NCBI GenBank assembly: GCA_977017645.1 | Contig: OZ360230.1 | Span: 121,086,001 to 121,150,000, forward strand | DNA length: 64,000 nt | Source: Torpedo marmorata | Taxonomy: Eukaryota | Direction of reading: 5' to 3' | In this document: piece by piece, positions 1 to 64,000 of the stretch | Layout: every line of letters begins with the position of its first letter | Numbering within the stretch: position 1 is the first letter of the stretch | Position numbers and translations under genes: made by a program | Notes under the pieces: model-generated | Told to the model about the DNA's origin: nothing | Seen by the model: only the letters and a program-made list of their open reading frames with translations | The model's database searches: none

Positions 1-1096
1 GCCTTTACCGGGGGTAAATCCCCTTCCTCAGGTTCCCCCTTTCCCTCTTCTGCGGACACGTGTCTCCTGCGCTTTGTCCCACCTACTTTCTGAGGCACAG
101 AGACTTCCATCTCTGAGGAATCCTCGGCCTCTGACACCCCATCACCCTCCCCGACTCCCTCAGGCCCCTGTTGACCCCCAGAGACTATCGGGTCCTCTGG
201 GTCGGGCCTGGAGGAAACCGCCGACTCCTGCTTCTCCAGAGGAGGGGCTTGGAGGTATTTCGTCTTCCTCCGTGCCTTCCTCCCCTTTGCAGGAGTCCAC
301 TCCTCCCCACTGTCCGGCCCACGCTCTTCCCCAATGCCCTTTTCCCCCACCGCAGGAGGAACATCTCCCCCGGGGGGAGAAACAGCTGGAGGGGGGACAG
401 CAGAAGAAGGGCCAGCTGCGCCTCCTCGCACCGTCGAGGTGGAGGCAACAGCCCGCCGGTTAGGGCAATCCCTCCGAATGTGCCCATACCCCTTGCATTC
501 CCGGCACCTCGGACGCCCCGTGGCCCAGTACACGGGATAAGTATTCCCCTCCACGTCCACCTGGAACTGCCCCTCAGCATCCCCTCCCCGCGCCAACTGC
601 ATAAAAACGAGCCTTTATAGCCATACAATGACTTATAGCCAGGTATGGCAGGCTTGCGCAGCATTGGGGTGATATCCGATTTTATATCCCCCAGAGATTG
701 CAGGTGAGGGAGAATGGCTGTATCAGGAATATGGGGATACACGGCAGACAGGACCACCTTCTGCACGCGGGCCATCACTGGCTTCACTGGTATGAAGAGC
801 CCTCCCACCGACAGCCCCTTAGTCAGGGCCAGGGACACCTTTTTAGTGGACCGCAAGAAAAACATTGTCTTCCCGTGAATTTTATCTACCGCAACGATAC
901 CCTCCTTCACACCTATAGTCTGAGACAGAGCTTTTAAACCGCCTTCCAGACCGATGGACGGAGGTATATTACATTGTACGGCATTTTCCAAAGTCATTAA
1001 TCTGAAGGGTGACACCTTTGCAGGAGCCCCACCTTCAGGAGCTGCAACTGCTGCGTAGGTCTGAGGGGCCGCCATCTTAGAGCGGCAGCTCGCCAT
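1..1096 (-). pseudogene. Tx1 ORF1 (nucleic-acid binding, CCHC knuckle), partial, frameshifted near 615
   Basis: Same N-terminus as the other copies; 1-bp deletion (gcctttatagcc vs gccttttaaagcc) shifts the frame after YKSLYG. Confidence 0.85.
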
Positions 1097-1661
1097 GATG
1101 AAAGTCCTAGGCAGTCAGTAATTATCGCACCTGCTGATATGAAACACTGTCCTTCTACCAGCGGAGCACACAATTAATCAGTTTTCCAAAAGTTTAGCAG
1201 TGCAGGGAAGGGAGTATGGTGGGAGTTTCCACAGGAATGTCTGTGCACTGATGACTGCAACGCTCTTCTTCTCGAGCGCAGGGTATATATCCTCCTCCGA
1301 GTCAGCCCGATTCTTCTGCAGCCTCACGAGTCCCAGGAACCGTTGATGATCTTTGTTCCCCAGTCGTCCTGAGCGAAGGTCCTCGGTTGGGACTGGGCTT
1401 TCCGATGATAAGGACCCAACTCCCACTGAAGTCCAGAAATGGCTTTGGCAATCTGCCAGCTACTGCTGCTCCAAAGCACTCAGGCACAGTCAAAGACCTT
1501 GCAGTGCAAAATCTTCTTTCTTCCTCCAAAAACGACCACCGCTGGGATGAGAATGCACTCCCACACTTTTCAGCGACCTCTGCACTTGCACTTATCAATT
1601 TTGAAAACCATAAATTCTTGGTCAACGATAGAGCTCAGGCAGTACCGCCGCTCCCACAGTG
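1..1661 (-). mobile_element. Tx1-clade non-LTR retrotransposon, 5' part (copy 0, cut by window edge)
   Basis: 5'UTR starting CACTGTGGGAGC at 1661 and ORF1 N-terminus. Confidence 0.9.
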
Positions 1662-1735
1662 CGACCCTTCCTTCATAACGGCCCTCCCTTCATAACGACC
1701 CTTCCTTCATAACGGCTCTTCTTTCATAACGGCCC
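1662..1735. repeat. 17-bp minisatellite TTCCTTCATAACGRCCC, 4 units, between Tx1 5' end and DYNLT1 poly(A); present at the same place in every unit
   Basis: Direct reading: cgaccc-ttccttcataacggccc-tcccttcataacgaccc-ttccttcataacggctc-ttctttcataacggccc. Confidence 0.95.
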
Positions 1736-2360
1736 TTTTTTTAAAAATTAAACATTCCATATTTATTTTATAAACAACATAACTTTACATGAAAACAATG
1801 TTACTTGTTCCTTTTTGTGCAACATAGAATTAAAAAGATGGTGCATAAAAACTAAAATTCTTGGCATCAAAGCAATACTGAAGACGAGATGTTGCACAGG
1901 ACAAAAACTTTAATTGCCTTTAATTAATATTAAACTATATCATCCTTCACAGTAATGGTCTTTAAAAGGAGGTTGAATGTAGCATCCAGAAGTCATCAAG
2001 GTTTTAGATGCTCAGCCCAAAGACAGTGAGGATACAATACATCTCACAGTACAGCTTCCATCAGAATTGTTGTCCCAGTAACAGGAACTTGCTGAGAGCA
2101 GACCAGCTCCATTCTTCTGCATTATCACAGATGTCACAATGTATTTGAACGGTTTGCCTAGTTTGTTGAGTTGACTGAGACAGAGATCCACCACACTAGT
2201 TGTCCACTGGTTAACTGCTTGGTTGATACGCATTTCCACCAATTGTAGTCTCTATTGAATCCTTAACAACACCACTGACTTCAACAATAAATTTAGTCTA
2301 TAAAAGAAATGGCACAGATTAGTTTTAGTCTTGGAAAGCTTTTGTACGTGGTAGAGATGC
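1736..2360 (-). pseudogene. DYNLT1: DYNLT1 (Tctex-1 dynein light chain) retrocopy, frameshifted
   Basis: [41 protein letters not shown]; no internal introns, 3'UTR, AATAAA, A7 tail; 2-bp and 16-bp deletions. Confidence 0.92.
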
Positions 2361-2422
2361 ACGGCCCTTTGCTTCATAACGGCCCTTCCTTCATAACGGC
2401 CTTTCATAACGACCCTTCCCCC
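2361..2422. repeat. 17-bp minisatellite, about 3 units, between DYNLT1 5' end and the truncated Tx1 ORF2 (2-3 units in every array unit)
   Basis: acggccc-tttgcttcataacggccc-ttccttcataacggcc-tttcataacgaccc. Confidence 0.9.
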
Positions 2423-4980
2423 AATCGGTAGACTCAGGACCGCCGCAGAGACCCAGTGTTTCCTGTTGCCCCAGAAGAAGTCCACCAACTTCCTCTGGAT
2501 TCACATGGCAAAGGCAGCAGGTGGGACCAAGGTGACCAACCGGTACCATAACATGGAGGCCACCAGCTGGTTGATGACCACCACCCTGCCTTGGTAGGAA
2601 AGCACCGCAAGGAGACCTGACCAGCGTACCAGCCGGGCAGCGATCTTGGCCTCCAGATCCTGCCAGTTCACCAGCCAGGTGTCCCCAGTGGGACTCAGGT
2701 GAACCCACAAGTAGAAAAGATGCGTGGTGCTCCACGTAAATGGTTTCATCTCCTCCGGCAGGGATTCCACCCGCCACTGACCCACCAAAAGTCCAGAACA
2801 TTTAGCCCAATTGATCCTGGCAGAGGACGCAGCAGAGAAGACCTGCTGGCACTCCCGCATCCTCCGCAGGTCAACGGGGTCGGTCACCATGAGGAGCACG
2901 TCATCAGCATAGGCCGAGAGGACGACCTCCATTTCCAGCTCACGTAGAACCATCCCCGTCAACTTCCTCCGAAGAAGACTCAGGAATGGCTCCACACAGA
3001 TGGTGTACAACTGGCCAGACATGGGGCATCCCTGATGTACTCCCCTGTGAAAAGGTATGGGGCAATCAAGGATCCGTTCACTTTGATGAGACACTCTGCG
3101 GCAGAGTACAAGAGATGAATCCGGGCAACAAAGTGATGTCCGAACCCAAAAGTCTGCAGAGTACCCACTAGGTAGCTGTGGTCCACCCTATCAAACGCCT
3201 TCTCCTGATCCAGGGAGAGAAAGGCTGCTGATATACCAGTCTCCTGGGACAGATGGATCAGGTCCTGCACCAGATAGATATTGTTCTGGATGGACCGGTC
3301 TGGGACGGTGTATGGTCAGGGTGGACAACCTGCCCCAGCACAGAGCCCAGACGGTTGGCCAATGCCTGGGCGAAGACCTTGTAGTCCGTGCACAGGAGAG
3401 ACACCGGCCGCCAGTTCTTCATCAGGCGGTGGTCTCCCTTCTTCGGCAGCAGGACCACGACGGCTCTCCGCCACGAGAGGGGCATCTCTCCGGTGGCCAG
3501 GCTCTCACCCAGGACACGTGCATAGTCCTCACCCAGGACATCCCAAAAAGCCCGGAGGAACTCAACAGTCAGGCCGACCAAGCCAGGAGACTTGCCGCTC
3601 TTGAGTTGGTGCAGGGCCAGGGACAGCTCACCCGGTGTCAGGGGAGCATCCAACCTTTCAACTGCCTCCGGATCAACCTTTGGCAGACCCTCCTATAGGA
3701 CCCTGCGCGCGTCTCCATCTGACGGGTCAGATGAGAACAAGGCTCCATAAAAAGAGCGGACAGTCAGGAGGATTTCTGCCGGATTTGTGACACAGGAGCC
3801 GCTGTCAGACAGCAACTCCACCATCTGCTTCCGTATTCCCCGGCTCTTCTCCAACGAGAAGAAGAAAGGTGAGACGCGGTCCAAATCATGGAGTAGTTGG
3901 ATCCGTGACCTCACGTGCGCACCTCGGGACTGCTTGAGCTGCAGGTTTCTCAACGCATCCTTCTTCCTCTGGTGCTCCTGCCACAGGAATGGATCCCCAG
4001 GGGTCAGACCGAGACGAAACAACAAGTCGAGCACCTCTCTCTCAAGCCGCCCGATCTCGGAGTTCCGGCTCTTGGTCGACCCCCTGATGTACTCCTGACA
4101 CAGCAGACGAATGTGGGCCTTGCCCACATCCCACCACAGCCGCAGGGAGCAGAATTCCTCCCACTGCCCCCTCCAGGTGGTCCAGAACTCCCTGAACGAA
4201 TCCTGGAATCGGTTGTCCTCCAGCAGCTGGTTGTTAAAATGCCAAAACACGGACCCCACCTGCGGGCAGGACGGAGTGAAGTCTGCCCAGACGAGATGAT
4301 GGTCATAGCACGCCACCAGCCGCATGGAGGCAGCCGACACCCGGGAGACATGCGCCCTGGAGATATACAAACGGTCAATTCGCGAGCCTCCCCCTCCTCC
4401 ATCCCTCCTTGAGTAAGCACAGGAGTCCGGGTGGAGGTTCCGCCAGACATCGACCATATCGAAGGAACCCAGTAGCTCCCTCAGCAGCTTCACCGAGGCT
4501 CGGCAAGACCGAGGGCCAAAACGATCCCTGTCCTCGAGGGTGGAGTTAAAATCACCCCCGAGGATAACACATTCGCCCTGGCTAAAAGAAGCCAGCAGGG
4601 CGGACACATCTCGAAACAGGTGCGCCTGTGCCGGGCCGGGCTCCGGGGCGTAAACGTTGACAAGGTGCAACGGTACGCCATCCTGGCGCACGGCCAGATG
4701 GAGCAGACGGCCTGGCACCAACTGCTGAACCGTAAGGATCTCAAGTTGGAAGGTCGGGGCCAACAAAATAGCCACCCCGCTCGAAGTGGAGCTGAGGTGA
4801 CTCATGTATACCCCTCCCTCACCACTCCAGGAGCCAGGTGGATTCGTCTCCTGGACCGGTGCGTGTCTCCTGCAGGAAACTCACCGCATATCTCCCTCTC
4901 CTAAGGACCGAGAGATGGTGGAACCTGCGGAGAGACCCCCTTCCGCCGTTGATGTTCAGGCTGGTGTCGGTAATCGTCAT
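2418..4980 (-). pseudogene. Tx1 ORF2 (APE endonuclease + reverse transcriptase), disrupted and 3'-truncated
   Basis: Start MTITDTSLNING; fragments 3693-4805, 3258-3653, 2980-3270, 2501-3094 carry EN and RT motifs, separated by stops and frameshifts. Confidence 0.92.
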
Positions 4981-7033
4981 GACAAGTCACTGGAGACGCC
5001 GTCGCCAGAGACCTGGGTTGAGGGAGAAGAGCTCCTTGCAGAGCCTCCCATCGCTATAAGTGCCAGCAGCAAGGCCTGCAGGAGCGACTTGAAATTGCGC
5101 CGCTCATTCCTGGTCAATACTGACTCTTTCCTCGTCCTTTTAAGGATGTTGTAAATGGACTGAACAACCCCAGGAAGATCCGACCAGCGGGCGGAAGCCA
5201 ACTGGGCTTTATTCTGTCTCCCCCGGGTGTCCTCCAGGAACTCCCTCACCTCCCCCACAGTGACGACCGTGGACCCAGAACTGGGGACAAAGAGGTCTGC
5301 CAGCTCTGCTTCAAAGGAGTCCTCCTCGCCGTATCCCGTATCTTTGTCCTCTTCCAGGCAAGCACCCCCACTGGCCGACGTGCCCACTCCTGTCCGCGTG
5401 GCAGCGAGCAAGGGAGGCACTGACGCCCCTTGATCCAGGACCCCGGGTGTGGCAGGGCTTGTGCCCCCTACACCACCACTTCCCAGTACAGGTGACTCAC
5501 AGACTCTCAATGAGTCCGAACGAAGGACACGTGTTGTCTAAGTCGTACCCGCCTCCACACCCTGGTCACCCATCTTCACAGAATGAGCCGGTGACCCATG
5601 AACTGAGCGGACTGGTGACCCGGGAGCCGTCTGTCCCTCGACAGGACCCCTTGCCTCGATAGAGGCCACAAACTGGGCTACCACCCCACCGGGCGACCTT
5701 CCTCCTTCAGGTGACCCCTGGATTCTGGGGCTATCTACGTCACCGGGCGTCGCGCACTCTGGGTGCGTAACCACACCAGACGGTAGGTCCCCTCCCTCCC
5801 GCTCAGCGGAATCCCCCACCGGCTCTGGATATGTTTGCTCAGGAAGTGCTGCCCAGAGGGCAAATCACCACCCTCAAGTGGCCCTGCCGTAACAGGGCCA
5901 CCCTCTAGCTCCGGGAAGGCACTCTCCGCGCATGCGGCCTTTACCGGGGGTAAATCCCCTTCCTCAGGTTCCCCCTTTCCCTCTTCTGCGGACACGTGTC
6001 TCCTGCGCTTTGTCCCACCTACTTTCTGAGGCACAGAGACTTCCATCTCTGAGGAATCCTCGGCCTCTGACACCCCATCACCCTCCCCGACTCCCTCAGG
6101 CCCCTGTTGACCCCCAGAGACTATAGGGTCCTCTGGGTCGGGCCTGGAGGAAACCGCCGACTCCTGCTTCTCCAGAGGAGGGGCTTGGAGGTGTTTCGTC
6201 TTCCTCCGTGCCTTCCTCCCCTTTGCAGGAGTCCACCCCTCCCCACTGTCCGGCCCACGCTCTTCCCCAATGCCCTTTTCCCCCACCGCAGGAGGGACAT
6301 CTCCCCCGGGGGGAGAAACAGCTGGAGGGGGGACAGCAGAAGAAGGGCCAGCTGCGCCTCCTCGCACCGTCGAGGTGGAGGCAACAGCCCGCCGGTTAGG
6401 GCAATCCCTCCGAATGTGCCCATACCCCTTGCATTCCCGGCACCTCGGACGCCCCGTGGCCCAGTACACGGGATAAGTATTCCCCTCCACGTCCACCTGG
6501 AACTGCCCCTCAGCATCCCCTCCCCGCGCCAACTGCATAAAAACGAGCCTTTTAAAGCCATACAATGACTTATAGCCAGGTATGGCAGGCTTACGCAGCA
6601 TTGGGGTGATATCCGATTTTATATCCCCCAGAGATTGCAGGTGAGGGAGAATGGCTGTATCAGGAATATGGGGATACACGGCAGACAGGACCACCTTCTG
6701 CACGCGGGCCATCACTGGCTTCACCGGTATGAAGAGCCCTCCCACCGACAGCCCCTTAGTCAGGGCCAGGGACACCTTTTTAGTGGACCGCAAGAAAAAC
6801 ATTGTCTTCCCGTGAATTTTATCTACCGCAACGATACCCTCCTTCCCACCTATAGTCTGAGACAGAGCTTTTAAACCGCCTTCCAGACCGATGGACGGAG
6901 GTATATTACATTGTACGGCATTTTCCAAAGTCATTAATCTGAAGGGTGACACCTTTGCAGGAGCCCCACCTCCAGGAGCTGCAACTGCTGCGTAGGTCCG
7001 AGGGGCTGCCATCTTAGAGCGGCAGCTCGCCAT
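4977..7033 (-). pseudogene. Tx1 ORF1, disrupted (4-bp deletion and premature TAG)
   Basis: RTYAAVA, KVVLSAV, CX2CX4HX4C knuckle; C-terminal REFLEDTRG..RWSDLP segment; fragments of 432, 93 and 177 aa. Confidence 0.9.
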
Positions 7034-7672
7034 GATGAAAGTCCTAGGCAGTCAGTAATTATCGCACCTGCTGATATGAAACACTGTCCTTCTACCAGCG
7101 GAGCACACAATTAATCAGTTTTCCAAATGTTTAGCAGTGCAGGGAAGGGAGTATGGTGGGAGTTTCCACAGGAATGTCTGTGCACTGATGACTGCAACGC
7201 TCTTCTTCTCGAGCGCAGGGTATATATCCTCCTCCGAGTCAGCCCGATTCTTCTGCAGCCTCACGAGTCCCAGGAACCGTTGATGATCTGTGTTCCCCAG
7301 TCGTCCTGAGCGAAGGTCCTCGGTTGGGACTGGGCTTTCCGATGATAAGGACCCAACTCCCACTGAAGTCCAGAAATGGCTTTGGCAATCTGCCAGCTAC
7401 TGCTGCTCCACAGCACTCAGGCACAGTCAAAGACCTTGTAGTGCAAAATCTTCTTTCTTCCTCCAAAAACGACCACCGCTGGGATGAGAATGCACTCCCA
7501 CACTTTTCAGCGACCTCTGCACTTGCACTTATCAATTTTGAAAACAATAAATTCTTGGTCAACGATAGAGCTCAGGCAGTACCGCCGCTCCCACAGTGCG
7601 ACCCTTCCTTCATAACGGCCCTCCCTTCATAACGACCCTTCCTTCATAACGGCTCTTCTTTCATAACGGCCC

Positions 7673-8297
7673 TTTTTTTTAAAATTAAACATTCCATATT
7701 TATTTTATAAACAACGTAACTTTACATGAAAACAATGTTACTTGTTCCTTTTTGTGCAACATAGAATTAAAAAGATGGTGCATAAAAACTAAAATCCTTG
7801 GCATCAAAGCAATACTGAAGACGAGATGTTGCACAGGACAAAAACTTTAATTGCCTTTAATTAATATTAAACTATATCATCCTTCACAGTAATGGTCTTT
7901 AAAAGGAGGTTGAATGTAGCATCCAGAAGTCATCAAGGTTTTAGATGCTCAGCCCAAAGACAGTGAGGATACAATACATCTCACAGTACAGCTTCCATCA
8001 GAATTGTTGTCCCAGTAACAGGAACTTGCTGAGAGCAGACCAGCTCCATTCTTCTGCATTATCACAGATGTCACAATGTATTTGAACGGTTTGCCTAGTT
8101 TGTTGAGTTGACTGAGACAGAGATCCACCACACTAGTTGTCCACTGGTTAACTGCTTGGTTGATACGCATTTCCACCAATTGTAGTCTCTATTGAATCCT
8201 TAACAACACCACTGACTTCAACAATAAATTTAGTCTATAAAAGAAATGGCACAGATTAGTTTTAGTCTTGGAAAGCTTTTGTACGTGGTAGAGATGC
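7673..8297 (-). pseudogene. DYNLT1: DYNLT1 retrocopy, frameshifted
   Basis: Near-identical to 1736-2360. Confidence 0.92.
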
Positions 8298-8354
8298 ACG
8301 GCCCTTTGCTTCATAACGGCCCTTCCTTCATAACGGCCTTTCATAACGACCCTT

Positions 8355-10917
8355 CCTCCAATCGGTAGACTCAGGACCGCCGCAGAGACCCAGTGTTTCC
8401 TGTTGCCCCAGAAGAAGTCCACCAACTTCCTCTGGATTCACATGGCAAAGGCAGCAGGTGGGACCAAGGTGACCAACCGGTACCATAACATGGAGGCCAC
8501 CAGCTGGTTGATGACCACCACCCTGCCTTGGTAGGAAAGCACCGCAAGGAGACCTGACCAGCGTACCAGCCGGGCAGCGATCTTGGCCTCCAGATCCTGC
8601 CAGTTCACCAGCCAGGTGTCCCCAGTGGGACTCAGGTGAACCCACAAGTAGAAAAGATGCGTGGTGCTCCACGTAAATGGTTTCATCTCCTCCGGCAGGG
8701 ATTCCACCCGCCACTGACCCACCAAAAGTCCAGAACATTTAGCCCAATTGATCCTGGCAGAGGACGCAGCAGAGAAGACCTGCTGGCACTCCCGCATCCT
8801 CCGCAGGTCAACGGGGTCGGTCACCATGAGGAGCACGTCATCAGCATAGGCCGAGAGGACGACCTCCATTTCCAGCTCACGTAGAACCATCCCCGTGAAC
8901 TTCCTCCGAAGAAGACTCAGGAGTGGCTCCACACAGATGGTGTACAACTGGCCAGACATGGGGCATCCCTGACGTACTCCCCTGTGAAAAGGTATGGGGC
9001 AATCAAGGATCCGTTCACTTTGATGAGACACTCTGCGGCAGAGTACAAGAGATGAATCCGGGCAACAAAGTGATGTCCGAACCCAAAAGTCTGCAGAGTA
9101 CCCACTAGGTAGCTGTGGTCCACCCTATCAAACGCCTTCTCCTGATCCAGGGAGAGAAAGGCTGCTGATATACCAGTCTCCTGGGACAGATGGATCAGGT
9201 CCTGCACCAGATAGATATTGTTCTGGATGGACCGGTCTGGGACGGTGTATGGTCAGGGTGGACAACCTGCCCCAGCACAGAGCCCAGACGGTTGGCCAAT
9301 GCCTGGGCGAAGACCTTGTAGTCCGTGCACAGGAGAGACACCGGCCGCCAGTTCTTCAACAGGCGGTGGTCTCCCTTCCTCGGCAGCAGGACCACGACGG
9401 CTCTCCGCCACGAGAGGGGCATCTCTCCGGTGGCCAGGCTCTCACCCAGGACACGTGCATAGTCCTCACCCAGGACATCCCAAAAAGCCCGGAGGAACTC
9501 AACAGTCAGGCCGACCAAGCCAGGAGACTTGCCGCTCTTGAGTTGGTGCAGGGCCAGGGACAGCTCACCCGGTGTCAGGGGAGCATCCAACCTTTCAACT
9601 GCCTCCGGATCAACCTTTGGCAGACCCTCCTATAGGACCCTGAGCGCGTCTCCATCTGACGGGTCAGATGAGAACAAGGCTCCATAAAAAGAGCGGACAG
9701 TCAGGAGGATTTCTGCCGGATTTGTGACACAGGAGCCGCTGTCAGACAGCAACTCCACCATCTGCTTCCGTATTCCCCGGCTCTTCTCCAACGAGAAGAA
9801 GAAAGGTGAGACGCGGTCCAAATCATGGAGTAGTTGGATCCGTGACCTCACGTGCGCACCTCGGGACTGCTTGAGCTGCAGGTTTCTCAACGCATCCTTC
9901 TTCCTCTGGTGCTCCTGCCACAGGAATGGATCCCCAGGGGTCAGACCGAGACGAAACAACAAGTCGAGCACCTCTCTCTCAAGCCGCCCGATCTCGGAGT
10001 TCCGGCTCTTGGTCGACCCCCTGATGTACTCCTGACACAGCAGACGAATGTGGGCCTTGCCCACATCCCACCACAGCCGCAGGGAGCAGAATTCCTCCCA
10101 CTGCCCCCTCCAGGTGGTCCAGAACTCCCTGAACGAATCCTGGAATCGGTTGTCCTCCAGCAGCTGGTTGTTAAAATGCCAAAACACGGACCCCACCTGC
10201 GGGCAGGACGGAGTGAAGTCTGCCCAGACGAGATGATGGTCATAGCACGCCACCAGCCGCATGGAGGCAGCCGACACCCGGGAGACATGCGCCCTGGAGA
10301 TATACAAACGGTCAATTCGCGAGCCTCCCCCTCCTCCATCCCTCCTTGAGTAAGCACAGGAGTCCGGGTGGAGGTTCCGCCAGACATCGACCATATCGAA
10401 GGAACCCAGTAGCTCCCTCAGCAGCTTTACCGAGGCTCGGCAAGACCGAGGGCCAAAACGATCCCTGTCCTCGAGGGTGGAGTTAAAATCACCCCCGAGG
10501 ATAACACATTCGCCCTGGCTAAAAGAAGCCAGCAGGGCGGACACATCTCGAAACAGGTGCGCCTGTGCCGGGCCGGGCTCCGGGGCGTAAACGTTGACAA
10601 GGTGCAACGGTACGCCATCCTGGCGCACGGCCAGATGGAGCAGACGGCCTGGCACCAACTGCTGAACCGTAAGGATCTCAAGTTGGAAGGTCGGGGCCAA
10701 CAAAATAGCCACCCCGCTCGAAGTGGAGCTGAGGTGACTCATGTATACCCCTCCCTCACCACTCCAGGAGCCAGGTGGATTCGTCTCCTGGACCGGTGCG
10801 TGTCTCCTGCAGGAAACTCACCGCATATCTCCCTCTCCTAAGGACCGAGAGATGGTGGAACCTGCGGAGAGACCCCCTTCCGCCGTTGATGTTCAGGCTG
10901 GTGTCGGTAATCGTCAT
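8355..10917 (-). pseudogene. Tx1 ORF2 (APE+RT), disrupted
   Basis: EN and RT motifs in 4 fragments. Confidence 0.92.
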
Positions 10918-12970
10918 GACAAGTCACTGGAGACGCCGTCGCCAGAGACCTGGGTTGAGGGAGAAGAGCTCCTTGCAGAGCCTCCCATCGCTATAAGTGC
11001 CAGCAGCAAGGCCTGCAGGAGCGACTTGAAATTGCGCCGCTCATTCCTGGTCAATACTGACTCTTTCCTCGTCCTTTTAAGGATGTTGTAAATGGACTGA
11101 ACAACCCCAGGAAGATCCGACCAGCGGGCGGAAGCCAACTGGGCTTTATTCTGTCTCCCCCGGGTGTCCTCCAGGAACTCCCTCACCTCCCCCACAGTGA
11201 CGACCGTGGACCCAGAACTGGGGACAAAGAGGTCTGCCAGCTCTGCTTCAAAGGAGTCCTCCTCGCCGTATCCCGTATCTTTGTCCTCTTCCAGGCAAGC
11301 ACCCCCACTGGCCGACGTGCCCACTCCTGTCCGCGTGGCAGCGAGCAAGGGAGGCACTGACGCCCCTTGATCCAGGACCCCGGGTGTGGCAGGGCTTGTG
11401 CCCCCTACACCACCACTTCCCAGTACAGGTGACTCACAGACTCTCAATGAGTCCGAACGAAGGACACGTGTTGTCTAAGTCGTACCCGCCTCCACACCCT
11501 GGTCACCCATCTTCACAGAATGAGCCGGTGACCCATGAACTGAGCGGACTGGTGACCCGGGAGCCGTCTGTCCCTCGACAGGACCCCTTGCCTCGATAGA
11601 GGCCACAAACTGGGCTACCACCCCACCGGGCGACCTTCCTCCTTCAGGTGACCCCTGGATTCTGGGGCTATCTACGTCACCGGGCGTCGCGCACTCTGGG
11701 TGCGTAACCACACCAGACGGTAGGTCCCCTCCCTCCCGCTCAGCGGAATCCCCCACCGGCTCTGGATATGTTTGCTCAGGAAGTGCTGCCCAGAGGGCAA
11801 ATCACCACCCTCAAGTGGCCCTGCCGTAACAGGGCCACCCTCTAGCTCCGGGAAGGCACTCTCCGCGCATGCGGCCTTTACCGGGGGTAAATCCCCTTCC
11901 TCAGGTTCCCCCTTTCCCTCTTCTGCGGACACGTGTCTCCTGCGCTTTGTCCCACCTACTTTCTGAGGCACAGAGACTTCCATCTCTGAGGAATCCTCGG
12001 CCTCTGACACCCCATCACCCTCCCCGACTCCCTCAGGCCCCTGTTGACCCCCAGAGACTATAGGGTCCTCTGGGTCGGGCCTGGAGGAAACCGCCGACTC
12101 CTGCTTCTCCAGAGGAGGGGCTTGGAGGTGTTTCGTCTTCCTCCGTGCCTTCCTCCCCTTTGCAGGAGTCCACCCCTCCCCACTGTCCGGCCCACGCTCT
12201 TCCCCAATGCCCTTTTCCCCCACCGCAGGAGGGACATCTCCCCCGGGGGGAGAAACAGCTGGAGGGGGGACAGCAGAAGAAGGGCCAGCTGCGCCTCCTC
12301 GCACCGTCGAGGTGGAGGCAACAGCCCGCCGGTTAGGGCAATCCCTCCGAATGTGCCCATATCCCTTGCATTCCCGGCACCTCGGACGCCCCGTGGCCCA
12401 GTACACGGGATAAGTATTCCCCTCCACGTCCACCTGGAACTGCCCCTCAGCATCCCCTCCCCGCGCCAACTGCATAAAAACGAGCCTTTTAAAGCCATAC
12501 AATGACTTATAGCCAGGTATGGCAGGCTTACGCAGCATTGGGGTGATATCCGATTTTATATCCCCCAGAGATTGCAGGTGAGGGAGAATGGCTGTATCAG
12601 GAATATGGGGATACACGGCAGACAGGACCACCTTCTGCACGCGGGCCATCACTGGCTTCACCGGTATGAAGAGCCCTCCCACCGACAGCCCCTTAGTCAG
12701 GGCCAGGGACACCTTTTTAGTGGACCGCAAGAAAAACATTGTCTTCCCGTGAATTTTATCTACCGCAACGATACCCTCCTTCCCACCTATAGTCTGAGAC
12801 AGAGCTTTTAAACCGCCTTCCAGACCGATGGACGGAGGTATATTACATTGTACGGCATTTTCCAAAGTCATTAATCTGAAGGGTGACACCTTTGCAGGAG
12901 CCCCACCTCCAGGAGCTGCAACTGCTGCGTAGGTCCGAGGGGCTGCCATCTTAGAGCGGCAGCTCGCCAT
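10914..12970 (-). pseudogene. Tx1 ORF1, disrupted
   Basis: 432-aa frameshifted ORF with CCHC knuckle plus downstream fragments. Confidence 0.9.
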
Positions 12971-13609
12971 GATGAAAGTCCTAGGCAGTCAGTAATTATC
13001 GCACCTGCTGATATGAAACACTGTCCTTCTACCAGCGGAGCACACAATTAATCAGTTTTCCAAAAGTTTAGCAGTGCAGGGAAGGGAGTATGGTGGGAGT
13101 TTCCACAGGAATGTCTGTGCACTGATGACTGCAACGCTCTTCTTCTCGAGCGCAGGGTATATATCCTCCTCCGAGTCAGCCCGATTCTTCTGCAGCCTCA
13201 CGAGTCCCAGGAACCGTTGATGATCTGTGTTCCCCAGTCGTCCTGAGCGAAGGTCCTCGGTTGGGACTGGGCTTTCCGATGATAAGGACCCAACTCCCAC
13301 TGAAGTCCAGAAATGGCTTTGGCAATCTGCCAGCTACTGCTGCTCCACAGCACTCAGGCACAGTCAAAGACCTTGCAGTGCAAAATCTTCTTTCTTCCTC
13401 CAAAAACGACCACCGCTGGGATGAGAATGCACTCCCACACTTTTCAGCGACCTCTGCACTTGCACTTATCAATTTTGAAAACAATAAATTCTTGGTCAAC
13501 GATAGAGCTCAGGCAGTACCGCCGCTCCCACAGTGCGACCCTTCCTTCATAACGGCCCTCCCTTCATAACGACCCTTCCTTCATAACGGCTCTTCTTTCA
13601 TAACGGCCC

Positions 13610-14234
13610 TTTTTTTTAAAATTAAACATTCCATATTTATTTTATAAACAACGTAACTTTACATGAAAACAATGTTACTTGTTCCTTTTTGTGCAACATA
13701 GAATTAAAAAGATGGTGCATAAAAACTAAAATCCTTGGCATGAAAGCAATACTGAAGACGAGATGTTGCACAGGACAAAAACTTTAATTGCCTTTAATTA
13801 ATATTAAACTATATCATCCTTCACAGTAATGGTCTTTAAAAGGAGGTTGAATGTAGCATCCAGAAGTCATCAAGGTTTTAGATGCTCAGCCCAAAGACAG
13901 TGAGGATACAATACATCTCACAGTACAGCTTCCATCAGAATTGTTGTCCCAGTAACAGGAACTTGCTGAGAGCAGACCAGCTCCATTCTTCTGCATTATC
14001 ACAGATGTCACAATGTATTTGAACGGTTTGCCTAGTTTGTTGAGTTGACTGAGACAGAGATCCACCACACTAGTTGTCCACTGGTTAACTGCTTGGTTGA
14101 TACGCATTTCCACCAATTGTAGTCTCTATTGAATCCTTAACAACACCACTGACTTCAACAATAAATTTAGTCTATAAAAGAAATGGCACAGATTAGTTTT
14201 AGTCTTGGAAAGCTTTTGTACGTGGTAGAGATGC
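13610..14234 (-). pseudogene. DYNLT1: DYNLT1 retrocopy, frameshifted
   Basis: Near-identical to 1736-2360. Confidence 0.92.
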
Positions 14235-14291
14235 ACGGCCCTTTGCTTCATAACGGCCCTTCCTTCATAACGGCCTTTCATAATGACCCTC

Positions 14292-16854
14292 CCTCCAATC
14301 GGTAGACTCAGGACCGCCGCAGAGACCCAGTGTTTCCTGTTGCCCCAGAAGAAGTCCACCAACTTCCTCTGGATTCACATGGCAAAGGCAGCAGGTGGGA
14401 CCAAGGTGACCAACCGGTACCATAACATGGAGGCCACCAGCTGGTTGATGACCACCACCCTGCCTTGGTAGGAAAGCACCGCAAGGAGACCTGACCAGCG
14501 TACCAGCCGGGCAGCGATCTTGGCCTCCAGATCCTGCCAGTTCACCAGCCATGTGTCCCCAGTGGGACTCAGGTGAACCCACAAGTAGAAAAGATGCGTG
14601 GTGCTCCACGTAAATGGTTTCATCTCCTCCGGCAGGGATTCCACCCGCCACTGACCCACCAAAAGTCCAGAACATTTAGCCCAATTGATCCTGGCAGAGG
14701 ACGCAGCAGAGAAGACCTGCTGGCACTCCCGCATCCTCCGCAGGTCAACGGGGTCGGTCACCATGAGGAGCACGTCATCAGCATAGGCCGAGAGGACGAC
14801 CTCCATTTCCAGCTCACGTAGAACCATCCCCGTGAACTTCCTCCGAAGAAGACTCAGGAATGGCTCCACACAGATGGTGTACAACTGGCCAGACATGGGG
14901 CATCCCTGACGTACTCCCCTGTGAAAAGGTATGGGGCAATCAAGGATCCGTTCACTTTGATGAGACACTCTGCGGCAGAGTACAAGAGATGAATCCGGGC
15001 AACAAAGTGATGTCCGAACCCAAAAGTCTGCAGAGTACCCACTAGGTAGCTGTGGTCCACCCTATCAAACGCCTTCTCCTGATCCAGGGAGAGAAAGGCT
15101 GCTGATATACCAGTCTCCTGGGACAGATGGATCAGGTCCTGCACCAGATAGATATTGTTCTGGATGGACCGGTCTGGGACGGTGTATGGTCAGGGTGGAC
15201 AACCTGCCCCAGCACAGAGCCCAGACGGTTGGCCAATGCCTGGGCGAAGACCTTGTAGTCCGTGCAGAGGAGAGACACCGGCCGCCAGTTCTTCATCAGG
15301 CGGTGGTCTCCCTTCCTCGGCAGCAGGACCACGACGGCTCTCCGCCACGAGAGGGGCATCTCTCCGGTGGCCAGGCTCTCACCCAGGACACGTGCATAGT
15401 CCTCACCCAGGACATCCCAAAAAGCCCGGAGGAACTCAACAGTCAGGCCGACCAAGCCAGGAGACTTGCCGCTCTTGAGTTGGTGCAGGGCCAGGGACAG
15501 CTCACCCGGTGTCAGGGGAGCATCCAACCTTTCAACTGCCTCCGGATCAACCTTTGGCAGACCCTCCTATAGGACCCTGCGCGCGTCTCCATCTGACGGG
15601 TCAGATGAGAACAAGGCTCCATAAAAAGAGCGGACAGTCAGGAGGATTTCTGCCGGATTTGTGACACAGGAGCCGCTGTCAGACAGCAACTCCACCATCT
15701 GCTTCCGTATTCCCCGGCTCTTCTCCAATGAGAAGAAGAAAGGTGAGACGCGGTCCAAATCATGGAGTAGTTGGATCCGTGACCTCACGTGCGCACCTCG
15801 GGACTGCTTGAGCTGCAGGTTTCTCAACGCATCCTTCTTCCTCTGGTGCTCCTGCCACAGGAATGGATCCCCAGGGGTCAGACCGAGACGAAACAACAAG
15901 TCGAGCACCTCTCTCTCAAGCCGCCCGATCTCGGAGTTCCGGCTCTTGGTCGACCCCCTGATGTACTCCTGACACAGCAGACGAATGTGGGCCTTGCCCA
16001 CATCCCACCACAGCCGCAGGGAGCAGAATTCCTCCCACTGCCCCCTCCAGGTGGTCCAGAACTCCCTGAACGAATCCTGGAATCGGTTGTCCTCCAGCAG
16101 CTGGTTGTTAAAATGCCAAAACACGGACCCCACCTGCGGGCAGGACGGAGTGAAGTCTGCCCAGACGAGATGATGGTCATAGCACGCCACCAGCCGCATG
16201 GAGGCAGCCGACACCCGGGAGACATGCGCCCTGGAGATATACAAACGGTCAATTCGCGAGCCTCCCCCTCCTCCATCCCTCCTTGAGTAAGCACAGGAGT
16301 CTGGGTGGAGGTTCCGCCAGACATCGACCATATCGAAGGAACCCAGTAGCTCCCTCAGCAGCTTCACCGAGGCTCGGCAAGACCGAGGGCCAAAACGATC
16401 CCTGTCCTCGAGGGTGGAGTTAAAATCACCCCCGAGGATAACACATTCGCCCTGGCTAAAAGAAGCCAGCAGGGCGGACACATCTCGAAACAGGTGCGCC
16501 TGTGCCGGGCCGGGCTCCGGGGCGTAAACGTTGACAAGGTGCAACGGTACGCCATCCTGGCGCACGGCCAGATGGAGCAGACGGCCTGGCACCAACTGCT
16601 GAACCGTAAGGATCTCAAGTTGGAAGGTCGGGGCCAACAAAATAGCCACCCCGCTCGAAGTGGAGCTGAGGTGACTCATGTATACCCCTCCCTCACCACT
16701 CCAGGAGCCAGGTGGATTCGTCTCCTGGACCGGTGCGTGTCTCCTGCAGGAAACTCACCGCATATCTCCCTCTCCTAAGGACCGAGAGATGGTGGAACCT
16801 GCGGAGAGACCCCCTTCCGCCGTTGATGTTCAGGCTGGTGTCGGTAATCGTCAT
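14292..16854 (-). pseudogene. Tx1 ORF2 (APE+RT), disrupted
   Basis: EN and RT motifs in 4 fragments. Confidence 0.92.
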
Positions 16855-18907
16855 GACAAGTCACTGGAGACGCCGTCGCCAGAGACCTGGGTTGAGGGAG
16901 AAGAGCTCCTTGCAGAGCCTCCCATCGCTATAAGTGCCAGCAGCAAGGCCTGCAGGAGCGACTTGAAATTGCGCCGCTCATTCCTGGTCAATACTGACTC
17001 TTTCCTCGTCCTTTTAAGGATGTTGTAAATGGACTGAACAACCCCAGGAAGATCCGACCAGCGGGCGGAAGCCAACTGGGCTTTATTCTGTCTCCCCCGG
17101 GTGTCCTCCAGGAACTCCCTCACCTCCCCCACAGTGACGACCGTGGACCCAGAACTGGGGACAAAGAGGTCTGCCAGCTCTGCTTCAAAGGAGTCCTCCT
17201 CGCCGTATCCCGTATCTTTGTCCTCTTCCAGGCAAGCACCCCCACTGGCCGACGTGCCCACTCCTGTCCGCGTGGCAGCGAGCAAGGGAGGCACTGACGC
17301 CCCTTGATCCAGGACCCCGGGTGTGGCAGGGCTTGTGCCCCCTACACCACCACTTCCCAGTACAGGTGACTCACAGACTCTCAATGAGTCCGAACGAAGG
17401 ACACGTGTTGTCTAAGTCGTACCCGCCTCCACACCCTGGTCACCCATCTTCACAGAATGAGCCGGTGACCCATGAACTGAGCGGACTGGTGACCCGGGAG
17501 CCGTCTGTCCCTCGACAGGACCCCTTGCCTCGATAGAGGCCACAAACTGGGCTACCACCCCACCGGGCGACCTTCCTCCTTCAGGTGACCCCTGGATTCT
17601 GGGGCTATCTACGTCACCGGGCGTCGCGCACTCTGGGTGCGTAACCACACCAGACGGTAGGTCCCCTCCCTCCCGCTCAGCGGAATCCCCCACCGGCTCT
17701 GGATATGTTTGCTCAGGAAGTGCTGCCCAGAGGGCAAATCACCACCCTCAAGTGGCCCTGCCGTAACAGGGCCACCCTCTAGCTCCGGGAAGGCACTCTC
17801 CGCGCATGCGGCCTTTACCGGGGGTAAATCCCCTTCCTCAGGTTCCCCCTTTCCCTCTTCTGCGGACACGTGTCTCCTGCGCTTTGTCCCACCTACTTTC
17901 TGAGGCACAGAGACTTCCATCTCTGAGGAATCCTCGGCCTCTGACACCCCATCACCCTCCCCGACTCCCTCAGGCCCCTGTTGACCCCCAGAGACTATAG
18001 GGTCCTCTGGGTCGGGCCTGGAGGAAACCGCCAACTCCTGCTTCTCCAGAGGAGGGGCTTGGAGGTGTTTCGTCTTCCTCCGTGCCTTCCTCCCCTTTGC
18101 AGGAGTCCACCCCTCCCCACTGTCCGGCCCACGCTCTTCCCCAATGCCCTTTTCCCCCACCGCAGGAGGGATATCTCCCCCGGGGGGAGAAACAGCTGGA
18201 GGGGGGACAGCAGAAGAAGGGCCAGCTGCGCCTCCTCGCACCGTCGAGGTGGAGGCAACAGCCCGCCGGTTAGGGCAATCCCTCCGAATGTGCCCATACC
18301 CCTTGCATTCCCGGCACCTCGGACGCCCCGTGGCCCAGTACACGGGATAAGTATTCCCCTCCACGTCCACCTGGAACTGCCCCTCAGCATCCCCTCCCCG
18401 CGCCAACTGCATAAAAACGAGCCTTTTAAAGCCATACAATGACTTATAGCCAGGTATGGCAGGCTTACGCAGCATTGGGGTGATATCCGATTTTATATCC
18501 CCCAGAGATTGCAGGTGAGGGAGAATGGCTGTATCAGGAATATGGGGATACACGGCAGACAGGACCACCTTCTGCACGCGGGCCATCACTGGCTTCACCG
18601 GTATGAAGAGCCCTCCCACCGACAGCCCCTTAGTCAGGGCCAGGGACACCTTTTTAGTGGACCGCAAGAAAAACATTGTCTTCCCGTGAATTTTATCTAC
18701 CGCAACGATACCCTCCTTCCCACCTATAGTCTGAGACAGAGCTTTTAAACCGCCTTCCAGACCGATGGACGGAGGTATATTACATTGTACGGCATTTTCC
18801 AAAGTCATTAATCTGAAGGGTGACACCTTTGCAGGAGCCCCACCTCCAGGAGCTGCAACTGCTGCGTAGGTCCGAGGGGCTGCCATCTTAGAGCGGCAGC
18901 TCGCCAT
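16851..18907 (-). pseudogene. Tx1 ORF1, disrupted
   Basis: 432-aa frameshifted ORF with CCHC knuckle. Confidence 0.9.
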
Positions 18908-19546
18908 GATGAAAGTCCTAGGCAGTCAGTAATTATCGCACCTGCTGATATGAAACACTGTCCTTCTACCAGCGGAGCACACAATTAATCAGTTTTCCAA
19001 AAGTTTAGCAGTGCAGGGAAGGGAGTATGGTGGGAGTTTCCACAGGAATGTCTGTGCACTGATGACTGCAACGCTCTTCTTCTCGAGCGCAGGGTATATA
19101 TCCTCCTCCGAGTCAGCCCGATTCTTCTGCAGCCTCACGAGTCCCAGGAACCGTTGATGATCTGTGTTCCCCAGTCGTCCTGAGCGAAGGTCCTCGGTTG
19201 GGACTGGGCTTTCCGATGATAAGGACCCAACTCCCACTGAAGTCCAGAAATGGCTTTGGCAATCTGCCAGCTATTGCTGCTCCACAGCACTCAGGCACAG
19301 TCAAAGACCTTGTAGTGCAAAATCTTCTTTCTTCCTCCAAAAACGACCACCGCTGGGATGAGAATGCACTCCCACACTTTTCAGCGACCTCTGCACTTGC
19401 ACTTATCAATTTTGAAAACAATAAATTCTTGGTCAACGATAGAGCTCAGGCAGTACCGCCGCTCCCACAGTGCGACCCTTCCTTCATAACGGCCCTCCCT
19501 TCATAACGACCCTTCCTTCATAACGGCTCTTCTTTCATAACGGCCC

Positions 19547-20171
19547 TTTTTTTTAAAATTAAACATTCCATATTTATTTTATAAACAACGTAACTTTACA
19601 TGAAAACAATGTTACTTGTTCCTTTTTGTGCAACATAGAATTAAAAAGATGGTGCATAAAAACTAAAATCCTTGGCATCAAAGCAATACTGAAGACGAGA
19701 TGTTGCACAGGACAAAAACTTTAATTGCCTTTAATTAATATTAAACTATATCATCCTTCACAGTAATGGTCTTTAAAAGGAGGTTGAATGTAGCATCCAG
19801 AAGTCATCAAGGTTTTAGATGCTCAGCCCAAAGACAGTGAGGATACAATACATCTCACAGTACAGCTTCCATCAGAATTGTTGTCCCAGTAACAGGAACT
19901 TGCTGAGAGCAGACCAGCTCCATTCTTCTGCATTATCACAGATGTCACAATGTATTTGAACGGTTTGCCTAGTTTGTTGAGTTGACTGAGACAGAGATCC
20001 ACCACACTAGTTGTCCACTGGTTAACTGCTTGGTTGATACGCATTTCCACCAATTGTAGTCTCTATTGAATCCTTAACAACACCACTGACTTCAACAATA
20101 AATTTAGTCTATAAAAGAAATGGCACAGATTAGTTTTAGTCTTGGAAAGCTTTTGTACGTGGTAGAGATGC
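19547..20171 (-). pseudogene. DYNLT1: DYNLT1 retrocopy, frameshifted
   Basis: Near-identical to 1736-2360. Confidence 0.92.
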
Positions 20172-20228
20172 ACGGCCCTTTGCTTCATAACGGCCCTTCC
20201 TTCATAACGGCCTTTCATAATGACCCTC

Positions 20229-22791
20229 CCTCCAATCGGTAGACTCAGGACCGCCGCAGAGACCCAGTGTTTCCTGTTGCCCCAGAAGAAGTCCACCAAC
20301 TTCCTCTGGATTCACATGGCAAAGGCAGCAGGTGGGACCAAGGTGACCAACCGGTACCATAACATGGAGGCCACCAGCTGGTTGATGACCACCACCCTGC
20401 CTTGGTAGGAAAGCACCGCAAGGAGACCTGACCAGCGTACCAGCCGGGCAGCGATCTTGGCCTCCAGATCCTGCCAGTTCACCAGCCAGGTGTCCCCAGT
20501 GGGACTCAGGTGAACCCACAAGTAGAAAAGATGCGTGGTGCTCCACGTAAATGGTTTCATCTCCTCCGGCAGGGATTCCACCCGCCACTGACCCACCAAA
20601 AGTCCAGAACATTTAGCCCAATTGATCCTGGCAGAGGACGCAGCAGAGAAGACCTGCTGGCACTCCCGCATCCTCCGCAGGTCAACGGGGTCGGTCACCA
20701 TGAGGAGCACGTCATCAGCATAGGCCGAGAGGACGACCTCCATTTCCAGCTCACGTAGAACCATCCCCGTGAACTTCCTCCGAAGAAGACTCAGGAATGG
20801 CTCCACACAGATGGTGTACAACTGGCCAGACATGGGGCATCCCTGACGTACTCCCCTGTGAAAAGGTATGGGGCAATCAAGGATCCGTTCACTTTGATGA
20901 GACACTCTGCGGCAGAGTACAAGAGATGAATCCGGGCAACAAAGTGATGTCCGAACCCAAAAGTCTGCAGAGTACCCACTAGGTAGCTGTGGTCCACCCT
21001 ATCAAACGCCTTCTCCTGATCCAGGGAGAGAAAGGCTGCTGATATACCAGTCTCCTGGGACAGATGGATCAGGTCCTGCACCAGATAGATATTGTTCTGG
21101 ATGGACCGGTCTGGGACGGTGTATGGTCAGGGTGGACAACCTGCCCCAGCACAGAGCCCAGACGGTTGGCCAATGCCTGGGCGAAGACCTTGTAGTCCGT
21201 GCACAGGAGAGACACCGGCCGCCAGTTCTTCAACAGGCGGTGGTCTCCCTTCCTCGGCAGCAGGACCACGACGGCTCTCCGCCACGAGAGGGGCATCTCT
21301 CCGGTGGCCAGGCTCTCACCCAGGACACGTGCATAGTCCTCACCCAGGACATCCCAAAAAGCCCGGAGGAACTCAACAGTCAGGCCGACCAAGCCAGGAG
21401 ACTTGCCGCTCTTGAGTTGGTGCAGGGCCAGGGACAGCTCACCCGGTGTCAGGGGAGCATCCAACCTTTCAACTGCCTCCGGATCAACCTTTGGCAGACC
21501 CTCCTATAGGACCCTGCGCGCGTCTCCATCTGACGGGTCAGATGAGAACAAGGCTCCATAAAAAGAGCGGACAGTCAGGAGGATTTCTGCCGGATTTGTG
21601 ACACAGGAGCCGCTGTCAGACAGCAACTCCACCATCTGCTTCCGTATTCCCCGGCTCTTCTCCAACGAGAAGAAGAAAGGTGAGACGCGGTCCAAATCAT
21701 GGAGTAGTTGGATCCGTGACCTCACGTGCGCACCTCGGGACTGCTTGAGCTGCAGGTTTCTCAACGCATCCTTCTTCCTCTGGTGCTCCTGCCACAGGAA
21801 TGGATCCCCAGGGGTCAGACCGAGACGAAACAACAAGTCGAGCACCTCTCTCTCAAGCCGCCCGATCTCGGAGTTCCGGCTCTTGGTCGACCCCCTGATG
21901 TACTCCTGACACAGCAGACGAATGTGGGCCTTGCCCACATCCCACCACAGCCGCAGGGAGCAGAATTCCTCCCACTGCCCCCTCCAGGTGGTCCAGAACT
22001 CCCTGAACGAATCCTGGAATCGGTTGTCCTCCAGCAGCTGGTTGTTAAAATGCCAAAACACGGACCCCACCTGCGGGCAGGACGGAGTGAAGTCTGCCCA
22101 GACGAGATGATGGTCATAGCACGCCACCAGCCGCATGGAGGCAGCCGACACCCGGGAGACATGCGCCCTGGAGATATACAAACGGTCAATTCGCGAGCCT
22201 CCCCCTCCTCCATCCCTCCTTGAGTAAGCACAGGAGTCCGGGTGGAGGTTCCGCCAGACATCGACCATATCGAAGGAACCCAGTAGCTCCCTCAGCAGCT
22301 TCACCGAGGCTCGGCAAGACCGAGGGCCAAAACGATCCCTGTTCTCGAGGGTGGAGTTAAAATCACCCCCGAGGATAACACATTCGCCCTGGCTAAAAGA
22401 AGCCAGCAGGGCGGACACATCTCGAAACAGATGCGCCTGTGCCGGGCCGGGCTCCGGGGCGTAAACGTTGACAAGGTGCAACGGTACGCCATCCTGGCGC
22501 ACGGCCAGATGGAGCAGACGGCCTGGCACCAACTGCTGAACCGTAAGGATCTCAAGTTGGAAGGTCGGGGCCAACAAAATAGCCACCCCGCTCGAAGTGG
22601 AGCTGAGGTGACTCATGTATACCCCTCCCTCACCACTCCAGGAGCCAGGTGGATTCGTCTCCTGGACCGGTGCGTGTCTCCTGCAGGAAACTCACCGCAT
22701 ATCTCCCTCTCCTAAGGACCGAGAGATGGTGGAACCTGCGGAGAGACCCCCTTCCGCCGTTGATGTTCAGGCTGGTGTCGGTAATCGTCAT
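20229..22791 (-). pseudogene. Tx1 ORF2 (APE+RT), disrupted
   Basis: EN and RT motifs in fragments. Confidence 0.92.
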
Positions 22792-24844
22792 GACAAGTCA
22801 CTGGAGACGCCGTCGCCAGAGACCTGGGTTGAGGGAGAAGAGCTCCTTGCAGAGCCTCCCATCGCTATAAGTGCCAGCAGCAAGGCCTGCAGGAGCGACT
22901 TGAAATTGCGCCGCTCATTCCTGGTCAATACTGACTCTTTCCTCGTCCTTTTAAGGATGTTGTAAATGGACTGAACAACCCCAGGAAGATCCGACCAGCG
23001 GCCGGAAGCCAACTGGGCTTTATTCTGTCTCCCCCGGGTGTCCTCCAGGAACTCCCTCACCTCCCCCACAGTGACGACCGTGGACCCAGAACTGGGGACA
23101 AAGAGGTCTGCCAGCTCTGCTTCAAAGGAGTCCTCCTCGCCGTATCCCGTATCTTTGTCCTCCTCCAGGCAAGCACCCCCACTGGCCGACGTGCCCACTC
23201 CTGTCCGCGTGGCAGCGAGCAAGGGAGGCACTGACGCCCCTTGATCCAGGACCCCGGGTGTGGCAGGGCTTGTGCCCCCTACACCACCACTTCCCAGTAC
23301 AGGTGACTCACAGACTCTCAATGAGTCCGAACGAAGGACACGTGTTGTCTAAGTCGTACCCGCCTCCACACCCTGGTCACCCATCTTCACAGAATGAGCC
23401 GGTGACCCATGAACTGAGCGGACTGGTGACCCGGGAGCCGTCTGTCCCTCGACAGGACCCCTTGCCTCGATAGAGGCCACAAACTGGGCTACCACCCCAC
23501 CGGGCGACCTTCCTCCTTCAGGTGACCCCTGGATTCTGGGGCTATCTACGTCACCGGGCGTCGCGCACTCTGGGTGCGTAACCACACCAGACGGTAGGTC
23601 CCCTCCCTCCCGCTCAGCGGAATCCCCCACCGGCTCTGGATATGTTTGCTCAGGAAGTGCTGCCCAGGGGGCAAATCACCACCCTCAAGTGGCCCTGCCG
23701 TAACAGGGCCACCCTCTAGCTCCGGGAAGGCACTCTCCGCGCATGCGGCCTTTACCGGGGGTAAATCCCCTTCCTCAGGTTCCCCCTTTCCCTCTTCTGC
23801 GGACACGTGTCTCCTGCGCTTTGTCCCACCTACTTTCTGAGGCACAGAGACTTCCATCTCTGAGGAATCCTCGGCCTCTGACACCCCATCACCCTCCCCG
23901 ACTCCCTCAGGCCCCTGTTGACCCCCAGAGACTATAGGGTCCTCTGGGTCGGGCCTGGAGGAAACCGCCGACTCCTGCTTCTCCAGAGGAGGGGCTTGGA
24001 GGTGTTTCGTCTTCCTCCGTGCCTTCCTCCCCTTTGCAGGAGTCCACCCCTCCCCACTGTCCGGCCCACGCTCTTCCCCAATGCCCTTTTCCCCCACCGC
24101 AGGAGGGACATCTCCCCCGAGGGGAGAAACAGCTGGAGGGGGGACAGCAGAAGAAGGGCCAGCTGCGCCTCCTCGCACCGTCGAGGTGGAGGCAACAGCC
24201 CGCCGGTTAGGGCAATCCCTCCGAATGTGCCCATACCCCTAGCATTCCCGGCACCTCGGACGCCCTGTGGCCCAGTACACGGGATAAGTATTCCCCTCCA
24301 CGTCCACCTGGAACTGCCCCTCAGCATCCCCTCCCCGCGCCAACTGCATAAAAACGAGCCTTTTAAAGCCATACAATGACTTATAGCCAGGTATGGCAGG
24401 CTTACGCAGCATTGGGGTGATATCCGATTTTATATCCCCCAGAGATTGCAGGTGAGGGAGAATGGCTGTATCAGGAATATGGGGATACACGGCAGACAGG
24501 ACCACCTTCTGCACGCGGGCCATCACTGGCTTCACCGGTATGAAGAGCCCTCCCACCGACAGCCCCATAGTCAGGGCCAGGGACACCTTTTTAGTGGACC
24601 GCAAGAAAAACATTGTCTTCCCGTGAATTTTATCTACCGCAACGATACCCTCCTTCCCACCTATAGTCTGAGACAGAGCTTTTAAACCGCCTTCCAGACC
24701 GATGGACGGAGGTATATTACATTGTACGGCATTTTCCAAAGTCATTAATCTGAAGGGTGACACCTTTGCAGGAGCCCCACCTCCAGGAGCTGCAACTGCT
24801 GCGTAGGTCCGAGGGGCTGCCATCTTAGAGCGGCAGCTCGCCAT
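22788..24844 (-). pseudogene. Tx1 ORF1, extra stop inside the zinc knuckle (CREC*)
   Basis: 201-aa ORF ending in TAG at 24239. Confidence 0.9.
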
Positions 24845-25480
24845 GATGAAAGTCCTAGGCAGTCAGTAATTATCGCACCTGCTGATATGAAACACTGTCC
24901 TTCTACCAGCGGAGCACACAATTAATCAGTTTTCCAAAAGTTTAGCAGTGCAGGGAAGGGAGTATGGTGGGAGTTTCCACAGGAATGTCTGTGCACTGAT
25001 GACTGCAACGCTCTTCTTCTCGAGCGCAGGGTATATATCCTCCTCCGAGTCAGCCCGATTCTTCTGCAGCCTCACGAGTCCCAGGAACCGTTGATGATCT
25101 GTGTTCCCCAGTCGTCCTGAGCGAAGGTCCTCGGTTGGGACTGGGCTTTCCGATGATAAGGACCCAACTCCCACTGAAGTCCAGAAATGGCTTTGGCAAT
25201 CTGCCAGCTACTGCTGCTCCACAGCACTCAGGCACAGTCAAAGACCTTGCAGTGCAAAATCTTTCTTCCTCCAAAAACGACCACCGCTGGGATGAGAATG
25301 CACTCCCACACTTTTCAGCGACCTCTGCACTTGCACTTATCAATTTTGAAAACAATAAATTCTTGGTCAACGATAGAGCTCAGGCAGTACCGCCGCTCCC
25401 ACAGTGCGACCCTTCCTTCATAACGGCCCTCCCTTCATAACGACCCTTCCTTCATAACGGCTCTTCTTTCATAACGGCCC

Positions 25481-26105
25481 TTTTTTTTAAAATTAAACAT
25501 TCCATATTTATTTTATAAACAACGTAACTTTACATGAAAACAATGTTACTTGTTCCTTTTTGTGCAACATAGAATTAAAAAGATGGTGCATAAAAACTAA
25601 AATCCTTGGCATCAAAGCAATACTGAAGACGAGATGTTGCACAGGACAAAAACTTTAATTGCCTTTAATTAATATTAAACTATTTCATCCTTCACAGTAA
25701 TGGTCTTTAAAAGGAGGTTGAATGTAGCATCCAGAAGTCATCAAGGTTTTAGATGCTCAGCCCAAAGACAGTGAGGATACAATACATCTCACAGTACAGC
25801 TTCCATCAGAATTGTTGTCCCAGTAACAGGAACTTGCTGAGAGCAGACCAGCTCCATTCTTCTGCATTATCACAGATGTCACAATGTATTTGAACGGTTT
25901 GCCTAGTTTGTTGAGTTGACTGAGACAGAGATCCACCACACTAGTTGTCCACTGGTTAACTGCTTGGTTGATACGCATTTCCACCAATTGTAGTCTCTAT
26001 TGAATCCTTAACAATACCACTGACTTCAACAATAAATTTAGTCTATAAAAGAAATGGCACAGATTAGTTTTAGTCTTGGAAAGCTTTTGTACGTGGTAGA
26101 GATGC
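25481..26105 (-). pseudogene. DYNLT1: DYNLT1 retrocopy, frameshifted
   Basis: Near-identical to 1736-2360. Confidence 0.92.
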
Positions 26106-26162
26106 ACGGCCCTTTGCTTCATAACGGCCCTTCCTTCATAACGGCCTTTCATAACGACCCTT

Positions 26163-28721
26163 CCTCCAATCGGTAGACTCAGGACCGCCGCAGAGACCCA
26201 GTGTTTCCTGTTGCCCCAGAAGAAGTCCACCAACTTCCTCTGGATTCACATGGCAAAGGCAGCAGGTGGGACCAAGGTGACCAACCGGTACCATAACATG
26301 GAGGCCACCAGCTGGTTGATGACCACCACCCTGCCTTGGTAGGAAAGCACCGCAAGGAGACCTGACCAGCGTACCAGCCGGGCAGCGATCTTGGCCTCCA
26401 GATCCTGCCAGTTCACCAGCCAGGTGTCCCCAGTGGGACTCAGGTGAACCCACAAGTAGAAAAGATGCGTGGTGCTCCACGTAAATGGTTTCATCTCCTC
26501 CGGCAGGGATTCCACCCGCCACTGACCCACCAAAAGTCCAGAACATTTAGCCCAATTGATCCTGGCAGAGGACGCAGCAGAGAAGACCTGCTGGCACTCC
26601 CGCATCCTCCGCAGGTCAACGGGGTCGGTCACCATGAGGAGCACGTCATCAGCATAGGCCGAGAGGACGACCTCCATTTCCAGCTCATGTAGAACCATCC
26701 CCGTCAACTTCCTCCGAAGAAGACTCAGGAATGGCTCCACACAGATGGTGTACAACTGGCCAGACATGGGGCATCCCTGACGTACTCCCCTGTGAAAAGG
26801 TATGGGGCAATCAAGGATCCGTTCACTTTGATGAGACACTCTGCGGCAGAGTACAAGAGATGAATCCGGGCAACAAAGTGATGTCCGAACCCAAAAGTCT
26901 GCAGAGTACCCACTAGGTAGCTGTGGTCCACCCTATCAAATGCCTTCTCCTGATCCAGGGAGAGAAAGGCTGCTGATATACCAGTCTCCTGGGACAGATG
27001 GATCAGGTCCTGCACCAGATAGATATTGTTCTGGATGGACCGGTCTGGGACGGTGTATGGTCAGGGTGGACAACCTGCCCCAGCACAGAGCCCAGACGGT
27101 TGGCCAATGCCTGGGCGAAGACCTTGTAGTCCGTGCACAGGAGAGACACCGGCCGCCAGTTCTTCATCAGGCGGTGGTCTCCCTTCTTCGGCAGCAGGAC
27201 CACGACGGCTCTCCGCCACGAGAGGGGCATCTCTCCGGTGGCCAGGCTCTCACCCAGGACACGTGCATAGTCCTCACCCAGGACATCCCAAAAAGCCCGG
27301 AGGAACTCAACAGTCAGGCCGACCAAGCCAGGAGACTTGCCGCTCTTGAGTTGGTGCAGGGCCAGGGACAGCTCACCCGGTGTCAGGGGAGCATCCAACC
27401 TTTCAACTGCCTCCGGATCAACCTTTGGCAGACCCTCCTATAGGACCCTGCGCGCGTCTCCATCTGACGGGTCAGATGAGAACAAGGCTCCATAAAAAGA
27501 GCGGACAGTCAGGAGGATTTCTGCCGGATTTGTGACACAGGAGCCGCTGTCAGACAGCAACTCCACCATCTGCTTCCGTATTCCCCGGCTCTTCTCCAAC
27601 GAGAAGAAGAAAGGTGAGACGCGGTCCAAATCATGGAGTAGTTGGATCCGTGACCTCACGTGCGCACCTCGGGACTGCTTGAGCTGCAGGTTTCTCAACG
27701 CATCCTTCTTCCTCTGGTGCTCCTGCCACAGGAATGGATCCCCAGGGGTCAGACCGAGACGAAACAACAAGTCGAGCACCTCTCAAGCCGCCCGATCTCG
27801 GAGTTCCGGCTCTTGGTCGACCCCCTGATGTACTCCTGACACAGCAGACGAATGTGGGCCTTGCCCACATCCCACCACAGCCGCAGGGAGCAGAATTCCT
27901 CCCACTGCCCCCTCCAGGTGGTCCAGAACTCCCTGAACGAATCCTGGAATCGGTTGTCCTCCAGCAGCTGGTTGTTAAAATGCCAAAACACGGACCCCAC
28001 CTGCGGGCAGGACGGAGTGAAGTCTGCCCAGACGAGATGATGGTCATAGCACGCCACCAGCCGCATGGAGGCAGCCGACACCCGGGAGACATGCGCCCTG
28101 GAGATATACAAACGGTCAATTCGCGAGCCTCCCCCTCCTCCATCCCTCCTTGAGTAAGCACAGGAGTCCGGGTGGAGGTTCCGCCAGACATCGACCATAT
28201 CGAAGGAACCCAGTAGCTCCCTCAGCAGCTTCACCGAGGCTCGGCAAGACCGAGGGCCAAAACGATCCCTGTCCTCGAGGGTGGAGTTAAAATCACCCCC
28301 GAGGATAACACATTCGCCCTGGCTAAAAGAAGCCAGCAGGGCGGACACATCTCGAAACAGGTGCGCCTGTGCCGGGCCGGGCTCCGGGGCGTAAACGTTG
28401 ACAAGGTGCAACGGTACGCCATCCTGGCGCACGGCCAGATGGAGCAGACGGCCTGGCACCAACTGCTGAACCGTAAGGATCTCAAGTTGGAAGGTCGGGG
28501 CCAACAAAATAGCCACCCCGCTCGAAGTGGAGCTGAGGTGACTCATGTATACCCCTCCCTCACCACTCCAGGAGCCAGGTGGATTCGTCTCCTGGACCGG
28601 TGCGTGTCTCCTGCAGGAAACTCACCGCATATCTCCCTCTCCTAAGGACCGAGAGATGGTGGAACCTGCGGAGAGACCCCCTTCCGCCGTTGATGTTCAG
28701 GCTGGTGTCGGTAATCGTCAT
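26163..28721 (-). pseudogene. Tx1 ORF2 (APE+RT), disrupted; extra 4-bp CT-repeat deletion near 27780
   Basis: EN fragment shortened to 265 aa. Confidence 0.92.
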
Positions 28722-30774
28722 GACAAGTCACTGGAGACGCCGTCGCCAGAGACCTGGGTTGAGGGAGAAGAGCTCCTTGCAGAGCCTCCCATCGCTATAA
28801 GTGCCAGCAGCAAGGCCTGCAGGAGCGACTTGAAATTGCGCCGCTCATTCCTGGTCAATACTGACTCTTTCCTCGTCCTTTTAAGGATGTTGTAAATGGA
28901 CTGAACAACCCCAGGAAGATCCGACCAGCGGGCGGAAGCCAACTGGGCTTTATTCTGTCTCCCCCGGGTGTCCTCCAGGAACTCCCTCACCTCCCCCACA
29001 GTGACGACCGTGGACCCAGAACTGGGGACAAAGAGGTCTGCCAGCTCTGCTTCAAAGGAGTCCTCCTCGCCGTATCCCGTATCTTTGTCCTCTTCCAGGC
29101 AAGCACCCCCACTGGCCGACGTGCCCACTCCTGTCCGCGTGGCAGCGAGCAAGGGAGGCACTGACGCCCCTTGATCCAGGACCCCGGGTGTGGCAGGGCT
29201 TGTGCCCCCTACACCACCACTTCCCAGTACAGGTGACTCACAGACTCTCAATGAGTCCGAACGAAGGACACGTGTTGTCTAAGTCGTACCCGCCTCCACA
29301 CCCTGGTCACCCATCTTCACAGAATGAGCCGGTGACCCATGAACTGAGCGGACTGGTGACCCGGGAGCCGTCTGTCCCTCGACAGGACCCCTTGCCTCGA
29401 TAGAGGCCACAAACTGGGCTACCACCCCACCGGGCGACCTTCCTCCTTCAGGTGACCCCTGGATTCTGGGGCTATCTACGTCACCGGGCGTCGCGCACTC
29501 TGGGTGCGTAACCACACCAGACGGTAGGTCCCCTCCCTCCCGCTCAGCGGAATCCCCCACCGGCTCTGGATATGTTTGCTCAGGAAGTGCTGCCCAGAGG
29601 GCAAATCACCACCCTCAAGTGGCCCTGCCGTAACAGGGCCACCCTCTAGCTCCGGGAAGGCACTCTCCGCGCATGCGGCCTTTACCGGGGGTAAATCCCC
29701 TTCCTCAGGTTCCCCCTTTCCCTCTTCTGCGGACACGTGTCTCCTGCGCTTTGTCCCACCTACTTTCTGAGGCACAGAGACTTCCATCTCTGAGGAATCC
29801 TCGGCCTCTGACACCCCATCACCCTCCCCGACTCCCTCAGGCCCCTGTTGACCCCCAGAGACTATAGGGTCCTCTGGGTCGGGCCTGGAGGAAACCGCCA
29901 ACTCCTGCTTCTCCAGAGGAGGGGCTTGGAGGTGTTTCGTCTTCCTCCGTGCCTTCCTCCCCTTTGCAGGAGTCCACCCCTCCCCACTGTCCGGCCCACG
30001 CTCTTCCCCAATGCCCTTTTCCCCCACCGCAGGAGGGACATCTCCCCCGGGGGGAGAAACAGCTGGAGGGGGGACAGCAGAAGAAGGGCCAGCTGCGCCT
30101 CCTCGCACCGTCGAGGTGGAGGCAACAGCCCGCCGGTTAGGGCAATCCCTCCGAATGTGCCCATACCCCTTGCATTCCCGGCACCTCGGACGCCCCGTGG
30201 CCCAGTACACGGGATAAGTATTCCCCTCCACGTCCACCTGGAACTGCCCCTCAGCATCCCCTCCCCGCGCCAACTGCATAAAAACGAGCCTTTTAAAGCC
30301 ATACAATGACTTATAGCCAGGTATGGCAGGCTTACGCAGCATTGGGGTGATATCCGATTTTATATCCCCCAGAGATTGCAGGTGAGGGAGAATGGCTGTA
30401 TCAGGAATATGGGGATACACGGCAGACAGGACCACCTTCTGCACGCGGGCCATCACTGGCTTCACCGGTATGAAGAGCCCTCCCACCGACAGCCCCTTAG
30501 TCAGGGCCAGGGACACCTTTTTAGTGGACCGCAAGAAAAACATTGTCTTCCCGTGAATTTTATCTACCGCAACGATACCCTCCTTCCCACCTATAGTCTG
30601 AGACAGAGCTTTTAAACCGCCTTCCAGACCGATGGACGGAGGTATATTACATTGTACGGCATTTTCCAAAGTCATTAATCTGAAGGGTGACACCTTTGCA
30701 GGAGCCCCACCTCCAGGAGCTGCAACTGCTGCGTAGGTCCGAGGGGCTGCCATCTTAGAGCGGCAGCTCGCCAT
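28718..30774 (-). pseudogene. Tx1 ORF1, disrupted
   Basis: 432-aa frameshifted ORF with CCHC knuckle. Confidence 0.9.
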
Positions 30775-31413
30775 GATGAAAGTCCTAGGCAGTCAGTAAT
30801 TATCGCACCTGCTGATATGAAACACTGTCCTTCTACCAGCGGAGCACACAATTAATCAGTTTTCCAAATGTTTAGCAGTGCAGGGAAGGGAGTATGGTGG
30901 GAGTTTCCACAGGAATGTCTGTGCACTGATGACTGCAACGCTCTTCTTCTCGAGCGCAGGGTATATATCCTCCTCCGAGTCAGCCCGATTCTTCTGCAGC
31001 CTCACGAGTCCCAGGAACCGTTGATGATCTGTGTTCCCCAGTCGTCCTGAGCGAAGGTCCTCGGTTGGGACTGGGCTTTCCGATGATAAGGACCCAACTC
31101 CCACTGAAGTCCAGAAATGGCTTTGGCAATCTGCCAGCTACTGCTGCTCCACAGCACTCAGGCACAGTCAAAGACCTTGTAGTGCAAAATCTTCTTTCTT
31201 CCTCCAAAAACGACCACCGCTGGGATGAGAATGCACTCCCACACTTTTCAGCGACCTCTGCACTTGCACTTATCAATTTTGAAAACAATAAATTCTTGGT
31301 CAACGATAGAGCTCAGGCAGTACCGCCGCTCCCACAGTGCGACCCTTCCTTCATAACGGCCCTCCCTTCATAACGACCCTTCCTTCATAACGGCTCTTCT
31401 TTCATAACGGCCC

Positions 31414-32038
31414 TTTTTTTTAAAATTAAACATTCCATATTTATTTTATAAACAACGTAACTTTACATGAAAACAATGTTACTTGTTCCTTTTTGTGCAA
31501 CATAGAATTAAAAAGATGGTGCATAAAAACTAAAATCCTTGGCATCAAAGCAATACTGAAGACGAGATGTTGCACAGGACAAAAACTTTAATTGCCTTTA
31601 ATTAATATTAAACTATATCATCCTTCACAGTAATGGTCTTTAAAAGGAGGTTGAATGTAGCATCCAAAAGTCATCAAGGTTTTAGATGCTCAGCCCAAAG
31701 ACAGTGAGGATACAATACATCTCACAGTACAGCTTCCATCAGAATTGTTGTCCCAGTAACAGGAACTTGCTGAGAGCAGACCAGCTCCATTCTTCTGCAT
31801 TATCACAGATGTCACAATGTATTTGAACGGTTTGCCTAGTTTGTTGAGTTGACTGAGACAGAGATCCACCACACTAGTTGTCCACTTGTTAACTGCTTGG
31901 TTGATACGCATTTCCACCAATTGTAGTCTCTATTGAATCCTTAACAACACCACTGACTTCAACAATAAATTTAGTCTATAAAAGAAATGGCACAGATTAG
32001 TTTTAGTCTTGGAAAGCTTTTGTACGTGGTAGAGATGC
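31414..32038 (-). pseudogene. DYNLT1: DYNLT1 retrocopy, frameshifted
   Basis: Near-identical to 1736-2360. Confidence 0.92.
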
Positions 32039-32095
32039 ACGGCCCTTTGCTTCATAATGGCCCTTCCTTCATAACGGCCTTTCATAATGACCCTT

Positions 32096-34658
32096 CCTCC
32101 AATCGGTAGACTCAGGACCGCCGCAGAGACCCAGTGTTTCCTGTTGCCCCAGAAGAAGTCCACCAACTTCCTCTGGATTCACATGGCAAAGGCAGCAGGT
32201 GGGACCAAGGTGACCAACCGGTACCATAACATGGAGGCCACCAGCTGGTTGATGACCACCACCCTGCCTTGGTAGGAAAGCACCGCAAGGAGACCTGACC
32301 AGCGTACCAGCCGGGCAGCGATCTTGGCCTCCAGATCCTGCCAGTTCACCAGCCAGGTGTCCCCAGTGGGACTCAGGTGAACCCACAAGTAGAAAAGATG
32401 CGTGGTGCTCCACGTAAATGGTTTCATCTCCTCCGGCAGGGATTCCACCCGCCACTAACCCACCAAAAGTCCAGAACATTTAGCCCAATTGATCCTGGCA
32501 GAGGACGCAGCAGAGAAGACCTGCTGGCACTCCCGCATCCTCCGCAGGTCAACGGGGTCGGTCACCATGAGGAGCACGTCATCAGCATAGGCCGAGAGGA
32601 CGACCTCCATTTCCAGCTCACGTAGAACCATCCCCGTGAACTTCCTCCGAAGAAGACTCAGGAATGGCTCCACACAGATGGTGTACAACTGGCCAGACAT
32701 GGGGCATCCCTGACGTACTCCCCTGTGAAAAGGTATGGGGCAATCAAGGATCCGTTCACTTTGATGAGACACTCTGCGGCAGAGTACAAGAGATGAATCC
32801 GGGCAACAAAGTGATGTCCGAACCCAAAAGTCTGCAGAGTACCCACTAGGTAGCTGTGGTCCACCCTATCAAACGCCTTCTCCTGATCCAGGGAGAGAAA
32901 GGCTGCTGATATACCAGTCTCCTGGGACAGATGGATCAGGTCCTGCACCAGATAGATATTGTTCTGGATGGACCGGTCTGGGACGGTGTATGGTCAGGGT
33001 GGACAACCTGCCCCAGCACAGAGCCCAGACGGTTGGCCAATGCCTGGGCGAAGACCTTGTAGTCCGTGCACAGGAGAGACACCGGCCGCCAGTTCTTCAA
33101 CAGGCGGTGGTCTCCCTTCCTCGGCAGCAGGACCACGACGGCTCTCCGCCACGAGAGGGGCATCTCTCCGGTGGCCAGGCTCTCACCCAGGACACGTGCA
33201 TAGTCCTCACCCAGGACATCCCAAAAAGCCCGGAGGAACTCAACAGTCAGGCCGACCAAGCCAGGAGACTTGCCGCTCTTGAGTTGGTGCAGGGCCAGGG
33301 ACAGCTCACCCGGTGTCAGGGGAGCATCCAACCTTTCAACTGCCTCCGGATCAACCTTTGGCAGACCCTCCTATAGGACCCTGCGCGCGTCTCCATCTGA
33401 CGGGTCAGATGAGAACAAGGCTCCATAAAAAGAGCGGACAGTCAGGAGGATTTCTGCCGGATTTGTGACACAGGAGCCGCTGTCAGACAGCAACTCCACC
33501 ATCTGCTTCCGTATTCCCCGGCTCTTCTCCAACGAGAAGAAGAAAGGTGAGACGCGGTCCAAATCATGGAGTAGTTGGATCCGTGACCTCACGTGCGCAC
33601 CACGGGACTGCTTGAGCTGCAGGTTTCTCAACGCATCCTTCTTCCTCTGGTGCTCCTGCCACAGGAATGGATCCCCAGGGGTCAGACCGAGACGAAACAA
33701 CAAGTCGAGCACCTCTCTCTCAAGCCGCCCGATCTCGGAGTTCCGGCTCTTGGTCGACCCCCTGATGTACTCCTGACACAGCAGACGAATGTGGGCCTTG
33801 CCCACATCCCACCACAGCCGCAGGGAGCAGAATTCCTCCCACTGCCCCCTCCAGGTGGTCCAGAACTCCCTGAACGAATCCTGGAATCGGTTGTCCTCCA
33901 GCAGCTGGTTGTTAAAATGCCAAAACACGGACCCCACCTGCGGGCAGGACGGAGTGAAGTCTGCCCAGACGAGATGATGGTCATAGCACGCCACCAGCCG
34001 CATGGAGGCAGCCGACACCCGGGAGACATGCGCCCTGGAGATATACAAACGGTCAATTCGCGAGCCTCCCCCTCCTCCATCCCTCCTTGAGTAAGCACAG
34101 GAGTCCGGGTGGAGGTTCCGCCAGACATCGACCATATCGAAGGAACCCAGTAGCTCCCTCAGCAGCTTCACCGAGGCTCGGCAAGACCGAGGGCCAAAAC
34201 GATCCCTGTCCTCGAGGGTGGAGTTAAAATCACCCCCGAGGATAACACATTCGCCCTGGCTAAAAGAAGCCAGCAGGGCGGACACATCTCGAAACAGGTG
34301 CGCCTGTGCCGGGCCGGGCTCCGGGGCGTAAACGTTGACAAGGTGCAACGGTACGCCATCCTGGCGCACGGCCAGATGGAGCAGACGGCCTGGCACCAAC
34401 TGCTGAACCGTAAGGATCTCAAGTTGGAAGGTCGGGGCCAACAAAATAGCCACCCCGCTCGAAGTGGAGCTGAGGTGACTCATGTATACCCCTCCCTCAC
34501 CACTCCAGGAGCCAGGTGGATTCGTCTCCTGGACCGGTGCGTGTCTCCTGCAGGAAACTCACCGCATATCTCCCTCTCCTAAGGACCGAGAGATGGTGGA
34601 ACCTGCGGAGAGACCCCCTTCCGCCGTTGATGTTCAGGCTGGTGTCGGTAATCGTCAT
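32096..34658 (-). pseudogene. Tx1 ORF2 (APE+RT), disrupted; extra stop at 32455
   Basis: EN and RT motifs in fragments. Confidence 0.92.
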
Positions 34659-36711
34659 GACAAGTCACTGGAGACGCCGTCGCCAGAGACCTGGGTTGAG
34701 GGAGAAGAGCTCCTTGCAGAGCCTCCCATCGCTATAAGTGCCAGCAGCAAGGCCTGCAGGAGCGACTTGAAATTGCGCCGCTCATTCCTGGTCAATACTG
34801 ACTCTTTCCTCGTCCTTTTAAGGATGTTGTAAATGGACTGAACAACCCCAGGAAGATCCGACCAGCGGGCGGAAGCCAACTGGGCTTTATTCTGTCTCCC
34901 CCGGGTGTCCTCCAGGAACTCCCTCACCTCCCCCACAGTGACGACCGTGGACCCAGAACTGGGGACAAAGAGGTCTGCCAGCTCTGCTTCAAAGGAGTCC
35001 TCCTCGCCGTATCCCGTATCTTTGTCCTCTTCCAGGCAAGCACCCCCACTGGCCGACGTGCCCACTCCTGTCCGCGTGGCAGCGAGCAAGGGAGGCACTG
35101 ACGCCCCTTGATCCAGGACCCCGGGTGTGGCAGGGCTTGTGCCCCCTACACCACCACTTCCCAGTACAGGTGACTCACAGACTCTCAATGAGTCCGAACG
35201 AAGGACACGTGTTGTCTAAGTCGTACCCGCCTCCACACCCTGGTCACCCATCTTCACAGAATGAGCCGGTGACCCATGAACTGAGCGGACTGGTGACCCG
35301 GGAGCCGTCTGTCCCTCGACAGGACCCCTTGCCTCGATAGAGGCCACAAACTGGGCTACCACCCCACCGGGCGACCTTCCTCCTTCAGGTGACCCCTGGA
35401 TTCTGGGGCTATCTACGTCACCGGGCGTCGCGCACTCTGGGTGCGTAACCACACCAGACGGTAGGTCCCCTCCCTCCCGCTCAGCGGAATCCCCCACCGG
35501 CTCTGGATATGTTTGCTCAGGAAGTGCTGCCCAGAGGGCAAATCACCACCCTCAAGTGGCCCTGCCGTAACAGGGCCACCCTCTAGCTCCGGGAAGGCAC
35601 TCTCCGCGCATGCGGCCTTTACCGGGGGTAAATCCCCTTCCTCAGGTTCCCCCTTTCCCTCTTCTGCGGACACGTGTCTCCTGCGCTTTGTCCCACCTAC
35701 TTTCTGAGGCACAGAGACTTCCATCTCTGAGGAATCCTCGGCCTCTGACACCCCATCACCCTCCCCGACTCCCTCAGGCCCCTGTTGACCCCCAGAGACT
35801 ATAGGGTCCTCTGGGTCGGGCCTGGAGGAAACCGCCGACTCCTGCTTCTCCAGAGGAGGGGCTTGGAGGTGTTTCGTCTTCCTCCGTGCCTTCCTCCCCT
35901 TTGCAGGAGTCCACCCCTCCCCACTGTCCGGCCCACGCTCTTCCCCAATGCCCTTTTCCCCCACCGCAGGAGGGACATCTCCCCCGAGGGGAGAAACAGC
36001 TGGAGGGGGGACAGCAGAAGAAGGGCCAGCTGCGCCTCCTCGCACCGTCGAGGTGGAGGCAACAGCCCGCCGGTTAGGGCAATCCCTCCGAATGTGCCCA
36101 TACCCCTAGCATTCCCGGCACCTCGGACGCCCCGTGGCCCAGTACACGGGATAAGTATTCCCCTCCACGTCCACCTGGAACTGCCCCTCAGCATCCCCTC
36201 CCCGCGCCAACTGCATAAAAACGAGCCTTTTAAAGCCATACAATGACTTATAGCCAGGTATGGCAGGCTTACGCAGCATTGGGGTGATATCCGATTTTAT
36301 ATCCCCCAGAGATTGCAGGTGAGGGAGAATGGCTGTATCAGGAATATGGGGATACACGGCAGACAGGACCACCATCTGCACGCGGGCCATCACTGGCTTC
36401 ACCGGTATGAAGAGCCCTCCCACCGACAGCCCCATAGTCAGGGCCAGGGACACCTTTTTAGTGGACCGCAAGAAAAACATTGTCTTCCCGTGAATTTTAT
36501 CTACCGCAACGATACCCTCCTTCCCACCTATAGTCTGAGACAGAGCTTTTAAACCGCCTTCCAGACCGATGGACGGAGGTATATTACATTGTACGGCATT
36601 TTCCAAAGTCATTAATCTGAAGGGTGACACCTTTGCAGGAGCCCCACCTCCAGGAGCTGCAACTGCTGCGTAGGTCCGAGGGGCTGCCATCTTAGAGCGG
36701 CAGCTCGCCAT
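34655..36711 (-). pseudogene. Tx1 ORF1, stop inside the zinc knuckle (CREC*)
   Basis: 201-aa ORF ending at 36106. Confidence 0.9.
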
Positions 36712-37347
36712 GATGAAAGTCCTAGGCAGTCAGTAATTATCGCACCTGCTGATATGAAACACTGTCCTTCTACCAGCGGAGCACACAATTAATCAGTTTT
36801 CCAAAAGTTTAGCAGTGCAGGGAAGGGAGTATGGTGGGAGTTTCCACAGGAATGTCTGTGCACTGATGACTGCAACGCTCTTCTTCTCGAGCGCAGGGTA
36901 TATATCCTCCTCCGAGTCAGCCCGATTCTTCTGCAGCCTCACGAGTCCCAGGAACCGTTGATGATCTGTGTTCCCCGGTCGTCCTGAGCGAAGGTCCTCG
37001 GTTGGGACTGGGCTTTCCGATGATAAGGACCCAACTCCCACTGAAGTCCAGAAATGGCTTTGGCAATCTGCCAGCTACTGCTGCTCCACAGCACTCAGGC
37101 ACAGTCAAAGACCTTGCAGTGCAAAATCTTTCTTCCTCCAAAAACGACCACCGCTGGGATGAGAATGCACTCCCACACTTTTCAGCGACCTCTGCACTTG
37201 CACTTATCAATTTTGAAAACAATAAATTCTTGGTCAACGATAGAGCTCAGGCAGTACCGCCGCTCCCACAGTGCGACCCTTCCTTCATAACGGCCCTCCC
37301 TTCATAACGACCCTTCCTTCATAACGGCTCTTCTTTCATAACGGCCC

Positions 37348-37972
37348 TTTTTTTAAAAATTAAACATTCCATATTTATTTTATAAACAACGTAACTTTAC
37401 ATGAAAACAATGTTACTTGTTCCTTTTTGTGCAACATAGAATTAAAAAAATGGTGCATAAAAACTAAAATCCTTGGCATCAAAGCAATACTGAAGACGAG
37501 ATGTTGCACAGGACAAAAACTTTAATTGCCTTTAATTAATATTAAACTATTTCATCCTTCACAGTAATGGTCTTTAAAAGGAGGTTGAATGTAGCATCCA
37601 GAAGTCATCAAGGTTTTAGATGCTCAGCCCAAAGACAGTGAGGATACAATACATCTCACAGTACAGCTTCCATCAGAATTGTTGTCCCAGTAACAGGAAC
37701 TTGCTGAGAGCAGACCAGCTCCATTCTTCTGCATTATCACAGATGTCACAATGTATTTGAACGGTTTGCCTAGTTTGTTGAGTTGACTGAGACAGAGATC
37801 CACCACACTTGTTGTCCACTGGTTAACTGCTTGGTTGATACGCATTTCCACCAATTGTAGTCTCTATTGAATCCTTAACAATACCACTGACTTCAACAAT
37901 AAATTTAGTCTATAAAAGAAATGGCACAGATTAGTTTTAGTCTTGGAAAGCTTTTGTACGTGGTAGAGATGC
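37348..37972 (-). pseudogene. DYNLT1: DYNLT1 retrocopy, frameshifted
   Basis: Near-identical to 1736-2360. Confidence 0.92.
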
Positions 37973-38029
37973 ACGGCCCTTTGCTTCATAACGGCCCTTC
38001 CTTCATAACGGCCTTTCATAACGACCCTT

Positions 38030-40591
38030 CCTCCAATCGGTAGACTCAGGACCGCCGCAGAGACCCAGTGTTTCCTGTTGCCCCAGAAGAAGTCCACCAA
38101 CTTCCTCTGGATTCACATGGCAAAGGCAGCAGGTGGGACCAAGGTGACCAACCGGTACCATAACATGGAGGCCACCAGCTGGTTGATGACCACCACCCTG
38201 CCTTGGTAGGAAAGCACCGCAAGGAGACCTGACCAGCGTACCAGCCGGGCAGCGATCTTGGCCTCCAGATCCTGCCAGTTCACCAGCCAGGTGTCCCCAG
38301 TGGGACTCAGGTGAACCCACAAGTAGAAAAGATGCGTGGTGCTCCACGTAAATGGTTTCATCTCCTCCGGCAGGGATTCCACCCGCCACTGACCCACCAA
38401 AAGTCCAGAACATTTAGCCCAATTGATCCTGGCAGAGGACGCAGCAGAGAAGACCTGCTGGCACTCCCGCATCCTCCGCAGGTCAACGGGGTCGGTCACC
38501 ATGAGGAGCACGTCATCAGCATAGGCCGAGAGGACGACCTCCATTTCCAGCTCATGTAGAACCATCCCCGTCAACTTCCTCCGAAGAAGACTCAGGAATG
38601 GCTCCACACAGATGGTGTACAACTGGCCAGACATGGGGCATCCCTGACGTACTCCCCTGTGAAAAGGTATGGGGCAATCAAGGATCCGTTCACTTTGATG
38701 AGACACTCTGCGGCAGAGTACAAGAGATGAATCCGGGCAACAAAGTGATGTCCGAACCCAAAAGTCTGCAGAGTACCCACTAGGTAGCTGTGGTCCACCC
38801 TATCAAACGCCTTCTCCTGATCCAGGGAGAGAAAGGCTGCTGATATACCAGTCTCCTGGGACAGATGGATCAGGTCCTGCACCAGATAGATATTGTTCTG
38901 GATGGACCGGTCTGGGACGGTGTATGGTCAGGGTGGACAACCTGCCCCAGCACAGAGCCCAGACGGTTGGCCAATGCCTGGGCGAAGACCTTGTAGTCCG
39001 TGCACAGGAGAGACACCGGCCGCCAGTTCTTCATCAGGCGGTGGTCTCCCTTCTTCGGCAGCAGGACCACGACGGCTCTCCGCCACGAGAGGGGCATCTC
39101 TCCGGTGGCCAGGCTCTCACCCAGGACACGTGCATAGTCCTCATCCAGGACATCCCAAAAAGCCCGGAGGAACTCAACAGTCAGGCCGACCAAGCCAGGA
39201 GACTTGCCGCTCTTGAGTTGGTGCAGGGCCAGGGACAGCTCACCCGGTGTCAGGGGAGCATCCAACCTTTCAACTGCCTCCGGATCAACCTTTGGCAGAC
39301 CCTCCTATAGGACCCTGCTCGCGTCTCCATCTGACGGGTCAGATGAGAACAAGGCTCCATAAAAAGAGCGGACAGTCAGGAGGATTTCTGCCGGATTTGT
39401 GACACAGGAGCCGCTGTCAGACAGCAACTCCACCATCTGCTTCCGTATTCCCCGGCTCTTCTCCAACGAGAAGAAGAAAGGTGAGACGCGGTCCAAATCA
39501 TGGAGTAGTTAGATCCGTGACCTCACGTGCGCACCTCGGGACTGCTTGAGCTGCAGGTTTCTCAACGCATCCTTCTTCCTCTGGTGCTCCTGCCACAGGA
39601 ATGGATCCCCAGGGGTCAGACCGAGACGAAACAACAAGTCGAGCACCTCTCTCTCAAGCCGCCCGATCTCGGAGTTCCGGCTCTTGGTCGACCCCCTGAT
39701 GTACTCCTGACACAGCAGACGAATGTGGGCCTTGCCCACATCCCACCACAGCCGCAGGGAGCAGAATTCCTCCCACTGCCCCCTCCAGGTGGTCCAGAAC
39801 TCCCTGAACGAATCCTGGAATCGGTTGTCCTCCAGCAGCTGGTTGTTAAAATGCCAAAACACGGACCCCACCTGCGGGCAGGACGGAGTGAAGTCTGCCC
39901 AGACGAGATGATGGTCATAGCACGCCACCAGCCGCATGGAGGCAGCCAACACCCGGTAGACATGCGCCCTGGAGATATACAAACGGTCAATTCGCGAGCC
40001 TCCCCCTCCTCCATCCCTCCTTGAGTAAGCACAGGAGTCCGGGTGGAGGTTCCGCCAGACATCGACCATATCGAAGGAACCCACTAGCTCCCTCAGCAGC
40101 TTCACCGAGGCTCGGCAAGACCGAGGGCCAAAACGATCCCTGTCCTCGAGGGTGGAGTTAAAATCACCCCCGAGGATAACACATTCGCCCTGGCTAAAAG
40201 AAGCCAGCAGGGCGGACACATCTCGAAACAGGTGCGCCTGTGCCGGGCCGGGCTCCGGGGCGTAAACGTTGACAAGGTGCAACGGTACGCCATCCTGGCG
40301 CACGGCCAGATGGAGCAGACGGCCTGGCACCAACTCCTGAACCGTAAGGATCTCAAGTTGGAAGGTCGGGGCCAACAAAATAGCCACCCCGCTCGAAGTG
40401 GAGCTGAGGTGACTCATGTATACCCCTCCCTCACCACTCCAGGAGCCAGGTGGATTCGTCTCCTGGACCGGTGCGTGTCTCCTGCAGGAAACTACCGCAT
40501 ATCTCCCTCTCCTAAGGACCGAGAGATGGTGGAACCTGCGGAGAGACCCCCTTCCGCCGTTGATGTTCAGGCTGGTGTCGGTAATCGTCAT
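38030..40591 (-). pseudogene. Tx1 ORF2 (APE+RT), disrupted
   Basis: 360-aa ORF from the native ATG (compensating frameshifts), stop at 39509, further RT fragments. Confidence 0.92.
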
Positions 40592-42648
40592 GACAAGTCA
40601 CTGGAGACGCCGTCGCCAGAGACCTGGGTTGAGGGAGAAGAGCTCCTTGCAGAGCCTCCCATCGCTATAAGTGCCAGCAGCAAGGCCTGCAGGAGCGACT
40701 TGAAATTGCGCCGCTCATTCCTGGTCAATACTGACTCTTTCCTCGTCCTTTTAAGGATGTTGTAAATGGACTGAACAACCCCAGGAAGAACCGACCAGCG
40801 GGCGGAAGCCAACTGGGCTTTATTCTGTCTCCCCCGGGTGTCCTCCAGGAACTCCCTCACCTCCCCCACAGTGACGACCGTGGACCCAGAACTGGGGACA
40901 AAGAGGTCTGCCAGCTCTGCTTCAAAGGAGTCCTCCTCGCCGTATCCCGTATCTTTGTCCTCCTCCAGGCAAGCACCCCCACTGGCCGACGTGCCCACTC
41001 CTGTCCGCGTGGCAGCGAGCAAGGGAGGCACTGACGCCCCTTGATCCAGGACCCCGGGTGTGGCAGGGCTTGTGCCCCCTACACCACCACTTCCCAGTAC
41101 AGGCTACTCACAGACTCTCAATGAGTCCGAACGAAGGACACGTGTTGTCTAAGTCGTACCCGCCTCCACACCCTGGTCACCCATCTTCACAGAATGAGCC
41201 GGTGACCCATGAACTGAGCGGACTGGTGACCCAGGAGCCGTCTGTCCCTCGACACGACCCCTTGCCTCGATAGAGGCCACAAACTGGGCTACCACCCCAC
41301 CGGGCGACCTTCCTCCTTCAGGTGACCCCTGGATTCTGGGGCTATCTACGTCACCGGGCGTCGCGCACTCTGGGTGCGTAACCACACCAGACGGTAGGTC
41401 CCCTCCCTCCCGCTCAGCGGAATCCCCCACCGGCTCTGGATATGTTTGCTCAGGAAGTGCTGCCCAGAAGGAGGGCAAAACACCACCCTCAAGTGGCCCT
41501 GCCGTAAAAGGGCCACCCTCTAGCTCCGGGAAGGCACTCTCCGCGCATGCGGCCTTTACCGGGGGTAAATCCCCTTCCTCAGGTTCCCCCTTTCCCTTTT
41601 CTGCGGACACGTGTCTCCTGCGCTTTGTCCCACCTACTTTCTGAGGCACAGAGACTTCCATCTCTGAGGAATCCTCAGCCTCTGACACCCCATCACCCTC
41701 CCCGACTCCCTCAGGCCCCTGTTGACCCCCAGAGACTATCGGGTCCTCTGGGTCGGGCCTGGAGAAAACCGCCGACTCCTGCTTCTCCAGAGGAGGGGCT
41801 TGGAGGTGTTTCGTCTTCCTCCGTGCCTTCCTCCCCTTTGCAGGAGTACACCCCTCCCCACTGTCCGGCCCACGCTCTTCCCCAATGCCCTTTTCCCCCA
41901 CCGCAGGAGGGACATCTCCCCCGGGGGGAGAAACAGCTGGAGGGGGGACAGCAGAAGAAGGGCCAGCTGCGCCTCCTCGCACCGTCGAGGTGGAGGCAAC
42001 AGCCCGCCGGTTAGGGCAATCCCTCCGAATGTGCCCATACCCCTTGCATTCCCGGCACCTCGGACGCCCCGTGGCCCAGTACACGGGATAAGTATTCCCC
42101 TCCACGTCCACCTGGAACTGCCCCTCAGCATCCCCTCCCCGCGCCAACTGCATAAAAACGAGCCTTTTAAAGCCATACAATGACTTATAGCCAGGTATGG
42201 CAGGCTTACGCAGCATTGGGGTGATATCCGATTTTATATCCCACAGAGATTGCAGGTGAGGGAGAATGGCTGTATCAGGAATATGGGGATACACGGCAGA
42301 CAGGACCACCTTCTGCACGCGGGCCATCACTGGCTTCACCGGTATGAAGAGCCCTCCCACCGACAGCCCCTTGGTCAGGGCCAGGGACACCTTTTTAGTG
42401 GACCGCAAGAAAAACATTGTCTTCCCGTGAATTTTATCTACCGCAACGATACCCTCCTTCCCACCTATAGTCTGAGACAGAGCTTTTAAACCGCCTTCCA
42501 GACCGATGGACGGAGGTATATTACATCGTACGGCATTTTCCAAAGTCATTAATCTGAAGGGTGACACCTTTGCAGGAGCCCCACCTCCAGGAGCTGCAAC
42601 TGCTGCGTAGGTCCGAGGGGCTGCCATCTTAGAGGTGCAGCTCGCCAT
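40588..42648 (-). pseudogene. Tx1 ORF1: 499-aa open N-terminal part (41149-42648), premature stops before the C-terminal domain
   Basis: No 4-bp deletion; C-terminal fragment 40588-41031 is in the same frame. Confidence 0.9.
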
Positions 42649-43287
42649 GATGAAAGTCCTAGGCAGTCAGTAATTATCGCACCTGCTGATATGAAACACT
42701 GTCCTTCTACCAGCGGAGCACACAATTAATCAGTTTTCCAAAAGTTTAGCAGTGCAGGGAAGGGAGTATGGTGGGAGTTTCCACAGGAATGTCTGTGCAC
42801 GGATGACTGCAACGCTCTTCTTCTCGAGCGCAGGGTATATATCCTCCTCCAAGTCAGCCCGATTCTTCTGCAGCCTCACGAGTCCCAGGAAACGTTGATG
42901 ATCTTTGTTCCCCAGTCGTCCTGAGCGAAGGTCCTCGGTTGGGACTGGGCTTTCCGATGATAAGGACCCAACTCCCACTGAAGTCCAGAAATGGCTTTGG
43001 CAATCTGCCAGCCACTGCTGCTCCACAGCACTCAGGCACAGTCAAAGACCTTGCAGTGCAAAATCTTCTTTCTTCCTCCAAAAACGACCACCGCTGGGAT
43101 GAGAATGCACTCCCACACTTTTCAGCGACCTCTGCACTTGCACTTATCAATTTTGAAAACCATAAATTCTTGGTCAACGATAGAGCTCAGGCAGTACCGC
43201 CGCTCCCACAGTGCGACCCTTCCTCCATAACGGCCCTCCCTTCATAACGACCCTTCCTTCATAACGGCTCTTCCTTCATAACGGCCC

Positions 43288-43926
43288 TTTTTTTAAAAAT
43301 TAAACATTCCATATTTATTTTATAAACAACGTAACTTTACATGAAAACAATGTTACTTGTTCCTTTTTGTGCAACATAGAATTAAAAAGATGGTGCATAA
43401 AAACTAAAATCCTTGGCATCAAAGCAATACTGAAGACGAGATGTTGCACAGGACAAAAACTTTAATTGCCTTTAATTAATATTAAACTATATCATCCTTC
43501 ACAGTAATGGTCTTTAAAAGGAGGTTGAATGTAGCATCCAGAACTCATCAAGGTTTCAGATGCTCAGCCCAAAGACAGTGAGGATACAATACATAGAATT
43601 ATTCTCCCATCTCACTACAGCTTCCATCAGAATTGTTGTCCCAGTAACAGGAACTTGCTGAGAGCAGACCAGCTCCATTCTTCTGCATTATCACAGATGT
43701 CACAATGTATTTGAACGGTTTGCCTAGTTTGTTGAGTTGACTGAGACAGAGATCCACCACACTAGTTGTCCACTGGTTAACTGCTTGGTTGATACGCATT
43801 TCCACCAATTGCAGTCTCTATTGAATCTTTAACAACAGCACTGACTTCAACAATAAATGTAGTCTATAAAAGAAATGGCACAGATTAGTTTTAGTCTTGG
43901 AAAGCTTTTGTACGTGGTAGAGATGC
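43288..43926 (-). pseudogene. DYNLT1: DYNLT1 retrocopy, second haplotype (keeps the WEN segment, different 2-bp deletion)
   Basis: aatacatagaattattctcccatctcactacag vs aatacatctcacagtacag in left copies. Confidence 0.92.
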
Positions 43927-43966
43927 ACGGCCCTTTGCTTCATAACGGCCTTTCATAACGACCCTT

Positions 43967-46526
43967 CCTCCAATCGGTAGACTCAGGACCGCCGCAGAGA
44001 CCCAGTGTTTCCTGTTGCCCCAGAAGAAGTCCACCAACTTCCTCTGGATTCACATGGCAAAGGCAGCAGGTGGGACCAAGTTGACCAACCGGTACCAAAA
44101 CATGGAAGCCACCACCTGGTTGATGACCACCACCCTGCCTCGGTAGGAAAGCACCGCAAGGAGGCCTGACCAGTGTCCCAGCAGGGCAGCGATCTTCGCC
44201 TCCAGATCCTGCCAGTTCGCCAGCCAGGTGTCCCCGGTGGGACTCAGGTGGACCCCCAAGTAGAGAAGATGTGTGGTGCTCCACGTAAATGGTTTCATCA
44301 CCTCCGGCAGGGAGTCCACCCGCCACTGACCCACCAAACGTCCAGAACATTTAGCCCAATTGATCCTGGCAGAGGACGCAGCAGAGAAGACCTGCTGGCA
44401 CTCCCGCATCCTCCGCAGGTCAACGGGGTCGGTCACCATGAGGAGCACGTCATCAGCATAGGCCGAGAGGACGACCTCCATTTCCAGCTCATGTAGAACC
44501 ATCCCCGTCAACTTCCTCCGAAGAAGACTCAGGAATGGCTCCACACAGATGGTGTACAACTGGCCAGACATGGGGCATCCCTGACGTACTCCCCTGTGAA
44601 AAGGTATGGGGCAATCAAGGATCCGTTCACTTTGATGAGACACTCTGCGGCAGAGTACAAGAGATGAATCCGGGCAACAAAGTGATGTCCGAACCCAAAA
44701 GTCTGCAGAGTACCCACTAGGTAGCTGTGGTCCACCCTATCAAATGCCTTCTCCTGATCCAGGGAGAGAAAGGCTGCTGATGTACCAGTCTCCTGGGACA
44801 GATGGATCAGGTCCTGCACCAGATAGATATTGTTCTGGATGGACCGGTCTGGGACGGTGTATGGTCAGGGTGGACAACCTGCCCCAGCACAGAGCCCAGA
44901 CGGTTGGCCAATGCCTGGGCGAAGACCTTGTAGTCCGTGCACAGGAGAGACACCGGCCGCCAGTTCTTCATCAGGCGGTGGTCTCCCTTCTTCGGCAGCA
45001 GGACCACGACGGCTCTCCGCCACGAGAGGGGCATCTCTCCGGTGGCCAGGCTCTCACCCAGGACACGTGCATAGTCCTCACCCAGGACATCCCAAAAAGA
45101 CCGGAGGAACTCAACAGTCAGGCCGACCAAGCCAGGAGACTTGCCGCTCTTGAGTTGGTGCAGGGCCAGGGACAGCTCACCCGGTGTCAGGGGAGCATCC
45201 AACCTTTCAACTGCCTCCGGATCAACCTTTGGCAGACCCTCCTATAGGACCCTGCTCGCGTCTCCATCTGACGGGTCAGATGAGAACAAGGCTCCATAAA
45301 AAGAGCGGACAGTCAGGAGGATTTCTGCCGGATTTGTGACACAGGAGCCGCTGTCAGACAGCAACTCCACCATCTGCTTCCGTATTCCCCGGCTCTTCTC
45401 CAACGAGAAGAAGAAAGGTGAGACGCGGTCCAAATCATGGAGTAGTTGGATCCGTGACCTCACGTGCGCACCTCGGGACTGCTTGAGCTGCAGGTTTCTC
45501 AACGCATCCTTCTTCCTCTGGTGCTCCTGCCACAGGAATGGATCCCCAGGGGTCAGACCGAGACGAAACAACAAGTCGAGCACCTCTCTCTCAAGCCGCC
45601 CGATCTCGGAGTTCCGGCTCTTGGTCGACCCCCTGATGTACTCCTGACACAGCAGACGAATGTGGGCCTTGCCCACATCCCACCACAGCCGCAGGGAGCA
45701 GAATTCCTCCCATTGCCCCCTCCAGGTGGTCCAGAACTCCCTGAACGAATCCTGGAATCGGTTGTCCTCCAGCAGCTGGTTGTTAAAATGCCAAAACACG
45801 GACCCCACCTGCGGGCAGGACGGAGTGAAGTCTGCCCAGACGAGATGATGGTCATAGCACGCCACCAGCCGCATGGAGGCAGCCAACACCCGGTAGACAT
45901 GCGCCCTGGAGATATACAAACGGTCAATTCGCGAGCCTCCACCTCCTCCATCCCTCCTTGAGTAAGCACAGGAGTCCGGGTGGAGGTTCCGCCAGACATC
46001 GACCATATCGAAGGAACCCACTAGCTCCCTCAGCAGCTTCACCGAGGCTCGGCAAGACCGAGGGCCAAAACGATCCCTGTCCTCGAGGGTGGAGTTAAAA
46101 TCACCCCCGAGGATAACACATTCGCCCTGGCTAAAAGAAGCCAGCAGGGCGGACACATCTCGAAACAGGTGCGCCTGTGCCGGGCCGGGCTCCGGGGCGT
46201 AAACGTTGACAAGGTGCAACGGTACGCCATCCTGGCGCACGGCCAGATGGAGCAGACGGCCTGGCACCAACTCCTGAACCGTAAGGATCTCAAGTTGGAA
46301 GGTCGGGGCCAACAAAATAGCCATCCCGCTCGAAGTGGAGCTGAGGTGACTCATGTATACCCCTCCCTCACCACTCCAGGAGCCAGGTGGATTCGTCTCC
46401 TGGACCGGTGCGTGTCTCCTGCAGGAAACTCACCGCATATCTCCCTCTCCTAAGGACCGAGAGATGGTGGAACCTGCGGAGAGACCCCCTTCCGCCGTTG
46501 ATGTTCAGGCTGGTGTCGGTAATCAT
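43967..46526 (-). pseudogene. Tx1 ORF2 (APE+RT), disrupted
   Basis: EN and RT motifs in fragments. Confidence 0.92.
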
Positions 46527-48583
46527 GACAAGTCACTGGAGACGCCGTCGCCAGAGACCTGGGTTGAGGGAGAAGAGCTCCTTGCAGAGCCTCCCATCGC
46601 TATAAGTGCCAGCAGCAAGGCCTGCAGGAGCGACTTGAAATTGCGCCGCTCATTCCTGGTCAATACTGACTCTTTCCTCGTCCTTTTAAGGATGTTGTAA
46701 ATGGACTGAACAACCCCAGGAAGAACCGACCAGCGGGCGGAAGCCAACTGGGCTTTATTCTGTCTCCCCCGGGTGTCCTCCAGGAACTCCCTCACCTCCC
46801 CCACAGTGACGACCGTGGACCCAGAACTGGGGACAAAGAGGTCTGCCAGCTCTGCTTCAAAGGAGTCCTCCTCGCCGTATCCCGTATCTTTGTCCTCCTC
46901 CAGGCAAGCACCCCCACTGGCCGACGTGCCCACTCCTGTCCGCGTGGCAGCGAGCAAGGGAGGCACTGACGCCCCTTGATCCAGGACCCCGGGTGTGGCA
47001 GGGCTTGTGCCCCCTACACCACCACTTCCCAGTACAGGCTACTCACAGACTCTCAATGAGTCCGAACGAAGGACACGTGTTGTCTAAGTCGTACCCGCCT
47101 CCACACCCTGGTCACCCATCTTCACAGAATGAGCCGGTGACCCATGAACTGAGCGGACTGGTGACCCAGGAGCCGTCTGTCCCTCGACACGACCCCTTGC
47201 CTCGATAGAGGCCACAAACTGGGCTACCACCCCACCGGGCGACCTTCCTCCTTCAGGTGACCCCTGGATTCTGGGGCTATCTACGTCACCGGGCGTCGCG
47301 CACTCTGGGTGCGTAACCACACCAGACGGTAGGTCCCCTCCCTCCCGCTCAGCGGAATCCCCCACCGGCTCTGGATATGTTTGCTCAGGAAGTGCTGCCC
47401 AGAAGGAGGGCAAAACACCACCCTCAAGTGGCCCTGCCGTAAAAGGGCCACCCTCTAGCTCCGGGAAGGCACTCTCCGCGCATGCGGCCTTTACCGGGGG
47501 TAAATCCCCTTCCTCAGGTTCCCCCTTTCCCTTTTCTGCGGACACGTGTCTCCTGCGCTTTGTCCCACCTACTTTCTGAGGCACAGAGACTTCCATCTCT
47601 GAGGAATCCTCAGCCTCTGACACCCCATCACCCTCCCCGACTCCCTCAGGCCCCTGTTGACCCCCAGAGACTATCGGGTCCTCTGGGTCGGGCCTGGAGA
47701 AAACCGCCGACTCCTGCTTCTCCAGAGGAGGGGCTTGGAGGTGTTTCGTCTTCCTCCGTGCCTTCCTCCCCTTTGCAGGAGTACACCCCTCCCCACTGTC
47801 CGGCCCACGCTCTTCCCCAATGCCCTTTTCCCCCACCGCAGGAGGGACATCTCCCCCGGGGGGAGAAACAGCTGGAGGGGGGACAGCAGAAGAAGGGCCA
47901 GCTGCGCCTCCTCGCACCGTCGAGGTGGAGGCAACAGCCCGCCGGTTAGGGCAATCCCTCCGAATGTGCCCATACCCCTTGCATTCCCGGCACCTCGGAC
48001 GCCCCGTGGCCCAGTACACGGGATAAGTATTCCCCTCCACGTCCACCTGGAACTGCCCCTCAGCATCCCCTCCCCGCGCCAACTGCATAAAAACGAGCCT
48101 TTTAAAGCCATACAATGACTTATAGCCAGGTATGGCAGGCTTACGCAGCATTGGGGTGATATCCGATTTTATATCCCACAGAGATTGCAGGTGAGGGAGA
48201 ATGGCTGTATCAGGAATATGGGGATACACGGCAGACAGGACCACCTTCTGCACGCGGGCCATCACTGGCTTCACCGGTATGAAGAGCCCTCCCACCGACA
48301 GCCCCTTAGTCAGGGCCAGGGACACCTTTTTAGTGGACCGCAAGAAAAACATTGTCTTCCCGTGAATTTTATCTACCGCAACGATACCCTCCTTCCCACC
48401 TATAGTCTGAGACAGAGCTTTTAAACCGCCTTCCAGACCGATGGACGGAGGTATATTACATTGTACGGCATTTTCCAAAGTCATTAATCTGAAGGGTGAC
48501 ACCTTTGCAGGAGCCCCACCTCCAGGAGCTGCAACTGCTGCGTAGGTCCGAGGGGCCGCCATCTTAGAGCGGCAGCTCGCCAT
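46523..48583 (-). pseudogene. Tx1 ORF1: 499-aa open part (47084-48583) plus stop-separated C-terminus
   Basis: CCHC knuckle intact. Confidence 0.9.
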
Positions 48584-49222
48584 GATGAAAGTCCTAGGCA
48601 GTCAGTAATTATCGCACCTGCTGATATGAAACACTGTCCTTCTACCAGCGGAGCACACAATTAATCAGTTTTCCAAATGTTTAGCAGTGCAGAGAAGGGA
48701 GTATGGTGGGAGTTTCCACAGGAATGTCTGTGCACGGATGACTGCAACGCTCTTCTTCTCGAGCGCAGGGTATATATCCTCCTCCAAGTCAGCCCGATTC
48801 TTCTGCAGCCTCACGAGTCCCAGGAAACGTTGATGATCTTTGTTCCCCAGTCGTCCTGAGCGAAGGTCCTCGGTTGGGACTGGGCTTTCCGATGATAAGG
48901 ACCCAACTCCCACTGAAGTCCAGAAATGGCTTTGGCAATCTGCCAGCCACTGCTGCTCCACAGCACTCAGGCACAGTCAAAGACCTTGCAGTGCAAAATC
49001 TTCTTTCTTCCTCCAAAAACGACCACCGCTGGGATGAGAATGCACTCCCACACTTTTCAGCGACCTCTGCACTTGCACTTATCAATTTTGAAAACCATAA
49101 ATTCTTGGTCAACGATAGAGCTCAGGCAGTACCGCCGCTCCCACAGTGCGACCCTTCCTCCATAACGGCCCTCCCTTCATAACGACCCTTCCTTCATAAC
49201 GGCTCTTCCTTCATAACGGCCC

Positions 49223-49861
49223 TTTTTTTTAAAATTAAACATTCCATATTTATTTTATAAACAACGTAACTTTACATGAAAACAATGTTACTTGTTCCTT
49301 TTTGTGCAACATAGAATTAAAAAGATGGTGCATAAAATCTAAAATCCTTGGCATCAAAGCAATACTGAAGACGAGATGTTGCACAGGACAAAAACTTTAA
49401 TTGCCTTTAATTAATATTAAACTATATCATCCTTCACAGTAATGGTCTTTAAAAGGAGGTTGAATGTAGCATCCAGAACTCATCAAGGTTTCAGATGCTC
49501 AGCCCAAAGACAGTGAGGATACAATACATAGAATTATTCTCCCATCTCACTACAGCTTCCATCAGAATTGTTGTCCCAGTAACAGGAACTTGCTGAGAGC
49601 AGACCAGCTCCATTCTTCTGCATTATCACAGATGTCACAATGTATTTGAACGGTTTGCCTAGTTTGTTGAGTTGACTGAGACAGAGATCCACCACACTAG
49701 TTGTCCACTGGTTAACTGCTTGGTTGATACGCATTTCCACCAATTGCAGTCTCTATTGAATCTTTAACAACAGCACTGACTTCAACAATAAATTTAGTCT
49801 ATAAAAGAAATGGCACAGATTAGTTTTAGTCTTGGAAAGCTTTTGTACGTGGTAGAGATGC
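49223..49861 (-). pseudogene. DYNLT1: DYNLT1 retrocopy, second haplotype
   Basis: As 43288-43926. Confidence 0.92.
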
Positions 49862-49901
49862 ACGGCCCTTTGCTTCATAACGGCCTTTCATAACGACCCT
49901 T

Positions 49902-52468
49902 CCTCCAATCGGTAGACTCAGGACCGCCGCAGAGACCCAGTGTTTCCTGTTGCCCCAGAAGAAGTCCACCAACTTCCTCTGGATTCACATGGCAAAGGCA
50001 GCAGGTGGGACCAAGTTGACCAACCGGTACCAAAACATGGAAGCCACCACCTGGTTGATGACCACCACCCTGCCTCGGTAGGAAAGCACCGCAAGGAGGC
50101 CTGACCAGTGTCCCAGCAGGGCAGCGATCTTCGCCTCCAGATCCTGCCAGTTCGCCAGCCAGGTGTCCCCGGTGGGACTCAGGTGGACCCCCAAGTAGAG
50201 AAGATGTGTGGTGCTCCACGTAAATGGTTTCATCACCTCCGGCAGGGAGTCCACCCGCCACTGACCCACCAAAAGTCCAGAACATTTAGCCCAATTGATC
50301 CTGGCAGAGGACACAGCAGAGAAGACCTGCTGGCACTCCCGCATCCTCCGCAGGTCAACGGGGTCGGTCACCATGAGGAGCACGTCATCAGCATAGGCCG
50401 AGAGAACGACCTCCATGTCCGGCTCACGTAGAACCATCCCCGTCAACTTCCTCCGAAGAAGACTCTTGAATGGCTCTACACAGATGGTGTACAACTGGCC
50501 AGACATGGGGCATCCCTGACGTACTCCCCTGTAGAAGGGTATGGGGGCAGTCAAGGATCCGTTCACTTTGATGAGGCACTCTGCGGCAGAGTACAAGAGC
50601 TGAATTCGGGCTACAAAGTGATGTCCGAACCCAAAAGCATGCAGAGTACCCACGAGGTAGCTGTGGTCCACCCTATCAAATTACTTCTCCTGATCCAGGG
50701 ACAGAAAGGCTGCTGATATACCAGTCTCCTGGGACAGATGGATCAGGTCCCGTACCAGATGGATATTGTCCTGGATGGACCGGTCTGGGACGGCGTATGA
50801 CTGGTCAGGGTGGACAACCTGCCCCAGCACAGAGCCCAGACGGTTGGCCAATGCCTGGGCGAAGACCTTGTAGTCCGTGCACAGGAGAGACACCGGCCGC
50901 CAGTTCTTCAACAGGCGGTGGTCTCCCTTCTTCGGCAGCAGGACCACGACGGCTCTCCGCCACGAGAGGGGCATTTCTCCGGTGGCCAGGCTCTCACACA
51001 GGACACGTGCATAGTCCTCACCCAGGACATCCCAAAAAGCCCGGAGGAACTCAACAGTCAGGCCGTCCAAGCCAGGAGACTTGCCGCTCTTGAGTTGGTG
51101 CAGGGCCAGGGACAGCTCACCCGGTGTCAGGGGAGCATCCAACCGTTCAACTGCCTCCGGATCAACCTTTGGCAGACCCTCTTATAGCACCCTGCGCGTG
51201 TCTCCATCTGACGGGTCAGATGAGAATAAGGCTCCATAAAAAGAGCGGACAGTCAGGAGAATTTCTGCCGGAATTGTGACACAGGAGCCGCTGTCAGACA
51301 GCAACTCCACCATCTGCTTCCGTATTCCCCGGCTCTTCTCCAACGAGAAGAAGAAAGGTGAGATGCGGTCCAAATCATGGAGTAGTTGGATCCGTGATCT
51401 CACGTACGCACCTCGGGACTGCTTGAGCTGCAGGTACCTCAACGCGTCCTTCTTCCTCTGGTGCTCCTGCCACAGGAGTGGATCCCCAGGGGTCAGACCG
51501 AGACGAGACTCCAAGTCAAGCACCTCTCTCTCAAGCCGCCCAATCTCGGAGTTCCGGCTCTTGGTTGACCCCCTGGTGTACACCTGACACAGCAGACGAA
51601 TGTGGGCCTTGCCCACATCCCACCACAGCCGCAGGGAGCAGAATTCCTCCCGCTGCCCCCTCCAGGTGGTCCAGAACTCCCTGAACGAATCCTGGAATCG
51701 GTTGTCCTCCAGCAGCTGGTTGTTAAAATGCCAAAACACGGACCCCACCTGCGGGCAGGATGGAGTGAACTCTGCCCAGACGAGATGGTGGTCATAGCAC
51801 GCCACCGGCGGCATGGAGGCAGCCGACACCCGGGAGACATGCACCCTGGAGATATACAAACAGTCAATTCGCGAGCCTCCCCCTCCTCCATCCCTCCTTG
51901 AGTAAGCACAGGAGTGCGGGTGGAGGTTCCGCCATACATCGACCATATCGAAGGAACCCACTAGCTCCCTCAGCAGCCTCACCGAGGCTCGGCAAGACCG
52001 AGGGCCAGAACGATCCCTGTCCTCGAGGGTGGAGTTAAAATCACCCCCGAGGATAACACATTCGCCCTGGCTAAAAGAAGCCAGCAGGGCGGACACATCT
52101 CGAAACAGGCGCGCCTGTGCCGGGCCGGGCTCCGGGGCGTAAACGTTGACAAGGTGCAACGGTACGCCATCCTGGCTCACGGCCAGATGGAGCAGACGGC
52201 CTGTCACCAACTCCTGAACCGTAAGGATCTCAGGTTGGAAGGTCGGGGCCAACAAACTAGCCACCCCGCTCGAAGTGGAGCTGAGGTGACTCATGTATAC
52301 CCCCCCTCACCACTCCAGGAGCCAGGTGGATTCGTTTCCTGGACCGGTGCGGGTCTCCTGCAGGAAACTCACCGCATATCTCCCTCTCCTAAGGACCGAG
52401 AGATGGTGGAACCTGCGGAGAGACCCCCTACCGCCGTTGATGTTCAGGCTGGCGACGGTAATCGTCAT
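49902..52468 (-). pseudogene. Tx1 ORF2 (APE+RT), interrupted mainly by nonsense codons
   Basis: Fragments 51182-52294, 50681-51142, 49985-50671. Confidence 0.92.
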
Positions 52469-54524
52469 GACAAGTCACTGGAGACTCCGTCGCCAGAGAC
52501 CTGAGTTGAGGGAGAAGAGCTCCTTGCAGAACCTCCCCTCGCTATAAGTGCCAGCAGCAAGGCCTGCAGGAGCGACTTGAAATTGTGCCGCTCATTCCTG
52601 GTCAATACTGACTCTTTCCTCGTTCTTTTAAGGATGTTGTAAATGGACTGAACAACCCCAGGAAGATCCGACCAGCGGGCGGAAGCCAACTGGGCTTTAT
52701 TCTGTCTCCCCCGGGTGTCCTCCAGGAACTCCCTCACCTCCCCCACAGTGACGACCGTGGACCCAGAACTGGGGACAAAGAGGTCTGCCAGCTCTGCTTC
52801 AAAGGAGTCCTCCTCGCCATATCCCGTATCGTTGTCCTACTCCAGGCAAGCACCCCCACTGGCCGACGTGCCCACTCCTGTCCACGTGGCAGCGAGCAAG
52901 GGAAGCCCTGACGCCCCTTGATCCAGGACCCGGGTGTGGCAGGGCTTGTGCCCCCTACACCACCACTTCCCAGTACAGGCGACTCACAGACTCTCAATGA
53001 GTCCGAACGAAGGACACGTGTTGTCTAAGTCGTACCCGCCTCCACACCCTGGTTACCCATCTTCACAGAATGAGCCGGTGACCCATGAACTGAGCGGACT
53101 GGTGACCCGAGGGGTGTCTGTCCCTCGACAGGACCCCTTGCCTCGATAGAGGCCACAAACTGGGCTACCACCCCACCGGGCGACCTTCCTCCTTCAGGTG
53201 ACCCCTGGATTCTGGGGCTATCTACGTCACCGGGCGTCGCGCACTCTGGGTGCGTAACCACACCAGACGGTAGGTCCCCTCCCTCCCGCTCAGCGGAATC
53301 CCCCACCGGCTCTGGATATGTTTGCTCAGGAAGTGCTGCCCAGAAGGAGGGCAAATCACCACCCTCAAGTGGCCCTGCCGTAACAGGGCCACCCTCTAGC
53401 TCCGGGAAGGCACTCTCCGCGCATGCGGCCTTTACCGGGGGTAAATCCCCTTCCTCAGGTTCCCCCTTTCCCTCTTCTGCGGACACGTGTCTCCTGCGCT
53501 TTGTCCCACCTACTTTCTGAGGCACAGAGACTTCCATCTCTGAGGAATCCTCGGCCTCTGACACCCCATCACCCTCCCCGACTCCCTCAGGCCCCTGTTG
53601 ACCCCCAGAGACTATCGGGTCCTCTGGGTCGGGCCTGGAGGAAACCGCCGACTCCTGCTTCTCCAGAGGAGGGGCTTGGAGGTGTTTCGTCTTCCTCCGT
53701 GCCTTCCTCCCCTTTGCAGGAGTCCACCCCTCCCCAATGTCCGGCCCACGCTCTTCCCCAATGCCCTTTTCCCCCACCGCAGGAGGGACATCTCCCCCGG
53801 GGGGAGAAACAGCTGGAGGGGGGACAGCAGAAGAAGGGCCAGCTGCGCCTCCTCGCACCGTCGAGGTGGAGGCAACAGCCCGCCGGTTAGGGCAATCCCT
53901 CCGAATGTGCCCATACCCCTTGCATTCCCGGCACCTCGGACGCCCCGTGGCCCAGTACACGGGATAAGTATTCCCCTCCACGTCCACCTGGAACTGCCCC
54001 TCAGCATCCCCTCCCCGCGCCAACTGCATAGAAACGAGCCTTTTAAAGCCATACAATGACTTATAGCCAGGTATGGCAGGCTTACGCAGCATTGGGGTGA
54101 TATCCGATTTTATATCCCCCAGAGATTGCAGGTGAGGGAGAATGGCTGTATCAGGAATATGGGGATACACGGCAGACAGGACCACCTTCTGCACGCGGGC
54201 CATCACTGGCTTCACCGGTATGAAGAGCCCTCCCATCGACAGCCCCTTACTCAGGGCCAGGGACACCTTTTTAGTGGACCGCAAGAAAAACATTGTCTTC
54301 CCGTGAATTTTATCTACCGCAACGATACCCTCCTTCCCACCTATAGTCTGAGACAGAGCTTTTAAACCGCCTTCCAGACCGATGGACGGAGGTATATTAC
54401 ATTGTACGGCATTTTCCAAAGTCATTAATCTGAAGGGTGACACCTTTGCAGGAGCCCCACCTCCAGGAGCTGCAACTGCTGCGTAGGTCCGAGGGGCTGC
54501 CATCTTAGAGGTGCAGCTCGCCAT
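52465..54524 (-). pseudogene. Tx1 ORF1: 499-aa open part (53025-54524), disrupted C-terminus
   Basis: CCHC knuckle intact. Confidence 0.9.
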
Positions 54525-55163
54525 GATGAAAGTCCTAGGCAGTCAGTAATTATCGCACCTGCTGATATGAAACACTGTCCTTCTACCAGCGGAGCACACA
54601 ATTAATCAGTTTTCCAAAAGTTTAGCAGTGCAGGGAAGGGAGTATGGTGGGAGTTTCCACAGGAATGTCTGTGCACGGATGACTGCAACGCTCTTCTTCT
54701 CGAGCGCAGGGTATATATCCTCCTCCAAGTCAGCCCGATTCTTCTGCAGCCTCACGAGTCCCAGGAAACGTTGATGATCTGTGTTCCCCAGTCGTCCTGA
54801 GCGAAGGTCCTCGGTTGGGACTGGGCTTTCCGATGATAAGGACCCAACTCCCACTGAAGTCCAGAAATGGCTTTGGCAATCTGCCAGCCACTGCTGCTCC
54901 ACAGCACTCAGGCACAGTCAAAGACCTTGCAGTGCAAAATCTTCTTTCTTCCTCCAAAAACGACCACCGCTGGGATGAGAATGCACTCCCACACTTTTCA
55001 GCGACCTCTGCACTTGCACTTATCAATTTTGAAAACCATAAATTCTTGGTCAACGATAGAGCTCAGGCAGTACCGCCGCTCCCACAGTGCGACCCTTCCT
55101 CCATAACGGCCCTCCCTTCATAACGACCCTTCCTTCATAACGGCTCTTCCTTCATAACGGCCC

Positions 55164-55802
55164 TTTTTTTTAAAATTAAACATTCCATATTTATTTTATA
55201 AACAACGTAACTTTACATGAAAACAATGTTACTTGTTCCTTTTTGTGCAACATAGAATTAAAAAGATGGTGCATAAAATCTAAAATCCTTGGCATCAAAG
55301 CAATACTGAAGACGAGATGTTGCACAGGACAAAAACTTTAATTGCCTTTAATTAATATTAAACTATATCATCCTTCACAGTAATGGTCTTTAAAAGGAGG
55401 TTGAATGTAGCATCCAGAACTCATCAAGGTTTCAGATGCTCAGCCCAAAGACAGTGAGGATACAATACATAGAATTATTCTCCCATCTCACTACAGCTTC
55501 CATCAGAATTGTTGTCCCAGTAACAGGAACTTGCTGAGAGCAGACCAGCTCCATTCTTCTGCATTATCACAGATGTCACAATGTATTTGAACGGTTTGCC
55601 TAGTTTGTTGAGTTGACTGAGACAGAGATCCACCACACTAGTTGTCCACTGGTTAACTGCTTGGTTGATACGCATTTCCACCAATTGCAGTCTCTATTGA
55701 ATCTTTAACAACAGCACTGACTTCAACAATAAATTTAGTCTATAAAAGAAATGGCACAGATTAGTTTTAGTCTTGGAAAGCTTTTGTACGTGGTAGAGAT
55801 GC
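55164..55802 (-). pseudogene. DYNLT1: DYNLT1 retrocopy, second haplotype
   Basis: As 43288-43926. Confidence 0.92.
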
Positions 55803-55842
55803 ACGGCCCTTTGCTACATAACGGCCTTTCATAACGACCCTT

Positions 55843-58408
55843 CCTCCAATCGGTAGACTCAGGACCGCCGCAGAGACCCAGTGTTTCCTGTTGCCCCAGA
55901 AGAAGTCCACCAACTTCCTCTGGATTCACATGGCAAAGGCAGCAGGTGGGACCAAGTTGACCAACCGGTACCAAAACATGGAAGCCACCACCTGGTTGAT
56001 GACCACCACCCTGCCTCGGTAGGAAAGCACCGCAAGGAGGCCTGACCAGTGTCCCAGCAGGGCAGCGATCTTCGCCTCCAGATCCTGCCAGTTCGCCAGC
56101 CAGGTGTCCCCGGTGGGACTCAGGTGGACCCCCAAGTAGAGAAGATGTGTGGTGCTCCACGTAAATGGTTTCATCACCTCCGGCAGGGAGTCCACCCGCC
56201 ACTGACCCACCAAAAGTCCAGAACATTTAGCCCAATTGATCCTGGCAGAGGACACAGCAGAGAAGACCTGCTGGCACTCCCGCATCCTCCGCAGGTCAAC
56301 GGGGTCGGTCACCATGAGGAGCACGTCATCAGCATAGGCCGAGAGAACGACCTCCATGTCCGGCTCACGTAGAACCATCCCCGTCAACTTCCTCCGAAGA
56401 AGACTCTTGAATGGCTCTACGCAGATGGTGTACAACTGGCCAGACATGGGGCATCCCTGACGTACTCCCCTGTAGAAGGGTATGGGGGCAGTCAAGGATC
56501 CGTTCACTTTGATGAGGCACTCTGCGGCAGAGTACAAGAGCTGAATTCGGGCTACAAAGTGATGTCCGAACCCAAAAGCATGCAGAGTACCCACGAGGTA
56601 GCTGTGGTCCACCCTATCAAATTACTTCTCCTGATCCAGGGACAGAAAGGCTGCTGATATACCAGTCTCCTGGGACAGATGGATCAGGTCCCGTACCAGA
56701 TGGATATTGTCCTGGATGGACCGGTCTGGGACGGCGTATGACTGGTCAGGGTGGACAACCTGCCCCAGCACAGAGCCCAGACGGTTGGCCAATGCCTGGC
56801 GAAGACCTTGTAGTCCGTGCACAGGAGAGACACCGGCCGCCAGTTCTTCAACAGGCGGTGGTCTCCCTTCTTCGGCAGCAGGACCACGACGGCTCTCCGC
56901 CACGAGAGGGGCATTTCTCCGGTGGCCAGGCTCTCACACAGGACACGTGCATAGTCCTCACCCAGGACATCCCAAAAAGCCCGGAGGAACTCAACAGTCA
57001 GGCCGTCCAAGCCAGGAGACTTGCCGCTCTTGAGTTGGTGCAGGGCCAGGGACAGCTCACCCGGTGTCAGGGGAGCATCCAACCGTTCAACTGCCTCCGG
57101 ATCAACCTTTGGCAGACCCTCTTATAGGACCCTGCGCGTGTCTCCATCTGACGGGTCAGATGAGAATAAGGCTCCATAAAAAGAGCGGACAGTCAGGAGA
57201 ATTTCTGCCGGAATTGTGACACAGGAGCCGCTGTCAGACAGCAACTCCACCATCTGCTTCCGTATTCCCCGGCTCTTCTCCAACGAGAAGAAGAAAGGTG
57301 AGATGCGGTCCAAATCATGGAGTAGTTGGATCCGTGACCTCACGTGCGCACCTCGGGACTGCTTGAGCTGCAGGTCCCTCAACGCGTCCTTCTTCCTCTG
57401 GTGCTCCTGCCACAGGAGTGGATCCCCAGGGGTCAGACCGAGACGAGACTCCAAGTCAAGCACCTCTCTCTCAAGCCGCCCAATCTCGGAGTTCCGGCTC
57501 TTGGTTGACCCCCTGGTGTACACCTGACACAGCAGACGAATGTGGGCCTTGCCCACATCCCACCACAGCCGCAGGGAGCAGAATTCCTCCCGCTGCCCCC
57601 TCCAGGTGGTCCAGAACTCCCTGAACGAATCCTGGAATCGGTTGTCCTCCAGCAGCTGGTTGTTAAAATGCCAAAACACGGACCCCACCTGCGGGCAGGA
57701 TGGAGTGAACTCTGCCCAGACGAGATGGTGGTCATAGCACGCCACCGGCGGCATGGAGGCAGCCGACACCCGGGAGACATGCACCCTGGAGATATACAAA
57801 CAGTCAATTCGCGAGCCTCCCCCTCCTCCATCCCTCCTTGAGTAAGCACAGGAGTGCGGGTGGAGGTTCCGCCATACATCGACCATATCGAAGGAACCCA
57901 CTAGCTCCCTCAGCAGCCTCACCGAGGCTCGGCAAGACCGAGGGCCAGAACGATCCCTGTCCTCGAGGGTGGAGTTAAAATCACCCCCGAGGATAACACA
58001 TTCGCCCTGGCTAAAAGAAGCCAGCAGGGCGGACACATCTCGAAACAGGCGCGCCTGTGCCGGGCCGGGCTCCGGGGCGTAAACGTTGACAAGGTGCAAC
58101 GGTACGCCATCCTGGCTCACGGCCAGATGGAGCAGACGGCCTGTCACCAACTCCTGAACCGTAAGGATCTCAGGTTGGAAGGTCGGGGCCAACAAACTAG
58201 CCACCCCGCTCGAAGTGGAGCTGAGGTGACTCATGTATACCCCCCCTCACCACTCCAGGAGCCAGGTGGATTCGTTTCCTGGACCGGTGCGGGTCTCCTG
58301 CAGGAAACTCACCGCATATCTCCCTCTCCTAAGGACCGAGAGATGGTGGAACCTGCGGAGAGACCCCCTACCGCCGTTGATGTTCAGGCTGGCGACGGTA
58401 ATCGTCAT
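55843..58408 (-). pseudogene. Tx1 ORF2 (APE+RT), disrupted
   Basis: As copy 9 plus a 1-bp deletion near 56798. Confidence 0.92.
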
Positions 58409-60464
58409 GACAAGTCACTGGAGACTCCGTCGCCAGAGACCTGAGTTGAGGGAGAAGAGCTCCTTGCAGAACCTCCCCTCGCTATAAGTGCCAGCAGCAA
58501 GGCCTGCAGGAGCGACTTGAAATTGTGCCGCTCATTCCTGGTCAATACTGACTCTTTCCTCGTTCTTTTAAGGATGTTGTAAATGGACTGAACAACCCCA
58601 GGAAGATCCGACCAGCGGGCGGAAGCCAACTGGGCTTTATTCTGTCTCCCCCGGGTGTCCTCCAGGAACTCCCTCACCTCCCCCACAGTGACGACCGTGG
58701 ACCCAGAACTGGGGACAAAGAGGTCTGCCAGCTCTGCTTCAAAGGAGTCCTCCTCGCCATATCCCGTATCGTTGTCCTACTCCAGGCAAGCACCCCCACT
58801 GGCCGACGTGCCCACTCCTGTCCACGTGGCAGCGAGCAAGGGAAGCCCTGACGCCCCTTGATCCAGGACCCGGGTGTGGCAGGGCTTGTGCCCCCTACAC
58901 CACCATTTCCCAGTACAGGCGACTCACAGACTCTCAATGAGTCCGAACGAAGGACACGTGTTGTCTAAGTCGTACCCGCCTCCACACCCTGGTTACCCAT
59001 CTTCACAGAATGAGCCGGTGACCCATGAACTGAGCGGACTGGTGACCCGAGGGGTGTCTGTCCCTCGACAGGACCCCTTGCCTCGATAGAGGCCACAAAC
59101 TGGGCTACCACCCCACCGGGCGTCCTTCCTCCTTCAGGTGACCCCTGGATTCTGGGGCTATCTACGTCACCTGGCGTCGCGCACTCTGGGTGCGTAACCA
59201 CACCAGACGGTAGGTCCCCTCCCTCCCGCTCAGCGGAATCCCCCACCGGCTCTGGATATGTTTGCTCAGGAAGTGCTGCCCAGAAGGAGGGCAAATCACC
59301 ACCCTCAAGTGGCCCTGCCGTAACAGGGCCACCCTCTAGCTCCGGGAAGGCACTCTCCGCGCATGCGGCCTTTACCGGGGCTAAATCCCCTTCCTCAGGT
59401 TCCCCCTTTCCCTCTTCTGCGGACACGTGTCTCCTGCGCTTTGTCCCACCTACTTTCTGAGGCACAGAGACTTCCATCTCTGAGGAATCCTCGGCCTCTG
59501 ACACCCCATCACCCTCCCCGACTCCCTCAGGCCCCTGTTGACCCCCAGAGACTATCGGGTCCTCTGGGTCGGGCCTGGAGGAAACCGCCGACTCCTGCTT
59601 CTCCAGAGGAGGGGCTTGGAGGTGTTTCGTCTTCCTCCGTGCCTTCCTCCCCTTTGCAGGAGTCCACCCCTCCCCAATGTCCGGCCCACGCTCTTCCCCA
59701 ATGCCCTTTTCCCCCACCGCAGGAGGGACATCTCCCCCGGGGGGAGAAACAGCTGGAGGGGGGACAGCAGAAGAAGGGCCAGCTGCGCCTCCTCGCACCG
59801 TCGAGGTGGAGGCAACAGCCCGCCGGTTAGGGCAATCCCTCCGAATGTGCCCATACCCCTTGCATTCCCGGCACCTCGGACGCCCCGTGGCCCAGTACAC
59901 GGGATAAGTATTCCCCTCCACGTCCACCTGGAACTGCCCCTCAGCATCCCATCCCCGCGCCAACTGCATAGAAACGAGCCTTTTAAAGCCATACAATGAC
60001 TTATAGCCAGGTATGGCAGGCTTACGCAGCATTGGGGTGATATCCGATTTTATATCCCCCAGAGATTGCAGGTGAGGGAGAATGGCTGTATCAGGAATAT
60101 GGGGATACACGGCAGACAGGACCACCTTCTGCACGCGGGCCATCACTGGCTTCACCGGTATGAAGAGCCCTCCCATCGACAGCCCCTTACTCAGGGCCAG
60201 GGACACCTTTTTAGTGGACCGCAAGAAAAACATTGTCTTCCCGTGAATTTTATCTACCGCAACGATACCCTCCTTCCCACCTATAGTCTGAGACAGAGCT
60301 TTTAAACCGCCTTCCAGACCGATGGACGGAGGTATATTACATTGTACGGCATTTTCCAAAGTCATTAATCTGAAGGGTGACACCTTTGCAGGAGCCCCAC
60401 CTCCAGGAGCTGCAACTGCTGCGTAGGTCCGAGGGGCTGCCATCTTAGAGCGGCAGCTCGCCAT
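58405..60464 (-). pseudogene. Tx1 ORF1: 499-aa open part (58965-60464), disrupted C-terminus
   Basis: CCHC knuckle intact. Confidence 0.9.
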
Positions 60465-61026
60465 GATGAAAGTCCTAGGCAGTCAGTAATTATCGCATCT
60501 GCTGATATGAAACACTGTCCTTCTACCAGCGGAGCACACAATTAATCAGTTTTCCAAATGTTTAGCAGTGCAGGGAAGGGAGTATGGTGGGAGTTTCCAC
60601 AGGAATGTCTGTGCACTGATGACTGCAACGCTCTTCTTCTCGAGCGCAGGGAATATATCCTCCGAGTCAGCCCGATTCTTCTGCAGCCTCACGAATCCCA
60701 GGAACCGTTGATGATCTTCGTTCCCCAGTCGTCCTGAGCGAAGGTCCTCGGTTGGGTGTGGGCTTTCCGATGATAAGGACCCAACTCCCACTGAAGTCCA
60801 GAAATGGTTTTGGCAATCTGCCAGCCACTGCTGCTCCACAGCACTCAGGCACAGTCAAAGACCTTGCAGTGCAAAATCTTCTTTCTTCCTCCAAAAACGA
60901 CCACCGCTGGGATGAGAATGCACTCCCACACTTTTCAGCGACCTCTGCACTTGCACTTATCAATTTTGAAAATCATAAATTCTTGGTCAACCATAGAGCT
61001 CAGGCAGTACCGCCGCTCCCACAGTG

Positions 61027-61100
61027 CGACCCTTCCTCCATAACGGCCCTCCCTTCATAACGACCCTTCCTTCATAACGGCCCTTCCTTCATAACGGCCC
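61027..61100. repeat. 17-bp minisatellite, 4 units
   Basis: cgaccc followed by 4 x ttccttcataacgRccc-type units. Confidence 0.95.
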
Positions 61101-61743
61101 TTTTTTTAAAAATTAAACATTCCATATTTATTTTATAAACAGCGTAACTTTACATGAAAACAATGTTACTTGTTCCTTTTTGTGCAACATAGAATTAAAA
61201 AGATGGTGCATAAAAACTAAAATCCTTGGCATCAAAGCAATACTGAAGACGAGATGTTGCACAGGACAAAAACTTTAATTGCCTTTAATTAATATTAAAC
61301 TATATCATCCTTCACAGTAATGGTCTTTAAAAGGAGGTTGAATGTAGCATCCAGAAGTCATCAAGGTTTTAGATACTCAGCCCAAAGACAGTGACAATAC
61401 AATACATTGTATTCTCCCATCTCACAGTACAGCTTCCATCAGAATTGTTGTCCCAGTAACAGGAACTTACTGAGAGCAGACCAGCTCCATTCTTCTGCAT
61501 TATCACAGATGTCACAATGTATTTGAACGGTTTGCCTAGTTTGTTGAGTTGACTGAGACAGAGATCCACCACACTAGTTGCCCACTGGTGAACTCTGCTT
61601 GGTTGATACGCATTTCCACCAATTGCAGTCTCTATTGATTCTTTAATAATACCACTTACTTCATCAACAATAAATGTAGTCAATAAAAGAAATGGCACAG
61701 ATTAGTTTTAGTCTTGGAAAGCTTTTGTACGTGGGAGAGATGC
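61101..61743 (-). pseudogene. DYNLT1: DYNLT1 retrocopy, in frame from about codon 10 to the stop (61680-61369), lacking exon 1; 3'UTR, AATAAA (61127-61132), A7
   Basis: [26 protein letters not shown]...[11 protein letters not shown]...[23 protein letters not shown] matches DYNLT1 rather than DYNLT3. Confidence 0.95.
61681..61710 (-). promoter_or_regulatory. Retained intron 3' end: branch point ACTAAT + pyrimidine tract + acceptor (TAG in array copies, TTG here)
   Basis: Minus strand ...aaaactaatctgtgccatttcttttatAG|ACT.. in array copies, immediately before the T-x-F codons. Confidence 0.75.
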
Positions 61744-61922
61744 ACGGCGCTGTGCTTCATAACGGCCCTGTGCTTCATAACGGCCCTTCCTTCGTAATGG
61801 CCCTTCCTTCATAACGACCCTTCCTTCATAACGACCCTTCCTCCATAACGACCCTTCCTTCTTAACGACCCTTCCTTCATAACGACCCTTCCTTCATAAC
61901 GACCCTTCCTTCATAACGGCCC
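61744..61922. repeat. 17-bp minisatellite, 10 units (first two are an 18-bp variant tgtgcttcataacggccc)
   Basis: Units read directly from 61751 to 61922. Confidence 0.97.
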
Positions 61923-61964
61923 TTTTTTTTGGAAAAATATTCTTTATTTCTCTAAAACATCAAG

Positions 61965-64000
61965 TTAAACAAACAACGACAAGACATGAAACACAAGACA
62001 ACCGTACAACAATATTAAAATGTTTCCATCCCCATCTATGATGGAGTGTACACCCCGCGGTGCCCAGCGCTCCCGAAACTCTTCTATGGTTCCCGTGGAC
62101 AGCGCATGTTACATTTGGAAAGATGGCATACAGAATTGTGTTCATGTATATCACTCGAAAAAATTACATATAATTTACGCGATAAATATCATTGCTTTTT
62201 GAAAGTATGGAGCCCAAATATAAAAACTGTTGGTTTAAGGATTTGAAGATCACTGGACATCGGATCTGACTGGCGAACCTATCCTCCACAATAAAATCAG
62301 TTTATAGTTGTTCTTTTTAGATTGACATTCTCCTCACTCTATCTTGTTTTTCTTCTTTCTTTTCAGGAGGGGAGGGAGGGGGGGGGGGTGAAAATGTATC
62401 ACATGTAATTTGATAAATTTGCATTTTAAACTGTGTACTGTGTGATTTAAAAATTTTAAATAAAATATTTTTTTTTAAAAGACACCCGGGCCCGATCTTA
62501 CCCCCGGAAGATGTCCAGTGCGTCATTGCAGGAGGAGCCCTGAGCCGCTTGTTTCCAGGAGCCACGGATGGAGAGTTTGGCCAGGCCCAGGAGTAAGGCG
62601 ACCAGGACATTCCCCTCCCTTCCCGCCCCCTTCCTCACTGGGTGGCCAAAGATAAAGAGGCTAGGGCTGAAATGTAACCAGAATGCGAGGAGCAGCCCCT
62701 TCAGAAAGGCAGAGAGGGGCTGCAACCACACACACCCCATGTACATGTGGTACGCGGTCTCCTCCAGCCCGCAGAAGTGGCACGCAGCTGGGAGACCCGT
62801 GAATCGGCTCAGAAATTTGTTACAGGGCACCGCTTGGTGTAATACCCTCCACCCCAGGTCCCCGATGTACAAGGGCAGGATCCCTGCATCGAGCGACCAC
62901 CACTGGGGTCCCCCCTGATTGGCAGATGGCAACACCGAGCGCCAGGGCGTGTCTAGCCGGTGAACCAGGGCAAGGAAGTGGAAGGTATGGAGCAGTCACC
63001 CGTACAGGAACTTCCTCCCCGCCACTCGGAATGGCACAGTGGGTGTTGACGAGAGATGGCTCAGATTGTGCGGGGCAGGTTCGCGGATGAGACACCGGGG
63101 CCTTGGTCCAACGAGCAACTCCGGCTGAGCGGAGGTGAGCCCAGCCGGAATCACTTCCCCCACCCTGACCGTCCCTTCCCCCGATGAAGGAGGGCTGGGG
63201 CGGGTTGTTCTCCCGGCCGGGACACAACTCCCCGCTGGTGGAGGAGGGTCTTGGCCGGAGGCAACAATGTTCCAGACTTTCAGTAGGTCCCGGTAATAGC
63301 TGGGCAACCCCTGCAGAGCAGCACGGCTGACTCCCGTCGGCGGTGGCCATGTGCCCTCATGAAGGCAGCGGCCCCGTCGGAGAAAGTACGTGGCCAGCAC
63401 GTGCCACCTGGGAGGAAGCTCACCATACAGGAATCTCTGCAGTGTCCTAAGGCGGAGGGCCGCTAACTGCGTACGCATACACACCAGCGACTGTCCGCCC
63501 CCTCCAATTGGTAGACTCAGGACTGCCGCAGAGACCCAGTGTTTCCTGTTGCCCCAGAAGAAGTCCACCAACTTCCTCTGGATTCTCATGGCAAAAGCAG
63601 CAGGTGGGACCAAGGTGACCAACCGGTACCATAACATGGAGACCACCAGCTGGTTGATGACCACCACCCTGCCTCGGTAGGAAAGCACCCCAAGGAGGCC
63701 TGAGCAGTGTCCCAGCTGGGCAGCGATCTTCGCCTCCAGATCCTGCCAGTTCGCCAGCCAGATGTCCCCGGTGGGACTCAGGTCGACCCCCAAGTAGAGA
63801 AGATGTGTGGTGCTCCACGTGAATGGTTTCATCACCTCCGGCAGGGAGTCCACCCGCCACTGACCCACCAAAAGTCCAGAACATTTAGCCCAATTGATCC
63901 TGGCAGAGGACGCAGCAGAGAAGACCTGCTGGCACTCCCGCATCCTCCGCAGGTCAACGGGGTCGGTCACCATGAGGAGCACGTCATCAGCATAGGCCGA
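61965..64000 (-). pseudogene. Tx1 ORF2 C-terminal half; in-frame stops at 62996 and 62498, interrupted by an insertion
   Basis: ORFs 62996-63982 and 62498-62935 are in one frame; HALSTGTIEEFRERWAPRGVHSIIDGDGNIL resumes below about 62109. Confidence 0.88.
62111..62480 (+). mobile_element. 5'-truncated L1-clade LINE 3' fragment inserted antisense into Tx1 ORF2
   Basis: HLERWHTELCSCISLEKITYNLRDKYHCFLKVWSP resembles the C-terminus of non-mammalian L1 ORF2; AT-rich 3'UTR with G-tract (62366-62388), AATAAA 62459-62464. Confidence 0.75.

Follow-up and report, generated by a model that had tools for sequence, protein, structure and literature searches.

In this study, we analyzed a window of 64,000 nucleotides from Torpedo marmorata, in which a Tx1 retrotransposon and a retrocopy of DYNLT1 are both joined to a minisatellite with a 17-bp unit (hereafter the 17-mer). 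The features of the window are as follows:

1..61789, minus strand: tandem array with a unit of ~5.94 kb, made up of 17-mer repeats, a DYNLT1 copy, 17-mer repeats and a 3′-deleted Tx1
55843..61026, minus strand: Tx1 copy with an intact 5′ end, a target-like head of ~22 nt (61005-61026) and its last ~1.57 kb deleted; it contains ORF1 (58965-60482), an APE piece (57122-58246) and an RT piece (55926-56621), ORF2 being broken
61027..61100, minus strand: array of four 17-mer units and six further bases, of which the final 23 bases are the putative Tx1 target duplication
61101..61754, minus strand: DYNLT1 retrocopy, with the last 74 nt of intron 1 of the parent (61681-61754), spliced exons 2-5 (frame 61369-61680), 3′ UTR and poly(A)
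61755..61922, minus strand: 17-bp minisatellite of ~10 units, a local target-like array that includes a slipped duplicate of the retrocopy head
61923..64000, minus strand: 3′ part of a Tx1 copy with its poly(A) tail (61923-61930), running past the window to G000:C42:121154653
62115..62480, plus strand: tail of another abundant LINE (4975 candidates genome-wide) nested in the Tx1 3′ region and used below as the control family

The array of the window is part of a ~147-kb subterminal tandem array (G000:C42:121064810-121212007) close to the end of the contig; its paralogue at C53:67454955-67482815 is bordered by the same unique sequences. Each junction occurs 11 times in the window, but these repeats are copies, 96-99% alike, of a single 5.94-kb unit, and the window therefore holds two events, namely one Tx1 insertion and one DYNLT1 insertion. 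The last ~1.57 kb of the element is absent from 10 of the 11 Tx1 units of the array.

The 3′ junctions were as the preliminary description had given them: on the minus strand, the poly(A) tails of Tx1 (61923-61930) and DYNLT1 (61101-61107) join the 17-mer at the same phase, and the Tx1 5′ junction at 61027/61026, which joins the 17-mer six bases into a unit, is likewise present. The DYNLT1 5′ junction had been misplaced, because the intron of the parent gene matches a further stretch that was earlier counted as 17-mer; the true junction lies at 61755/61754, with a slipped duplicate at 61773/61772. As for the target duplications suggested at that time, the one of about 23 bp held up for Tx1, whereas that of the DYNLT1 copy is 14 bp (modulo 17) and not 6-7 bp.

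The 17-mer had been taken for the target of the family, and a genome-wide map of it speaks against this, since no occurrence was found apart from the locus and its duplicates (C42, C53, C748). Specifically, exact searches of the genome recovered 47 matches of the 17-mer dimer, only on these three contigs and all tied to duplicates of this locus, and 16 matches of the poly(A)-17-mer junction, all inside the C42 and C53 arrays.

Several further rearrangements were observed in and around the arrays. One 17-mer array (G000:C42:121180852-121182452) has grown to 94 units (1.6 kb), compared with 2-10 in its sister arrays. An insert of ~11 kb (L051, L052; C42:121190748-121201584) with open frames of 1323 and 620 aa breaks one Tx1 unit of the C42 array, and a frame of 1351 aa (L053) lies just outside it; both are probably LTR-type elements. 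In the duplicates at C53:66.79-66.81 Mb and on C748 (L180, L181, L183), Tx1 stops after ~1.3 kb and is followed by a long coding-like tandem repeat.

The Tx1 element and its relatives

Pfam searches with the window pieces identified an APE domain (PF03372, 27.1 bits) and an RT domain (PF00078, 68.1 bits), the RT match rising to 121.7 bits in copy L260. ORF1 encodes 505 aa, in which a zf-CCHC match reached 19.3 bits, below the cut-off of 20.8, and no Pfam family was found on the whole of ORF1. No intact ORF2 was present among the Tx1 copies examined, and dispersed copies are ~92-96% identical to the window copy. The closest named protein is ORF2 of Xenopus laevis Tx1L (YTX2_XENLA, P0129), with 53% identity over a 702-aa piece, 59% over the RT part and 45% over the 374-aa APE-containing frame of the window, while an L1-like RT found in this genome is 33% identical. 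A stingray protein is 81% identical to the element. In the RT tree, this Tx1 family (family A), a second coding family (family C, 72% RT identity to the former) and the stingray protein formed a clade (95/99), the link of which to the Tx1L-turtle-sturgeon clade was left unresolved. Copies of the family have poly(A) 3′ ends and are 5′-truncated, as in the Tx1 clade. Given its APE and RT domains, an RT closest to Tx1L, poly(A) ends and 5′ truncation, the element is a non-LTR retrotransposon of the Tx1 clade.

In addition, the first ~22 bases of the element mimic a half-unit of the target described below. The same target-like head and insertion site were found in family B (L250, L253, L163, L167, L249, L251), which is non-autonomous, ~1.45 kb long and without RT, and which has some similarity to the ORF2 C-terminus. 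Separately, a 5′-truncated Tx1 has been amplified 18 times (L278 and 17 similar loci on C23, C47 and small scaffolds) as part of a repeat whose unit includes a histone 3′ stem-loop.

Insertion sites in a dispersed 33-bp minisatellite

The Tx1 family has at least 540 candidates in the genome, and both of our end samples are exact-pattern subsets of it. For 3′ ends, 71 exact-pattern matches were collapsed to 51 events (18 copies of the histone-cluster repeat with one flank and three paralogue pairs), and for 5′ ends, 26 exact matches were collapsed to 23 (four duplicates of the window locus); 25 of 26 control LINE loci could be parsed. The reference unit was taken from L176, and a 3′ end was assigned to it at a threshold of at least 16/20.

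At this threshold, 14 of the 51 independent 3′ ends matched a 33-bp unit (17+16), all on one strand, ten at phases 0-2 (the start of the first half-unit) and four at phases 17-18 (where the second half-unit starts). Including one gapped variant raises the count to 15, two of which do not lie in true arrays (L199, in a spacer between tandem copies, and L118, in the head of another copy). None of 3000 random positions reached 16/20, and the control LINE had none of its 25 3′ ends in the 33-bp repeat (Fisher p=0.0016). When minisatellites of any kind are counted, 19 of 51 Tx1 3′ ends start in one, vs 0 of 25 for the control. At the 5′ side, 21 of 23 ends fall in the 33-bp family (17 at identical phase), one in the 17-mer and one elsewhere, with five of the 21 within 1.6 Mb on C2 and their independence thus possibly partial. 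Conversely, all 14 poly(A)-target junctions recovered from the target side are of Tx1 type (seven of this family, one of family C, six of family B), and one match was obtained when poly(A) joined to the second half-unit was searched for.

The 33-bp minisatellite forms free-standing dispersed arrays, 0.3-5.5 kb long, in which the period is 30-34 and the sub-period 16-17. An 18-mer of the unit has 11,566 exact matches genome-wide and is exact in 118 of 492 units of 10 arrays, from which the repeat was roughly estimated at ~0.03% of the genome, a lower bound. The enrichment of insertions would therefore exceed 100-fold even if this estimate were ten times too low.

These results demonstrated a preference for the 33-bp minisatellite and not a strict specificity. 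The claim that this is a Tx1 family with a target preference and an unfamiliar target was thus upheld, and the flanks of other copies proved not to be random; the 17-mer, however, accounts for only one of the 51 3′ ends and one of the 23 5′ ends, both from duplicates of the window locus, and strictness is refuted by the 36 of 51 independent 3′ ends outside the 33-bp family. Ten of these 36 lie in other minisatellites, the 17-mer included; the nine others have units of 16-38 bp (L208, L210, L217, L225, L229, L232, L107, L108, L120), and the 38-bp unit of L217 is a relative of the 33-bp unit. The bias may thus partly come from an affinity for G-rich tandem repeats in general, or from the survival of copies in them. 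The 17-mer resembles the 33-bp half-unit at 12 of 17 positions in phase (p~0.004 by shuffling), a similarity that may have arisen by descent or by convergence.

Where both ends could be paired and the 5′ side lay in the target, the 3′ side also lay in it in 20 of 23 copies by hand tally and in non-target sequence in the other three. Copies L173, L179, L182, L330 and L333 have the same local repeat variant on both sides, which indicates that the arrays existed before insertion. The duplication is 22-23 bp at sites whose flank departs from the sequence of the element head (the window, L251) and in a tandem-copy spacer (L174); in truncated off-target copies it is variable (about 7-14 bp) or absent. 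Copies L171 and L173 are joined half a unit out of phase, and 5′-truncated copies without the head also occur in the target (L116, L121). Two independent nested insertions (L188, L326) were also observed at one target-like ORF1 site of another copy, at element positions ~752-762.

The target did not prove to be an RNA gene of the kind used by Keno, Mutsu and Dewa (U2, 5S, tRNA), with no Rfam match in the four target-array loci and no tRNA gene in the eight loci scanned. As a check for a DNA-transposon context, the flanks of 10 arrays were compared; they share only a few short pairwise matches and no end common to all. A lead-in sequence is common to two arrays, and a pattern built from them led to two further loci, in one of which it is then followed by a single decayed unit. 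The unit core was also found in a shared context at seven loci, where it occurs once within a dispersed SINE-like repeat of old age (loci holding the core: L345-L351, L344), and TRF detected no 33-bp-type array in the two of the seven that were checked. Pairwise comparison of these seven loci showed homology reaching past the search pattern (z>3) on the upstream side of the unit in 5 of 21 pairs and on the downstream side in 4 of 21. A lead-in profile gave hits at E<0.05 on three of the 45 array flanks, two of these hits being circular, vs 1 of 182 controls; the downstream profile matched no array flank, and a DNA search with one array lead-in recovered only itself. Taken together, the sequence comparisons lend moderate support to a likely origin of the 33-bp unit from an old SINE. 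Neither profile matches at the 17-mer locus, and the analysis thus gives no support for deriving the 17-mer itself from a SINE.

The SINE-like repeat is a candidate DeuSINE and may resemble the shark member of that superfamily (SacSINE1). The DeuSINE superfamily, shark SacSINE1 included, is named in PMC4824008.

Proposed mechanism and competing explanations

Our favored reading, to which we assign a probability of about 0.8, is that this Tx1 family sits preferentially at one phase of the dispersed 33-bp minisatellite, likely through nicking by its APE endonuclease, and that the 17-mer is a local look-alike which received one element insertion and likely one DYNLT1 insertion by the same machinery. 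In TPRT, an established mechanism, a nick primes copying from the poly(A) tail. According to this scheme, the APE endonuclease would cut the C-rich strand where one or the other half-unit begins, and the nick would prime reverse transcription at the poly(A) tail of the element. Full-length copies start 22-23 bases further along the target, where the ~22-nt head, mimicking the next target half-unit, may help the 5′ end to anneal. Head-assisted joining of this kind would leave full-length copies almost only in target arrays and off-target copies mostly 5′-truncated, and annealing would also allow joining half a unit out of phase, as in L171 and L173. Such out-of-phase joins, together with the variable off-target duplications, suggest that the 22-23 bp may reflect the start of the RNA as much as a second nick. 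The autonomous family C and the non-autonomous family B presumably use the same site. At the window locus, the structure of the array suggests that the cassette of Tx1 and retrocopy was multiplied when the 17-mer arrays on its two sides underwent unequal crossing-over.

Three other explanations were weighed against this reading. The union of two different inserts with the 17-mer at one phase would be expected of a family specific for the 17-mer itself, but the confinement of the 17-mer to the locus and its duplicates, and its single occurrence in each end sample, refute it as the main target and make such specificity extremely improbable. An alternative is that a weak, L1-like nicking activity (A, then G-rich) combined with passive build-up in harmless G-rich tandem repeats, the 33-bp unit not being recognized at all. 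Off-target junctions do begin with G in 24, 20 and 20 of 36 cases at positions 1-3, and the ten off-target ends in other minisatellites agree with this as well; we nevertheless regard it as unlikely, because the target junctions are on one strand and at two phases only, three families insert at the same base, none of the 25 control LINE ends lies in a minisatellite of any kind, and the insertion site in ORF1 is recurrent.

It is also conceivable that the element co-transcribes target units at its 5′ end and so spreads the minisatellite, its copies being placed by homology-driven recombination and not by an endonuclease. The unit-like head, the 5′ flanks of L299, L304 and L305, which hold only 1-2 units, and the three paired copies with target on the 5′ side only could all be understood in this way. 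Local variants agree on both sides in several copies, however, the 17-mer locus included; truncated copies that lack the head are also in the target; and the single units inside the old dispersed repeat give the minisatellite another origin, so that we consider placement by recombination very improbable.

Preferential insertion by an APE-encoding family has precedents. Xenopus Tx1L makes a duplication of about 23 bp, and the present family is like Tx1L of X. laevis in its two-ORF APE-RT layout and in that both insert into a repeated sequence at a constant position. According to an excerpt of PMC4494074, the target of Tx1L is the non-autonomous piggyBac Tx1D, unlike the free-standing 33-bp minisatellite used here by ~30% of copies. 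Target preferences of the Tx1 clade for RNA genes, microsatellites, satellites and transposons are documented in the available parts of PMC4494074 and PMC3812793, and the legend to Fig. 3 of the former lists satellites among Tx1 targets. The same excerpt calls a Tx1 family specific when one sequence type makes up more than 20% of its flanks, a level that the 33-bp repeat exceeds at both ends (15/51 at 3′, 21/23 at 5′). Kibi, Koshi, the crocodilian microsatellite Tx1 families and Tx1-Mar with SINEU share with our family an incomplete preference for purine/pyrimidine-skewed tandem repeats, and systems of the Tx1-Mar/SINEU type also have non-autonomous partners at the same site (excerpts of PMC4494074, PMC3812793). 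In the same excerpts, however, the targets of these families are units of 2-4 bp or DNA transposons, in contrast to 33 bp here, and a cellular mRNA copied into such a target, like DYNLT1 here, is not described. Two fish pol-like proteins (P0144, P0202), given without family names, have only 45-46% RT identity to this family. No description of the 33-bp target or of this Tx1 family was found in the literature searched, and Repbase or the supplements of PMC4494074 may already list the target. Site preference is thus known Tx1 behavior, working as in Tx1L or Koshi, and the 33-bp target appears to be new.

The 33-bp minisatellite, likely SINE-derived, adds to the catalogue of Tx1 targets. Moreover, the three families sharing one site, the phases of both half-units and the degenerate 17-mer, itself struck twice, provide a natural series for studying how APE reads DNA, and the target-like head offers a test of the role of 5′ homology in full-length integration.

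The DYNLT1 retrocopy and its diverged duplicates

The parent DYNLT1 gene is located at C11:151653751-151696327. The window retrocopy contains a Tctex-1 frame by Pfam; it keeps 74 nt of the 393-nt intron 1 together with the acceptor, lacks introns 2-4 and has its poly(A) after the natural signal. It is hence a truncated copy of a partly spliced RNA, a processed retrocopy. Since it shares its phase in the 17-mer with Tx1, mobilization by Tx1 proteins is likely, in what was a single event. The copy is a host mRNA that landed at a preferred site of a LINE, and if its fast-evolving copies described below are expressed, a new gene would have been made in this way.

Four diverged duplicates, each the first in its array, were identified at C53:66790180, C53:66804664, C53:67455298 and C748:531580. 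In three of them the Tctex-1 frame is open and its phase agrees with that of the acceptor (L266:4231-4542; L267:4645-4956; G000:C53:67455366-67455677), and the fourth has a stop, the survival of open frames by chance being ~9%. In L266, the bases that differ from the parent number 66 out of 315 in coding vs 17 out of 287 in non-coding sequence (p=5e-8), and this duplicate has 56 unique changes vs 8 in an array pseudogene copy (p=6e-10), with 34 amino-acid changes; for the duplicate at C53:67455298, the unique changes are 39 vs 9. The diverged retrocopy has a dN of 0.22 and a dS of 0.34, synonymous change being raised as well. A search for a donor paralogue found none. At 0.5-2.4 kb upstream, the diverged copies are preceded by a CpG-rich stretch that is not that of the parent and that contains an ATG and a possible splice donor, the latter weak. 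One small-share RNA run yielded parent-like contigs only, which says nothing on the retrogene. From these substitution patterns, the diverged duplicates are possibly a new retrogene under positive selection. Points against this are the raised synonymous change, the ~9% chance survival of an open frame and the weakness of the donor.

We tentatively suggest a fuller scenario, with the odds somewhat against it. A shark and ray Tx1 lineage, specialized on a SINE-born minisatellite by means of a target-mimicking head, would have placed a half-spliced DYNLT1 transcript with its acceptor in an array resembling the target, with a CpG-rich promoter and an ATG exon immediately upstream. The resulting spliced Tctex-1 retrogene would then have been positively selected and amplified, a vertebrate parallel to the amplified sperm dynein genes.

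In addition, intron 2 of the parent (L261:3132-3218, 87 nt), either a non-canonical one, an allelic form or the product of an assembly error, has GT-GG ends in the assembled sequence, and a contig of RNA run X1 and the retrocopy are both joined exactly there.
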